Positions 1 to 36,593 of a stretch of DNA of 36,593 nucleotides are shown here, piece by piece. The notes under the pieces are model-generated. The model was given only the letters and a program-made list of their open reading frames with translations. It did no database searches and was not told the origin of the DNA. This DNA is from Anaerolineae bacterium (GTDB lineage: Bacteria; Chloroflexota; Anaerolineae; Anaerolineales; RBG-16-64-43). The stretch lies in the NCBI GenBank assembly GCA_041479415.1, contig JBGOXY010000002.1, positions 1 to 36,593 on the forward strand, read 5' to 3'. A program made the position numbers and the translations under genes. Numbering within the stretch: position 1 is the first letter of the stretch; the number at the start of each line of letters is the position of its first letter.

Positions 1-8
1 AGGGGTGG

Positions 9-32
9 GGGCGAAAGCCGGTCGCCCTTTTT
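9..32 (+). terminator. Intrinsic-terminator-like hairpin plus T5 for a gene lying upstream of the window
   Basis: Stem GGGCGA (9-14) / TCGCCC (22-27), 7-nt loop, followed by TTTTT (28-32). The terminated gene is outside the window. Confidence 0.4.
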
Positions 33-201
33 CGCTTGGTCCCAGACAGGGACCCACGTCTGTTCTGCACACTGGATGATTCGCTCGCATGCGCGCGGCG
101 CAGGACATGCGTGACGGTGCCCAGGATTCCCGCTACAAACACGCGGAAATGTCGATCAAGGACCATCCACGGAGGGATGACGGGGTTATCCGAACGCGAG
201 T

Positions 202-223
202 GGGCTTCCCTGGTGGGAAGCCC
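202..223 (-). terminator. Hairpin 33 nt downstream of the rpoD stop (candidate terminator, no U-tract)
   Basis: GGGCTTCCC (202-210) / GGGAAGCCC (215-223), 9-bp perfect stem, 4-nt loop. No T-run follows on the minus strand, so the function is uncertain. Confidence 0.4.
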
Positions 224-255
224 TCGATGATTCGCGACCGACGAGGCACGACGGC

Positions 256-1905
256 CTAGCCCAGGTAATCGCGCAGCGTGCGGCTCGAGCGCGGGTGGCG
301 CAGTTTGCGCAGCGCCTTGGCCTCGATCTGACGCACTCGCTCGCGCGTGACCCCTAGCCGTTGGCCGACCTCTTCCAGCGTGTGGTCGCGCCCATCCACC
401 AAGCCGAAGCGTAATTCGAGCACCTGTCGCTCGCGCTCGTTGAGGAACGCCAGCGCGCTGTGGATCTGATCGCGCAGCAGCTCGCGCGAGGCCGCATCGA
501 GCGGGGTCACCACGCTTTCGTCCTCGATGAAATCACCGAGCATGCTGCTTTCCTCGGCTCCCACCGGCGTTTCGAGCGACATGGGCTCCTGAGCCAGGCG
601 CAGGATGCGCTCGACGCGCTCCACCGCACGGGTCAACTTCTGGCCCAGCGCCGGCGGCAGCCGATCATCGGTGGCACGCAGGCGCATGACCTCCGCCGTG
701 TCCGCCGCATCCAGGATGTCCATCTCCAGCGCCAGCTCTTCGCGCGTGGGTTCGCGTTCCAACGTCTGCACCAGGTGGCGCTGTGCGCGCATCAGGCGGT
801 TGATGGTTTCAACCATGTGCACCGGGATGCGGATGGTGCGCGCCTGATCGGCGATGGCGCGGCTGATGGCCTGGCGAATCCACCAGGTGGCATAGGTGGA
901 GAACTTGAAACCGCGGGTTGGGTCGAACTTCTCTACGGCGCGCAGAAGCCCCAGGTTGCCCTCCTGCACCAGGTCGAGAAAGGCAATGCCGCGGCCAATA
1001 TAACGTTTTGCCACACTGACCACCAGGCGCAGATTGGCGCGGATGAGCGCCTTGTGCGCCTCCTCGGCCCGTTGCTCGATCGGGCGCAGCTCCGTCTCCA
1101 GGTTGCCCACCGCGCCTGAGCTGCGCGCGGTCGGTTTGCGCTTGGGCAGCCACGTCTGAAAGGTGCTCTTGATCGGAGGCGTCTTGCGCGCTTTGAGCGC
1201 CACCTGCAGCTTGCGGGCCAGAGCCTCCGGCAGGAGATACAACGCCACGAACACGTCGAACGCGTTCTGGGCCACCTTGTTCCAGGACGGGTCGCGGCCC
1301 CATGGGCCCCGTTCGAGCCAGGTGCGCAGATAGGAGGGCGCGCTGTCTTGCCATGCTGCGCGCAGGTGGAAGGCTTCATCGAGGAGCGGGGCCAGTTCCG
1401 GCAACGGCTGGCCGAGGCGCCGCGCATCCTCGCGCAGGTGTTTCCAATCGCTGAGCAGGTCGCCGTACAATTCGAGCAGGAAGAGCGTGCCGGGCGGCAG
1501 GCTGCGTTTTCCCGGGCCCAGCGCCGTCAGCCGCTCGCGTAGGGCGCGCGCGCGGCGCAGAGCCAAGAGGCGCGCCGCCAACCAGGTCTCCTGATCCGCA
1601 TTGAGCAAGTGCACCTGGCCGATTTCACGCAGGTACATGCGCACCGGGTCGTCGGCCAACTCGATCGTTTCGAGGACCTCTTCGCCCTCGATCTCCTCGC
1701 CCAGGCTTTCATCTTCGAGGGTTTCCAGCTCCTCCTCGCCCACCTCTTCTTCGGCGCCGTCGGAGGGTATTTCCTCCTCCACCAACACGCTCTCGTCGAC
1801 CTCGGCGTCTTCCTCGACGGGTGCGCCTTCGGGTGCGGCGAAGTCGGGCAGCCCCTCCAGGTCGTCTATCTCGTGCGGCGCAGAGTCCGGCCGTTGTCGT
1901 GGCAT
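256..1905 (-). CDS. rpoD: RNA polymerase primary sigma factor (sigma-70 / RpoD family)
   Basis: 549 aa with a very acidic N-terminus. Canonical region 2 ([54 protein letters not shown]) and region 4 ([29 protein letters not shown]). The ATG at 1905 abuts the dnaG stop (1906-1908), with GGAGG 8 nt upstream. Confidence 0.95.
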
Positions 1906-3885
1906 TCAGAATGCCTCCACCCCACCCTCACGGGATGCGGGCCGCGTCGTGGGCAGCGCGGGCAGGCCTCGAGCCAGGGCGATAGTGATTCGCAAGATGT
2001 TTTCGCTAATCGCCTTCATGCGTTCCAGCGGCGCCTCGCCCGGCTCCGCTGCGGCCGCCGGCACACCGCTCTCTTCCGACTGGGCTTCCTTCTCGAGGAT
2101 GTAAAAACGCAACTCGCCCAGCTTGCGCTCCAGCGCCTGTTGTCGCAGGCGCAGGAGACCTCCCAGCACATCATCCGCATCAGCCTCTTCGCCGGCCTGG
2201 AAGCGCTCGAGACTCGCGCGGGCCGCGGCCAGCGCCTCGGGCGCTTCTTGCGCGGCATGCGTTTCGATGAAGATGGCCGGGTCGGTTTCCTCCTGCGAGA
2301 GCGAGCGCTGGATGATCTCCAGCAGCCACTGACTCTCGGAGGTGGTGAGATCCTCTGGCCCGGGCCGCGCCAGCCCCAGTTCACCGAAGATGCGGTTGGC
2401 GCGAAACAGCAGCAGCGGTTGGCGCACAAGCGCTCCCAGGCAGAAGGCCTCGCGGCTGGAGGCCTTGGCCGCCATCCCCGCAGCCGGTGCGGCGGGCGCC
2501 GAGGGTGCCTCGCCGCGGCCGCCGCGCATCGTACTGCGGCGAGCCGGGCGCCGCCCGGGCGCAGCCTGCAACGACGCCAACTCCACTCGCAGCAATCGCG
2601 CCAGTTGCTGGCGATAAGCATCCCGCTCCACCGGGTCGGCGACGTCTTCAATGAGCGGCAGGATGCGCGCCGCGACCTCCGCCTTGACTTTGGCCTCGTT
2701 CAGGTTTCTGCCCTGGGTAATGACTCCCAGCACGTGCTCCACGACCGGCCGCGCCTCGGCAATGCGCTGACGCCAGGCCTCACGGTCTTGCAGGATGAGT
2801 TCATCCGGATCGAGCCCGGCCGGCAAAGTCGCCACGCGCAGGTCGGCTTGCAGCCTTCCTTCGAAACGAACCAATCCGCGCGCATCGAAGACGGGCTCGC
2901 CTTCGCGCTCGAGCGTCTCGCGCGCCAGGTCCAGGCCGCGCAGGGCGGCCGCGTCGCCAGCCGAATCGGCGTCCAATGCCAGGACAATACGTCGCGCATG
3001 GCGCTTGAGCATCCGCAGCTGGGCCTCGGTGAGGGCCGTGCCCATCGGCGAGACCACGTTAAGGAAGCCAGCCTGATGCGCAGTCATCACGTCGAGATAG
3101 CCCTCGACAATGACCGCCTCCTCTTGGGCGCGGATGGCGCGCGCGGCGCGATCCAGCCCGTACAACAGGTGGCCCTTATCGAAGATCGGCGACTGGGGCG
3201 AATTGAGAAACTTGGGCACGTCGTTGGGGTCGACGATACGTGCGCCGAAGCCGCACATCCGCCCGCGATTATCACGGATGGGGATGGTGATGCGGTTGTG
3301 GAAGCGGTCGCGCAGCCCGCCACCCTCGGGCGTGACCACCACCCCGGCCTGCTGGAGATCGTCGTCGGTGTAGCCCTTGCCGCGAAAATAGGACAGGCCG
3401 TGTTCGCGCCCGGCCGGGGCCAGCCCAACCTGGAAGGCTTCCAGGGTCTCGTCCGCGAGACCGCGCCCATGCAGGTAATCCCTCACCGTGGCACCGGCGG
3501 TGGAGGTAAGCAAGTAGTTGCGATAGTAGGTGGCGGCCAGTTCCAAGAGGCCGCGAAGATGTTCGTAGGTTTCCTCCGCCCGCTGCTCATCGGCCGAGCG
3601 CGGATGAAGTTCGATACCGGCGCGCGTCGCAAGCTGGCGCAGCGCCTCGGGGAAATCCCAGCCCTCTTTCTTCATGACGAACTTAAAGAGGTCGCCGCCC
3701 TCGTTGCACGCGCCGAAGCAGCGCCAGGTGCCGCTCTCGGGGAAGACCACAAAGGCCGGGGTGTGAACGTTGGGGTGAAAGGGACAGAACCCGATGTAGT
3801 TCTTGCCGGTGCGCCGCAGTCGGACGCTCTCGCTCACCAGCTCGACGATGTCGAGGCGTGCCTTGATGTCATCAACGGCGGTCAT
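1906..3885 (-). CDS. dnaG: DNA primase
   Basis: CHC2 zinc finger (CPFHPNVHTPAFVVFPESGTWRCFGAC) and a TOPRIM segment (VIVEGYLDVMTAHQAGF ... LALDADSAGDAA). I moved the start from the ORF-track 4008 to the ATG at 3885 (MTAVDDIKARLDIVELV), a typical primase N-terminus. The 41 upstream codons overlap a 17-bp hairpin. Confidence 0.92.
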   Translation of the reverse strand: MTAVDDIKARLDIVELVSESVRLRRTGKNYIGFCPFHPNVHTPAFVVFPESGTWRCFGACNEGGDLFKFVMKKEGWDFPEALRQLATRAGIELHPRSADEQRAEETYEHLRGLLELAATYYRNYLLTSTAGATVRDYLHGRGLADETLEAFQVGLAPAGREHGLSYFRGKGYTDDDLQQAGVVVTPEGGGLRDRFHNRITIPIRDNRGRMCGFGARIVDPNDVPKFLNSPQSPIFDKGHLLYGLDRAARAIRAQEEAVIVEGYLDVMTAHQAGFLNVVSPMGTALTEAQLRMLKRHARRIVLALDADSAGDAAALRGLDLARETLEREGEPVFDARGLVRFEGRLQADLRVATLPAGLDPDELILQDREAWRQRIAEARPVVEHVLGVITQGRNLNEAKVKAEVAARILPLIEDVADPVERDAYRQQLARLLRVELASLQAAPGRRPARRSTMRGGRGEAPSAPAAPAAGMAAKASSREAFCLGALVRQPLLLFRANRIFGELGLARPGPEDLTTSESQWLLEIIQRSLSQEETDPAIFIETHAAQEAPEALAAARASLERFQAGEEADADDVLGGLLRLRQQALERKLGELRFYILEKEAQSEESGVPAAAAEPGEAPLERMKAISENILRITIALARGLPALPTTRPASREGGVEAF

Positions 3886-3970
3886 CAGCTCTCTCTTGGG
3901 TGATGCCCGAGGGATTATACCCGCATCGCCAGCCGTATCGTGCACACCAGCGAATTCCATCTGCGCACGG

Positions 3971-4009
3971 AATGCCAGCGGCGGCGCCTCGTGCGCCGCC
4001 GCTGGCATT
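3971..4009 (-). terminator. Perfect 17-bp hairpin between the NBR1-like gene and dnaG (candidate terminator or insulator)
   Basis: AATGCCAGCGGCGGCGC (3971-3987), loop CTCGT, GCGCCGCCGCTGGCATT (3993-4009). It starts 24 nt downstream of the 4033 stop on the minus strand. No U-tract. Confidence 0.45.
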
Positions 4010-4032
4010 GCTGCTCCACAGCCGAGGCATCT

Positions 4033-4713
4033 TCAGGGAACAAAGATGCTTCCGCGCAGTGGCTTGTCGCCTCGCCCGCCCACGCCGAACTTGCTTCCAT
4101 CCGGCGCCTGCAGCATCCAGTAGCTGGTATGGGTCCCGCCCTCGTAGGGAGCGATCATGATCACGCCGATAAACATGTGATCGCCGGGCGGCACCTCTTT
4201 GGGGAAGGCCACCCAGTTGGCACCGCTCATGTGCTCGCCGCCGTAGAAGACCAGGCGGTAATCCCGAGTCCAGGTGCAGGTGCCGATATTGCGCACGTCC
4301 CACACTTTCTTAAAGGTTTCCGCCACACCCACCGGCGCACCATCGCCCAGACCCACATAGCCGACGAAGTAGGCCGCGTTGCACAGTTGCTCGAGCGGTG
4401 CGGCAGGGTTCGCTCCCGGCGTGCCGTAGGGTGCCCGCGTCAGCGAGTAGGTGGCGGAACCCTGCGGCGTTTCGCTGGGTGCAGTCGCGGAGGCCATTGG
4501 CTCGCTCACCCCGGGCGTCGTCCTCGCCAGCGCAGTGGTTAGCGCGGCCAGTGTGCCTGCCTCCGATTGCGTGGGTGCCGCCGCGGGTGGAGGCGTGGCC
4601 TGCGAAGCCGGCGCGCGCTGCAGTACCCCAGCTAAGTTGCATGCGAGCAGCGCGGCCGCGGCCACGGTCAATGGGAGGAGATTGCGAGTTCGATGATGGA
4701 ATGGCATCGGCAT
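4033..4713 (-). CDS. Secreted lipoprotein with a C-terminal NBR1-like (N_BRCA1_IG / FW-type) Ig domain
   Basis: Lipobox LLAC after a basic N-terminus (MPMPFHHRTRNLLPLTVAAAALLAC). C-terminal motif ETFKKVWDVRNIGTCTW ... YWMLQAPDGSKFG is typical of the NBR1-like domain. Start set at ATG 4713 (GAGG 4 nt upstream); ATG 4707 is an alternative. Confidence 0.72.
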   Translation of the reverse strand: MPMPFHHRTRNLLPLTVAAAALLACNLAGVLQRAPASQATPPPAAAPTQSEAGTLAALTTALARTTPGVSEPMASATAPSETPQGSATYSLTRAPYGTPGANPAAPLEQLCNAAYFVGYVGLGDGAPVGVAETFKKVWDVRNIGTCTWTRDYRLVFYGGEHMSGANWVAFPKEVPPGDHMFIGVIMIAPYEGGTHTSYWMLQAPDGSKFGVGGRGDKPLRGSIFVP

Positions 4714-5097
4714 GAGCCTCGACGCAGCACAAGGTGTGTGTGCGATTATACCCAGCCGCGAGCGACTTCTCGGCGCCGGTTCAGCGCGGCTCGTCTGATA
4801 CACGGGCATGCTGCCCCCTCCATCGTGATCGGCAGGGCCTAATTGGGATATCGCACACGCGTTGCACCCTCACGCGCTACGCCGCGGTATCCGCTGTGGA
4901 ATGGATCATCGCATGCCATGGCCCGCCTCGCTCGTCATCCAACCTTGCCGCGCGCTCTCGCCTTCGGCGGCCTTTCGATCGTGCGCCAGGCGTGGCGGAG
5001 TTTCCTCTGCCGCACGCCACGAGGTCCCTTCGCGGACTCACAGGTAAGGCATGACCACACCGCACGCTCGCACCGGTCATGCCCCGCCGCCCCTCCT

Positions 5098-5136
5098 CCA
5101 AAAGAAATCCCTCCCGCGCTGGTCATCGGGAGGGAT
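5098..5136 (-). terminator. Intrinsic terminator of the second NBR1-like gene
   Basis: ATCCCTCCCG (5107-5116) / CGGGAGGGAT (5127-5136), 10-bp stem. On the minus strand it is followed by TTCTTTTGG. It starts 27 nt after the 5164 stop. Confidence 0.6.
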
Positions 5137-5163
5137 GGAAAGGCAAAGGCTGTGCTCGTTGGC

Positions 5164-5835
5164 TCAGGGGACCACGATCTTCACCGTGAGCGGTGTCAGG
5201 CCGTTATCGCCCACGCCGAACTTGCTGCCGTCGGGCGCCTGCAACATCCAGTAGCCGATGTAGGTGCCCGACTTGGCCGGGGTGATCATCGTCACCGAGA
5301 GGAACAGATGGTCGCCGGGTTCGACGATCTCCGGGAAGCGCGCGGAGTTCGGGCCGTCCATGTGTTTGCCGCCGTTAAAGACCAGGTGGTACTCGCGGCT
5401 CCAGGTGCAGGTGCCGATGTTGCGCACGTCCCATGTCTTGCGGAAGGTTTCGCCGGCGGGGAGCACCGTGCCGTCCTTGAGCCCGATATCGCCGACGAAG
5501 AAGGCTGCGTTGCAGAATGTGGTCAGGGTCGGGTGTACGCCGGGCGTGCCGTAGAAGGCCGGGGTGAAGATGAGCGAGGCCGTGGCACTCGGCAGCAGCG
5601 GCACGGGCAGGGTGGCGGTGGCCGGCGGAAGGGTTGCGGTGGGCGGCGGCAGCGCCACGGTTGCGGTGGAGGTGGCGGCCAGCGCCACCTGAGTGAGCAT
5701 GGCTTGAACCGTTTGCGCAGCCTGAGTGGCCAGCGGCACCTCGGTGACAGCGGGCGCACCCGTGCTGCAGCCGGCCAGGACGAGCGACGCGGCCAGCACA
5801 GTCAACGCCAGGGTGCGCAAGGTGTGGGATGTCAT
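5164..5835 (-). CDS. Secreted lipoprotein with a C-terminal NBR1-like Ig domain (paralog of 4033-4713)
   Basis: MTSHTLRTLALTVLAASLVLAGC lipobox. C-terminal ETFRKTWDVRNIGTCTW ... YWMLQAPDGSKFG. Start set at ATG 5835, preceded by GAGGAGG. Confidence 0.78.
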   Translation of the reverse strand: MTSHTLRTLALTVLAASLVLAGCSTGAPAVTEVPLATQAAQTVQAMLTQVALAATSTATVALPPPTATLPPATATLPVPLLPSATASLIFTPAFYGTPGVHPTLTTFCNAAFFVGDIGLKDGTVLPAGETFRKTWDVRNIGTCTWSREYHLVFNGGKHMDGPNSARFPEIVEPGDHLFLSVTMITPAKSGTYIGYWMLQAPDGSKFGVGDNGLTPLTVKIVVP

Positions 5836-5886
5836 TCGGTCCTCCTCGTGCTTGGGTGTGCGGCGCATGGGCCGTTGCGGCCCGCC

Positions 5887-8391
5887 TCACGCCGCACCGA
5901 GCGCCTCCGGCTCGCCCTCCTGTTGCGGCGAGGGCTCACTCTCGGCCGCCTGAGGCTCGATCATCAGTTTGTCGTCGCGCAGCGCGATGGTCACCGTCTG
6001 ATCGTCGTGGATGCGGCCTTCGAGCATAGCCTCCGAGAGCATATCCTCCACTTCGGTCTGGATGACGCGCCGCAGCGGGCGGGCGCCCATCTCCGGGTTG
6101 TAACCCAGATCCGCCAGGCGTGCCTGGGCCTCGGGCGTCGCGCTCAAGGTGATGTGATGCTCCACCAGGCGCTGTGCCACTTTGGCGATCTCCAGGTTGA
6201 CGATCTGGGTGATGTCGTCCTTATCCAGCGCGCGGAACACGATCACCGCATCGACCCGGTTGAGGAACTCGGGGCGGAAGGCGCGGCGCAGCTCCTCGAG
6301 CAGCTTCTTGCGCATCTCGTCGTAGGGCGCCACCTCGCCGCGGGTCTCATCGCGCTGGATGGCAAAGCCCAGCCCGGCCTGGCGGCGGATGGTCTCGGCG
6401 CCCACGTTGGAGGTCATGACGATCATCGCGTTCTGGAAGTTGACCTTGTGGCCGCGTGCATCCGAGAGGTGCCCCTCTTCCATGATCTGCAGGAGCATGT
6501 TGTGCGCCTCGGGGTGCGCCTTCTCGATCTCGTCGAAGACGACGATCGAATACGGCCTCCGGCGCAGTGCTTCGGTCAGCTGCCCGGCATCGTCGTAGCC
6601 CACGTAGCCCGGGGGCGCGCCGACCAGGCGGCTCACCGTGTGGCGCTCCATGAACTCCGACATGTCGAGCTGCACCAGCGCGTCTTCCGAACCGAACATG
6701 AAGGCGGCCAGGGCTTTGGTGAGTTCGGTCTTGCCCACGCCGGTCGGCCCGAGGAAGATGAACGAGCCGATCGGGCGGCGCGGGTCCTTGAGCCCGGCGC
6801 GCGCCCGGCGCACAGCCTTGGAGATAGCCAGGATGGCTTCATCCTGCCCAATGATGCGCCCGCGCAGCGTTTCTTCCATCTTCATTAGGCGTGCCGACTC
6901 GGCTTCCGCGAGCTGCATCACCGGGATGCCGGTCCACATCGAGACCACTTCGGCGACATCTTCGGGCACCACGCGCGGGCCTTTATCGCGGTCGGCCATG
7001 ACCAGCTGCAGTTCCTGTCGCGACCGCTCCAGCTCGTTCTCCCGGTCCTGGATTTCCTCGGCGGCCTCGTAACGTCCTTCTTCGGCCGCCGTGGCACGTT
7101 CGGCCCGCAGGCGTCGCAGCTCGCCCATGATCTCCTTCAGGCGTTTGGCCTCCGGGCTCTTGTACATGCGCACGCGCGAAGCCGTTTCGTCGATCAGGTC
7201 GATCGCCTTATCCGGCAAAAAGCGATCGGGCACGTAGCGCCCGGAGAGGCGGGCGGCAGCTTCGAGCGCCTCGTCGGTGATCCGCAGGCGGTGGTGGTCC
7301 TCGTAGTTGCGGCGCACGCCGCGCAGGATCTGGATCGATTCCTCCACCGAGGGCTCCTCGACCATCACCGGCTGGAAGCGGCGCTCGAGGGCCGCATCGC
7401 TCTCGATGTGCTTGCGGTATTCGGTGAGGGTGGTCGCGCCGATCACCTGCAGCTCGCCGCGCGAGAGGGCCGGCTTGAGTATGTTGGCCGCATCAACCGA
7501 CGAGCCGGCTGCGCCGGCGCCCACCAGCATGTGGACCTCATCGATGAAGAGAATTGCGCCCGAGGCCTTCAGCTCGTCGATGACGCGCTTCAGGCGTTCC
7601 TCGAATTGGCCGCGGTACATGGTGCCGGCCACCAGCGAACCCACGTCGAGCTGCAAGAGGCGCTTGCCCATGAGCGGCGCGGGCACATCGTTGGTGACAA
7701 TGCGCTGTGCCAGGCCTTCCACGATGGCCGTCTTGCCCACCCCGGGCTCGCCGATGAGGGCCGGGTTGTTCTTGGTGCGGCGGGCGAGGATCTGAATGAC
7801 CCGTTCGATTTCGGTTTCGCGTCCGACGACCGGGTCGAGCTTGTTCTCCTCGGCCAGCGTGGTCAGGTCGGTGGCCAGTTGATCGACCAAGGGTGTCTTG
7901 GCTTTGTCGGCCTTGGCGCCGGCCGCGGCCGGCTGGCGTGCCTGGGCCGGGGCTTCCTGCAGCAGGCGGCGCGTCTGGCGGCGAACCTGTTCCGGGCTGA
8001 CCCCCAGGCGGCGCAACACGTCGATGGCCACGCCCTCCGGCTGGCGCACGATGCCCAGCAACAGGTGTTCGGTGCCGATGTAGTGATGGCCGAGGCGGCG
8101 CGCCTCGTCGATGGCCAGTTGCAGCACCTGTTCCGTATCGGGCGAGAGATCGATGCGTTCGGGGGTGGTGCGACCCGGCACGGATTGGCGCTCGACCATT
8201 TCCTGGACGCGCTCGGGCTCCAATCCCAGCTCGCGCAGCACGCGTCCGGCCACACCGCCTTCCTCGCGGATGAGGCCGAGCAACAGGTGCTCGGTGCCGA
8301 TTGTCGGGTGATGCAGTCGCTCAGCCTCTTGATGGGCTAGGCTGAGAACACGTCGTGCGCGCTGAGTAAAGCGTTCTAAGTTGTCGGCCAC
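5887..8391 (-). CDS. clpC: ATP-dependent Clp protease ATP-binding subunit ClpC (class I AAA+)
   Basis: 834 aa. Duplicated Clp_N repeats at the N-terminus, Walker A motifs GEPGVGKT and GPTGVGKT, and a UVR-like linker between the AAA+ modules. GTG start at 8391 preceded by GGAGAGGAAGG. Confidence 0.92.
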
Positions 8392-8528
8392 GTGGGCCTT
8401 CCTCTCCTGGATTCAGGCTCCACAGCCCGAATCGTTTACCTCGCCAGGGATTCTACCAAATCCGCCTAGGGCAATCCAGAAAGGGCTGGCGACCGCAACA
8501 ACGACTGCACATTGTATTGTCCGCCTTC

Positions 8529-8558
8529 CGTAGGGGCGACCGGCTGGCCGCCCCTACG
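8529..8558. repeat. REP-like GC-rich palindromic hairpin (GTAGGGGCGACC...CGCCCCTAC)
   Basis: CGTAGGGGCG (8529-8538) pairs with CGCCCCTACG (8549-8558). Shares the 12-mer GGGCGACCGGCT (8534-8545) with the reverse complement of 16-27. Confidence 0.5.
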
Positions 8559-8616
8559 ACGGTCGTCGACATGCGCGTTCCGTTCGCAGGCGCGCACCCG
8601 GATTCCGCTGCCTATC

Positions 8617-8628
8617 TTACAATTGTAA
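8617..8628 (+). promoter_or_regulatory. 12-bp perfect AT-rich palindrome TTACAATTGTAA upstream of the GH13 gene (candidate operator and/or -10 TACAAT)
   Basis: Perfect inverted repeat ending 36 nt before the ATG at 8665. It contains TACAAT (8618-8623) and is one of the few AT-rich spots in the window. Confidence 0.35.
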
Positions 8629-8664
8629 ACGTCGTTTTCGCACTTTGCAGGATGTGGAGGACCC

Positions 8665-10278
8665 ATGACCCCAGCCCCGTGGTGGCAGGAAGGGGTGATC
8701 TACCAGATCTATCCGCGCTCATTTGCAGACGCGGACGGTGACGGCGTGGGCGACCTTCGCGGGATCCTCGCCCACCTGGATCACTTGAACGACGGCACGC
8801 CGAGATCGCTGGGCGTCGATGCACTGTGGCTTTCACCCGTGTATCCTTCGCCTGGCTACGACTTTGGCTACGATGTGTCCGACTACTGCAACATCGACCC
8901 GCTGTTCGGCACACTGCAGGATTTCGACCGGCTGGTCAGCGAGGCCCACCGCCGCGGCATGCGCATCCTCATGGATATGGTCGTCAACCATACCTCGCAC
9001 GAACACGCGTGGTTCGTGGAATCGCGGGCCTCACGCGAAAGCCCCAAACGCGATTGGTACATCTGGCGCGATCCGCACCCCGGCGGCGGCATGCCCAACA
9101 ACTGGGAAGCGGTCTTCGGCGGGCGCGCCTGGGAATGGGACGAGGCCAGCCGACAGTACTACTATCACATGTTCCTCAAAGAACAGCCGGACCTCAACTG
9201 GCGCAACCCGCAGGCCCGGCGCGCGGTCATGCAGGCCTTCCGCTTCTGGCTCGAGCGGGGGGTGGACGGATTTCGTCTGGATGTGGTCAATGCATACTTC
9301 AAAGATGCGGGGCTGCATGACGACCCGCCGCGGCTGGGATTGCGTGGCTACGATCGCCAGGCACACGTCTACGACATGGATCAACCTGAGTTGCTCGACG
9401 TGTACCGCGAGCTGCACGAGTTGTTGGGGCAATTCGGCGAGCGCCTGGCCGTAGGCGAGGTGATGGACGAGACTCCCGAGAAGGCCGCACGCTACAGCGC
9501 CCAGGGCCTGCTATCGCTGGCCTTCAACTTCGAATTCACACGCCAGCCCTGGCGCGCGCCGTCCTTCCAGCGGGCCGTCACACGCTGTGAGGCGTCGCAT
9601 GCCCAAGGCGGTTGGCCGTGCTATGTTCTCTCCAACCACGACGTGCCGCGGCATGCCTCGCGTTACGGCGGACGGCACGCCGTCGAGCGGGCCAAGGTGG
9701 CCGCGGCTCTCCTGCTCACGTTGCGCGGCACCCCCTTCCTATACTACGGGGAGGAGATCGGCATGCGTAATGGACGAATCCGGCGGGACGAGATACAGGA
9801 CCCGCCCGGCAAACGCTATTGGCCGCTCTACGGTGGGCGCGATCCGGAACGCACGCCCATGCCATGGAGTGCCGAGGCGGGGGCCGGCTTCACCCGCGGG
9901 CGGCCGTGGCTGCCGCTCAATAGCGACTATCGGGAGGTAAACGTTGCGGCGCAGCGCGATGATCCGCACTCGGTGTTCTCGTTCTACCGACAGCTGATCT
10001 GGCTGCGCAAGGCGAGCGTGGCGCTGCGCCAGGGGAGTTACCGCCCGCTCATTCGAGCGCCGCGGCACGCGCAGGCTTACCTGCGCGAGGCGCCAGGCCA
10101 GCGGATGCTGGTGGCGCTCAACTTCTCCGCCCAACCGCTGGTGGCCGCGTTCGACGAGCCGCTACCGAGTGCGGCCTGGCGCCTGCGCCTCAGCACGCAC
10201 GCCGCGGCGCACGAGCCCATGCAAGGCGGCGGTATACATCTGCGGCCATACGAGGCGTGCATCTTCGAGGCCGAGTAA
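8665..10278 (+). CDS. GH13-family alpha-glucosidase (oligo-1,6-glucosidase / trehalose-6-P hydrolase-like)
   Basis: 537 aa. N-terminal WWQEGVIYQIYPRSFAD, then the conserved GH13 regions DMVVNHTSHEH, GFRLDVVN, VGEV and SNHDVPR. GGAGGA sits 5 nt before the ATG. Confidence 0.9.
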   Translation: MTPAPWWQEGVIYQIYPRSFADADGDGVGDLRGILAHLDHLNDGTPRSLGVDALWLSPVYPSPGYDFGYDVSDYCNIDPLFGTLQDFDRLVSEAHRRGMRILMDMVVNHTSHEHAWFVESRASRESPKRDWYIWRDPHPGGGMPNNWEAVFGGRAWEWDEASRQYYYHMFLKEQPDLNWRNPQARRAVMQAFRFWLERGVDGFRLDVVNAYFKDAGLHDDPPRLGLRGYDRQAHVYDMDQPELLDVYRELHELLGQFGERLAVGEVMDETPEKAARYSAQGLLSLAFNFEFTRQPWRAPSFQRAVTRCEASHAQGGWPCYVLSNHDVPRHASRYGGRHAVERAKVAAALLLTLRGTPFLYYGEEIGMRNGRIRRDEIQDPPGKRYWPLYGGRDPERTPMPWSAEAGAGFTRGRPWLPLNSDYREVNVAAQRDDPHSVFSFYRQLIWLRKASVALRQGSYRPLIRAPRHAQAYLREAPGQRMLVALNFSAQPLVAAFDEPLPSAAWRLRLSTHAAAHEPMQGGGIHLRPYEACIFEAE

Positions 10279-10304
10279 CCCGCGACGCTGCATACATGAA
10301 TAGA

Positions 10305-10336
10305 AGCGCCGGCCCACCTTCTGGTGGGCCGGCGCT
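10305..10336. terminator. Bidirectional terminator hairpin between convergent genes
   Basis: AGCGCCGGCCCACC (10305-10318), loop TTCT, GGTGGGCCGGCGCT (10323-10336): 14-bp perfect stem, extendable by 1-2 pairs. T-rich flank on the minus strand (TTCTATTC) and TTT on the plus strand. Confidence 0.7.
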
Positions 10337-10359
10337 TTCCATGCAAGCCGGAGTGCGTG

Positions 10360-10581
10360 CTAGAACAGCCCGCGAAGCAAGAGCAAGAAGCCGACAATGA
10401 TCAGCGGGATGCCGATGATCGCACCCACCACGGTGATCGTGAGCACCACCCCCACCACCATCAGCACGAAGCCGAGAATCACCGCCACCAGCCGCCCGGT
10501 GAATCCAAGAATCCACGTGAGCAACTGCCAGATGGCCCAGAACGGCCACAGATACCACGCCACACGCTTGCTGCTCGTCAT
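10360..10581 (-). CDS. Small hydrophobic membrane protein, unknown function
   Basis: 73 aa, almost entirely hydrophobic (2-3 predicted TM segments). Start set at ATG 10581, preceded by AAGGAGG with a 5-nt spacer. It lies 45 nt downstream of the PspC-domain gene on the same strand. Confidence 0.6.
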   Translation of the reverse strand: MTSSKRVAWYLWPFWAIWQLLTWILGFTGRLVAVILGFVLMVVGVVLTITVVGAIIGIPLIIVGFLLLLRGLF

Positions 10582-10626
10582 CCTTGCCTCCTTACCCATC
10601 GCCCCACACGGATCCGGCGCCGCGGG

Positions 10627-10824
10627 TCAAGCGCCAGGAATGATGATCCAACACAAGAGGTACATGGCCAGACCGGGCACGCCGCCTGGGATACAGGCCA
10701 CGAGGAACCCCAAGCGGAACCAGGTCGGGCTGATGCCGAAGAATTCGCCCAGGCCGCCGCACACGCCCGCCAGCACCCGACTTGAGCGGGATCGGCGCAA
10801 TGGCCCCCGAGTCGACTCACTCAT
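10627..10824 (-). CDS. PspC-domain membrane protein
   Basis: RRSRSSRVLAGVCGGLGEFFGISPTWFRLGFLV ... LLCWIIIP matches the PspC-domain signature. Start chosen at ATG 10824 (65 aa, GGGGGA upstream); ATGs at 10836 and 10842 are alternatives. The longer ORF-track N-terminus looks non-coding. Confidence 0.72.
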   Translation of the reverse strand: MSESTRGPLRRSRSSRVLAGVCGGLGEFFGISPTWFRLGFLVACIPGGVPGLAMYLLCWIIIPGA

Positions 10825-11018
10825 TCTATCCCCCATGGACATGTGTTCATCCACAGTGGATATACGCAGGTTAGCCACTCGCAGTTGCCCTTTGCATGGG
10901 TGCCCCATGGCCGCCGCTAAGTCCAGGCAATGCATCGGGGAGCTCGTCCGGCGGGTGCTTGCATGCCCACCCATCCCACCGCTGGTTGAGGGAGCTCCTT
11001 CCGTGCCAAGACTGGCAC

Positions 11019-11048
11019 TTGCGTAATTCTTCACAACTATGCTATAGT
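11019..11048 (+). promoter_or_regulatory. Candidate sigma-70-type promoter TTGCGT-18-TATAGT far upstream of the hdr operon
   Basis: TTGCGT (11019-11024), 18-nt spacer, TATAGT (11043-11048), in the only AT-rich patch of the 11035-11431 gap. It would give a leader of about 375 nt. Confidence 0.3.
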
Positions 11049-11431
11049 CTTCACTATCCGGAGAGGGACCTCACAATTCCGCACCACGGCACTTGCCCCC
11101 GACTCTCTCGGAACTCGCGTGGTTGTTATTGAGCCTTTAGGCCAGGGCTCTCCGCCGCAGTTCCTAGCTTGGATGGACGGGGTTTCATGGCCCGAATTGG
11201 CGTGAACCCATGCCGCCGAACGTGCGGCCATCCGGGTGGCTCCCAGCCACCCCAGGTCAACTGTTGCCTGCCTCCGAATCCTCCCGTCTCCATCCGATTT
11301 CCGGCGAACGCCTCCCATGCGTCTGGCTCGGCCATCCCCTTTGAGCGTGTTGGCCCGCCGGCGCGCCCCTCGATCCCGCCCGCTGCTCGTGGCGGGCCAT
11401 CACCAACACCGCGCACAAGGAGGAGCACCGC

Positions 11432-13468
11432 ATGAGTGCCAACCGTAGCGCAGGCATCTCGCCGGGCGAGTACTCGGCCGCGCCTCCAGGCGAGAAGATT
11501 GGTGTGTACATCTGCCACTGCGGCACCAATATCGCCGCCATGGTGGATGTCGCCGAGGTGGCCGAGTACGCCGGGGCTCTGCAGGGAGTGGCCGTCGCGC
11601 GCCACTACACCTACATGTGCTCCGACCCGGGCCAAGCGATGATCCAGGAGGATATTCGCTCGCTCGGCCTGGACCGGGTGGTGGTGGCCTCCTGCTCGCC
11701 GCTCATGCACGAGCCCACCTTCCGTGCGGCGTGCGCCCAGGCCGGCCTCAACCCGTTTCTCTTTCAGATGACCAACATCCGCGAGCACGTCTCGTGGGTG
11801 AGCGACGACCGTACCAGCGCAACGCAGAAGGCGCTGGCGCTGGTGACCGCGGCGGTGCGCCGGGTGTCGTTGCAGCAGCCGCTCGAGACCCGCCAACTGG
11901 GAGTCACCCAGTCGGCGCTGGTGGTGGGCGGCGGTATCGCCGGCATCGAGGCCGCGCTGCGCCTGGCCGATGCCGGCAAGCGAGTTTACCTGGTAGAGCG
12001 GGAGCCGTCGATCGGCGGCCACATGGCCCAGCTCTACAAGACCTTTCCCACCCTCGACTGTGCGGCTTGAATTCTCACACCCAAGATGGTGTCCGTGGGA
12101 CGCCATGAGAACATCACTCTCCTCAGCTACAGTGAGGTGGAAGCTGTATCCGGTTTCGTGGGGTCGTTCCAGGTGCGCGTGCGCCGCAAGGCGCGCCATG
12201 TGAAAGAAGACCTGTGCACCGGCTGCGGCACGTGCGTGCAGAAGTGCCCCTGGCGCAAGATCCCCTCCGAGTTCGACCTGGGCCTGGACACCCGTCCGGC
12301 GATTTACTTCCCCTTTGGCCAGGCCGTGCCGCGCGTGCCGGTCATTGACACCGAGCACTGTGTCTACTTCGCCAAGGGCACGTGCCGCGCCTGCGCCAAG
12401 TTCTGCCCGCGCGAAGCTATCGACTTCGAACAGACCGACCAGCAGCTCGAGCTCGAGGTGGGCACGATCATCCTGGCTACCGGGTTCCAGAACTACGATC
12501 CACACCGCGACACGCGCTTCGGCTACGGGGAACTTCCGGATGTGGTCACGGGGCCGGAGTTTGAACGCCTGGTGAATTCGGGCGGGCCCACCTTGGGGCG
12601 GGTGTTGCGCGCCGACGGCACCCCGCCGAAGAAGGTGGCCCTCATCCATTGTGTGGGCAGCCGCGGCGACGCACACGAATACTGCTCGCGCGTGTGCTGC
12701 ATGTATTCGCTCAAGCTGGCGCACCTGGTCCACGATGCGACCGGGGCCGAGGTGACCGAGTTCTACCGCGATATGCGCACCTTCGGCAAGGACTACGAAT
12801 CGTTCTACCGCCGCGTGGTTGCGGAGGGCATCCATACCTTCCGCTACGAGGGTGATGTGCAGGTGACCCAGGCCGATGGCCACTTGCGGGTGACTGCCAC
12901 CGACGTGTTCACGGGAAAGCCGGCCGAGATCGAAAGCGACATGGTGATCCTGGCCACCGGCCTCGAGCCGCAGGCCGATCAGCGGCAGGTGGCCCGCCGT
13001 TTCGGAGTGAGCCTCAGCCCGGACGGTTTCTTCATGGAGCGCCACCCCAAGCTAGCGCCGGTGGAAACAGCCAGCGACGGCATCTTCCTGGCCGGCACCT
13101 GCCAGGGGCCCAAGGATATCCCCGACAGCGTCGCCCAAGGGGGCGCCGCGGCGGCGGCCGCGCTCTCGCTGATGGATGCAGGCTACGTCTTTCTCGAGCC
13201 CTTCACGGTGCACGTGCTGGCCGAGCGCTGCAGTGGCTGCCGCACCTGCCAGAACCTGTGCCCCTTCGGCGCGATCCAGATGGCCGAGCACGAGGGACGA
13301 ACGGTCTCCACGATTAATGAAGTGCTGTGCAAGGGCTGCGGCACGTGCGCCGCCGCCTGCCCGGCCGGCGCCATATACCAGAACAACTTCTCCAATGATC
13401 AGGTCATCGCCGAAATCCTCGGGGCGCTGTCGATCGACCGCGCCATTCCTCAGGAGGCCTTCCCATGA
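11432..13468 (+). CDS. hdrA: Heterodisulfide reductase subunit A family flavoprotein with predicted selenocysteine at codon 213 (TGA 12068-12070 read through)
   Basis: ORFs 11432-12070 and 12086-13468 share one frame and are separated only by TGA plus 5 sense codons. The joined protein (678 aa) has the full HdrA layout. N-terminal Cys domain: GVYICHCGTNIAAM. FAD fold: ALVVGGGIAGIEAALRLA. Junction: GGHMAQLYKTFPTLDCAA-U-ILTPKMV. Inserted ferredoxin domain: CTGCGTCVQKCP ... CRACAKFCP. C-terminal 2x[4Fe-4S]: CSGCRTCQNLCP, CKGCGTCAAACP. AAGGAGGAG lies upstream of the ATG. Confidence 0.85.
12068..12106 (+). promoter_or_regulatory. UGA(Sec) recoding site with a SECIS-like hairpin
   Basis: TGA at 12068-12070. 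Hairpin ATGGTGTCC (12086-12094), loop GTG, GGACGCCAT (12098-12106): 9 bp including one G-U wobble. The apical loop begins 25 nt after the UGA and starts with GU, consistent with the bacterial SECIS geometry. Confidence 0.62.
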
Positions 13469-16400
13469 ACCGTTCCTCCCCCCGGACGGGCGTCTATGTC
13501 TGCCAGTGTGGGACCAATATCGCCGCGACGGTGGAGGTGCAGCAGGTAGCCGAGTTCGCGCGCGACCTGCCGGGCGTGGTGGCCGCCCGCAGCTACAGCT
13601 ATATGTGCTCCGAGCCCGGCCAGGCGCTGATCAAGCAAGACATCCAGGACCACGGCCTCAACCGCGTAGTGGTGGCCTCCTGCTCGCCGTTGATGCATGA
13701 GCCCACCTTCCGGCGCGCGTGCACCGAGGCCGGCCTCAACCCGTTCTGCATGCAGATGGCCAACATCCGCGAGCATTGTGCCTGGGTCATCGACGACCGC
13801 CAGCAGGCCACCGCCAAGGCCAAGCATCTGGTGGCGGCCGCGGTTCGCCGAGTGGCGCAGCACCGCCCGTTGGAGATGCGCCAGGTGCATGTGGAGCCAG
13901 CCGCGCTAGTGGTCGGTGCGGGCATCGCCGGCATCGAGGCCGCACTGCGCTTGGCGGAGGCCGGCAAGCAGGTCTATCTGGTGGAGCGTGAGCCGTCGAT
14001 CGGCGGCCACATGGCCCAGCTGTACAAGACCTTTCCCACCCTCGACTGTGCGGCTTGAATACTCACACCCAAAATGGTGTCCGTTGGACGCCAAAAGAAC
14101 ATCAAGCTGCTGAGCTACAGCGAAATCGAATCGGTTTCAGGCTATGTGGGCAACTTCGAGGTGCGCGTGCGGCGCAAGCCGCGCTACATCGACGAGAGCA
14201 AGTGCACTGGCTGCGGCAATTGCGCCAGCGTCTGCCCGATCGAGGTGACCAACGTCTTCGACCTGGGGCTGAGCACGCGCCGGGCGGTGTACCGGCACTC
14301 GCCGCAAGCCGTGCCCGGCGCGTATACGATTGAGAAGCGCGGCATCGCCCCATGCCGCAATGCCTGCCCAACGGATCAGCGCGCCCAGGGCTACATCGCC
14401 CTGGTTCGTCAGGGGCGGTTCGCCGATGCCTACTGGGCCATCCGCCGCGAGCATCCCTTCCCCTCGGTGTGCGGACGCGTCTGCAATCATCGCTGCGAAG
14501 ATGCATGCACCCGGGGCAGCTACGACCAACCGGTCAACATCATGGCCCTCAAGCGTTTTGTCGCGGATTGGGCCTTCGACCATCGCGACCAGCTCCCGGC
14601 CCAACGCGCCAAGTCACTCACCGGCACGCCCTTCGCCGCGCACCCCACCGCGAGCGGCAAGAAAATCGCGATCATTGGTGCCGGGCCCGCTGGGCTGACC
14701 ACCGCCCTCGACCTGGTGCGCCTCGGCCACCAGACCACGGTGTTCGATTCGCTGCCGGTGGCCGGCGGCATGATGCGCGTGGGCATCCCGCCCCATCGCA
14801 TGCCGGTGGAACTCCTCGAGTGGGAGATTCAGCAGATCCTGGATGAGGGCGTGCAACTTCGCCTGAACACGTGGGTGGACGACATCCCGGCGCTGCTCGA
14901 CCAGGGCTACCATGCGGTGCTCATCGCCACCGGTGCCCATCAAGCCAAGAAGATTCCCATCCGCAACTCGAACCATCCCGACAACTGGCTCAGCCTGAAC
15001 CTGCTGCGGCGCGTGGCGCAGGGCGAGGCGATCGACCTGCGCGAGCGCAGCGTGATCGTGATGGGCGGCGGTAACGTGGCCCTCGACACGGCGCGCACGG
15101 TGGTGCGCCTGGGGGCCCGCCAAGTGAGCATGGTGTGCCTCGAGCCGCGCGGCGAGATGCCCGGCTTCGCCTGGGAAGTGGAGGTGGCCGAGCAGGAGGG
15201 TATCCATGTCCTGCCCGCGCGAACCTTTAAGGAAGTGGTGGTCAAGGGCAACCGCATCGCCGGGCTGCGCTGCGCCGAGGTTGTCTTCCGTGGCTTCAAG
15301 CGCGGGCGGCCCGATATCAGCGAGATTCCCGGCACCGAGCACGTTGTGCCCGGCGATCTGGTGATCTGGGCCATCGGGCAAGGGCCGGACTTCTCCTTCC
15401 TGCCCGGCGACGGCAGCATCAACACGTGTTATCCGGTGGGTATCCAGACCAACAGCGAGATGATGACCACCACCCCGGGCGTGTTCTGCGCGGGCGATGT
15501 GCGCCGCGGGCAAACCTTCTTTGTGGTCGACGCCATTGGCGAGGGCCACCACGCTGCGCGTTGCATCGACCGTTATCTACGCGGCGAGCAGGGCGTGCGC
15601 GAACCGCATCGGCCGCCGGTGGTGGAACTGCGCCGCGAGGAGATCGAGCACAAAGTGGAGTTGGGCGAAGCCGCGCGCCGTCCGCGCGCGGTCATCCGCA
15701 ACATCGGCGTGGAAGCGCGCCGGCTCAACTTCCGCGAAGTGGATCTCACGCTGACCGAAGCCGAGGCGGTGGCCGAGGCCGAGCGCTGCCTGCGCTGCGG
15801 AATATGCTCCGAGTGTCTGGAGTGCGTCTCGGCCTGCGAGCGAGGGGCGATCAACCACGACATGCAGCCCGAGATCTTGGATCTCAAGGTGGGCACGTTG
15901 GTGCTGGCCACCGGCTTCCGCGATTTCGACCCGCGGGTGGCTCCCGAGCTGGGCCATGGGCGCCTGGCGAATGTGCTGAGCGCCATGGAGTTTGAGCGGC
16001 TGATCAACACCGGCGGCCCGACGCTGGGCAAGGTGCTGCTCGCCAACGGCCAGCCGCCCAAGCGGGTGGCCATCGTGCACTGCGTGGGCAGCCGCGACGA
16101 CCGCTACCACGAGTATTGCTCGCGCGCCTGTTGCATGTACTCGCTCAAGATCGCCCAACTGGCACACGAGTACCTGCAGGCGGAAGTGTTCGAGATCTAC
16201 CGCGACATGCGCTCCTTCGGCAAAGGCTACGAGGAGTTCTACAACCGCACCCGCGCGAGCGGCGTTCACTTCTTCCACGGCCGGGTGCGCGAGGTGACGG
16301 CGGTTGATGGTCACTTGCGCGTGCAGTGGGAAGAGAGTTTCCACAACGAGCCCGACCAGGTGGACGTGGACCTGGTGATTCTCGCCACGGGCATGGAACC

Positions 16401-16887
16401 GCAGGGCGATACGGCACGCATGGCGAAGCTGTTCGGTCTCTCACGCAGCCGGGATGGGTTCTTCCTCGAGCGCCATCCGAAGCTCGCCCCGGTGGAGACC
16501 TCCTCGCAGGGCATCTTCCTGGCCGGAGCCTGCCAGAGTCCCAAAGACATCCCCGACACGGTGGCGCAGGCTGCCGCAGCAGCGGCTGGCGCGCTGGCGC
16601 TTATCGACCAGCACACCATCAGCCTGGATCCCTCCATTGCCGAGGTGGAGGTAGCGCGCTGCCTGGGCTGCGGCCAGTGTGCAGCCGCCTGCCCATATGG
16701 AGCCATTGAACTGGCGCGCGGCAAGGCCGCGGTCAACGCCTACTTGTGCAAGGGCTGCGGCACGTGCGCCGGGGCGTGCCCGAACAAGGCCATGAGCCTC
16801 ATCCATTTCGACGACCGCCAGTTGATTGCCGAACTGGACGGCGCCCTGGCGTGGATCGATGCCGCCGAAGAGGTGGGCCATGTATGA
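13465..16887 (+). CDS. HdrL-type giant HdrA paralog: HdrA with an inserted NfnB/GltD-like NAD(P)H:FAD oxidoreductase module, predicted selenocysteine at codon 198 (TGA 14056-14058)
   Basis: ORFs 13465-14058 and 14074-16887 are in one frame and join to 1140 aa. The N-terminus parallels hdrA (GVYVCQCGTNIAAT ... FPTLDCAA-U-ILTPKMV). After the first ferredoxin half-motif (CTGCGNCASVCP) comes a glutamate-synthase-small-subunit-like block. That block shows CRNACP, CGRVCNHRCEDAC, KKIAIIGAGPAGLTTALDL, VIVMGGGNVALDTA and GVFCAGDV. The HdrA fold then resumes (CLRCGICSECLECVSAC ... LATGF ... CLGCGQCAAACP, CKGCGTCAGACP). ATGA overlap with hdrA; AGGAGG upstream. Confidence 0.85.
14056..14093 (+). promoter_or_regulatory. 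UGA(Sec) recoding site with a SECIS-like hairpin (paralogous copy)
   Basis: TGA at 14056-14058. Hairpin TGGTGTCC (14075-14082), loop GTT, GGACGCCA (14086-14093). Same UGA-to-loop spacing (25 nt) as the first copy. Confidence 0.62.
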
Positions 16888-17368
16888 ACCCAAGGTGATC
16901 GGATTCCTGTGTACCTGGTGCAGCTACACCGGCGCCGACTCGGCCGGCACCTCGCGCCTGAAGACCCCATGGAACCTGCGTGCCGTGCGCGTGCCGTGCT
17001 CCGGGCGCGTGGCGCCGGAGCTCATCCTGCGTGCCTTCGACCAAGGGGCCGACGGCGTGCTGGTGCTCGGCTGCCACATCGGCGAATGCCACTACGACAG
17101 CGGCAACCATCGCGCCGCCAAGCGCATCCCGCTGCTCCTCTCCATCCTGGAGTTTGCCGGGATGCAGCCCGAGCGGCTGCGTTTGGATTGGGTGTCGGCC
17201 TCGGAGGGTGATCGCTACGCGCGGATCGTGAGCGAGTTTGTCGACGCGCTGCGCCCACTCGGGCCAAACACCTGGCGCATCAACGGCGCCGCCCCAAGGG
17301 CCGACGCGGCGATCGGCATGCCGCTGCCGGCGGCGTCGGGGCTGAGCGGAGGCGCGCCATGTCCATAA
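16880..17368 (+). CDS. MvhD / FlxD-like [2Fe-2S] electron-transfer subunit (methyl-viologen-reducing hydrogenase delta family)
   Basis: MYEPKVIGFLCTWCSYTGADSAG ... VRVPCSGRV ... DGVLVLGCHIGECHY is the MvhD signature. Start set at ATG 16880, which overlaps the upstream stop (ATGTATGA). Confidence 0.86.
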   Translation: MYEPKVIGFLCTWCSYTGADSAGTSRLKTPWNLRAVRVPCSGRVAPELILRAFDQGADGVLVLGCHIGECHYDSGNHRAAKRIPLLLSILEFAGMQPERLRLDWVSASEGDRYARIVSEFVDALRPLGPNTWRINGAAPRADAAIGMPLPAASGLSGGAPCP

Positions 17369-18252
17369 GCGAAGCCATGCAATCCGCGGCGCGCGATGTG
17401 CTGGCCTCCGGCCAGGTGCAACGGGTCATCGGCTACGAGACCGGCCCGCACGGCCGCGTTCGCCCGGCGATCATCGACCGGCCGGAGGAGGCCGAGCGCC
17501 TGGTGTGGAGCGCGGACTGCACACATAACCTGACTGTCTACCTGCACCGCGCCTTGACCGGCGAGAACGGCCGTGCCTCGCGCGAGGCCGTGGCTCCGCC
17601 GGCGCGCGTCGCCATCGTCGTCAAGCCGTGCGACAGCCGCGCGATCAACGTGCTGCTCGCCGAGCATCAGTTCTCACGCGAGCAGGTCTTCGCGATCGGC
17701 ATGGCCTGCGAGGGGATGCGCCAGGGCGCGCCGGCCAGTGCGCCGGAGGCGACGTTGCAGGCACGCTGCCTGCGCTGCCGCGAGCGGGTGCCGGTGGTCC
17801 ACGATGTACTGCTCGGCGAGCCGCCGAGCGCGTTGCCAGAGGCGCTGCCGGACGAGGCGCTGGCGCACGTGCGCGACCTGCCGCCGGCCGAGCGGGCCGC
17901 CTTCTGGCTCAGCCAGTTTGACCGGTGCATTCGCTGCTACGCCTGCCGCCAGGCCTGCCCGATGTGCAATTGCCCGACCTGTCTCTTCGAACAAGAGGAT
18001 GCACTGTGGGTGGGCATGCGCATCGCGCCCTCCGAGAAGCGCACCTTCCACTTGGGGCGTGCGCTGCACCTCGCCGGGCGCTGCGTCGGCTGCAACGAGT
18101 GCGAACGCGTGTGCCCGATGGGCATTCCGATTGGGTTGCTCAACCGCCATCTGGCGGAGACCGTCGAGAGCCTGTACGGTCATCGGGCCGGGATGCAGCC
18201 GGTGCTCTCACCGGTGACGGGCATGCTCAGCGCGGAGGAGAGTGCCCCATGA
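17359..18252 (+). CDS. Fe-S subunit, FlxC-like (HydB/AsrA-related, 2x[4Fe-4S] motifs)
   Basis: 297 aa with VKPCDSRAINVLL, CIRCYACRQACPMCNCPTC and CVGCNECERVCP. Size and motifs match FlxC of FlxABCD-type clusters. No CCG motif, so it is not HdrB. Overlaps the mvhD-like gene by 10 nt. Confidence 0.72.
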   Translation: MSISEAMQSAARDVLASGQVQRVIGYETGPHGRVRPAIIDRPEEAERLVWSADCTHNLTVYLHRALTGENGRASREAVAPPARVAIVVKPCDSRAINVLLAEHQFSREQVFAIGMACEGMRQGAPASAPEATLQARCLRCRERVPVVHDVLLGEPPSALPEALPDEALAHVRDLPPAERAAFWLSQFDRCIRCYACRQACPMCNCPTCLFEQEDALWVGMRIAPSEKRTFHLGRALHLAGRCVGCNECERVCPMGIPIGLLNRHLAETVESLYGHRAGMQPVLSPVTGMLSAEESAP

Positions 18253-19247
18253 AGACTCTCTCGCGAGAGAATCTCAACCTCTGGCTGGATGGGCTGGCGG
18301 CGCAGCACGCGCTCATCGCCCCGCACCTCGAGGCGCCGGGCGTGTTCTATCGTCCGGTGCAGCGCGCCCAGGAGATTGCATGGGAGGCAGGCCGCCCGGT
18401 GCTCTCGGCCAAGGAATTCCTCTTTCCCCCCAGCGAACGACTGCTCAAGGTGGAGAAGCGCGGGCCGGACGTCCGTCTGGAGGCCAGCCCTTCCGCCGCG
18501 CCGCAAGTGATCTTTGGCTTGCGCCCGTGCGATGCGCGCGGCATCCGCGTGTTGGACACGGCCTTCGTCGATACACCGCCGATTGACTCCCGGTATGCGA
18601 GCCGCCGTGAGAACACGCTGCTCGTGGGGCTGGCCTGTCGCAGCATGGGCGCCTCCTGCTTCTGTACCGCCGTGGGCCTGGCACCGGATGACCCGCGCGA
18701 CATGGACGTGATGTTCAGCGATCGCGGGGCGACGCTGGCCGTGCAGGCCCTGACTCCGCGCGGCGAGGCGCTCATCGCCAACCTGCCGCTCGTCGAAGAG
18801 CTAGGGGAGGTGGAGCCCGCCTCGCGGCGAGAGGTGGGCGGCCTGCCAACGGCCGAGGCATGGAAAGAGAGTTACAGTGACGCGCGGTGGGCAAAGCACG
18901 GCGAGCGCTGCCTGAGCTGCCGCCTGTGCGCTTACGTCTGCCCCACCTGCCGCTGTTACGACGTACGCGATGAGGCGTTGCCCTCCCCGCCGGGCGAGGC
19001 ACACTTCGAGCGGTTGCGCGCATGGGATAGCTGCATGCGCGAAGGCTACCGGCTCACAGCCGGCGGGCACAACCCGCGCGCGGCTTCAGGCAGCCGCCTG
19101 CGCAACCGGCTGCTGTGCAAGTTCGTCTACTACCCGCATCAGTATGGCCCTGCCGCCTGCACCGGTTGCGGTCGCTGCCTCGACGCATGCCCGGTCAACC
19201 TCGACCTGCTCGAGATCGGCGGCGCGCTTCAGGAGGCTGCCCAATGA
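18249..19247 (+). CDS. Fe-S subunit, FlxB-like (sulfhydrogenase beta / AsrA-like)
   Basis: 332 aa with FGLRPCDARGIRVLD, CFCTAVG, CLSCRLCAYVCPTCRCYD and CTGCGRCLDACPVNLD. Start set at ATG 18249 (ATGA overlap) rather than the ORF-track 17925. Confidence 0.76.
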   Translation: MKTLSRENLNLWLDGLAAQHALIAPHLEAPGVFYRPVQRAQEIAWEAGRPVLSAKEFLFPPSERLLKVEKRGPDVRLEASPSAAPQVIFGLRPCDARGIRVLDTAFVDTPPIDSRYASRRENTLLVGLACRSMGASCFCTAVGLAPDDPRDMDVMFSDRGATLAVQALTPRGEALIANLPLVEELGEVEPASRREVGGLPTAEAWKESYSDARWAKHGERCLSCRLCAYVCPTCRCYDVRDEALPSPPGEAHFERLRAWDSCMREGYRLTAGGHNPRAASGSRLRNRLLCKFVYYPHQYGPAACTGCGRCLDACPVNLDLLEIGGALQEAAQ

Positions 19248-20089
19248 GCACAGCCGACGGCGCCGATCCGATGTATCCACTCCTGGGGCGATTGGTTTCC
19301 AGCCGCGACATGGGGCGCGAGATCAAACTGCTTGGAGTGAAGCTGCTCAATGGAACACAGCCCCGCTTTCCGGCTTACGCGCCGGGTCAGTTCGCCTTCC
19401 TTTCGGCGTTCGGAATCGGCGAGGCGCCCTTCGGGCTGGCCTCCACCACCGAACGAGGCGAAGTGCTCGAGTTCGCCGTGCAGCGCCTGGGGTCCGTGAC
19501 GACCGGCCTGCACGAGCTGGCCGAGGGCGATGCGCTGGGGGTGCGCGGCCCCCTGGGCAACACCTTCCCGATGGAGGCCTTCCAGCACAAGAACCTGCTC
19601 GTGCTCGGCGGCGGCATCGGCGGCGCGCCGTTGCGCCCGGTGATTCACAGCGTACTCGACCACCGCCAGGATTATGGTCAATTGACCATTCTGTGGGCAG
19701 CGCGCCATCCCTCGCTGCTCATATTCCGCGACGAATACGAAAGCTGGCGCGCCGCGCCGCACACCGAACTACACCTGACCGTGGATGAGGCGGATGCCGC
19801 GTGGGATCATCACGTGGGCTTGATGACGGATCTCGTGCGGCAGGTGGCGCCCTCGGCCGCCAACACCGTCGCCATCACCTGTGGGCCGCCGATCATGATC
19901 TATCACGTCGACAAGCTGCTCAGCGAACTCGGCTTCGCGCCCGAGCAGCGCTACGTCACGCTCGAGGCGCGCATGCACTGCGGCCTGGGCAAGTGCGGAC
20001 GATGCAATATGGGCGAGCTCTTGGTGTGCCGCGACGGGCCGGTCTTCTCCATGGCCCAGGTCGGCAATTTCTTGGAGAGTTACTTGTAG
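19244..20089 (+). CDS. FAD/NAD(P)H-binding oxidoreductase with C-terminal [2Fe-2S], FlxA-like (sulfhydrogenase gamma / AsrB / PyrK family)
   Basis: 281 aa. Ferredoxin-reductase-type fold (PGQFAFL, LLVLGGGIGGAPLRP, ITCGPPIM) and a C-terminal CGLGKCGRCNMGELLVC. Start at ATG 19244 (ATGA overlap, AGGAGG at 19231-19236). Confidence 0.84.
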   Translation: MSTADGADPMYPLLGRLVSSRDMGREIKLLGVKLLNGTQPRFPAYAPGQFAFLSAFGIGEAPFGLASTTERGEVLEFAVQRLGSVTTGLHELAEGDALGVRGPLGNTFPMEAFQHKNLLVLGGGIGGAPLRPVIHSVLDHRQDYGQLTILWAARHPSLLIFRDEYESWRAAPHTELHLTVDEADAAWDHHVGLMTDLVRQVAPSAANTVAITCGPPIMIYHVDKLLSELGFAPEQRYVTLEARMHCGLGKCGRCNMGELLVCRDGPVFSMAQVGNFLESYL

Positions 20090-20125
20090 AGGGAAACCGC
20101 CACGCGCGGGAGAGGGCGGAGCACA

Positions 20126-20155
20126 TATGCGGGTCGCCATCTGGCGACCCGCATA
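20126..20155. terminator. Hairpin between the convergent hdr/flx operon and the histidine kinase gene
   Basis: TATGCGGGTCGCC (20126-20138), loop ATCT, GGCGACCCGCATA (20143-20155): 13-bp perfect stem. No clear U-tract on either strand. Confidence 0.5.
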
Positions 20156-20184
20156 CGATTCGTGCTGCACTGGGGCCGTCCTGG

Positions 20185-22071
20185 TCAGGCAGCCCGCGCG
20201 GGTTCCGGGGCTGTTGTCTCCAGGGGAAGCACAACAGTGAAAGTGGTGCCGCGTCCTTCCTCGCTTTGCACGCTGATCAACCCCCCAAAGGAATCCACCA
20301 GACGCTTGACGATGCTCAGGCCCAGGCCGGTGCCCACAATCCCGGAGTGGCGCGCATTGGAGGCGCGAAAGAATTCTTCCCACAGATGCGGCATCTCGTC
20401 GCGCGGAATGCCCATGCCGGTATCGGCGATCACCACCTCGGCCGAGGTGGCACGCAGACCGACACGCACCTCCACCTGCCCGTCGGCCGGAGTGTATTTG
20501 ACGGCGTTGCCAATCAGATTCTCAAGGACGCCCGCTAACCCGTCGTGTGTCGCGCGCACGTCCACCTTCTCCGGCGGCAAGCGCACGCGCAGCTCCACCC
20601 GTTTGACCTTGGCGGCCGCTGCGTGCTGCTCGACCGCCCACTTCACCACCGCCTTGAGCTCCACCGCCTCGGTGCGCTCCTCAAAGCCCATCGTCTTGGT
20701 GGCTGCCAGGGCCAGCAGGTCGCCGATGAGTGCCATCAACCGGTCGAGGCGGCCGAGCACGCGTGCGACAATGTCCTTCTGCTTGTCGCTCATCTCGCCC
20801 GACATGCCACCCAGCATGACCCGCAGCAGGCTTTGCGCGCCGCCCACTGGCGAGCGCAGCTCGTGGGTCACCGTGCGCACGAACTCCGCGCGGGCCTGGT
20901 CGGCACGCTGCAGTGCCTCGTGCGCCTGGGCGTTTTCGATCGCCACGGCTCCCTCGCGTGCGATGGCCATAACGTAGTCGGCGTCGGCTGGGGTGAAGCG
21001 CCGCGGCTGATCGGCGTACACGCGCAGCACCCCCAGCGGGCGCGTACGGCCCACGATCGGGACCACCAGGATACTGAGAATCCCCTCCTGAATGACCTCG
21101 TCGGGATACTGCAAGCGGTCGTCGGCCAGCACATCATTGACAATGACCGGCGTCCCCGAGAGCACCTCGCGATCCATCGGGCTGCGTGAGAGCTCCACCG
21201 GACCTTTGCGCTGGTATTCCGCACGCAGCCCATAGGAGGCCGCCAGGATGAGCCTCTCGCCCGTCTCATCCAACAGGCGGATCGATGCGCGCCCCGTGGA
21301 GAGCACGCGTGCCGCGTTGCGCGCCAGGCGTTCGAGCACCTGCGGCAGGCTGAGCGTCGACGAAACGGCTTGCGTCGCCTGCAGCAAGCCCGCCACTTGT
21401 CGTTCGCGTTCGCGCAGGCGGTCCATGATCGAGGCACTCAGCACGACGGTCGCCGCGGCGGCCATCCCGAAGAACCCGATTTGGGCCAGGATGAAAAGCG
21501 GCTGCCGGTAGAGGTCGGGGGGCAGGAAGGGCAGCGCCGGCAGGTTGGGCAGCACTCCGGTGGCTTCGGCGAGGGCCAGCACGATGAGCGCGCCCAGACC
21601 GATGCTCACGGTGAGCAATGGGTGCGTTCCGGGGAACAGGATGGCCCCGATCAGCATGTGGATGAGGAAGAAAGGAATCGCCGGGCTGGTCAGGCCGCCG
21701 GTCAGATGCAGGAAGATGGCCATCGCCATCCAGTCGAGCGCCACCTGGAGAAGCACCAAGCGCCGGATGCGCCGCGAATACAGCGCCGCATCGTCCGAGA
21801 AGATCCGCCCGGTGAGCCACAAGAGAACTAGATTGTAGAAGAGAATAGTGAGACCGAGCGCGACAAGCGGCGTTTCGGGGATCGGCAGGCCCAGCAGTCG
21901 AACAGAAGCCAGCGCCCCGATGAGCACGCCGGTGCCAGCCAGCCAGCGGATCTGAATCAGACGCGCACTGGTGCTGGCCACATCGCCCGGCAGCAACCCA
22001 TCGTGCCGAACGGCGGGGATGTCGTTCTCGGGCAGGACCGCGGACAAGTCCACCTCAGGTGGTTCGGTCAC
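20185..22071 (-). CDS. Membrane-bound GAF-domain sensor histidine kinase (no adjacent response regulator)
   Basis: 628 aa. Polytopic N-terminal region, a GAF-like segment, H-box FVRTVTHELRSPV, and ATPase boxes LIGNAVKYT, DTGMGIP, GTGLGLSIVKRLV. GTG start at 22071. Confidence 0.9.
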   Translation of the reverse strand: MTEPPEVDLSAVLPENDIPAVRHDGLLPGDVASTSARLIQIRWLAGTGVLIGALASVRLLGLPIPETPLVALGLTILFYNLVLLWLTGRIFSDDAALYSRRIRRLVLLQVALDWMAMAIFLHLTGGLTSPAIPFFLIHMLIGAILFPGTHPLLTVSIGLGALIVLALAEATGVLPNLPALPFLPPDLYRQPLFILAQIGFFGMAAAATVVLSASIMDRLRERERQVAGLLQATQAVSSTLSLPQVLERLARNAARVLSTGRASIRLLDETGERLILAASYGLRAEYQRKGPVELSRSPMDREVLSGTPVIVNDVLADDRLQYPDEVIQEGILSILVVPIVGRTRPLGVLRVYADQPRRFTPADADYVMAIAREGAVAIENAQAHEALQRADQARAEFVRTVTHELRSPVGGAQSLLRVMLGGMSGEMSDKQKDIVARVLGRLDRLMALIGDLLALAATKTMGFEERTEAVELKAVVKWAVEQHAAAAKVKRVELRVRLPPEKVDVRATHDGLAGVLENLIGNAVKYTPADGQVEVRVGLRATSAEVVIADTGMGIPRDEMPHLWEEFFRASNARHSGIVGTGLGLSIVKRLVDSFGGLISVQSEEGRGTTFTVVLPLETTAPEPARAA

Positions 22072-22263
22072 TCATCGACCTCTCGCGTGCGGCCAGGATC
22101 GCCGGGCCCCCTCGCCTGCGTTGCCAGCCCGGGCGACGCCGAAGGTGCGGACTACGCTGCCTGCCGATTCTAGCCCAAACGCCCCACCCGCGGTGTGCGC
22201 GGCGGAACACCGCGCCGGCCACAGGCGTCTTAATCGGCAGACCCAAAAACCGGGAGGTGCCCT

Positions 22264-24651
22264 ATGCTACGCCGACCTGCGTTCTTCGCCCTGCTCGTTG
22301 CGCTTTTCCTGCTCGCCCTGCCATCTGCGGTTCACGCGGATGGCATCATCATCCCCGATCCTCCGCCGCCCGACTGCCTGCCCTTCATGACTCCGTCCGA
22401 GGCGATGCCGGCCTGGCCGACACCGGTCCCAATCACGATTTGCCCTCCCCGGCCGGAATTGGCCATCGTCTATCACCGTGTGACGGTCACCATACAGGAT
22501 CAGGTGGCCGTGACGCGTGTCGACCAGGCCTTTCGCAACGACAGCGGCGCCACCGTGGAGGGAATATACGTCTTCCCGCTCCCGCCGGAGTCCTCCGTAA
22601 CCCGCTTCTCGTTGTGGGTCGGCGGCAAGAAGGTGGAGGGCAAGGTGTTGACGGCCGAAGAGGCGCGTGCCATCTACGAAGACATCGTCCGCCGCCAGCG
22701 CGACCCGGCGCTGCTCGAGTACATCGACCGCGGCGCGGTGCAGGCACGCATCTTCCCCATCGCCCCAGGCGAGACGCGCCAGATCCAACTCGAGTACACC
22801 CAGACTCTGCCGATGAACAACGGTCTGGTGCACTACCGCTACCCGCTCAACACCGAGAAGTTCTCGTCTCAGCCGCTGGAGCAGGTGAGCATCGCGGTGA
22901 ACGCGCGCTCGACCCAGGCTCTGCGCGCCATCTACTCCCCGTCGCATCCCATCTCCGTCACCCGCGACGGCGAACACAACTTCCGCGCCGGGTACGAAGC
23001 CTCCGGCGTGCGGCCCGACACCGACTTCGATCTGTATTACTCCACGGCCCAGAACGGCATCGGCCTTAACCTGATGACCTTTCACGACCCGACCGGCGGC
23101 GAGGCGGATGGCTTCTTCCTCATGCTCGTCTCGCCCGGGTTGGACACCGGCGACTCGCAGGTCGCCAAAGACGTTATCTTCGTCCTCGACCGCTCGGGCA
23201 GCATGGACGGCGAGAAGTTCGAACAGGCGCAGCAGGCGGCGCAGTACGTGCTCGAGCATCTCAATACGGAGGATCGCTTCGGCCTAATCGCCTTCAGTAC
23301 GGGCATGGAACCTTTCGCCAGCGAATTGCTGCCCGCCAGCCGGCGCAGCGAGGCGGAGCGGTGGATCACCACGCTCTCGGCGGAAGGCTCAACCGACATT
23401 CACCGCGCACTGCTCGAGGCGGCGGCCATGGTGCACCCCGGACGGCCAACCTATATGATCTTCCTCACCGACGGGTTGCCGACGGAAGGGGTCATCGATC
23501 GCGAACAGATACTGCAGGCCTTTGCCTCGGCCGCCCCTTCGACGGTGCGGCTGTTTGCCTTCGGCGTAGGTTACGACGTGGACACGGTCCTGCTCGACAG
23601 CCTGGCCCAGGCGCACCATGGCGCGACAACCTACGTCGCCCCGGGCGAGAGCCTCGACGAGGCCGTCTCGGCCTTCTACGCGCGCATCACCAGCCCGGTG
23701 CTCACCGACCTGCAACTCGATTTCGGGCGGATCACGGCTTACGACTACTATCCGCAGGAGCTGCCCGATCTGTTCGGCGGAAGTCAGTTGGTGGTGGCCG
23801 GGCGCTACCGCGGCAACGGCAGCAGCACCATCACTCTCACCGGCCGGGTGAACAGCGAATCGCGGTCGTTCAGCTACCCGGGGCAGACCTTCTCCGCGAG
23901 CGGGGGCTTGAGTGCACTCTCGCGCCTGTGGGCCACGCGCAAGATCGGCCATCTTCTCAACGAGATCCGGCTGCATGGCGCGGAGCGCGAAATGGTGGAT
24001 GCGGTGGTGGCGCTCAGCGTGCGCTACGGCATCGTCACACCCTACACCTCCTACTTGGTGACCGAGCCGGAGGCCTTGAGCGCCGACAGCCGGCAACAGA
24101 TCACCGATCAGGCGCTGCGCGAGCTTCAGGCGATGCCCACCCAGGTGGCTGGGGCACCGGCGGTGCAGAAGGCACAGGAACAATCCCAGTTGGCCGGCGC
24201 GCAGAGTGTTCCCGCCCCGAGCCTGCCCGAAGCGCAGGATGTGGTGCGCAACGCGGGCTCGCACAGCTTCGTGCTGCATGGCGAGGTGTGGATCGACACG
24301 AGCTTCGACGTCGGACGCATGCAGGCCACACCCATCGCGTTCGGCTCGGCCGACTACTTCAAGCTGGCCGGGGTCTCGCCCGAGGTGGGTGCAGCGCTCG
24401 CTCTCGGCCCGCGGGTGATCGTCGTCTGGCAGGGCGTCGCCTACGAGATCGTAGCCGAGGGCGAAGCCGTAGCGGCGGTGGACGTGCCGGAGCCGATCGA
24501 GCCCGGACCGATCGACCCCTCGAACCCACCGGTGCTGCCCGACCCGGCTCAACCCGTGCCCGCTGCTCCGCTGTCATTGCCGTGTGCCTCGGCGTTGCTG
24601 CCATTGGGAATGATTACTGCGATGGGTTTGTCCCGAAGGCGAGCGCGGTAG
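22264..24651 (+). CDS. Secreted VIT-domain plus von Willebrand factor A-domain protein with a C-terminal hydrophobic anchor
   Basis: Signal peptide MLRRPAFFALLVALFLLALPSAVHA. VIT-like region (VTVTIQDQVAVTRVDQAFRN ... IFPIAPGETRQIQLEY). vWA MIDAS motif FVLDRSGSM. C-terminus ALLPLGMITAMGLSRRRAR. GGGAGG precedes the ATG. Confidence 0.87.
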   Translation: MLRRPAFFALLVALFLLALPSAVHADGIIIPDPPPPDCLPFMTPSEAMPAWPTPVPITICPPRPELAIVYHRVTVTIQDQVAVTRVDQAFRNDSGATVEGIYVFPLPPESSVTRFSLWVGGKKVEGKVLTAEEARAIYEDIVRRQRDPALLEYIDRGAVQARIFPIAPGETRQIQLEYTQTLPMNNGLVHYRYPLNTEKFSSQPLEQVSIAVNARSTQALRAIYSPSHPISVTRDGEHNFRAGYEASGVRPDTDFDLYYSTAQNGIGLNLMTFHDPTGGEADGFFLMLVSPGLDTGDSQVAKDVIFVLDRSGSMDGEKFEQAQQAAQYVLEHLNTEDRFGLIAFSTGMEPFASELLPASRRSEAERWITTLSAEGSTDIHRALLEAAAMVHPGRPTYMIFLTDGLPTEGVIDREQILQAFASAAPSTVRLFAFGVGYDVDTVLLDSLAQAHHGATTYVAPGESLDEAVSAFYARITSPVLTDLQLDFGRITAYDYYPQELPDLFGGSQLVVAGRYRGNGSSTITLTGRVNSESRSFSYPGQTFSASGGLSALSRLWATRKIGHLLNEIRLHGAEREMVDAVVALSVRYGIVTPYTSYLVTEPEALSADSRQQITDQALRELQAMPTQVAGAPAVQKAQEQSQLAGAQSVPAPSLPEAQDVVRNAGSHSFVLHGEVWIDTSFDVGRMQATPIAFGSADYFKLAGVSPEVGAALALGPRVIVVWQGVAYEIVAEGEAVAAVDVPEPIEPGPIDPSNPPVLPDPAQPVPAAPLSLPCASALLPLGMITAMGLSRRRAR

Positions 24652-24817
24652 AGCCCTTCACCGCCGAGAACGCAAAGAACGCGGAGTCGATCTCCCAACC
24701 TCCCCGTGAGGAGAGGTGGTCGATGCGAGTAGGGGGCCCGGCGGCGCCGTGCCCCCACAGTTGTGAGGGGCCCAATGCCTCACCGCTCGGCGTGCGCTCC
24801 GTGGGGTGTGGGAACTA

Positions 24818-24860
24818 GGTGGAGTGGGGAGCAAAGCTCCTCACTCCACCATTTCTTATT
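24818..24860 (+). terminator. Intrinsic terminator 167 nt downstream of the VIT-vWA stop
   Basis: GGTGGAGTGGGGAGC (24818-24832), loop AAA, GCTCCTCACTCCACC (24836-24850): 15 bp with one G-U. Followed by ATTTCTTATT. Confidence 0.6.
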
Positions 24861-24863
24861 GCA

Positions 24864-24889
24864 CCCTCTCCCCGCAAACGGGGAGGGGG
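24864..24889. repeat. GC-rich hairpin CCCTCTCCCCG-CAAA-CGGGGAGGGGG (REP-like)
   Basis: 11-bp stem with one G-U, immediately after the terminator. Only one copy is recognisable in this window. Confidence 0.35.
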
Positions 24890-24917
24890 ACGGGGGTGGG
24901 GCATTCTCGGCGGGTGA

Positions 24918-24946
24918 TTGACACCGCTTGCATCGGATTGTAGAGT
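24918..24946 (+). promoter_or_regulatory. Sigma-70-type promoter TTGACA-17-TAGAGT for the GNAT gene
   Basis: TTGACA (24918-24923), exact 17-nt spacer, TAGAGT (24941-24946), ending 54 nt before the ATG at 25001, which has a GGAGG SD. Confidence 0.6.
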
Positions 24947-25000
24947 TGACGCACTGGCCAGCCGCCATCGCGCACAACTCGTGGCCGGCACGGAGGCACA

Positions 25001-25594
25001 ATGAGCGCCCCACGCAAACAACCGGGAACGCTAACCTTTCGCCCGGTGACCCCGTCGCGCTGGAAGGATTTAGAGACCTTGTTCGGCAAGCATGGCGCCT
25101 GCGCCGGATGCTGGTGCATGTGGTGGCGCCTGCCGCGCGCTGAGTTCAATGCCAAGCGTGGCGCGGGGACCAAACGCGGTCTCAAGCGATTGGTGACCGA
25201 GGGTAAGGTGCCGGGCCTTCTGGCTTACGTGGAGGGCGTGCCCGCCGCCTGGTGCAGCATCGCTCCGCGCCGCCAGTTCCCCGGGCTCGAGCGATCGCGC
25301 GTCCTCGCGCCGGTGGATAGCACGCCGGTGTGGTCCGTGGTGTGCTTTTTCGTCGCGCGCCCGTTTCGCCGGCAGGGGCTGACCGCCAAAGTGCTGGCAG
25401 CCTCTACCGAGTTCGCCCACCGCCGGGGCGCACGCATCATCGAGGGTTACCCGGTGGATATGCGCGGCAAGGTTTCCCCGGACCCGTGGGTCTTTACCGG
25501 GCTGCTTTCAGCATTCGTCCAGGCCAGGTATGTGGAGGTGGCGCGCCGCTCCCCCACCCGGCCCATCATGCGCCATGTTGCGGAAGGCAAATGA
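25001..25594 (+). CDS. GNAT-family N-acetyltransferase
   Basis: 197 aa. The GACAGCWCMWWR motif and RRQGLTAKVLAASTEFAHRRGARIIEGYP (acetyl-CoA-binding-type Q/RxxGxG/A context) are typical of a GNAT subfamily. Confidence 0.8.
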   Translation: MSAPRKQPGTLTFRPVTPSRWKDLETLFGKHGACAGCWCMWWRLPRAEFNAKRGAGTKRGLKRLVTEGKVPGLLAYVEGVPAAWCSIAPRRQFPGLERSRVLAPVDSTPVWSVVCFFVARPFRRQGLTAKVLAASTEFAHRRGARIIEGYPVDMRGKVSPDPWVFTGLLSAFVQARYVEVARRSPTRPIMRHVAEGK

Positions 25595-25914
25595 TCTGAA
25601 GCCGAGAGTTCAGAGCTGTCACCACGGAGAGCACAGAGTCCACAGAGACATATGTCACAAGGTTTGGAGCCAGGATGTGCGGGGCAGCGTGCTGGTCTGC
25701 GTGGTCTGCATGTCCGTAGGGGTTGATTCAAGAAGCGGAACGTACGAGCACGCGTGATGTTCACCCGCTGGCCAATTGCGTTCACGCGCCGGGCCGGCTC
25801 ACGGTGAATGGGAGCCGGCCGCAACACCGTGTGCCAAATGGGAGGGGAAGCGCGAGCGCAGTGTAGTGGCCGCGCCCCCCTCTCCCAAGGTCAGATCGTT
25901 CTGGCCGAACTCAC

Positions 25915-27489
25915 TCAATCGATATGCAGTGAGTAGCACTCCCGCTTCTGGCCGTTGACCTCGACTGAATACAGCCCTTTGCGCTCGGACACGCGGTATG
26001 CCGTGAGCGCCTGCGCCTCTGATTGCATCAGCCGCTGCGCGCGCCAGGCCGCCACCGTGAAGGATGGCCAGGGCCGCGTGCGCTCATCGCGTGCCTCCAA
26101 TGCGGCCCGGCAAGCGAGAACGCCGCCGACCTCCGCGTGCACCCAGCCCGAAAGGCTGCGGTGCAGAGAAACAAGCGCGGGAACAGAATCTTCCGAGAGG
26201 CTGGCCAGATAGCCTGTATCGAGTTTCTGCCCGGCCAACGCGCGCGCGACGTTTTGCCGAACGATGAAACCATCCACGTTGAGCGCCGCGAGCGAGAGGG
26301 CAAAGCCCAACGAGGCAACGAGGGTCACCATGGCAAAAATCCTCAGTCGCTGCATGAGATCGAGCGCTAGCAGCGCGATCAACCACGCCCCAAGCCAGAA
26401 GATGAAGACGTGAGTGTACGTGCGCAGGCGTGAGAAGCCATAGGCCGTTTCGTAAAGCTGCAGGCGCAAGTATGCCGAGACCAGGATGGCGATGACCAGC
26501 AGCACCAGCCCGGCGCCGAAGGCCGAGAACAGTCGCTGCTCACGCCGCTCGCCGCGCCGCGTGAGGCTGGTCAGGCCGAGGAACAACATTTGGCTGAGCA
26601 CCGCCACCGCCACGAGCTCGCCAAAGCCGCGCCGGGCATACTCCGAGTACGTGAAACCCTCCACTGTGATGTTGGCCTGGCCGCCGAACAAGTAGCGAAA
26701 TTGAATCGCAACGAAAACCGCGAAGAGCAAGTCGACGCTGGCCAGAATAATGGCGGCCTCGGTGAAGCCGAGGAAGCGCGGCAGCCACGGCTTCTCGAGC
26801 CCGATCAGTTTGTGCTCACGGCTCGAGAAGAGAGCGTAGGCGAACACCCCGACGAGCAAGAATGTGCCGACCAGGATGTAGGCCAGGCGGAAGATGTACT
26901 CGGGCAGGTTCTCGATGCGTAGGAATTTGAGCACCTGTTCCAGCCGGTTCGAGAACACCGGGTCCGCCGATGCCAAGAGAGCCGCAAACACGGCCAGGAT
27001 AGGCAGCGCGAGCAACACACCCCGTACGACGGCCCAGCCACGCGGCGCGCCGCGGCGAGGCTCGCCCGCGCTCACCCGCTGGGCCGGGCCTGCCTGCCAA
27101 AAGCGAATTGGCCCGGCGAGCGTGTCGAGCGCGAGGCGCAGGGCGCCCGCCGCGTAGTCGCTGACGCTGAAGCGCCACCAGGATCCGGCGATGAAAGAGT
27201 AAGCCAGCACGGCCATCAACCCTACGGTGGTGGCCGTGCTTAGGAAGAGGGTCATCGACTCGGCTCTTAGAAAGGTCAGCGAGGCAAAGGCCAGGATCAG
27301 CACGAGCAGCACCAGGTTGACCGGCGCCATGCGCACCCGCTCCCGCCACGCAAGCAGCAATCCACCGCCCAGACAGAGCAGGACGAAGATGGCGAACGAA
27401 ATGCCCGGGGCCTTCTTCCAGAAGAGCAGATCGAAAGACCAGGCCACGACCAGGGCGGTAATCCAGAAGCGGTTGGGCGATGTGCTCAT
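25915..27489 (-). CDS. Polytopic membrane protein of unknown function (resembles the DUF4153/DUF4173 class)
   Basis: 524 aa, at least 10 hydrophobic segments, GAGGAGG before the ATG at 27489. The family assignment is from memory of similar proteins and was not verified. Confidence 0.7.
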   Translation of the reverse strand: MSTSPNRFWITALVVAWSFDLLFWKKAPGISFAIFVLLCLGGGLLLAWRERVRMAPVNLVLLVLILAFASLTFLRAESMTLFLSTATTVGLMAVLAYSFIAGSWWRFSVSDYAAGALRLALDTLAGPIRFWQAGPAQRVSAGEPRRGAPRGWAVVRGVLLALPILAVFAALLASADPVFSNRLEQVLKFLRIENLPEYIFRLAYILVGTFLLVGVFAYALFSSREHKLIGLEKPWLPRFLGFTEAAIILASVDLLFAVFVAIQFRYLFGGQANITVEGFTYSEYARRGFGELVAVAVLSQMLFLGLTSLTRRGERREQRLFSAFGAGLVLLVIAILVSAYLRLQLYETAYGFSRLRTYTHVFIFWLGAWLIALLALDLMQRLRIFAMVTLVASLGFALSLAALNVDGFIVRQNVARALAGQKLDTGYLASLSEDSVPALVSLHRSLSGWVHAEVGGVLACRAALEARDERTRPWPSFTVAAWRAQRLMQSEAQALTAYRVSERKGLYSVEVNGQKRECYSLHID

Positions 27490-27745
27490 CCGAGCCTCCT
27501 CGACAATGGGGCACCGTGCCGGCAGGCACGGCGGCGCGGACGCCCCTGATCCCGGGCGTGCTGGATCATTCTAGGGCAGCCCCAGCGCCCAAGCCAGCCC
27601 TCGGCGCACACGGTTGGCGCACCCAAGTGCTTGACGAGGGCCCCGCCCGGGGGCATCGTGTAAAATCCAGGCACCCCGCGACAATCGCTGGCGAATTGCA
27701 CATCCCCCGGCCCGTGGTGGTGCTCCTCGGGCCGGCGGAGGCCGC

Positions 27746-28489
27746 ATGGAAAACTTGCTGCTCGTTGAAGACAGCCCCAACCTGCGCTCGGCGCTGCGTG
27801 AGGGGTTGGAACAAACCGGCGAAGTGCACGTCGTCCACGACGGGCCCAGCGGCGAAGAGGCGCTCGAGTACTGCTTGAGCCACGAGCCACCCTCGGCCGT
27901 GCTCATGGACGTTCAACTGGCCGGCCCCATGAACGGCATCGAAGCCGCGGTTTCGTTGCGGCGCGAGTTTCCCCGCCTGCCAGTTGTCTTCTATTCCATC
28001 CAGGATGACGAGACCTACTATCGCGCCTTCCGCACCGCCGGCATCCTCAGCCACTATGCCTATGTGCGCAAGTCGAACTACCTCCTGCCGGCGATGATCG
28101 TGCCTCTTCTGCGCGATGCGATCGCTGGCCGAAGCTTCATCGACCCGGAGATTGAGAGCCGGGTAGAAGAGGTACGCCACAAGGATGCCAACTCGCCGAT
28201 GGCACTGCTCGAACCGACCGAACAGGTGGTGGCGCGTATGCTGGCCGAGGGGCTGAGCAACGAGCAGATTGCGGCGCGGTTGGGCTTCCAGGATAAGCGC
28301 ACCATTAGCCGCATGAACGGGCAGATCTACGCCGCCTGGGGGCTCAGCCAGACGCCCGTCGATGAGAAGGTGGCCCGCACACGCGCCGCGCTCATTGTGC
28401 GCGAGGGGCGGCTGCTCACCTGGGATGAGGACGGCACGCCTCGCGCGATGGATGCACAGGGTCGATGGGTGATGCACAAATCCTCATGA
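27746..28489 (+). CDS. Response regulator, NarL/LuxR-type HTH output with a C-terminal extension
   Basis: REC domain (LLVEDSPNLRSAL ... AVLMDVQLAG ... YVRKS). LuxR-type HTH (LEPTEQVVARMLAEGLSNEQIAARLGFQDKRTISRMNGQIY). About 55 further residues follow the HTH. Confidence 0.88.
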   Translation: MENLLLVEDSPNLRSALREGLEQTGEVHVVHDGPSGEEALEYCLSHEPPSAVLMDVQLAGPMNGIEAAVSLRREFPRLPVVFYSIQDDETYYRAFRTAGILSHYAYVRKSNYLLPAMIVPLLRDAIAGRSFIDPEIESRVEEVRHKDANSPMALLEPTEQVVARMLAEGLSNEQIAARLGFQDKRTISRMNGQIYAAWGLSQTPVDEKVARTRAALIVREGRLLTWDEDGTPRAMDAQGRWVMHKSS

Positions 28490-30627
28490 GCGGCAACTGG
28501 CTCCTCGACGGAGCGATACTCTCCATCTCGCTCTTCAACACCATCACGCTTCTGTGGCTGGCGCTCACCGTGCTACTCAACGCGCAGCGCCGCACCTGGG
28601 GCGTGTGGCTGATCGGCCTGGGCCTGGCAGCCGGCGCGTTCTTCTTCGTGAGCCACGGGGTCATCGCCAGCCGGGGGCTGGAAGGCGATCTGGCCGCGCG
28701 CGATACGTGGTGGCATCTAGGCTGGGCGCCGGTGGCCGTCGCCCCCCTCTCGTGGTACGTCGCCATGCTGTGGTACTCCGGCTTGTGGGAGAAGCCCGCC
28801 GAGGCCCTGGCAGCCTGGCGTGGGTTGCGCCGCTGGCACAGCCTCGGCCTGCTGCTGGCGGGTGTGGGGTGCACCCTTGTCCTGGTGCTTCTCGTGCGCT
28901 CCAACCCGCTACCCAACTACGCCGGGCTGAGCCAACTGCGCCTCTTGCCCGCGCTCTCACTGGCCGGCGTGCCGCTCCTGGTATGGACCTACGCCGCCTA
29001 CATGGCCGTCTGCATTCTGCTTGCCCTGGATGCGCTGCGCCGGCCGGGACCCACCCGGCGCGTGATGGGCCAGCAGGCACGCCACCGCGCACGACCGTGG
29101 CTGGTGGCCACCTCGCTCACGCTGCTCTCGGTGAGCCTGCTGGTTACCTGGGCCATGCTCGCCATCGTGCGCCACATCGAAACTCCCGGCAGCCCGCCCG
29201 AGGCGCTCGCCCTGCTCGTCGCTCGCTTCGACCTGGGCATTGCCTTTCTGCTCGGCTACGCTGTGACGCTGCTCGGCCAGGCCATCACCTCTTACGAAGT
29301 GTTCACCGGCAAAGCCCTGCCGCGCAACGTCATGCGCCGTCAGTGGTACCTCTTACTCATGATGGGCGCCGTGTTTGCGCTCACGCTGGGTTTTGCCGTC
29401 GCCTTAAGGTTGCCTTCCATCTACACAGCTCTCGCCGGGGCCGCGCTCGCGGTGGGTTTGTACGCCCTGCTCACCTGGCGCACCTTCGTCGAGCGCGAGG
29501 CGCTCATCCACCGCCTGCGTCCTTTCCTCTCCAGCCCGCGGGTTATCGAGCGCCTGCTGCATGAGGGCGCCGCCGGCTCGGCACAGCGCGAACTGGCCGA
29601 ACCATTCCGTGCGTTGTGCCAGGAAGTGCTCGACACGCGGCAAGCCTATCTCTTCGCCGCCGGGCCGTTGGCAAACTTCGCCGGCGAGATGTTCACCTTT
29701 CCGCCGGCCGCCACGGCATTGCCGGCCGGCACCACACGCGCACTTGAAGCGCAGGCGGCTGCGCTGGGGTCGAGCGCGCTATACCTGCCGCTCGACCCGC
29801 TGCGTGCCTCCGGATGCGAGTGGGCCATCCCTTTGTGGAGCGAGGGCGGCCTGGCCGGGCTGCTGGTGCTGGGGGCGAGGACGAATGGCGCACCGTACAC
29901 GCAGGAGGAATTCGAGGCGGCGCGCGCGGCGGCCGAGCGCCTGCTCGACACTCGGGCCACGGCCACGATGGCCGAGCGTCTGATGGCGCTGCAACGTGAA
30001 CGCCTTGCGGAAGTGCAGGTGATCGATCAGCGCACGCGCCAGGCCCTGCACGACGACGTCTTGCCGGTGCTGCACACCGCCATCCTGTTGCTCAGCGCAC
30101 CCACGGCCGCCTCGCCGGCCTCAGCCGAGGTGGTGCGGCTTCTGGGTGATACTCACCGCCGCCTGTCGCAAGTCATCCGCGAGATTCCCGTGTCGAGCAT
30201 GGTGGAAGTGCGCCGCCTAGGGCTGTTCGGCGCGCTGCGCAGAGCGGCCGAGCTCGAACTGGGCGATTCATTTGCCGGGATTGAATGGGCCATCAGCACT
30301 GAGGCCGAAGCGCGCAGCCGCGAGCTGGCGCCGGTGGTGATCGAGGTGCTCTTCCTGGCAGCGCGCGAGGCCATGCGTAACGCGGCCCATCACGGTCGCG
30401 GCCCCGATGCCATGCGCCCGCTCACCCTGCGTATGGCCGCCGAAGCAGGGCCAGGCCTGACTTTGAGCGTTGCCGATGACGGCGTGGGGCTGGAGGGCGC
30501 AGCGTATCCCCCCGACGCGGGCCATGGGTTGGCGCTGCACTCAACCCTCATGGCCATCGTCGGCGGAACGCTCGAAGTTGACTCCTCCGCTGCCGGCACG
30601 TCCGTGCGGTTGCACCTTCCCCGCTGA
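28486..30627 (+). CDS. Polytopic sensor histidine kinase (HisKA_3-type, NarL-family partner)
   Basis: About 10 N-terminal TM segments, H-box-like QALHDDVLPVLH, ATPase boxes REAMRNAAHHG, DDGVGL, GHGLALH. Start set at ATG 28486 (ATGA overlap with the regulator gene). Confidence 0.84.
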   Translation: MSGNWLLDGAILSISLFNTITLLWLALTVLLNAQRRTWGVWLIGLGLAAGAFFFVSHGVIASRGLEGDLAARDTWWHLGWAPVAVAPLSWYVAMLWYSGLWEKPAEALAAWRGLRRWHSLGLLLAGVGCTLVLVLLVRSNPLPNYAGLSQLRLLPALSLAGVPLLVWTYAAYMAVCILLALDALRRPGPTRRVMGQQARHRARPWLVATSLTLLSVSLLVTWAMLAIVRHIETPGSPPEALALLVARFDLGIAFLLGYAVTLLGQAITSYEVFTGKALPRNVMRRQWYLLLMMGAVFALTLGFAVALRLPSIYTALAGAALAVGLYALLTWRTFVEREALIHRLRPFLSSPRVIERLLHEGAAGSAQRELAEPFRALCQEVLDTRQAYLFAAGPLANFAGEMFTFPPAATALPAGTTRALEAQAAALGSSALYLPLDPLRASGCEWAIPLWSEGGLAGLLVLGARTNGAPYTQEEFEAARAAAERLLDTRATATMAERLMALQRERLAEVQVIDQRTRQALHDDVLPVLHTAILLLSAPTAASPASAEVVRLLGDTHRRLSQVIREIPVSSMVEVRRLGLFGALRRAAELELGDSFAGIEWAISTEAEARSRELAPVVIEVLFLAAREAMRNAAHHGRGPDAMRPLTLRMAAEAGPGLTLSVADDGVGLEGAAYPPDAGHGLALHSTLMAIVGGTLEVDSSAAGTSVRLHLPR

Positions 30628-30692
30628 AGCGCAGCCCGCCCGTTTCGCGCCACGTTTTTCACTGCCCCGATGACAGCTTCCGATGAGGGCAC

Positions 30693-30701
30693 TGCTATAA
30701 T
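30693..30701 (+). promoter_or_regulatory. Extended -10 promoter TGCTATAAT, apparently producing a leaderless mRNA
   Basis: TGC-TATAAT (30693-30701). Only 6 nt separate the -10 hexamer from the ATG at 30708, and no SD is present in between. Confidence 0.5.
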
Positions 30702-30707
30702 CACGGC

Positions 30708-31253
30708 ATGAGCCAGCCCACGCCTTCCACCTCACCCGGCGGCACCCCGGCTTATCGTGAACTGCTGACAAGCTCGTTGTTGATGGGTCTGGGGGGCTGG
30801 GCGCTCATTGCCGCGCTCGTCTTTCTCGTCACGCCCACCCTCGGCCCGCGCTGGGCGTTCTTCTTCGCGCTCTTCATCGCCCTGGTGGGCACCTCCATTC
30901 CGCTGCTGTGGTACCTCAATCGCCGTTTCTCGCCCGATCCATTCCCGAGCCCAGGCGTGCTATGGCGCGAGGCCGTGGAAGTCGGCGTCTGGGGGTTGTT
31001 CCTTGTTTGGCTACGCGTCGGGCGCCTGCTCACCCCCTTTGCCGCATGGACGCTGACCGGCGCTGTCTTCGCCGTGGAGCTCCTGCTGCGCCTGTATGAG
31101 CGCAGCCGATGGGCGCCATCGACCTCTTTGCCTTCGCCCGCGGCCCCTGTGGAAGCAACGCCCCCGGCCGAGGCGGCCGAGCCGCCGACGGCATCGCTCG
31201 TCACGCCACCTTTCATCGACGATGAGTTGGATTCGGACGATTCGCCCGCATGA
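30708..31253 (+). CDS. Membrane protein of unknown function (4 TM segments, acidic Pro-rich tail)
   Basis: 181 aa with hydrophobic segments and a C-terminal PPFIDDELDSDDSPA. Its stop overlaps the selA start (ATGA). Confidence 0.62.
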   Translation: MSQPTPSTSPGGTPAYRELLTSSLLMGLGGWALIAALVFLVTPTLGPRWAFFFALFIALVGTSIPLLWYLNRRFSPDPFPSPGVLWREAVEVGVWGLFLVWLRVGRLLTPFAAWTLTGAVFAVELLLRLYERSRWAPSTSLPSPAAPVEATPPAEAAEPPTASLVTPPFIDDELDSDDSPA

Positions 31254-32629
31254 GCCTGCGCGAGCTTCCCTCGGTTGATGTGCTTCTGCAGCAGCCCCAC
31301 ACGCGCCGCCTGACCGAGGCCTACGGGCGCGATCTCACCCTGGATGCGTTGCGCAGCGCGCTGCAAGGCGCGCGGGATGCCGTACGCGCCGGGCAACCCG
31401 TTCCTTCGGCCGAGGTGCTCCTCGAAAGCGCACAACGGAACCTGGCCGAGTGGACCGCTCCCAGCCTGGTGCCGGTGATTAATGCCACCGGCGTCATCCT
31501 GCACACCAACCTCGGCCGCGCGCCGCTCAGCGCCTCCGCCCTGCGCGCCATGCAGCAGGTGGCACAGGGCTACGCCACCCTCGAATACGACCTGCCCTCC
31601 GGCCAGCGGGGCACGCGCACGGTGCACGCCGAACGTTTGCTCACCCGCCTCACCGGCGCTGAAGCCGCACTGGTCGTCAACAACAACGCCGGCGCTGTGC
31701 TGCTCGCGCTCACCGCCCTCGCCAAGGGGCGCGAGGTGATCATTGCCCGCTCGCAGCTGGTCGAGGTTGGCGGGGGGTTCCGCATCCCGGATGTCATGCG
31801 CCAGTCGGGCGCGCGCCTGGTCGAGGTTGGTACAAGCAATCGCACGCACCCGGCCGACTTCAAAGAAGCACTCGGCGCGCGCACAGCAATGCTGCTGCGT
31901 GCGCACCATTCGAACTTCCGCCTGGTCGGGTTCACGAGTGAGCCGACACTGGCCGAGATGGCGGACGTGGCGGCGGCCCATCAGGTGCCTGTGGTGGACG
32001 ACCTGGGCTCGGGTGCGCTACTCGATACCGCAGCCTTCGGATTGGGCCACGAACCCATGGTCCAGGAATCGCTCGCGGCGGGCGCAGCGCTGGTGATGTT
32101 CTCGGGCGATAAACTGCTGGGCGGCCCGCAAGCCGGAATCCTGGTCGGGCACGAGGTGTTGATGGCACGCCTGCGCAAGCATCCGCTAGCGCGCGCGCTG
32201 CGCGCAGACAAGCTGTGCCTGGCGGCGCTGGAAGCCACGCTGCTCCACTATGCCCGCGGTGAGGCCCTTCAGGCGCTGCCCGTGTGGCAGATGATCGCCG
32301 CGCCGCTCACCACGCTGCGCGTGCGCGCCGAGCGCTGGGCGGCCGAGCTCGGACAGGGGCAGGCGATCGAGAGCCGCTCCACCGTGGGCGGCGGCAGCCT
32401 GCCCGAAGAAACGCTGCCCACCTGGGCGCTGGCCCTCTCGCTGCCCAAGCCGCAGACGGTGCTCGCGCGCCTTCGCCAGGCGAGCCCGCCGATCATCGCC
32501 CGCGTGGAGGAGCAGCGCGTGCTGCTCGACCCGCGCACTGTCTTGCCGGATCAGGATGAGATGCTCCTGCGCCAGCTGGCCGAGGCGCTTGCGGCCTCCG
32601 CTACCACACAGAAAGGGAAGGCGTCATGA
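31250..32629 (+). CDS. selA: L-seryl-tRNA(Sec) selenium transferase
   Basis: 459 aa with INATGVILHTNLGRAPLS, LEYDL..G.RG.R, NNNAGAVLLAL, LVEVGGGFRIPDV, and the PLP-lysine motif FSGDKLLGGPQAGI. Confidence 0.92.
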   Translation: MSLRELPSVDVLLQQPHTRRLTEAYGRDLTLDALRSALQGARDAVRAGQPVPSAEVLLESAQRNLAEWTAPSLVPVINATGVILHTNLGRAPLSASALRAMQQVAQGYATLEYDLPSGQRGTRTVHAERLLTRLTGAEAALVVNNNAGAVLLALTALAKGREVIIARSQLVEVGGGFRIPDVMRQSGARLVEVGTSNRTHPADFKEALGARTAMLLRAHHSNFRLVGFTSEPTLAEMADVAAAHQVPVVDDLGSGALLDTAAFGLGHEPMVQESLAAGAALVMFSGDKLLGGPQAGILVGHEVLMARLRKHPLARALRADKLCLAALEATLLHYARGEALQALPVWQMIAAPLTTLRVRAERWAAELGQGQAIESRSTVGGGSLPEETLPTWALALSLPKPQTVLARLRQASPPIIARVEEQRVLLDPRTVLPDQDEMLLRQLAEALAASATTQKGKAS

Positions 32630-33963
32630 AATCGGACCTCGATCGGTTGATGGGCGAACGCAACCTCGACGGCCTGTGGGTCACCGGCCCGGGATTGCAC
32701 AACCCGGCCATGAGCTATTTCACCGGCCTCGCGCATCTCACCCGCGCCGACCTGGTGAAGCCGCGCGGGCAGGAACCTGTGCTCTACTACTTCGCGATGG
32801 AACGCGACAACGCGATAGCCACCGGGCTGCGCACCAAGAATATCAACGACTACGACCCACTGCGCCTGCTGCGCGAGGCGCGCGGCAACCGGGCGCGCGC
32901 CATGGCCGCTCGACTTAAGCTCAGCTTTGAAGATCTCGGCTTGCGCGGGCGGGTCGGCGTCTACGGCACGGTGGATGCTGCGCTGCCGTTGGCCGTGGCG
33001 AAGGAATTACATTCGCACATGCCCGAGGTGACGCTGGTCGGCGAGGGTGAAGACACGCTGCTCATCGCCGCGCGCGCCACCAAGGACGAGGCGGAGATCG
33101 AGCGCATCCGCCAGGTGGGGCGCGCCACGACCGCCGTCATGGCGCGTACCGCCGAGTACCTCACCACGCGCCGCGTGCGCGGGGATACCCTCCTGCGCGA
33201 AGACGGCCAGGTGCTGGCCGTGCGCGACGTCAAGGCGCGCATCACGGCCTGGTGTATGGAACTCGGTCTGGAAGACAGCGAAGGAGTCATCTTCGCCATC
33301 GGGCGCGACGGCGGCGTACCCCACTCCAGCGGCAAGCCGGACGATCCGATTCGCACCGGCCAGCCGATCGTCTTCGACTTCTTCCCGCAGGAGAGTGGCG
33401 GGGGCTACTTCTACGACATCACCCGCACCTGGTGCCTGGATCATGCCCCGCAGGAGGTCGAAGAACTCTACCGGCAGGTGCAGGGCGCCTATCAACTGGC
33501 GCTCGATAGCTTCACACCCGGCATGCTATGCCGCTTTGCCCAGCGCCGTGTGTGCGAGTACTTCGAAGCCCTGGGACACCCAACCTTGCTCAGCAACACG
33601 ACCACCGAGGTGGGTTATGTGCATACACTGGGGCACGGCGTCGGGCTGAACATTCACGAGAGCCCGGCCTTCACCGACATCGAGCAGAACAACGACCGCC
33701 TCGAGCCGGGCATGGTTTTCACCCTCGAGCCGGGGTTGTACTACCCGGAGCGCGGAATGGGCGTGCGCCTGGAGGACACATTGGTGATCGGGCGCGACGC
33801 GCGGATCGAGGTGCTGGCTGAGTATCCGATGGACTTGGTGCTGCCGATGCGCAAAGCCGTGCGGGCGGGCGCCTCGCGCGCCAGGCCTGCCAAGCCTGCC
33901 TCGGCCAAGCCCGCCCGCACGATCAAACGCGCAACCGGGCGCGCCAAACCACGCCGCCGCTGA
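32626..33963 (+). CDS. M24-family Xaa-Pro aminopeptidase/dipeptidase with a basic C-terminal tail
   Basis: Pita-bread-fold metal ligand motifs (VFDFF..., HTLGHGVGLNIHESP, FTLEPGLY, VRLEDTLVI). ATGA overlap with selA. The last 37 residues are Arg/Lys/Ala/Pro-rich. Confidence 0.88.
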   Translation: MKSDLDRLMGERNLDGLWVTGPGLHNPAMSYFTGLAHLTRADLVKPRGQEPVLYYFAMERDNAIATGLRTKNINDYDPLRLLREARGNRARAMAARLKLSFEDLGLRGRVGVYGTVDAALPLAVAKELHSHMPEVTLVGEGEDTLLIAARATKDEAEIERIRQVGRATTAVMARTAEYLTTRRVRGDTLLREDGQVLAVRDVKARITAWCMELGLEDSEGVIFAIGRDGGVPHSSGKPDDPIRTGQPIVFDFFPQESGGGYFYDITRTWCLDHAPQEVEELYRQVQGAYQLALDSFTPGMLCRFAQRRVCEYFEALGHPTLLSNTTTEVGYVHTLGHGVGLNIHESPAFTDIEQNNDRLEPGMVFTLEPGLYYPERGMGVRLEDTLVIGRDARIEVLAEYPMDLVLPMRKAVRAGASRARPAKPASAKPARTIKRATGRAKPRRR

Positions 33964-33980
33964 CCGCCTGCGCCGAATGA

Positions 33981-35060
33981 GTGCCGCCGATGCCTGAGAA
34001 GAAGAGCAAAGGAAGACCTGAACCCGTCCGCGTGCTGGGCATCGAAACCTCGTGCGACGAGACCGCGGCTGCGGTCGTCGAGGACGGTCGCATCATCCAT
34101 TCCAACATCATCGCCTCCCAGGTTGAACTGCACGCGCCCTACGGGGGCGTCTTCCCCGAAGTCGCCGCACGCCGTCACATCGAGGTCATCGGGCCGGTGA
34201 TCACACAGGCGCTGAGCCAGGCCCACATTGGAGTGAGCGACCTGGATGCGATAGCCGCCACGCGCGGCCCGGGCCTGGCCGGGTCGTTGGTCATCGGGCT
34301 TAACGCGGCCAAAGGCCTGGCGCTGGGTGCCGGGCTGCCGCTGATCGGAGTCAACCATCTCGAAGCGCATATCTATTCGCTCTTCCTGCTCGACGACACC
34401 CATCCGGTGACCTTCCCGGTGGTGTGCCTGATCGTGTCGGGCGGGCATACCGAGATCATTCTCATGCTCGATCACGGCCGCTACCGCCGATTGGGCGCGA
34501 CCCTGGATGATGCAGCCGGAGAGGCTTTCGACAAAGTGGCTCGCCTGCTGGGCCTGCCTTATCCCGGCGGCCCGGTCATCGAACAGGTGGCGCGCAACGG
34601 GCGGGCTGAGGCCTATCGCTTCCCGCGCGCCTGGTTGGAGGGAACTTACGATTTCAGCTTCAGCGGCCTGAAGACCGCCGTGCTGCGTGTGGTGCGCAAG
34701 CTGCAACCCGAACTGAAGGCAGGCCTCGAGCCGCCGCGGCCCGGGTTGCCCATCCCCGATCTGGCGGCTTCGTTCCAGGCAGCCGTCGTGGACGTGCTGG
34801 TGACCAAGGCGGTGCAAGCGGTGAAAGAGTTCGAAGCGACGCAGCTCTTCGTGGCGGGCGGGGTCTCGGCCAACGTCGCCCTGCGCGAGGCGCTGCGCGC
34901 TGCTTCGCCTTGCCCAGTGCGCACTCCCACGCCCGATCTGTGCACCGACAATGCCGCGATGATTGCGGCTGCCGGCACGGCGCGCTTCCTCGCCGGCCAA
35001 CGCGATTCCATGGATATCGACGTATTCCCTGGGTGGACGCTGGAGACTCTCAGTGGGTAA
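33981..35060 (+). CDS. tsaD: tRNA N6-adenosine threonylcarbamoyltransferase
   Basis: VLGIETSCDETAAAVV ... HAPYGGVFPEVAARRH ... GVNHLEAH ... VSGGHT ... GGVSAN is the Kae1/TsaD signature. The ORF-track start is the GTG at 33981; ATG 33990 is an equally plausible start. Confidence 0.92.
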   Translation: MPPMPEKKSKGRPEPVRVLGIETSCDETAAAVVEDGRIIHSNIIASQVELHAPYGGVFPEVAARRHIEVIGPVITQALSQAHIGVSDLDAIAATRGPGLAGSLVIGLNAAKGLALGAGLPLIGVNHLEAHIYSLFLLDDTHPVTFPVVCLIVSGGHTEIILMLDHGRYRRLGATLDDAAGEAFDKVARLLGLPYPGGPVIEQVARNGRAEAYRFPRAWLEGTYDFSFSGLKTAVLRVVRKLQPELKAGLEPPRPGLPIPDLAASFQAAVVDVLVTKAVQAVKEFEATQLFVAGGVSANVALREALRAASPCPVRTPTPDLCTDNAAMIAAAGTARFLAGQRDSMDIDVFPGWTLETLSG

Positions 35061-35078
35061 GACGTAGGGCGAACGGCA

Positions 35079-35107
35079 TTGACACGCCCTGCGCGAGGTT
35101 TTATACT
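35079..35107 (+). promoter_or_regulatory. Near-consensus sigma-70 promoter TTGACA-17-TATACT
   Basis: TTGACA (35079-35084), 17-nt spacer, TATACT (35102-35107), starting 19 nt after the tsaD stop. Confidence 0.65.
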
Positions 35108-35141
35108 TAAGAGGTAAGGTCGAACGAGGAGGAAAACCGCC

Positions 35142-35180
35142 ATGAGCGGACTGGCACACGGCACGAGGCTCACCGGCTGA
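35142..35180 (+). CDS. 12-codon mini-ORF (MSGLAHGTRLTG), candidate leader peptide
   Basis: ATG preceded by GAGGAGG (35126-35132) with a 9-nt spacer. The stop TGA (35178-35180) lies 2 nt before the 5' arm of the terminator. Too short for composition-based support. Confidence 0.3.
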   Translation: MSGLAHGTRLTG

Positions 35181-35182
35181 CG

Positions 35183-35215
35183 AGGCACCGGGTCTCCCCG
35201 CGTGCCTTTTTGTTT
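35183..35215 (+). terminator. Strong intrinsic terminator inside the 5' region of the SWIM gene (attenuator or sRNA terminator)
   Basis: AGGCACCGGG (35183-35192), loop TCTC, CCCG-C-GTGCCT (35197-35207): 10 bp with a 1-nt bulge. Followed by TTTTTGTTT. Confidence 0.7.
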
Positions 35216-35241
35216 CTTATCACCCTCCAAGGAGTCCGCGA

Positions 35242-35484
35242 ATGGACTATGGGATGATCGGCAAGATCGACAAGGCCAAGCGTTACGCCCAGGAGCCAGA
35301 GCGATTCCACTTCGACGCCTTTGCACTGGTGTTCCACGGCGACAACAACGATCACAAGCTGAGCTATGCGCAGGGGAAATGGGATTGCGATTGCGAGTTC
35401 TTCAAACGGCGCGGCGTGTGCAGCCACACCATGGCGCTGGAACGCATGCTCGAGAAGATGCTGGCGGTGAAGGAAGCCGCTTAG
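35242..35484 (+). CDS. Small SWIM-type zinc-finger protein
   Basis: 80 aa. CDCEFFKRRGVCSHTMA fits the SWIM CxCx(n)CxH pattern. AAGGAG sits 8 nt before the ATG. Confidence 0.78.
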   Translation: MDYGMIGKIDKAKRYAQEPERFHFDAFALVFHGDNNDHKLSYAQGKWDCDCEFFKRRGVCSHTMALERMLEKMLAVKEAA

Positions 35485-35594
35485 CCGCGGCACTCGCACG
35501 GGCGGCCCGTGACTCGCGTGGCCGCCGACCTGCGTGCGCTTGCGCGCCGCTCGCGGGCGGCGTGCGCCTACGAACGTAAAGCATTCGCGAATCA

Positions 35595-35623
35595 AAGGAC
35601 GAACGCCGACGGCGTTCGTCCTT
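35595..35623. terminator. Bidirectional terminator between the SWIM gene (+) and ccmD (-)
   Basis: AAGGACGAACGCC (35595-35607), loop GAC, GGCGTTCGTCCTT (35611-35623): 13-bp perfect stem. CTTCTTTGTGT follows on the plus strand and TTGATTCG on the minus strand. Confidence 0.7.
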
Positions 35624-35662
35624 CTTCTTTGTGTATGTGCTGCACGCCGATCCCGGCGCGTG

Positions 35663-35824
35663 CTACTTCTTCTCCCCCTGTTCGACCTCAGCCAGCCAAC
35701 GTTCCTCGCGTGCCAGCGCGCGCCAGCGCACAATCAGGCTGATCACATACAGCAGCAACCCGCCCAGGATGACGGTGTAGCCTGCAATCAAGTAGGCTCG
35801 GGTGTCGGGAATCGTTTCAATCAT
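35663..35824 (-). CDS. ccmD: Heme exporter protein D (CcmD-like small membrane protein), absent from the ORF track because it is under 60 aa
   Basis: My own translation gives MIETIPDTRAYLIAGYTVILGGLLLYVISLIVRWRALAREERWLAEVEQGEKK (53 aa): one TM segment then a charged tail. GAGGAGG sits 4 nt before the ATG. It starts 9 nt after the ccmC stop. Confidence 0.68.
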   Translation of the reverse strand: MIETIPDTRAYLIAGYTVILGGLLLYVISLIVRWRALAREERWLAEVEQGEKK

Positions 35825-35833
35825 TGCGCCTCC

Positions 35834-36541
35834 TCAGGCCGCGGCCAGTTCCGCGCGGCGCATCTCGAGCGCTTCCGCGCGACGCGCCAGGCGCACCCGG
35901 TGCAGGAGCAGCGCGAAGTACAGCACCGAGAACGCCAGCAGGCTGAACATGAAGGTCTGCAGCATGGGCGGGGTCATGTCGAAGGCGCCTTGCGCCGCGG
36001 CATTGCCCGTGCCGATGACCACCGGATGGATGGTGCGCAGGAAGCGGATCGAGAGAAAAGTGATCGGCACGGTGAGCACGCCGACGATGGCGTACACCGC
36101 ACCGAAGCGCGCCCGGCGCTCGGGGTCTTCGACCCCCTGGCGCAAGAGCACATAAGCGGCATAGACCAGTTCCATAATCGTGGTCGTCACCAAGCGCGGA
36201 TCCCACGTCCACCAGGTGTTCCACACCGGACGCGCCCAGATCGACCCGCTGAGGATGGCGATCAGCCCAAACACCATGCCGATCTCCACCGACGACACGC
36301 CGACCAAATCCCAGGTGCGGGTGCGCCGCACGAGGTAGGTCACGCCGGCCACGGCCGCCACCACAAACGACAACATGCCCACCCAGGCTGAGGCCACGTG
36401 GAAATAGAACACGCGTTGCACCTCGCCCATCACGCGCTCGCGCGGGGCGTAAAGAAAGACCAGGCAGCCGGCGGCCACCACGAGCAGGATGGCGGCTGCG
36501 GTCAGGATCTTCAGCCCGAGCGACATCTTCTGATCAGTCAT
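35834..36541 (-). CDS. ccmC: Heme exporter protein C (cytochrome c maturation system I)
   Basis: 235 aa. Trp-rich heme-handling motif WARPVWNTWWTWDPRL flanked by the conserved His contexts (FYFHVASAW, LRTIHP). GGGAGG precedes the ATG. Confidence 0.9.
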   Translation of the reverse strand: MTDQKMSLGLKILTAAAILLVVAAGCLVFLYAPRERVMGEVQRVFYFHVASAWVGMLSFVVAAVAGVTYLVRRTRTWDLVGVSSVEIGMVFGLIAILSGSIWARPVWNTWWTWDPRLVTTTIMELVYAAYVLLRQGVEDPERRARFGAVYAIVGVLTVPITFLSIRFLRTIHPVVIGTGNAAAQGAFDMTPPMLQTFMFSLLAFSVLYFALLLHRVRLARRAEALEMRRAELAAA

Positions 36542-36593
36542 CCTCGCCTCCCTTGACCCCTCGATCGCCCTCCACGCGGCAACCGTCCTATTC

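Follow-up and report, generated by a model that had tools for sequence, protein, structure and literature searches.

In-frame UGA codons in two adjacent HdrA-family genes of an Anaerolineales bacterium are predicted to encode selenocysteine

Does a TGA codon that falls within a conserved cysteine motif terminate an HdrA-family gene, or is it translated as selenocysteine (Sec)? The question is raised by a 36,593-nucleotide stretch of an Anaerolineales genome (GenBank assembly GCA_041479415.1, contig JBGOXY010000002.1; analysed in full and referred to below as the window). Direct reading of the sequence shows that ORF 11432–12070 ends with an in-frame TGA (12068–12070), which is followed by five sense codons, ATT CTC ACA CCC AAG (ILTPK, 12071–12085), and then by an ATG at 12086 that is in the same frame and stays open to 13468. 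This confirms what had been proposed from the letters alone (hereafter, the sequence-only reading), namely two ORFs in a single frame with nothing but TGA and five sense codons between them. Joined, the halves of hdrA encode 678 amino acids, with the junction FPTLDCAA-U-ILTPKMV. A paralogue with the same arrangement, claimed to lie about 2 kb downstream, was found as well: hdrL (13465–16887) has an identical junction, and its TGA (14056–14058) is located 1988 nt downstream of that of hdrA. A Shine-Dalgarno (SD) sequence, AAGGAGG, is present upstream of hdrA, and the hdrA stop codon (TGA, 13466–13468) overlaps the hdrL start (ATGA). From these and the comparative data below, it appears very probable that hdrA and hdrL are bacterial selenoprotein genes in which the internal UGA specifies Sec. 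The two genes and their predicted Sec codons are as follows.

11432..13468, plus strand: hdrA, HdrA-family flavo-iron-sulfur protein, one 678-aa predicted selenoprotein (ORF reading, domains, alignment, SD)
12068..12070, plus strand: predicted Sec codon UGA of hdrA, codon 213, the CxxU position that corresponds to Cys197 (5ODC) and Sec197 (9SFI)
13465..16887, plus strand: hdrL-like gene, one 1140-aa predicted selenoprotein, HdrA into which a GltD/NfnB-like NAD(P)H module is inserted
14056..14058, plus strand: predicted Sec codon UGA of hdrL, codon 198, same motif (FPTLDCAA-U-ILTPKMV) as in hdrA

The UGA column is that of the second Cys of the DCxxC motif. Among the aligned structures, 5ODC has Cys197 at this column, 8RVU and 7BKB also have Cys, and 9SFI has a non-standard residue (printed X). 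9SFI is a Methanococcus maripaludis complex solved by cryo-EM, for which the corresponding paper describes Sec197 (PMC13518236). Cys occupies the column in all 119 full-length close homologues from the databases in which the motif is seen, so that the alignment check suggested in the sequence-only reading places the UGA squarely in the Cys/Sec column. Sec197 of the M. maripaludis protein likewise bears out its statement that Sec replaces this Cys in Methanococcales; archaeal HdrA has been described as containing a single Sec at "canonical position ~200" (PMC4989117). It also named some deltaproteobacterial HdrA proteins with Sec at this position, and HdrA is indeed documented in the literature as a selenoprotein family of bacteria (PMC1794560). 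Neither half is a complete HdrA, as had been noted, and residues 21–667 of the joined protein are colinear with the solved structures 8RVU, 5ODC, 7BKB and 9SFI (E-values from 1e-184 to 1e-212). The joined protein contains the Pfam domains Pyr_redox_2, FAD and Fer4 and aligns over positions 1–646 of NF040770. Its scores are below the equivalog cut-offs for methanogen HdrA/HdrA2 (804.6 versus 1100 for NF040770 and 596 versus 1400 for NF041778); hence we describe it as an HdrA-family protein and do not assign it as a CoB-CoM heterodisulfide reductase. In hdrL, the N- and C-terminal parts of HdrA are separated by a GltD-like NAD(P)H module consisting of Fer4_20 (295–373) and Pyr_redox_2 (400–694), inserted within the HdrA framework at residues about 295–694, and an mvhD gene follows at 16880.

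A window-wide scan for in-frame TGAs with at least 60 open codons and high GC3 on either side returned 14 sites. Only the TGAs of hdrA and hdrL interrupt an identified gene; the other sites are gene ends or antisense/shadow frames in a sequence of 66% G+C. TGA is the stop codon of 16 of the 22 confident genes in the window, including hdrA and hdrL themselves, which rules out a global reassignment of UGA.

Each UGA is followed, within the coding sequence, by a hairpin that the sequence-only reading did not contain and that is well supported by comparative data as a predicted bacterial SECIS element (bSECIS).

12086..12106, plus strand: predicted bSECIS hairpin of hdrA, 9-bp stem (AUGGUGUCC / GGACGCCAU), apical loop GUG at 12095–12097, 24 nt after the UGA
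14075..14093, plus strand: predicted bSECIS hairpin of hdrL, 8-bp stem, apical loop GUU at 14083–14085, 24 nt after the UGA

The 30-nt segments that contain the hairpins (UGA +15 to +45) have folding energies of -13.6 kcal/mol in hdrA and -12.1 kcal/mol in hdrL, and both hairpins satisfy the published bSECIS consensus (loop of 3–9 nt, stem of 4–16 bp, a G within the first two positions of the loop, spacing of 16–37 nt, minimum free energy (MFE) of -7.5 or lower). With the peptide and the codon usage fixed, just 0.22% of the synonymous recodings of hdrA and 0.66% of those of hdrL reach an equally stable fold. This consensus is permissive in a window of such G+C content, where 29% of all TGA trinucleotides and 4 of the 16 terminal TGAs pass it, and 4–9% of TGA-downstream 30-mers fold as strongly as the two hairpins; the structure call therefore depends on comparative data. 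Single-sequence folding z-scores are weak for hdrA (-1.3, -1.1) and moderate for hdrL (-2.3, -2.4). Rfam yielded no match at gathering thresholds in the whole window and, near the two UGAs, nothing relevant even at E-values up to 10. The signal from column-wise covariation is modest (84% of cells paired; four pairs with double changes, in few cells), one reason being that the Dehalococcoidia-type hairpin is out of register by 1–2 nt, so we relied instead on synonymous-site conservation and on the contrast between Sec and Cys forms. In 81 unique relatives of the MVSVGR type, the stem codons are virtually frozen (GTG 81/81, TCC 81/81, GGA 80/81, CGC 81/81), whereas the Val codon of the loop varies (GTG in 37, GTT in 36, GTC in 8) and the four-fold codons flanking the hairpin have entropies of 1.1–2.2 bits. 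Across lineages, this position is taken by at least five distinct stem sequences. The consensus is passed by 140 of 142 UGA forms versus 17 of 115 UGC/UGU forms (Fisher, 4e-50), with mean MFE values of -10.7 and -4.5 kcal/mol, respectively, a contrast that is inflated because the two sets differ in taxonomy and in source (genome contigs for Sec, metagenome contigs for Cys).

We propose that a ribosome translating the hdrA-hdrL-flxDCBA mRNA would reach UGA 12068 or UGA 14056 and meet the stem-loop 24 nt downstream, the G-U apical loop of which would be bound by SelB with GTP and Sec-tRNA(Sec), as we infer from the mechanism in E. coli. Selenocysteine made by SelA, encoded 17 kb downstream, would thus be delivered, and translation would go on through ILTPKM. 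The predicted products, an HdrA of 678 aa and an HdrA/GltD fusion of 1140 aa, would both carry a C-x-x-U redox pair next to the bifurcating FAD. Homology to Sec197 of the M. maripaludis protein suggests that such a pair could form a selenylsulfide and may pass electrons between the FAD and an Fe-S cluster.

A genuinely split gene would be the most straightforward alternative: translation would terminate at the UGA, producing a 212-aa FAD-domain fragment and a separate 460-aa protein from ATG 12086 (197 and 937 aa in the case of hdrL), assembled non-covalently. NCBI, JGI and ENA annotate the locus in this way, and there is an ATG five codons past each UGA. These internal ATGs, however, have no SD sequence, as stated in the sequence-only reading for the downstream ORF: the anti-SD duplex energy is +0.4 kcal/mol, compared with -9.5 to -11.2 kcal/mol at the starts of hdrA, hdrL, mvhD and flxC. 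The ATG, as also recognized there, does no more than encode the Met of the conserved ILTPKM, a motif shared with single-chain Cys forms. Moreover, a split would interrupt the FAD-binding fold precisely at an invariant Cys and would leave unexplained the conserved downstream hairpin and its frozen synonymous sites. The window also contains selA. We consider a split very unlikely.

An equally slim chance can be given to read-through of the UGA without dedicated Sec insertion, either by near-cognate suppression (Trp or Cys) or by insertion of Cys via the Sec pathway under selenium limitation, in which case the mature protein would be selenium-free. The nearest full-length relatives function with Cys at this position, and selA is the only gene of the Sec machinery found in the window and the 6 kb downstream of it.

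31250..32629, plus strand: selA, L-seryl-tRNA(Sec) selenium transferase (TIGR00474, 545 bits versus a cut-off of 268)

The sequence-only reading had placed selA in the window correctly. Neither selB, selC (tRNA-Sec) nor selD was detected in the window or its 6-kb downstream flank, which contains ccm genes; upstream, the search is bounded by the ends of the source contigs, 0.4–0.8 kb from the window. With ARAGORN, neither the window nor its 6-kb downstream flank nor other copies of the region around selA yielded a tRNA, and none of the 247 loci examined contained a tRNA-Sec; in none of the other loci was a selA gene seen close to hdrA. On the other hand, selA is intact, and we know of no role for it other than Sec synthesis. 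The hairpin has features of SelB-type SECIS elements and is specific to the UGA forms. Leaky suppression would be inefficient for two core redox enzymes, and the UGA has been kept in many genomes from two classes of Chloroflexota, a phylum for which the use of Sec is documented in the literature.

Apart from the internal stop itself, nothing favours pseudogene lesions or assembly errors, an explanation that is effectively refuted. The identical TGAs recur in independent assemblies of this organism from JGI and ENA, with one more member of the fragment clusters derived from Logan, and in two related MAGs at 94–96% nucleotide identity, which shows that they are not sequencing errors. The two paralogues share the codon with 142 unique sequences of other genomes, the GC3 coding signal continues unchanged across the TGA, and both halves have 69–74% amino-acid identity across species.

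With Sec insertion as the preferred reading, the genes that follow hdrL bear on the probable role of the two proteins.

16880..17368, plus strand: mvhD/flxD-like [2Fe-2S] subunit (FlpD domain), Cys form with no internal UGA, overlapping the hdrL stop
17359..18252, plus strand: Fe-S protein with two [4Fe-4S] clusters, similar to the N-terminus of GlpC and to HdrC, in a FlxC-like position
18249..19247, plus strand: HydB/AsrA-like Fe-S subunit (FlxB-like), strong-SD start at 18249
19244..20089, plus strand: HydG/AsrB-like FAD/NAD(P)-binding [2Fe-2S] subunit (FlxA-like), start with SD at 19244

The likeness of these four genes to Flx (HydG/AsrB-like, HydB/AsrA-like, Fe-S and FlpD proteins) is at the domain level. 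MvhD and GlpC-like proteins both belong to known Sec families, and Sec was considered for them here; both ORFs are intact Cys forms. No CCG-domain protein of the kind that hdrB or hdrC neighbours would encode was found among the genes of the window. Since the HdrA pair is encoded with MvhD-, FlxC-, FlxB- and FlxA-like subunits and without HdrBC, the operon is likely to specify a module of the Flx/Hdr type that is linked to NAD(P)H and carries out flavin-based electron bifurcation or confurcation; its physiological reaction, we infer, would not be the reduction of CoM-S-S-CoB.

Public gene calls split both genes. In the Anaerolineales MAG DATEAT01, they appear as HLC33494.1 (212 aa), HLC33495.1 (457 aa), HLC33496.1 (197 aa) and HLC33497.1 (937 aa), and the JGI and ENA gene calls divide hdrA and hdrL in the same manner. 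If each internal UGA encodes Sec, as predicted, this annotation wrongly turns two genes into four proteins, and these four database entries should be two selenoproteins. A UGA with both halves colinear in one frame is conserved in many genomes of Chloroflexota; the genomes that represent GTDB species contain at least 119 such stretches, and tblastn alignments pass straight through the UGA. The same split recurs in these stretches and biases the counting of domains as well as the pangenomes and metabolic models built for Chloroflexota. On balance, we favour the broader view that the Sec-HdrA/Sec-HdrL module, with its Flx-like partners, is a selenoenzyme found throughout the Chloroflexota lineage (Anaerolineae and Dehalococcoidia), is mis-annotated systematically and has its own compact SECIS types. 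These would be GGUGUCC-GUN-GGACGCC in Anaerolineae and GGCCUC-GGU-GAGGUC in Dehalococcoidia, and they would in addition determine which peptide is encoded at this place, VSVGRH or ASVRSH. If this is true, the core electron-bifurcating metabolism of abundant soil, aquifer and sediment bacteria is selenium-dependent; for uncultured Anaerolineales, the present genes imply a selenium requirement of an NAD(P)H-linked Hdr/Flx-type module.

Selenoproteins of the HdrA and HdrL types have been known since 2006–2009, and the genes described here extend known facts to another lineage, leaving the understanding of Sec decoding and of HdrA unchanged. What is new is modest: the arrangement is widespread in Chloroflexota and systematically split by the gene calls of NCBI, JGI and ENA. 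A full-text literature search found no paper describing a Sec-HdrA/Sec-HdrL module for Chloroflexota. The set adds, at the level of a further phylum, naturally occurring pairs of Cys and Sec forms at the C-x-x-C/U site that adjoins the bifurcating flavin of HdrA, a site whose role the authors of a 2026 cryo-EM study call unresolved.

Among known systems, the Sec-HdrA of Methanococcales (M. maripaludis HdrAu, PDB 9SFI/9T1S; M. jannaschii) has the same fold and is colinear over its full length (E-value 3e-189), with Sec at the same column (Sec197, C-x-x-U beside FAD) and an mvhD/vhuD-type gene downstream, as here. However, Sec insertion in archaea relies on a SECIS in the 3'-UTR, whereas in the present genes the hairpin lies within the coding sequence, 24 nt after the UGA. 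Archaeal HdrA works with HdrBC and Vhu/Fdh on CoM-S-S-CoB, while the present operon has neither hdrBC nor hydrogenase genes, and the NCBIfam scores of the present HdrA are under the HdrA/HdrA2 cut-offs (805 versus 1100).

In bacteria, both Sec-HdrA (PMC1794560) and Sec-HdrL, the HdrA/GltD fusion (PMC2702500), have been documented, as has a tandem of hdrL and hdrA followed by mvhD (PMC1794560, PMC2702500). The deltaproteobacterial proteins (Syntrophobacter fumaroxidans; HdrA1/A2 and HdrL1/L3 of Desulfobacterium autotrophicum HRM2) belong to the same selenoprotein family. Compared by description, they share the tandem hdrA/hdrL genes, each followed by mvhD, an HdrL that consists of HdrA and a GltD NAD(P)H-binding module, and a SECIS of the bacterial in-frame type (PMC1794560, PMC2702500). 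The present locus differs in belonging to the phylum Chloroflexota, order Anaerolineales, in the Cys form of its MvhD, and in its FlxC/B/A-like partners, as opposed to the Frh/Mvh hydrogenase, Fdh or Dsr genes of Deltaproteobacteria.

The third comparison is with the FlxABCD-HdrABC NADH dehydrogenase/heterodisulfide reductase of Desulfovibrio vulgaris, reportedly the subject of work by Ramos et al. in 2015. At the domain level, the same types of subunits are found in both systems (HydG/AsrB-like FAD/NAD(P), HydB/AsrA-like Fe-S, small Fe-S and MvhD-like proteins), all encoded adjacent to hdrA. In contrast to D. vulgaris, the gene order here is reversed (hdrA-hdrL-D-C-B-A), hdrBC are lacking, and there are two HdrA paralogues, both with predicted Sec.

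At 66% G+C, the window contains an ORF (11432-12070) closed by a TGA at 12068-12070, and 15 nt past this codon (ATT CTC ACA CCC AAG) an ATG at 12086 lies in the same frame, which stays open to 13468. Direct reading bears out the layout described in the sequence-only reading, a single hdrA frame interrupted by a UGA: the joined product has 678 aa and the junction FPTLDCAA-U-ILTPKMV. The paralogue said to lie about 2 kb downstream is also there, as hdrL has an identical junction. Public pipelines cut each gene into two calls. The genes that follow hdrL overlap start to stop, and with hdrA and hdrL they form a single operon (11432-20089), from which hdrBC is absent:

11432-13468 (+), hdrA, with in-frame TGA at 12068-12070
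13465-16887 (+), hdrL, with in-frame TGA at 14056-14058
16880-17368, MvhD/FlxD-like gene
17359-18252, small Fe-S protein gene
18249-19247, HydB/AsrA-like gene
19244-20089, HydG/AsrB-like FAD/NAD(P) subunit gene

Unbroken GC3 coding signal crosses both TGAs. Across the whole window, 14 in-frame TGAs are flanked on each side by 60 or more open codons of high GC3; only those of hdrA and hdrL interrupt an identified gene, the others being gene ends or shadow frames. Long ORFs of 639-764 aa antisense to the clpC-like gene, hdrA and dnaG (4843-6888 (+), 11126-13045 (-) and 1609-3903 (+), respectively) are typical shadow ORFs of 66% G+C DNA, without family matches where tested. Between dnaG and the clpC-like gene lie two adjacent genes (4033-4809 (-) and approximately 5164-5868 (-)), both with an N_BRCA1_IG (Ig-like) domain.

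The joined HdrA is colinear, from residue 21 to residue 667, with HdrA as seen in the solved Hdr complexes 8RVU, 5ODC, 7BKB and 9SFI (E 1e-184 to 1e-212); each fragment alone is an incomplete HdrA, as had been proposed. Against the NCBIfam HdrA2 model, where it matches positions 1-646, the joined protein scores 805, below the cut-off of 1100, so we regard it as an HdrA-family protein and do not assign it as a CoB-CoM reductase. HMMER aligns the UGA with the second Cys of D-C-x-x-C, which recovers the predicted Cys/Sec column. Methanothermococcus thermolithotrophicus HdrA (5ODC) has Cys197 in this column, 8RVU and 7BKB likewise have Cys, and chain A of 9SFI, the M. maripaludis Hdr-Vhu-Fwd structure, has a non-standard residue, printed X. 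Mariotti et al. place the single archaeal HdrA Sec at 'canonical position ~200' (PMC4989117). Among the best 120 database homologues, all 119 full-length sequences showing the motif have Cys in this column, and the remaining one is a 460-aa C-terminal fragment of hdrA itself.

Re-initiation at the internal ATGs, which would yield separate C-terminal products, is unlikely: the anti-SD duplex energy there is +0.4 kcal/mol, as opposed to -9.5 to -11.2 at the hdrA, hdrL, mvhD and flxC starts, and the internal Met belongs to the conserved ILTPKM of single-chain homologues, both in agreement with the sequence-only reading. The true stops of hdrA (13466-13468) and hdrL (16885-16887) are UGA codons overlapping the next start, so one mRNA would decode UGA once as Sec and once as stop in each gene. 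Reassignment of UGA is rejected, since it terminates 16 of 22 confident genes, hdrA and hdrL among them. The same sequence recurs in independent JGI and ENA assemblies, and the window shares 95.5% identity with MAG DATEAT010000007.1 (titled Anaerolineales bacterium SMAG_U8225) and 93.6% with Chloroflexi bacterium RBG_16_64_43, showing that the TGAs are genuine genome features; tblastn matches to the joined HdrA, 69-74% identical, extend across the UGA without a break in many species, and HdrL is colinear over its full length in at least 10. Such recurrence and conservation exclude a pseudogene or assembly error.

A hairpin begins 18-19 nt past each UGA:

12086-12106, hdrA hairpin, AUGGUGUCC-GUG-GGACGCCAU
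14075-14093, hdrL hairpin, UGGUGUCC-GUU-GGACGCCA

Both satisfy the bacterial SECIS consensus (PMC13188914): apical loop of 3 nt (GUG and GUU; consensus 3-9 nt) with the required G within its first two positions, upper stem of 9 bp in hdrA and 8 bp in hdrL (4-16 bp), distance of 24 nt from the UGA (16-37 nt), and MFE of -13.6 and -12.1 kcal/mol for a 30-nt segment (at most -7.5). By itself the consensus is weak here, as 29% of the window's TGA trinucleotides pass it, including 4 of the 16 that end genes; folds of equal strength occur in 4-9% of the 30-mers downstream of TGAs. One weak hairpin that passes (loop GUG, -8.3 kcal/mol, spacing 30) follows the UGA stop of hdrL and illustrates this low specificity in G+C-rich DNA. 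Rfam gave no match in the window at gathering thresholds.

The case for a SECIS rests on comparative evidence, not on the consensus test alone. Under a null that keeps the peptide and the window codon usage, a fold as good is reached by only 0.22% of synonymous recodings for hdrA and 0.66% for hdrL. GTDB species genomes yielded at least 119 stretches with the pattern DC[AS]A-TGA-ILTPKM. Synonymous change is absent from the stem codons of 81 unique MVSVGR-type sequences (GTG 81/81, TCC 81/81, GGA 80/81, CGC 81/81), the loop Val codon is free to vary (GTG 37, GTT 36, GTC 8), and four-fold codons flanking the hairpin have 1.1-2.2 bits of entropy. Across lineages the hairpin is kept and the peptide differs, with stems at the same place of GGCCUC-GGU-GAGGUC (peptide ASVRSH; loci mostly titled Dehalococcoidia), GACGUCC/GGACGUC, GGUUUCC/GGAAACC, GGGCG-AGGU-CGCCC (Thermodesulfobacterium) and AUGCU-GGA-AGCAU. 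In Cys forms, retrieved from metagenome contigs by the same pattern with TGY, the homologous position mostly lacks the hairpin: mean MFE is -10.7 kcal/mol for Sec versus -4.5 for Cys forms (p ~1e-36), and 140/142 versus 17/115 pass the consensus (Fisher 4e-50), although both p values overstate independence, as the sets differ in taxonomy and source. Column-wise covariation is modest (84% of cells paired, four pairs with double changes), partly because a 1-2 nt offset separates the two main hairpin types. After PKM, the peptide in UGA forms is nearly always VSVGR(H/Q), VSVGQH or ASVRSH, whereas Cys forms have dozens of peptides (VEAAAHE, VDAANHE, SAVRSHP and others); the SECIS (12086-12106 and homologous sites) appears to constrain the local protein sequence.

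The expected selA is present and intact (31250-32629; TIGR00474, 545 bits). Neither the window nor the copies of the selA region examined yielded a tRNA gene, and SelB- and SelD-type domains are absent from the window genes that were scanned and from those called over the following 6 kb; published work documents the use of Sec by Chloroflexota (PMC1794560 Table 2; PMC13582414). The stop of a 181-aa predicted membrane protein gene (30708-31253 (+)) overlaps the selA start (ATGA), so the two are probably co-translated. This protein, encoded in every assembly of the source organism, has several hydrophobic segments and a Pro/Ala-rich acidic tail and matches no Pfam or NCBIfam family; a selenium-related role, e.g. 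uptake, is pure speculation. Contigs end just upstream of the window, where a transposase-like gene (HTH_Tnp_1; 12000-12497 of locus L245, from ENA contig k141_2021837, immediately outside position 1 of the window) adjoins rpoD; a repeat there may be behind the assembly breaks. At the other end (window 35834 onward and 6 kb beyond; 14585-21380 in loci L001/L002) lies a system-I cytochrome c maturation cluster (ccmA/B/C-like, ccmF, ccmH, thioredoxin-like) with a 626-aa protein containing several cytochrome c domains, indicating that the organism is not a purely fermentative anaerobe.

The interrupted hdrA and hdrL are confirmed, and their products are very probably selenoproteins. SelB with Sec-tRNA(Sec) would recognise the G-U loop so that UGA is decoded as Sec; the resulting C-x-x-U pair would adjoin the bifurcating FAD and, by analogy with Sec197 of M. 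maripaludis HdrA (PMC13518236), could cycle between selenol/thiol and selenylsulfide. The FlxA/B/C/D-like partners, the NAD(P)H module of HdrL and the lack of HdrBC make an NAD(P)H-linked oxidoreductase, electron-bifurcating or confurcating, the most likely identity of the complex.

Among the matches listed, Chloroflexota MAGs commonly have the Sec-HdrA arrangement, often as two tandem copies separated by about 2 kb, with lineage-specific compact SECIS variants. In GTDB genome contigs (loci L006-L124; e.g. L019, L026, L030, L033, L050, L062), many Anaerolineae have a pair of UGA-HdrA motifs, spaced either by about 2.0 kb, with hdrA first and hdrL second as here, or by about 3.4 kb, apparently in the opposite order. 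The ASVRSH loci usually have a single motif, and the motif also matches two cultured Thermodesulfobacterium species. Full-text searches of incomplete coverage gave no paper on Sec-HdrA in Chloroflexota, which is weak evidence of novelty. Methanococcales have long been known to contain Sec-HdrA, and a 2006 catalogue lists 16 bacterial genes, among them clostridial copies and tandem hdrA-hdrA pairs in Deltaproteobacteria (PMC1794560). The 1140-aa hdrL product, an HdrA with an inserted Fer4_20 and Pyr_redox_2 (GltD/NfnB-like) module, has the 'HdrL' architecture of Desulfobacterium autotrophicum, described in the 2009 paper (PMC2702500) that also reported Sec-HdrL and tandem hdrL/hdrA genes with mvhD after each. 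The genes reported here therefore extend an already known selenoprotein family, a sound annotation correction together with a modest taxonomic extension.

What the first reader, a model, noticed from the sequence alone, without database searches (positions are those of the whole stretch)
13465..16887. Second Sec-containing HdrA is a 1140-aa HdrL-type fusion with an NfnB/GltD-like NAD(P)H module inserted in the ferredoxin domain
ORFs 13465-14058 and 14074-16887 are also in one frame with a TGA at the identical motif position (codon 198).

In hdrA the two half-motifs of the inserted ferredoxin domain (CTGCGxC..CP and C..C..C...CP) are about 45 residues apart. Here roughly 480 residues (about nt 14335-15780) sit between them.

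The insert carries glutamate-synthase-small-subunit / NfnB / SudA-like signatures. These are two Cys clusters (CRNACP, CGRVCNHRCEDAC) and two Rossmann dinucleotide folds (IIGAGPAGL, VMGGGNVALD).

The result is a covalent fusion of a putative bifurcating HdrA flavoprotein with an NAD(P)H-oxidising module, and it also appears to carry selenium. As far as I recall, HdrL-type proteins are known only from genome annotation (e.g. Desulfobacterium autotrophicum) and have not been characterised biochemically.
Basis: partly seen in the sequence, partly recalled or inferred. Interest (0 to 1): 0.8.

Follow-up and report, generated by a model that had tools for sequence, protein, structure and literature searches.

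The report
Selenium-containing HdrL fusion flavoprotein gene

Summary
Window 13465-16887 is a single reading frame with one in-frame TGA (14056-14058, codon 198). Pfam places a GltD/NfnB-type module (Fer4_20 plus Pyr_redox_2) inside the inserted ferredoxin domain of an otherwise complete HdrA.

The TGA is almost certainly selenocysteine:
- Full-length orthologues carry Cys at that position.
- It aligns with Cys197/Sec197 of solved HdrA.
- A hairpin 16 nt downstream is frozen at synonymous sites in 33 distinct TGA-type genes and lost in the Cys-type genes.
- selA lies in the same window.

Three details are new here:
- The insert is circularly permuted relative to NfnB/GltD. Its first two cluster cysteines (RCLRC) come after the flavin domains and abut the second ferredoxin motif.
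- The insert is closest to the non-bifurcating NADPH-input module of StnC/NfnABC, sharing its Lys cluster ligand.
- The gene sits in a tight operon, hdrA(Sec)-hdrL(Sec)-mvhD-FeS-sulfhydrogenase beta/gamma-like, with no hdrBC. The operon is conserved in Anaerolineae MAGs.

The architecture itself is published as HdrL (2009), as ANME-1 HdrA9-11 (2022) and as "type III HdrA" (2025). This is therefore a new member of a known, biochemically uncharacterised kind.

The parts
13465..16887 (+). hdrL coding sequence, 1140 residues including one Sec (HdrA scaffold plus inserted NAD(P)H module)
   Evidence: Single frame. Pfam domains. With the insert deleted it aligns end to end with solved HdrA, E about 1e-213. 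Full-length Cys orthologues P0002/P0003.
14056..14058 (+). UGA codon 198, read as selenocysteine (equivalent to Cys197 of 5ODC HdrA and Sec197 of M. maripaludis HdrA)
   Evidence: Cys at this column in P0002/P0003. Aligns to C197 of 5odc_A. TGA present in 33 distinct related gene segments. Literature: PMC9012536, PMC13518236.
14075..14093 (+). SECIS-like hairpin UGGUGUCC-GUU-GGACGCCA, starting 16 nt after the UGA
   Evidence: MFE hairpin with z -2.2 to -2.8. Stem codons are invariant or nearly so at synonymous sites (TCC, GGA and CGC 33/33; GTG 32/33), while the loop and flanks vary. The two Cys-type genes use other codons and lose the stem.
13465..13869 (+). HdrA N-terminal Fe-S domain (about residues 1-135; Cys13, 15, 48, 73 and others)
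   Evidence: Aligns to residues 3-135 of 5odc_A. 70% identical to the window's hdrA.
14203..14238 (+). First half of the inserted ferredoxin domain (C247-x2-C250-x2-C253-x3-C257-P)
   Evidence: Pfam Fer4 at 241-260. Aligned with the HdrA ferredoxin motif.
14317..15804 (+). Inserted, circularly permuted GltD/NfnA(Bfu)-type NAD(P)H:Fe-S module (residues 285-780)
   Evidence: Boundaries from BLASTP against hdrA. PDB sequence hits: 9bov_A 4.5e-86, 9n5u_A 1.9e-76, 8oh5_C 6.8e-68, 4ylf_B 6.6e-58. NCBIfam PRK12771 4e-141, measured on orthologue P0002.
14347..14583 (+). Fer4_20 core (profile positions 30-111): PC297xxxC301P, C336/340/344/348 and Lys363
   Evidence: Pfam match starts at profile position 30. 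Lys363 aligns with StnC K170, which is Glu in NfnB.
14662..15546 (+). FAD and NAD(P)H Rossmann domains of the insert (GAGPAG 405-410; GGGNVA 534-539; beta2 end CLEPR with Glu560)
   Evidence: Pfam Pyr_redox_2 at 400-694. Comparison of the beta2 motif across homologues.
15718..15801 (+). Displaced 'N-terminal' segment of the GltD Fe-S domain (RRLNFREV...RC775LRC778G)
   Evidence: Alone it hits Fer4_20 profile positions 2-36 (E 4e-4). Moved back in front of residue 293, it gives one Fer4_20 hit over positions 2-111 at 102.9 bits, against 86.7 bits for the native order. It aligns to residues 9-42 of NfnB 4ylf_B.
15805..15837 (+). Second half of the inserted ferredoxin domain (C781-x2-C784-x2-C787-x3-C791)
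   Evidence: Aligns with the second ferredoxin motif of hdrA and of solved HdrA.
15838..16635 (+). Second part of the thioredoxin-reductase-like FAD domain, with the C873..C885xxxCC cluster motif, Glu844 and Lys895
   Evidence: Aligns with 5odc_A. Lys895 = K409 and Glu844 = E356, counted on the alignment. The role of these residues is taken from PMC12054007.
16636..16794 (+). C-terminal 2x[4Fe-4S] ferredoxin domain
   Evidence: Pfam Fer4_7/Fer4_10 at 1058-1110.
11432..13468 (+). Paralogous hdrA (678 residues, Sec at codon 213 = TGA 12068-12070, hairpin 12087-12105). Its stop overlaps the hdrL start.
16880..17368 (+). mvhD/flxD-like [2Fe-2S] protein; its start overlaps the hdrL stop
   Evidence: Pfam FlpD 8e-48. 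Coordinates.
17359..18252 (+). Fe-S protein resembling the C-terminal ferredoxin part of FdhB (FlxC-like)
   Evidence: Pfam Fer4_8. PDB 8rvu_E/7bkb_E FdhB C-terminus, 5e-24.
18249..19247 (+). Sulfhydrogenase beta / AsrA-like Fe-S protein (FlxB-like)
   Evidence: Pfam Fer4_22. 9nez_B 3e-45. NCBIfam ShyB/AsrA, measured on the orthologue.
19244..20089 (+). Sulfhydrogenase gamma / AsrB / PyrK-like FAD-[2Fe-2S]-NAD(P)H protein (FlxA-like; also an NfnA homologue)
   Evidence: Pfam NAD_binding_1 plus DHODB_Fe-S_bind. 9nez_C 1e-45 and 4ylf_A 1e-13.
20126..20155 (.). Perfect 14-bp inverted repeat; probable terminator closing the operon
31250..32629 (+). selA (selenocysteine synthase): Sec machinery in the same genome fragment
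   Evidence: Pfam SelA 6e-131.

Best explanation
The locus encodes a selenocysteine-containing HdrL, also called 'type III HdrA'.

Shown:
- A complete HdrA bifurcating-flavoprotein scaffold is present. It has the N-terminal Fe-S domain, the thioredoxin-reductase-like FAD domain with the CxxxCC cluster, the Lys409 and Glu356 equivalents, and the C-terminal di-cluster ferredoxin domain.
- Its inserted ferredoxin domain is split by a 496-residue NAD(P)H-binding module of the GltD superfamily, carrying FAD and two [4Fe-4S] clusters.
- The module is the circularly permuted form that also occurs in StnC and in the NfnA subunit of NfnABC. The chain enters at PCxxxCP, runs through the flavin and nucleotide domains, then returns with the RCLxC segment directly in front of the second ferredoxin motif. 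Both ends of the insert therefore sit at the ferredoxin domain.
- UGA198 is decoded as Sec with the help of a hairpin 16 nt downstream.

Inferred:
- The four clusters of the split ferredoxin domain and the GltD module form a wire between a pyridine-nucleotide site and the HdrA flavin. The branch that reduces free ferredoxin in classical HdrA is thereby coupled to NAD(P)(H).
- Glu560 in place of the Arg-Arg pair suggests the nucleotide is NADH.
- The module's FAD is a simple two-electron entry or exit point, not a second bifurcation site.
- HdrL works with the co-translated HdrA paralogue, probably as a heterodimer that shares the Sec-ligated N-terminal clusters. It also works with an MvhD-FeS-sulfhydrogenase beta/gamma-like (Flx-type) NAD(P)H module. 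Together they would form a soluble flavin-based electron-bifurcating or confurcating complex.
For: - Domain map.
- Insert boundaries.
- Permutation: (Fer4_20 positions 30-111 at residues 295-373, positions 2-36 at residues 752-790; the re-permuted construct scores 102.9 against 86.7 bits). One search aligns NfnB residues 9-42 to the C-terminal end of the insert. The same PC-before-RCLxC order is seen in most of the 150 representatives and in the solved StnC/NfnA chains.
- Lys363 equals StnC K170. The ligand position is Lys in 108/108 close homologues and 67/71 representatives where the motif could be matched.
- StnC/NfnA FAD is shown to be non-bifurcating in PMC10482914 and PMC12018979.
- Sec: plus selA.
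- Operon with overlapping stops and starts. It is conserved in Anaerolineae loci.
- Partner identities.
- Beta2 Glu motif CLEPR in nearly all close homologues, against YRR in NADPH-type relatives.
- Fold search on the model gives HdrA chains first, then NfnABC/StnC, then NfnI.
Against: - No experiment exists for any HdrL.
- The AlphaFold2 model was poor (mean pLDDT 59.9, pTM 0.36). Cluster-to-cluster distances and the closure of the permuted Fe-S domain could not be checked.
- Nucleotide preference is ambiguous. The glycine motif is GxGxxA, which PMC12054007 reads as NADPH-type, whereas loss of the Arg-Arg pair and gain of Glu560 point to NADH.
- No hdrBC or other CCG-domain gene lies in the window or in 21 of 22 related loci. 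The high-potential acceptor is therefore unknown.
- The HdrA/HdrL heterodimer rests only on conserved tandem, translationally coupled genes. Both paralogues keep the N-terminal domain and Sec, so homodimers are equally possible.
Confidence: 0.8

Rival explanations
1. HdrA, HdrL and the Flx-like proteins form a self-contained NADH/NADPH/ferredoxin transhydrogenase, an Hdr-based functional analogue of Nfn and Stn. One pyridine-nucleotide site would be on the FlxA-like subunit and the other on the HdrL insert. Ferredoxin would be served by the still-free inserted ferredoxin domain of the HdrA paralogue. No disulfide substrate would be involved.
For: - The operon has two separate NAD(P)H-type sites plus one unobstructed HdrA ferredoxin domain, and no hdrBC/CCG gene in the window or in 21 of 22 related loci.
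- The insert has a Glu-type (NADH-like) beta2 end.
- The FlxA-like subunit is closest to the gamma subunit of P. furiosus sulfhydrogenase I. From my own knowledge, that enzyme is NADP(H)-dependent.
- The insert's nearest solved relatives are subunits of transhydrogenases.
Against: - This is purely an argument from gene content.
- hdrBC/hdrD may be encoded elsewhere in the genome.
- In L019 a related HdrL is followed by an HdrD-like Fer4_8 plus 2xCCG protein.
- The Flx module in Desulfovibrio is linked to HdrABC/DsrC (Ramos 2015, cited in PMC4759654).
- Neither nucleotide preference is established.
Confidence: 0.15
2. The inserted module is a true NfnB equivalent whose FAD bifurcates. HdrL would then carry two bifurcation sites, as suggested for ANME-1 HdrA9-11 in PMC9012536. 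The FlxA-like protein would act as the NfnA-type partner.
For: - Clear homology to NfnB: 4ylf_B 6.6e-58 and 5jca_L 4.5e-56.
- The Arg equivalent to NfnB R201 is present (Arg445).
- The FlxA-like protein is an NfnA homologue (4ylf_A 1e-13).
Against: - The cluster next to the FAD has Lys363, not the Glu of bifurcating NfnB.
- The closest solved relatives, which share the same permuted topology, are StnC and NfnA(Bfu). Their FAD was shown not to bifurcate (PMC10482914, PMC12018979).
- The FlxA-like protein matches sulfhydrogenase gamma far better than it matches NfnA (1e-45 against 1e-13).
Confidence: 0.1
3. The TGA is a genuine stop. Two separate proteins would be made, of 197 aa and 937 aa starting at Met203. 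This is how public gene callers annotate almost all relatives.
For: - 118 of the 120 nearest database clusters are recorded as proteins of about 897-961 aa that begin at or just after that Met.
- An ATG lies five codons after the TGA.
Against: - The split would cut the FAD-binding fold of HdrA.
- Orthologues with Cys are uninterrupted.
- The position equals the Sec197 seen in the cryo-EM map of M. maripaludis HdrA (PMC13518236).
- A hairpin is conserved at synonymous sites only in TGA-type genes.
- selA is nearby.
- The 'start' Met is part of the conserved ILTPKM motif, which is also present in the Cys forms.
Confidence: 0.03

Closest known systems
HdrL of Desulfobacterium autotrophicum HRM2 (HdrL1-3; Strittmatter et al. 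2009, PMC2702500)
   Same: - A large HdrA / glutamate-synthase-type fusion with an extra NADH-binding site.
- HdrL1 and HdrL3 contain Sec.
- Followed by mvhD.
- One tandem hdrL/hdrA locus.
- Proposed NADH-linked electron cycling.
   Different: - The window's gene comes from an Anaerolineales (Chloroflexota) MAG, not a sulfate reducer.
- Its partners are Flx-like (sulfhydrogenase beta/gamma-like) genes rather than dsrABC or fdh.
- Sequence relationship to the D. autotrophicum proteins was not measured here, because they were not retrieved.
'Type III HdrA' / ANME-1 HdrA9-11 (PMC12054007, 2025; PMC9012536, 2022)
   Same: [quoted passage not shown]
- The rest of the scaffold is like type I HdrA1.
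- NAD(P)H is proposed to be wired to the bifurcating FAD.
- No biochemistry has been done.
   Different: - Those proteins are archaeal, and only nine sequences were reported.
- One of those gene clusters (Bathyarchaeota) contains mvhADG.
- They are described as GxGxxG (NADH-type), whereas the window has GxGxxA plus Glu560.
- Sec and the circular permutation are not mentioned in the passages read.
StnC of Sporomusa ovata StnABC (8OH5) and NfnA of NfnABC (9BOV, 9N5U)
   Same: - Best solved matches to the insert (E 4.5e-86 to 6.8e-68).
- Same permuted order: PCxxxCP, then flavin domains, then RNFxEV..RCLxC.
- Same Lys ligand (K170 equivalent).
- In those enzymes the module is a non-bifurcating NADPH input.
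   Different: - There the module is fused to NuoG/Fdh-like domains and feeds a HydBC-type FMN bifurcation site; here it is embedded in HdrA.
- Those proteins have the YRR NADPH motif, whereas the window has CLEPR.
NfnB/NfnL of NfnAB (4YLF_B, 5JCA_L) and GltD
   Same: - Same superfamily: two [4Fe-4S] clusters, FAD and NAD(P)H.
- About 30-32% identity in the Foldseek alignments of orthologue P0002's model.
   Different: - Canonical (non-permuted) order.
- Glu instead of Lys as cluster ligand.
- The FAD bifurcates.
- A separate subunit that pairs with NfnA.
HdrA of methanogens (5ODC; M. maripaludis Sec197, PMC13518236)
   Same: - With the insert removed the protein aligns end to end (E 1e-213).
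- Sec/Cys at position 197, K409 and E356 are all conserved.
   Different: - Methanogen HdrA has an intact inserted ferredoxin domain that reduces free ferredoxin.
- It works with HdrBC on CoM-S-S-CoB.
FlxABCD-HdrABC of Desulfovibrio vulgaris (Ramos et al. 2015, as cited in PMC4759654)
   Same: An MvhD-like protein, Fe-S proteins and a FAD/NAD(P)H protein are encoded next to hdrA.
   Different: - No hdrB or hdrC here.
- Gene order is reversed.
- An extra HdrL is present.
- FlxB/FlxC identity was inferred from sulfhydrogenase and FdhB similarity, not from comparison with the D. vulgaris proteins.

Membership tests
HdrA (bifurcating heterodisulfide reductase flavoprotein) | Thioredoxin-reductase-like FAD domain aligning over its full length with solved HdrA | tested here: met
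   Insert-deleted HdrL aligns residues 5-638 to residues 3-649 of 5odc_A, E 4e-213. NCBIfam HdrA/HdrA2 models hit in two stretches on orthologue P0002.
HdrA (bifurcating heterodisulfide reductase flavoprotein) | Residues at the bifurcating FAD: Lys409 and Glu356 (5ODC numbering; roles from PMC12054007) | tested here: met
   Lys895 in CCMYSLK aligns with K409. Glu844 in MEFER aligns with E356 (counted on the alignment).
HdrA (bifurcating heterodisulfide reductase flavoprotein) | [4Fe-4S] motif CxGSR...CxxxCC next to the FAD, N-terminal cluster domain, and C-terminal 2x[4Fe-4S] domain | tested here: met
   HCVGSRDDRYHEYCSRACC at 872-890. N-terminal cysteines aligned. Fer4_7 at 1058-1110.
HdrA (bifurcating heterodisulfide reductase flavoprotein) | Association with HdrB/HdrC (CCG-domain disulfide reductase subunits) | tested here: not met
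   No CCG motif in any ORF of the window or of 21 of 22 related loci. Only L019 has an HdrD-like gene nearby. The rest of the genome could not be searched.
HdrL / type III HdrA | GltD/NfnB-like NAD(P)H module inserted within the inserted ferredoxin domain of HdrA | tested here: met
   Fer4_20 plus Pyr_redox_2 lie between the two ferredoxin half-motifs. This matches the descriptions in PMC9012536 and PMC12054007.
HdrL / type III HdrA | mvhD gene directly downstream (Strittmatter 2009) | tested here: met
   FlpD protein at 16880-17368, overlapping the hdrL stop.
NfnB/NfnL (bifurcating subunit of NfnAB) | Canonical order of the Fe-S domain (RCLxC immediately before PCxxxCP at the N-terminus) | tested here: not met
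   RCLRC lies 478 residues after PC297. The Fer4_20 profile is split into positions 30-111 and 2-36.
NfnB/NfnL (bifurcating subunit of NfnAB) | Glu ligand on the [4Fe-4S] cluster proximal to the bifurcating FAD | tested here: not met
   Lys363 aligns with that Glu (LERF in 4ylf_B and 5jca_L against LKRF here).
StnC / NfnA(Bfu)-type permuted GltD module | Permuted order plus a Lys cluster ligand (StnC K170) | tested here: met
   Contiguous alignment to 8oh5_C residues 102-573, including RNxSF..RCLECG. Lys363 equals K170.
StnC / NfnA(Bfu)-type permuted GltD module | Arg-Arg (YRR) NADPH 2'-phosphate motif after beta2 | tested here: not met
   The window and nearly all close homologues have CLEPR/CLESR. 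YRR occurs in other HdrL-type representatives.
Bacterial selenoprotein gene | In-frame UGA aligned with Cys in orthologues | tested here: met
   P0002/P0003 have DCAACILTPKM. L001 has TGT/TGC at that codon.
Bacterial selenoprotein gene | Stem-loop (bacterial SECIS) shortly downstream of the UGA, under selection | tested here: met
   An 8-bp stem starts 16 nt after the UGA. Synonymous sites are frozen in the stem only, across 33 distinct sequences, and the stem is lost in the Cys forms. Rfam has no matching family in the window.
Bacterial selenoprotein gene | Sec machinery (selA, selB, selC, selD) in the genome | tested here: inconclusive
   selA is present at 31250-32629. No tRNA is found in the window. 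selB, selC and selD are not in the window, and the genome was not searchable.
FlxABCD-HdrABC | FlxA (FAD/NAD(P)H/[2Fe-2S]), FlxB and FlxC (Fe-S), FlxD (MvhD-like), together with HdrABC | tested here: inconclusive
   MvhD-like, two Fe-S proteins and a PyrK/HydG-like protein are present. HdrBC is absent. No direct comparison with the D. vulgaris Flx proteins was made.

The most novel reading that the evidence does not exclude
The six-gene operon hdrA-hdrL-mvhD-FeS-shyB-like-shyC-like, which lacks any disulfide-reducing HdrBC, encodes a third, Hdr-based class of electron-bifurcating NADH/NADPH/ferredoxin transhydrogenase. An HdrA/HdrL heterodimer would use selenocysteine-ligated bridging clusters. 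The permuted GltD insert would serve as the NAD(H) terminal, and the Flx-like module as the NADP(H) terminal.
Probability: 0.15. Interest if true: 0.7.

Novelty: new member of a known kind. Interest (0 to 1): 0.35.

Why it matters
HdrL/type III HdrA proteins are widespread. About 100 of the 150 best 50%-identity representatives matched the whole query, flanks included, and the six of those checked with Pfam (P0121, P0125, P0129, P0133, P0154, P0166) all had an HdrA-type scaffold. They are abundant in the proteomes of some anaerobes, yet none has been characterised.

This Anaerolineae version is a compact, apparently self-contained operon. It has natural all-Cys orthologues (P0002, and the hdrA next to it, in GCA_019873735.1) that could be expressed without the Sec machinery. 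That makes it a practical route to testing what an NAD(P)H module wired into the ferredoxin branch of HdrA does.

Two further points are of practical use:
- The permutation and the Lys ligand tie the module to non-bifurcating Stn/NfnABC input modules. This predicts a single bifurcation site, not two.
- 118 of the 120 nearest database clusters are mis-called as truncated proteins because the UGA-Sec codon is read as a stop.

Tried and rejected
- **Rfam, E-value mode, whole window.** No SECIS or other relevant family. The only hits were weak chance matches; the PtaRNA1 'hit' at 10302-10368 is a GC-rich hairpin.
- **tRNA scan.** No tRNA-Sec in the window.
- **AlphaFold2 of full-length orthologue P0002 with a 29-row alignment.** Mean pLDDT 59.9 and pTM 0.36, with all cluster-binding loops below 50. 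No coordinates are available, so cofactor spacing could not be assessed. The Foldseek search on this model only reproduces the sequence-level result: HdrA first, then NfnABC/StnC, then NfnI.
- **Frameshift between mvhD and the next Fe-S gene.** These are fused in other Anaerolineae, so a frameshift or assembly error was considered. It was rejected because the window, L005 and L006 share the same two overlapping ORFs with no indel at the junction.
- **Possibility that the best insert homologues (for example P0121) were StnC-like rather than HdrL.** Rejected, because Pfam shows an HdrA-type N-terminal Rossmann fold and a C-terminal ferredoxin domain.
- **Pereira et al. 2011.** Could not be retrieved.
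- **Literature search for 'circular permutation' together with NfnB or glutamate synthase.** No paper holding both was found. This covers the held library only and is not proof of novelty.
- **First regex for the NAD(P)H motif.** It failed and was redone.

Full report
**1. Observation**

Translating window 13465-16887 gives 1140 codons plus the terminal stop. There is a single internal stop at codon 198, in the motif FPTLDCAA*ILTPKM. By direct reading that TGA is at 14056-14058. The gene immediately upstream (11432-13468) is a conventional hdrA with the identical motif and a TGA at 12068-12070.

Pfam on the joined protein places Fer4_20 at residues 295-373 (E 4e-21) and Pyr_redox_2 at residues 400-694 (E 9e-43). 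These lie after a ferredoxin half-motif at 241-260. HdrA-type FAD signatures sit at 147-185 and a C-terminal di-cluster ferredoxin domain at 1058-1110.

BLASTP of the window's hdrA against hdrL aligns HdrL 7-284 (70% identity) and 784-1134 (55%). About 499 residues therefore replace 17 residues of HdrA. With the insert deleted in silico, HdrL aligns end to end with solved HdrA chains: residues 5-638 to residues 3-649 of 5odc_A, E 4e-213.

**2. The UGA is selenocysteine**

- The two full-length relatives in the protein database (P0002 and P0003, Anaerolineales, 68-70% identical) have Cys exactly at this position, in DCAACILTPKM.
- On the alignment to 5odc_A the codon corresponds to Cys197. In the solved enzyme that residue is a ligand, donated by the partner subunit, of the N-terminal [4Fe-4S] cluster (PMC9012536). 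It is Sec197 in the M. maripaludis cryo-EM structure (PMC13518236).
- Sixteen nucleotides after both UGAs lies the hairpin UGGUGUCC-GUN-GGACGCCA.
- I collected 22 related loci and found 33 distinct TGA-type segments. In these the stem codons are invariant or nearly so: GTG 32/33, and TCC, GGA and CGC 33/33. Third positions in the five codons before the stem, in the loop codon and after the stem vary freely.
- The two Cys-type genes encode the same peptide with different codons and lose the stem. One variant (L016) changes a U.G pair to C-G.
- selA lies at 31250-32629 in the same window.
- 118 of the 120 nearest database clusters start at or just after the Met that follows the UGA. The Sec form is therefore the rule in this clade, and it is routinely mis-annotated as a truncated protein.

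**3. Anatomy of the insert**

The insert belongs to the GltD superfamily but is not a plain NfnB copy. phmmer against the PDB aligns residues 46-463 of NfnB 4ylf_B to the front of the insert. Residues 9-42 of NfnB (..RRNFEEV..EAQRCLQC) instead align to the segment RRLNFREV..AERCLRC at HdrL 752-778, which comes after the flavin domains.

- Pfam's Fer4_20 match at 295-373 starts at profile position 30.
- The isolated segment 741-800 hits profile positions 2-36.
- An artificial re-permuted sequence (741-779 placed in front of 293-712) gives one hit over positions 2-111 at 102.9 bits, against 86.7 bits for the native order.

The polypeptide therefore leaves the first ferredoxin half-motif (C247/250/253/257) and enters the GltD Fe-S domain at PC297xxxC301P. 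It passes through the FAD (GAGPAG 405-410) and NAD(P)H (GGGNVA 534-539) folds, then returns with C775xxC778. It continues after only two residues into the second ferredoxin motif, C781xxC784xxC787xxxC791.

The same order is found in:
- the solved StnC (8oh5_C) and the NfnABC NfnA chains (9bov_A, 9n5u_A), which are the best PDB matches (E 4.5e-86 to 6.8e-68, against 6.6e-58 for NfnB);
- most of the 150 best 50%-identity representatives, wherever both motifs could be located;
- stand-alone proteins of 500-560 aa.

The non-cysteine ligand of the cluster next to the FAD is Lys363. It aligns with StnC K170, whereas NfnB has Glu there. Where the motif could be matched, this position is Lys in 108/108 close homologues and 67/71 representatives. 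In StnABC and NfnABC this module's FAD was shown experimentally to be a non-bifurcating NADPH entry point (PMC10482914, PMC12018979).

At the end of beta2 of the nucleotide fold, the window and nearly all Anaerolineae relatives have CLEPR (Glu560). StnC, NfnB and many other HdrL-type proteins have YRR there. By the classical Rossmann rule this suggests NADH. The GxGxxA glycine motif points the other way, so the preference remains open.

**4. Context**

The genes hdrA, hdrL, mvhD (16880-17368), an FdhB-C-terminus-like Fe-S protein (17359-18252), a sulfhydrogenase-beta/AsrA-like protein (18249-19247) and a sulfhydrogenase-gamma/AsrB/PyrK-like FAD-NAD(P)H protein (19244-20089) all overlap stop to start. 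They are followed by a perfect 14-bp inverted repeat at 20126-20155.

- The hdrA-hdrL tandem recurs in every related Chloroflexota locus long enough to show it. The full gene set through the sulfhydrogenase-gamma-like gene was confirmed in L001-L004.
- The window is about 97% identical to MAGs 'Anaerolineales bacterium SMAG_U8225' and 'Chloroflexi bacterium RBG_16_64_43'.
- No CCG-domain (HdrB/HdrD) ORF is present in the window or in 21 of 22 loci.
- Known variants: mvhD fused to the Fe-S gene (L001, L003); hdrL-hdrA-hdrL (L003); and, in L019, a second hdrL without the N-terminal domain followed by an HdrD-like protein.

**5. Mechanism**

Shown:
- A complete HdrA scaffold with the FAD-site residues (Lys895 = K409, Glu844 = E356), the CxxxCC cluster motif, and the N- and C-terminal cluster domains.
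- An NAD(P)H/FAD/2x[4Fe-4S] module whose two ends both lie at the inserted ferredoxin domain.
- Sec at the inter-subunit cluster-ligand position.

Inferred:
- The clusters of the split ferredoxin domain and of the GltD module connect a pyridine-nucleotide site to the HdrA flavin. They do so along the branch that reduces free ferredoxin in classical HdrA.
- The insert FAD is a simple hydride/one-electron converter, not a second bifurcating flavin.
- HdrL pairs with the co-translated HdrA, whose ferredoxin domain is still free.
- The MvhD-FeS-beta/gamma-like module supplies or removes electrons at a second NAD(P)H site.

The operon offers two nucleotide sites and one ferredoxin site but no disulfide reductase. 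A transhydrogenase-like reaction is therefore the most novel reading still open; I give it about 15%. An unlinked HdrBC/HdrD/DsrC-type partner is the conservative alternative.

The AlphaFold2 model of orthologue P0002 was too poor to test cofactor spacing (pLDDT 59.9, pTM 0.36). The fold search only confirmed the two parent folds.

**6. Comparison with what is known, and novelty**

- HdrL was defined in 2009 as a heterodisulfide reductase/glutamate synthase fusion. Two Sec-containing members, a downstream mvhD and one hdrL/hdrA tandem were already reported then (PMC2702500).
- It is abundant in S. fumaroxidans under sulfate reduction (PMC5947623). A similar large HdrA is induced in D. reducens (PMC4759654).
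[quoted passage not shown] 45% identity to NfnB' (PMC9012536).
- It was formalised as 'type III HdrA' with predicted structures in 2025, with the explicit statement that no biochemistry exists (PMC12054007).
- The representative search shows the architecture is widespread and modular. Forms occur with or without the N-terminal domain, with doubled HdrA, and with fused MvhD.

The finding is therefore a correct identification of a new member of a known, uncharacterised kind. What this analysis adds is the permuted topology and Lys ligand that link the insert to non-bifurcating Stn/NfnABC modules, a well-supported SECIS, and the conserved Anaerolineae operon without hdrBC. The held literature showed no mention of the permutation, but that is weak evidence of novelty.

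**7. Verdict**

Interest is moderate to low (0.35). The gene is ordinary for specialists in anaerobic energy metabolism. It is nonetheless a good experimental handle on an open question, especially through the all-Cys orthologues.

Noticed in passing
window 10279-11431: About 1.15 kb with no convincing gene lies between the alpha-amylase gene (8665-10278) and hdrA. A GC-rich hairpin at 10302-10337 (weak Rfam PtaRNA1 hit) looks like the amylase terminator. No sigma-70-like promoter was found.
   Followed up: partly
window 16880-18252; L001 11402-12760; L003 10802-12151: mvhD and the following FdhB-C-terminus-like Fe-S gene are two overlapping ORFs in the window, L005 and L006, with no indel at the junction. 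In other Anaerolineae they form one fused gene of 449-452 aa.
   Followed up: yes
L003 1772-10805 (and L004): Anaerolineaceae MAG GCA_009772985.1 carries three tandem genes, hdrL-hdrA-hdrL. All three have the UGA and the same hairpin.
   Followed up: partly
L019 30-7930: In Chloroflexota MAG193 the Sec-type hdrL is followed by three genes: a second hdrL-type gene without the N-terminal domain (1091 aa), an HdrD-like Fer4_8 plus 2xCCG protein (426 aa), and another hdrA N-terminus. This is the only related locus with a disulfide-reductase-type partner.
   Followed up: partly
window 31250-32629 (and 30708-31253): selA is encoded about 14 kb downstream of the two selenoprotein genes. The 181-aa ORF just upstream of it, whose stop overlaps the selA start, has no Pfam match.
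   Followed up: no
protein database hits P0001-P0120: 118 of the 120 nearest clusters are recorded as proteins of about 897-961 aa that start at or just after the Met following the UGA. Sources name them 'heterodisulfide reductase subunit A' or 'FAD-dependent oxidoreductase'. This is systematic mis-annotation of a selenoprotein as a truncated gene.
   Followed up: yes
representatives P0121-P0270 (NAD(P)H fold, beta2 end): HdrL-type and stand-alone permuted GltD modules fall into two classes. One has YRR(S/T)xxEMPA, like the NADPH-binding StnC and NfnB. The other has CLE(P/S)RxxMP, with Glu. This suggests a repeated switch of nucleotide preference within the family.
   Followed up: partly
L016 about 5977-6040: One hdrL has a variant hairpin ACGGCGUCC..GGACGCC. 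The U.G pair of the stem has become C-G and the terminal U-A pair is lost. The peptide changes from KMV to KTA.
   Followed up: no
window 20126-20155: A perfect 14-bp inverted repeat lies between the end of the operon and the convergent GAF-histidine kinase gene (20185-22071). It is a likely bidirectional terminator.
   Followed up: partly

Follow-up and report, generated by a model that had tools for sequence, protein, structure and literature searches.

Six genes on the plus strand of the 36.6-kb window (the whole stretch of Anaerolineales (Chloroflexota) DNA that was analyzed) make up one real selenoprotein operon at positions 11432-20089, in the order hdrA(Sec), hdrL(Sec), mvhD/flxD, flxC, flxB and flxA. 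From its sequence, the operon is predicted to encode a heterodisulfide-reductase (Hdr)-type flavin/iron-sulfur complex without the usual disulfide-reducing subunits. The complex may act as a self-contained, three-port, NADH-consuming transhydrogenase of the Nfn-like bifurcating or confurcating kind, a reading that is offered tentatively. The same six-gene HdrA-HdrL-Flx arrangement, referred to here as type I, was found in 38 loci from species-level MAGs of uncultured Anaerolineae by the gene-neighborhood comparison that the original prediction had called for.

The predicted gene order was borne out by six open reading frames at the same coordinates, with assignments supported by Pfam, and the predicted inventory of two pyridine-nucleotide modules and two HdrA flavins also holds. 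Genes overlap by 4-10 nt at all five junctions, with GGAGG ahead of each, and GC3 of the six frames was 0.77-0.87. None of the six proteins gave an equivalog-level NCBIfam match, so that the “Flx” names used here are based on domain composition and synteny.

The first gene, hdrA (11432-13468, plus strand; 678 codons), encodes a full-length canonical HdrA with an N-terminal cluster domain, a thioredoxin-reductase-like FAD domain, an intact inserted ferredoxin domain and a C-terminal ferredoxin domain. Using phmmer, it was aligned to 8rvu_a over residues 21-667 (1.8e-212); its best NCBIfam model was HdrA2, with a score below the cut-off. The second, hdrL (13465-16887, plus strand; 1140 codons), encodes an HdrA with an inserted GltD/NfnB-like module. 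Pfam matches to both proteins comprised Pyr_redox_2/FAD plus several Fer4 domains, and the cluster motif of the thioredoxin-reductase domain (C-x11/12-C-x3-CC) is kept in each. It is this cluster that forms the route to HdrC in canonical Hdr.

The HdrA-like parts of HdrL matched 8rvu_a in two stretches (7.9e-209). Homology to HdrA breaks at residue 291/292 and resumes after the insert, which itself aligns to NfnB-type modules; as in type III HdrA, an otherwise complete HdrA carries this module inside its inserted ferredoxin domain. The insert (about 500 aa, FAD plus two [4Fe-4S] clusters; approximate limits aa 292-790, positions 14338-15834, plus strand) had been predicted as GltD-like and is real, with Fer4_20 and a complete Pyr_redox_2 at aa 295-694. 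Its best solved relatives were 9bov_A (1.8e-85), NfnA of NfnABC (9n5u_A), StnC (8oh5_C) and NfnB (4ylf_B and 5jca_L). The FAD Rossmann motif is intact and the second Rossmann motif reads GGGNVA, but the NADPH 2'-phosphate motif YRR, present in all five of these relatives, is replaced by CLE. Across type I inserts YRR has become CLEPRG or C-RG, the latter marking a second type I subfamily, with GXGXXA kept; YRR was retained in one type I locus (L045) and was kept in type III inserts. Because YRR is lost from the insert, the assignment of nucleotides to FlxA and to HdrL is ambiguous.

In both HdrA-type genes the codon at the Cys197 position is an in-frame TGA (12068-12070 in hdrA, 14056-14058 in hdrL, both plus strand), and the two selenocysteine codons that had been predicted are real. 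The HdrA sequence DCAA-U-ILTPKM aligns with DCSMCILAPKM of 8rvu_a. Across loci, TGA was found in 45 of 54 HdrA genes (TGC/TGT in 9) and in 50 of 53 HdrL genes (TGC in 3). A SECIS-like hairpin, UGGUGUCC-GUG-GGACGCCA, is located at 12087-12105 (plus strand) in hdrA, beginning 19 nt past the first base of the TGA, and a second at 14075-14093 (plus strand) in hdrL. On average, 7.85 of the 8 pairs were retained in the 41 distinct Sec HdrA sequences versus 5.1 in Cys versions; for HdrL the values were 7.69 of 8 (45 distinct Sec sequences) and 4.67. The marks of a bacterial selenoprotein were thus all found: UGA where homologs have Cys, a hairpin present with TGA only, and selA in the window. The selA gene for selenocysteine synthase (31250-32629, plus strand; SelA 6e-131) lies outside the operon, and the genome therefore has selenocysteine machinery; within the 36.6-kb window, neither tRNA-Sec nor selB was found, and ARAGORN detected no tRNA at all.

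The Flx-like module of the original prediction was also recovered. The product of mvhD/flxD (16880-17368, plus strand; 162 aa) is a [2Fe-2S] connector protein, matching FlpD in Pfam (8e-48) and a VhuD-like NCBIfam model below its cut-off (1.8e-34). FlxC (17359-18252, plus strand; 297 aa) is a shortened FdhB/FrhB-like protein with two [4Fe-4S] motifs in a C-terminal domain; it is colinear with FdhB of Fdh-Hdr complexes (8rvu_E, two segments, total 4.8e-24), matched no NCBIfam family, and is a probable adaptor between FlxB and MvhD. FlxD and FlxC are fused in 23 of 37 type I loci. FlxB (18249-19247, plus strand; 332 aa) is a sulfhydrogenase-beta/AsrA-like iron-sulfur protein (9nez_B, 3e-45; Fer4_22, 1e-29) that matched the NCBIfam models HydB, ShyB and AsrA at e-44 to e-40, each below its cut-off. 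FlxA (19244-20089, plus strand; 281 aa) is FAD/NAD(P)H-binding with a C-terminal [2Fe-2S] site (NAD_binding_1 plus DHODB_Fe-S_bind in Pfam) and has the sulfhydrogenase-gamma/AsrB/PyrK/NfnA fold (9nez_C, 1.3e-45; PyrK, 1.8e-19; Thermotoga maritima NfnA 4ylf_A, 1.3e-13). No motif discriminating NADH from NADPH was found in FlxA; an “AR” after beta-2 was considered as a specificity marker and rejected, given that it is present in NADPH- and NADH-linked relatives alike.

The predicted absence of an HdrB/HdrD (CCG) protein was upheld for the window by three approaches. Pfam searches of all large coding-like ORFs returned no CCG-domain protein, a CCG-motif scan of the window gave no match, and nine HdrB/HdrD seeds searched by phmmer against all six-frame window ORFs of at least 50 aa yielded a sole, weak match (6.5e-4), which reflects a weak similarity of FlxC to the HdrC-like part of HdrD. 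As also predicted, Pfam detected no catalytic subunit of a hydrogenase or formate dehydrogenase among the large coding-like ORFs. The absence of HdrBC is a conserved property of the operon type; of the 38 type I loci, just 3 have a CCG gene in the flanks that were fetched. The flanks themselves are unrelated, the most widely shared flanking gene family occurring in no more than 10 of 37 loci, and no conserved neighbor was found among them that could be a missing acceptor.

Sister operons in the same class carry a CCG gene inside the operon (hdrCB in type II, hdrD in type III), and other Anaerolineae have canonical flxCBA-hdrC-hdrB-hdrA-flxD operons with Flx proteins 45-61% identical to those of the window. 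Type I is set apart in five linked ways: by the presence of both HdrA and HdrL with no CCG subunit; by a TGA at the Cys197 codon with its hairpin, where the sister types have Cys; and by the altered YRR of the insert together with a Rex-type operator upstream. That several characters differ argues for a functional shift of type I and not merely a relocated gene. These features may nevertheless represent one clade and few evolutionary events instead of independent co-variation.

The Rex-type palindromic operator, TTGCGTAATTCTTCACAA, is located at 11019-11036, 413 nt upstream of the hdrA start, and has 2 mismatches to the Rex consensus TTGTGAANNNNTTCACAA (PMC6391272). A homologous operator was found no more than 500 nt upstream of hdrA in 32 of 37 type I loci (dinucleotide shuffles gave a mean of 1.2 and a maximum of 5), with the site matrix TTGTG(C/A)AAnnnnT(G/T)CACAA, and is mostly missing from types II and III. 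A conserved, consensus-matching site thus stands in the promoter regions of orthologous operons, as expected of a Rex regulon. A CRP-family regulator with a TGTGA-N6-TCACA core could alternatively own the operator, and no rex gene was found within the 36.6-kb window. Between operator and start codon lies a long GC-rich leader (11037-11431, plus strand; 395 nt). Rfam returned no family for the whole window, and hence none for the leader; no sigma-70 consensus promoter was found in the leader, and promoter/terminator scanning gave nothing useful, but a possible -10 box, TATAGT, was read by eye at 11043-11048.

In order to account for these features, a soluble complex is proposed in which HdrA and HdrL would form a dimeric core, each protomer having an N-terminal cluster domain and Sec197. 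The Sec197 of each protomer would complete the N-terminal [4Fe-4S] cluster of its partner, as Cys197 does in solved Hdr structures, and heterodimers have been proposed for tandem HdrA paralogs (PMC9012536). The NAD(P)H module would attach to the core via homologous contacts, with the chain made up of FlxA (FAD, 2Fe-2S), FlxB, FlxC (FdhB-like), FlxD/MvhD, the C-terminal ferredoxin domain and the FAD, in that order. Pyridine nucleotide would enter or leave at FlxA and at the GltD/NfnB-like module, located in the ferredoxin-exit domain of HdrL, and ferredoxin would do so at the inserted ferredoxin domain of HdrA, which is intact; the complex would have no thiol/disulfide port. NADH, NADP(H) and ferredoxin would then be coupled by flavin-based bifurcation or confurcation, functionally as in Nfn or Stn. 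A high NADH/NAD+ ratio would relieve Rex repression of the operon, and the physiological direction would therefore consume NADH, e.g., NADH plus reduced ferredoxin to NADPH. We infer the Nfn-like function with indirect support from the Rex-type operator and the three-port logic; the heterodimer, the nucleotide placement, the direction and bifurcation itself are presented in the same conditional sense. A GltD insert of this kind has been predicted to keep ferredoxin out and to supply electrons from NAD(P)H in its place (PMC12054007); with the GltD module in this low-potential (ferredoxin) branch, a simple Nfn-like wiring is non-obvious.

Other explanations were weighed against the proposed transhydrogenase. 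The complex could follow the usual Flx-Hdr logic, in which oxidation of NAD(P)H and reduction of ferredoxin are driven by a high-potential acceptor. The acceptor module, which might be HdrCB, HdrD, a lipoyl protein, a DsrC/TusE-like protein or some other FeS protein, would then be encoded elsewhere in the genome and dock on the thioredoxin-reductase-domain cluster. A missing partner of this kind is possible because the motif of the cluster that leads to HdrC is retained by HdrA and HdrL. Close relatives in the same class carry hdrCB or hdrD, a cluster with hdrB or hdrD is found no more than a few kb from two type I loci (L012 and L027), and the two-hdrA flox cluster of S. fumaroxidans adjoins HdrD (PMC5947623). 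Fused HdrCB is very abundant in Anaerolineae (5525 matches at E ≤ 1e-20 among 8000 scored candidates), but the two that were examined both sit in a complete MetV-MetF-MvhD operon with its own fused HdrA of roughly 1500 aa. Co-occurrence of HdrB at the genome level is therefore expected and is not diagnostic. Given also that 35 of 38 type I loci have no CCG gene in the fetched flanks, that no neighbor is conserved, and that type I departs from the CCG-containing types in several further characters, an unlinked acceptor is considered somewhat unlikely.

It is improbable that the complex is a non-bifurcating NAD(P)H:ferredoxin or NADH:NADP+ oxidoreductase, in which the HdrA-type flavins and clusters would be mere wires for electrons flowing downhill. 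In several enzymes, judging by homology to GltD, DPD and sulfhydrogenase, modules like GltD and sulfhydrogenase gamma serve as plain NAD(P)H ports, and a high-potential site is not evident in the operon. However, for a bacterial protein, the HdrA is about as close as possible to the bifurcating enzyme of methanogens (the full-length match given above), both HdrA-type subunits are strongly conserved across type I loci, and a complex of about 2900 residues with two selenoproteins would be costly where small FNR-type enzymes suffice. Finally, the C-x-x-Sec pair beside FAD in both subunits might be a redox-active selenylsulfide that reduces an external disulfide, persulfide or comparable substrate, chemically replacing HdrB. 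Sec is present in both type I subunits where the hdrB/hdrD types have Cys, and a Cys-Sec197 selenylsulfide relay has been proposed from cryo-EM density of M. maripaludis Hdr (PMC13518236). This is nonetheless highly improbable: in solved structures Cys197 lies buried where the two protomers meet and ligates the [4Fe-4S] cluster of the partner (PMC9012536). Sec at the same position is also known in canonical HdrABC enzymes, and the Sec/Cys split may simply track phylogeny.

The operon was then compared with known systems. The FlxABCD-HdrABC (Hdr-Flox) NADH dehydrogenase/heterodisulfide reductase of Desulfovibrio and other anaerobes (Ramos et al. 2015, via PMC5947623 and PMC7382037) likewise combines HdrA with an NAD(P)H/FAD/2Fe-2S subunit, a pair of FeS subunits and an MvhD-type connector encoded alongside it, and subunit sizes and domains fit the published description of Flx; unlike it, the window operon is without HdrB and HdrC, has a second HdrA-type subunit (HdrL), carries Sec in both HdrA-type subunits and is preceded by the Rex-type operator. 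The idea of HdrL or type III HdrA, and the Flx module, are known already (PMC2702500, PMC9012536, PMC12054007). HdrL of Desulfobacterium autotrophicum and the type III HdrA or HdrA-NfnB fusions of ANME-1 and Bathyarchaeota in those reports share the insert of about 500 aa, have mvhD next and are often selenoproteins, but in type I a canonical HdrA and the Flx module always accompany HdrL, which is without an HdrBC/D, Fdh or Mvh partner and has an altered YRR. Compared by description, Sfum_1969-1977 of S. fumaroxidans (PMC5947623) may be the nearest described architecture, with flox genes and two hdrA but no separate hdrBC; it differs in its adjacent HdrD (Sfum_1969).

With NfnAB/NfnSL, Stn and NfnABC (PMC6405883, PMC10482914, PMC12018979), type I shares an insert with homology to NfnB, to the NADPH module of StnC and to that of NfnA in NfnABC, the PyrK/NfnA fold of FlxA, and the same three proposed substrates (NADH, NADPH and ferredoxin). 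In contrast to NfnAB, FlxA and the HdrL insert are not direct partners, with FlxB, FlxC, MvhD and two HdrA-type flavoproteins intervening; YRR is missing, and FlxA is far nearer to sulfhydrogenase gamma than to NfnA. An NfnA-NfnB heterodimer, with its NADPH site on the bifurcating FAD, is thus not what the window operon encodes. MetFV-HdrABC-MvhD (Moorella type; Chloroflexi, PMC5736913) also occurs in Anaerolineae with MvhD and an HdrA bearing a GltD-like insert, but its HdrA is a fused double protein of about 1500 aa, its HdrCB is likewise fused, and it contains MetV/MetF and no Flx module; it is a separate system from type I.

A more far-reaching version of the transhydrogenase reading is decidedly unlikely. 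Type I would be a new class of Hdr-scaffold bifurcating enzyme without thiol/disulfide chemistry, in which the two unlike HdrA-type flavins of a single heterodimer, cross-wired via Sec197-ligated clusters, would work in series (confurcation then bifurcation) and interconvert NADH, NADPH and ferredoxin, with NAD+ at the remodeled GltD module in the role of the heterodisulfide. Confurcation then bifurcation in series was recently shown for class II benzoyl-CoA reductase (bioRxiv 10.64898/2026.04.10.717634).

Operon genes of this type are currently labeled “heterodisulfide reductase subunit A”, “sulfhydrogenase subunit beta” and “sulfite reductase”, labels that would mislead toward sulfur or hydrogen metabolism. 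Anaerolineae are abundant, poorly cultured fermenters of digesters, sediments and soils and are not known to reduce sulfate. Bifurcation by HdrA has been understood to date only for cases in which a disulfide, or ETF in class II benzoyl-CoA reductase, takes the high-potential electron. With its three sister architectures, this one class provides a natural comparison for working out the exchange of acceptor modules. If the proposed function is true, the Hdr scaffold would be usable for pure pyridine-nucleotide/ferredoxin balancing without a disulfide module, and the complex would be a candidate central redox-balancing enzyme of Anaerolineae.

Because the G+C content of the window is 66%, raw ORF lists were noisy; reading frames were picked by using codon-position G+C. 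The operon lies on the forward strand and consists of hdrA (11432-13468), hdrL (13465-16887), flxD/mvhD (16880-17368, 162 aa), flxC (17359-18252, 297 aa), flxB (18249-19247, 332 aa), and flxA (19244-20089, 281 aa). At each junction the genes overlap by 4-10 nt and a GGAGG lies ahead of each, an arrangement suggesting that translation is coupled and that the six products form a stoichiometric complex. Pfam agreed with the domain make-up given for the six proteins in the original prediction, and no NCBIfam model reached its cut-off for any of them. The predicted lack of a CCG-domain protein (the domain of HdrB/HdrD), hydrogenase, and formate dehydrogenase in the window also held. No CCG-domain protein was detected in the window by Pfam, by a motif scan, or by phmmer using nine HdrB/HdrD seeds against all six-frame ORFs, and neither a hydrogenase nor a formate dehydrogenase was detected there by Pfam.

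Genes flanking the operon in the window are unrelated to it. These are rpoD, dnaG, two N_BRCA1_IG proteins, a Clp ATPase, an alpha-amylase-family gene, and a 209-aa ORF without a family upstream, and a histidine kinase (other strand), a VIT-VWA protein, DUF4153, a two-component pair, selA, an M24 peptidase, and tsaD downstream. The paralogous PF16158 ('Ig-like domain from next to BRCA1 gene') pair (4033-4809 and 5164-5868, both reverse strand) adjoins the two-ring Clp AAA+ ATPase (5887-8391, reverse strand), an unusual combination for a bacterium.

Scanning species-representative genomes yielded 80 loci. With two exceptions, a short Desulfobulbia-labelled contig and one designated only 'uncultured bacterium', they come from MAGs of Anaerolineae or other Chloroflexota. 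FlxB homologs were from Anaerolineales or Chloroflexi in every named case. The best locus matches were Anaerolineales SMAG_U8225 (96%) and Chloroflexi RBG_16_64_43 (92%). The gene-neighbourhood comparison proposed in the original prediction, performed by tblastn with the six proteins, showed that the complete order hdrA-hdrL-flxD-flxC-flxB-flxA (type I) recurs in 38 loci including the window; the others are mostly the same operon truncated at a contig end. Type I flanks differ from lineage to lineage, and no conserved flanking gene was found (at most 10 of the 37 type I loci share a family). HdrA/HdrL matches split into pieces across frames (L022, L032, and L076, 3150-8560) are probably frameshift errors of long-read MAG assemblies rather than pseudogenes.

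Two sister architectures, present in other Anaerolineae, carry CCG domains, which were confirmed by Pfam and phmmer. Type II (flxC-flxB-flxA-hdrC-hdrB-hdrA-flxD; L054, L067, L068, L073) has the canonical Flx-Hdr composition, and type III is hdrD-hdrL-flxD-flxC-flxB-flxA (L074, L078), with hdrC-hdrB-hdrL replacing hdrD-hdrL in L071. In L074 (543-13497), a 382-aa unknown gene separates flxB from flxA, and the operon is bounded by formate-THF ligase and acetate kinase and by a glycine-cleavage H (lipoyl) protein gene, a context that hints at a possible link of the HdrD-containing version to a lipoyl protein or to C1 metabolism. Among type I loci, a real CCG gene was present in the fetched flanks of only L012, L027, and L048. 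That of L027 belongs to a second Hdr cluster (11873-20290) directly beside the type I operon, with hdrC, hdrB, a 1518-aa fused HdrA (GltD insert), mvhD, a 378-aa FeS protein, and a further hdrA. A comparable cluster containing hdrD directly adjoins the L012 operon (12720-20840, reverse strand).

HdrA is a complete canonical HdrA (1.8e-212 to 8rvu_a, residues 21-667), and its inserted ferredoxin domain, the ferredoxin exit of the methanogen enzyme, is uninterrupted. HdrL is an HdrA with approximately 500 residues placed within that domain, the insert being nearest to NAD(P)H/FAD/2x[4Fe-4S] modules (9bov_A, NfnA of NfnABC (9n5u_A), StnC (8oh5_C), and NfnB (4ylf_B, 5jca_L)). It is the kind of protein named 'HdrL' in Desulfobacterium autotrophicum (PMC2702500), the HdrA-NfnB fusion of ANME-1 (PMC9012536), and 'type III HdrA' (PMC12054007); according to a structural model of the last, the insert may bar ferredoxin and supply electrons from NAD(P)H in its place (PMC12054007). 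The L039 operon, of type I, is flanked by three separate GltD/NfnB-like genes (343-3028 and 12164-13405) that are 29-31% identical to the HdrL insert.

FlxA is similar to the gamma subunit of P. furiosus sulfhydrogenase I (1.3e-45) and to AsrB, and FlxB to the beta subunit of the same enzyme (3e-45) and to AsrA. FlxC is colinear with FdhB of Fdh-Hdr supercomplexes (FdhB/FrhB-type), shows weak similarity to the HdrC-like portion of HdrD, and forms a fusion with MvhD in 23 of the 37 orthologous operons. With no NCBIfam family and generic Fer4 matches alone in Pfam, the FlxC family is effectively without annotation in databases. An electron chain from FlxA through FlxB, FlxC, MvhD, and an HdrA-type C-terminal ferredoxin domain to FAD is well supported by these homologies.

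The selenocysteines predicted in hdrA and hdrL were borne out by alignment, codon counts, and a conserved hairpin. Both in-frame TGAs sit in DCAA-U-ILTPKM, aligned to DCSMC(197)ILAPKM of solved HdrA, and across 84 related loci the Cys197 codon was TGA in 45/54 HdrA and 50/53 HdrL genes and TGC/TGT in the rest. The hairpin, UGGUGUCC-GUN-GGACGCCA, starts 19 nt past the first base of UGA. Of its 8 pairs, 7.7-7.9 are preserved in Sec genes against about 5 in Cys genes, and a few pairs have changed on both sides. Type I genes have Sec and the hairpin, whereas types II and III have Cys and lack it. A selA gene (31250-32629) lies ~11 kb downstream of the operon, and selB, selD, and tRNA-Sec were not found in the window. 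A 188-aa ORF (30687-31253) without a Pfam family overlaps the start side of selA. In the solved Hdr, Cys197 serves as a ligand to the N-terminal [4Fe-4S] cluster of the other protomer, so the dimer is obligate (PMC9012536). Since Sec197 and the N-terminal cysteine motifs occur in HdrA as well as in HdrL of the window, a heterodimer and homodimers are both chemically possible; by inference, the conserved tandem arrangement favours an HdrA-HdrL heterodimer.

All solved NfnB-type modules carry V-x-(V/I/L)-(V/L/I)-YRR-(T/S)-x-x-EMP(A), with YRR as the NADPH-binding motif. YRR is kept in type III HdrLs, and the window HdrL reads VSMVCLEPRGEMPG at this position. Type I HdrLs fall into two subfamilies, 'CLEPRGEMP' and 'VC-RGMRASF', with the exceptions of L045, which keeps YRR, and L052, which is intermediate. 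L019 (1-8538), L026 (2-8538), and L036 carry three HdrA-type genes in series (hdrA, then a CLEPRGEMP-kind and a VC-RGMRASF-kind hdrL), and therefore the subfamilies are not simply alternatives. A shift away from NADPH is classically signalled by loss of the two arginines with gain of a glutamate at the beta-2 end, but the retained GXGXXA motif leaves specificity ambiguous.

Of 37 type I loci, 32 have a palindrome matching the Rex consensus TTGTGAANNNNTTCACAA (PMC6391272) in the 500 nt ahead of hdrA, against a mean of 1.2 and a maximum of 5 in dinucleotide shuffles; in 16 loci it has no more than two mismatches, versus 0.09 expected. Site density was 2.2/kb upstream and 0.04/kb in downstream sequence, and the site matrix was TTGTG(C/A)AAnnnnT(G/T)CACAA. 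Types II and III mostly lack the site, which may alternatively be the target of a CRP-family factor with the same core motif. The candidate operator in the window matches the consensus (11019-11036) and is followed by an unusually long (~395 nt), GC-rich stretch before hdrA (11037-11431), in which neither an Rfam match nor a clear promoter consensus was recognised; across other type I loci the position of the operator ranges from -71 to -452. The 209-aa ORF directly upstream (10397-11026) has coding-like composition, lacks a Pfam family, ends with its stop codon within the operator, and is not conserved at the same position in closely syntenic L001. Type I thus differs from its sister types in having two HdrA-type genes without a CCG gene, and in Sec, NADPH motif, and operator; because it is probably one clade, these characters are correlated and not many independent events.

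In the solved Hdr, the high-potential electron passes from the thioredoxin-reductase-domain cluster to HdrC and HdrB, and the low-potential electron reaches ferredoxin by way of the N-terminal cluster (Cys197 shared with the other protomer) and the inserted ferredoxin domain (PMC9012536). The type I complex would have three substrate ports (FlxA, the HdrL insert, and the HdrA ferredoxin domain) and no disulfide site, for which the Nfn/Stn reaction would be the simplest chemistry, and Rex control would lead one to expect NADH consumption. On these grounds we tentatively favour, at somewhat less than even confidence, an NADH-consuming, Nfn-like confurcating or bifurcating enzyme on an Hdr scaffold. 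Speculatively, type III suggests an evolutionary route: its HdrD and YRR-bearing insert, together with the lack of a free ferredoxin domain, would fit NADP+ reduction by NADH driven by disulfide, and type I may then have swapped the disulfide module for a second, ferredoxin-competent HdrA and had its nucleotide site remodelled.

Two features are difficult for the Nfn-like reading: thioredoxin-reductase-domain clusters are retained in both HdrA and HdrL, and the GltD/NfnB-like insert sits in the low-potential branch. The main competitor, an acceptor module encoded unlinked to the operon, is rather unlikely. A ~475-aa fused HdrCB family is very abundant in Anaerolineae (profile of Anaerolineae HdrB and HdrD sequences), and the two contexts examined are Moorella-type methylene-THF reductase operons (cf. 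PMC5736913; L085 3110-11446, L086 2334-11138) comprising a ~1500-aa fused HdrA with GltD insert, MvhD, MetV (DUF5981), MetF, and fused HdrCB. Because both are complete Hdr systems with their own HdrA, HdrB homologs are likely to be found in the same genomes as type I without serving as its partner. MvhD is called in both as 63-68-aa fragments, which may reflect selenocysteine in MvhD, and the two loci also share a conserved cNMP-binding histidine kinase and a response regulator upstream. A non-bifurcating oxidoreductase appears improbable. As for Sec197, a Cys-Sec197 selenylsulfide relay has also been proposed besides cluster ligation (PMC13518236); a catalytic CxxU selenylsulfide seems very improbable here.

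HdrL/type III HdrA, Flx-Hdr, and tandem HdrA heterodimers are already described, and the S. fumaroxidans Hdr/Flox cluster is close to type I, with two hdrA genes but with HdrD replacing HdrBC (PMC5947623). The HdrBC/D-less hdrA-hdrL-flxDCBA operon of Anaerolineae, its Rex-type operator, double Sec, and altered nucleotide motif were not found in the searchable literature. The HdrBC-less operon is real and widespread, and it comes with a concrete, testable functional hypothesis.
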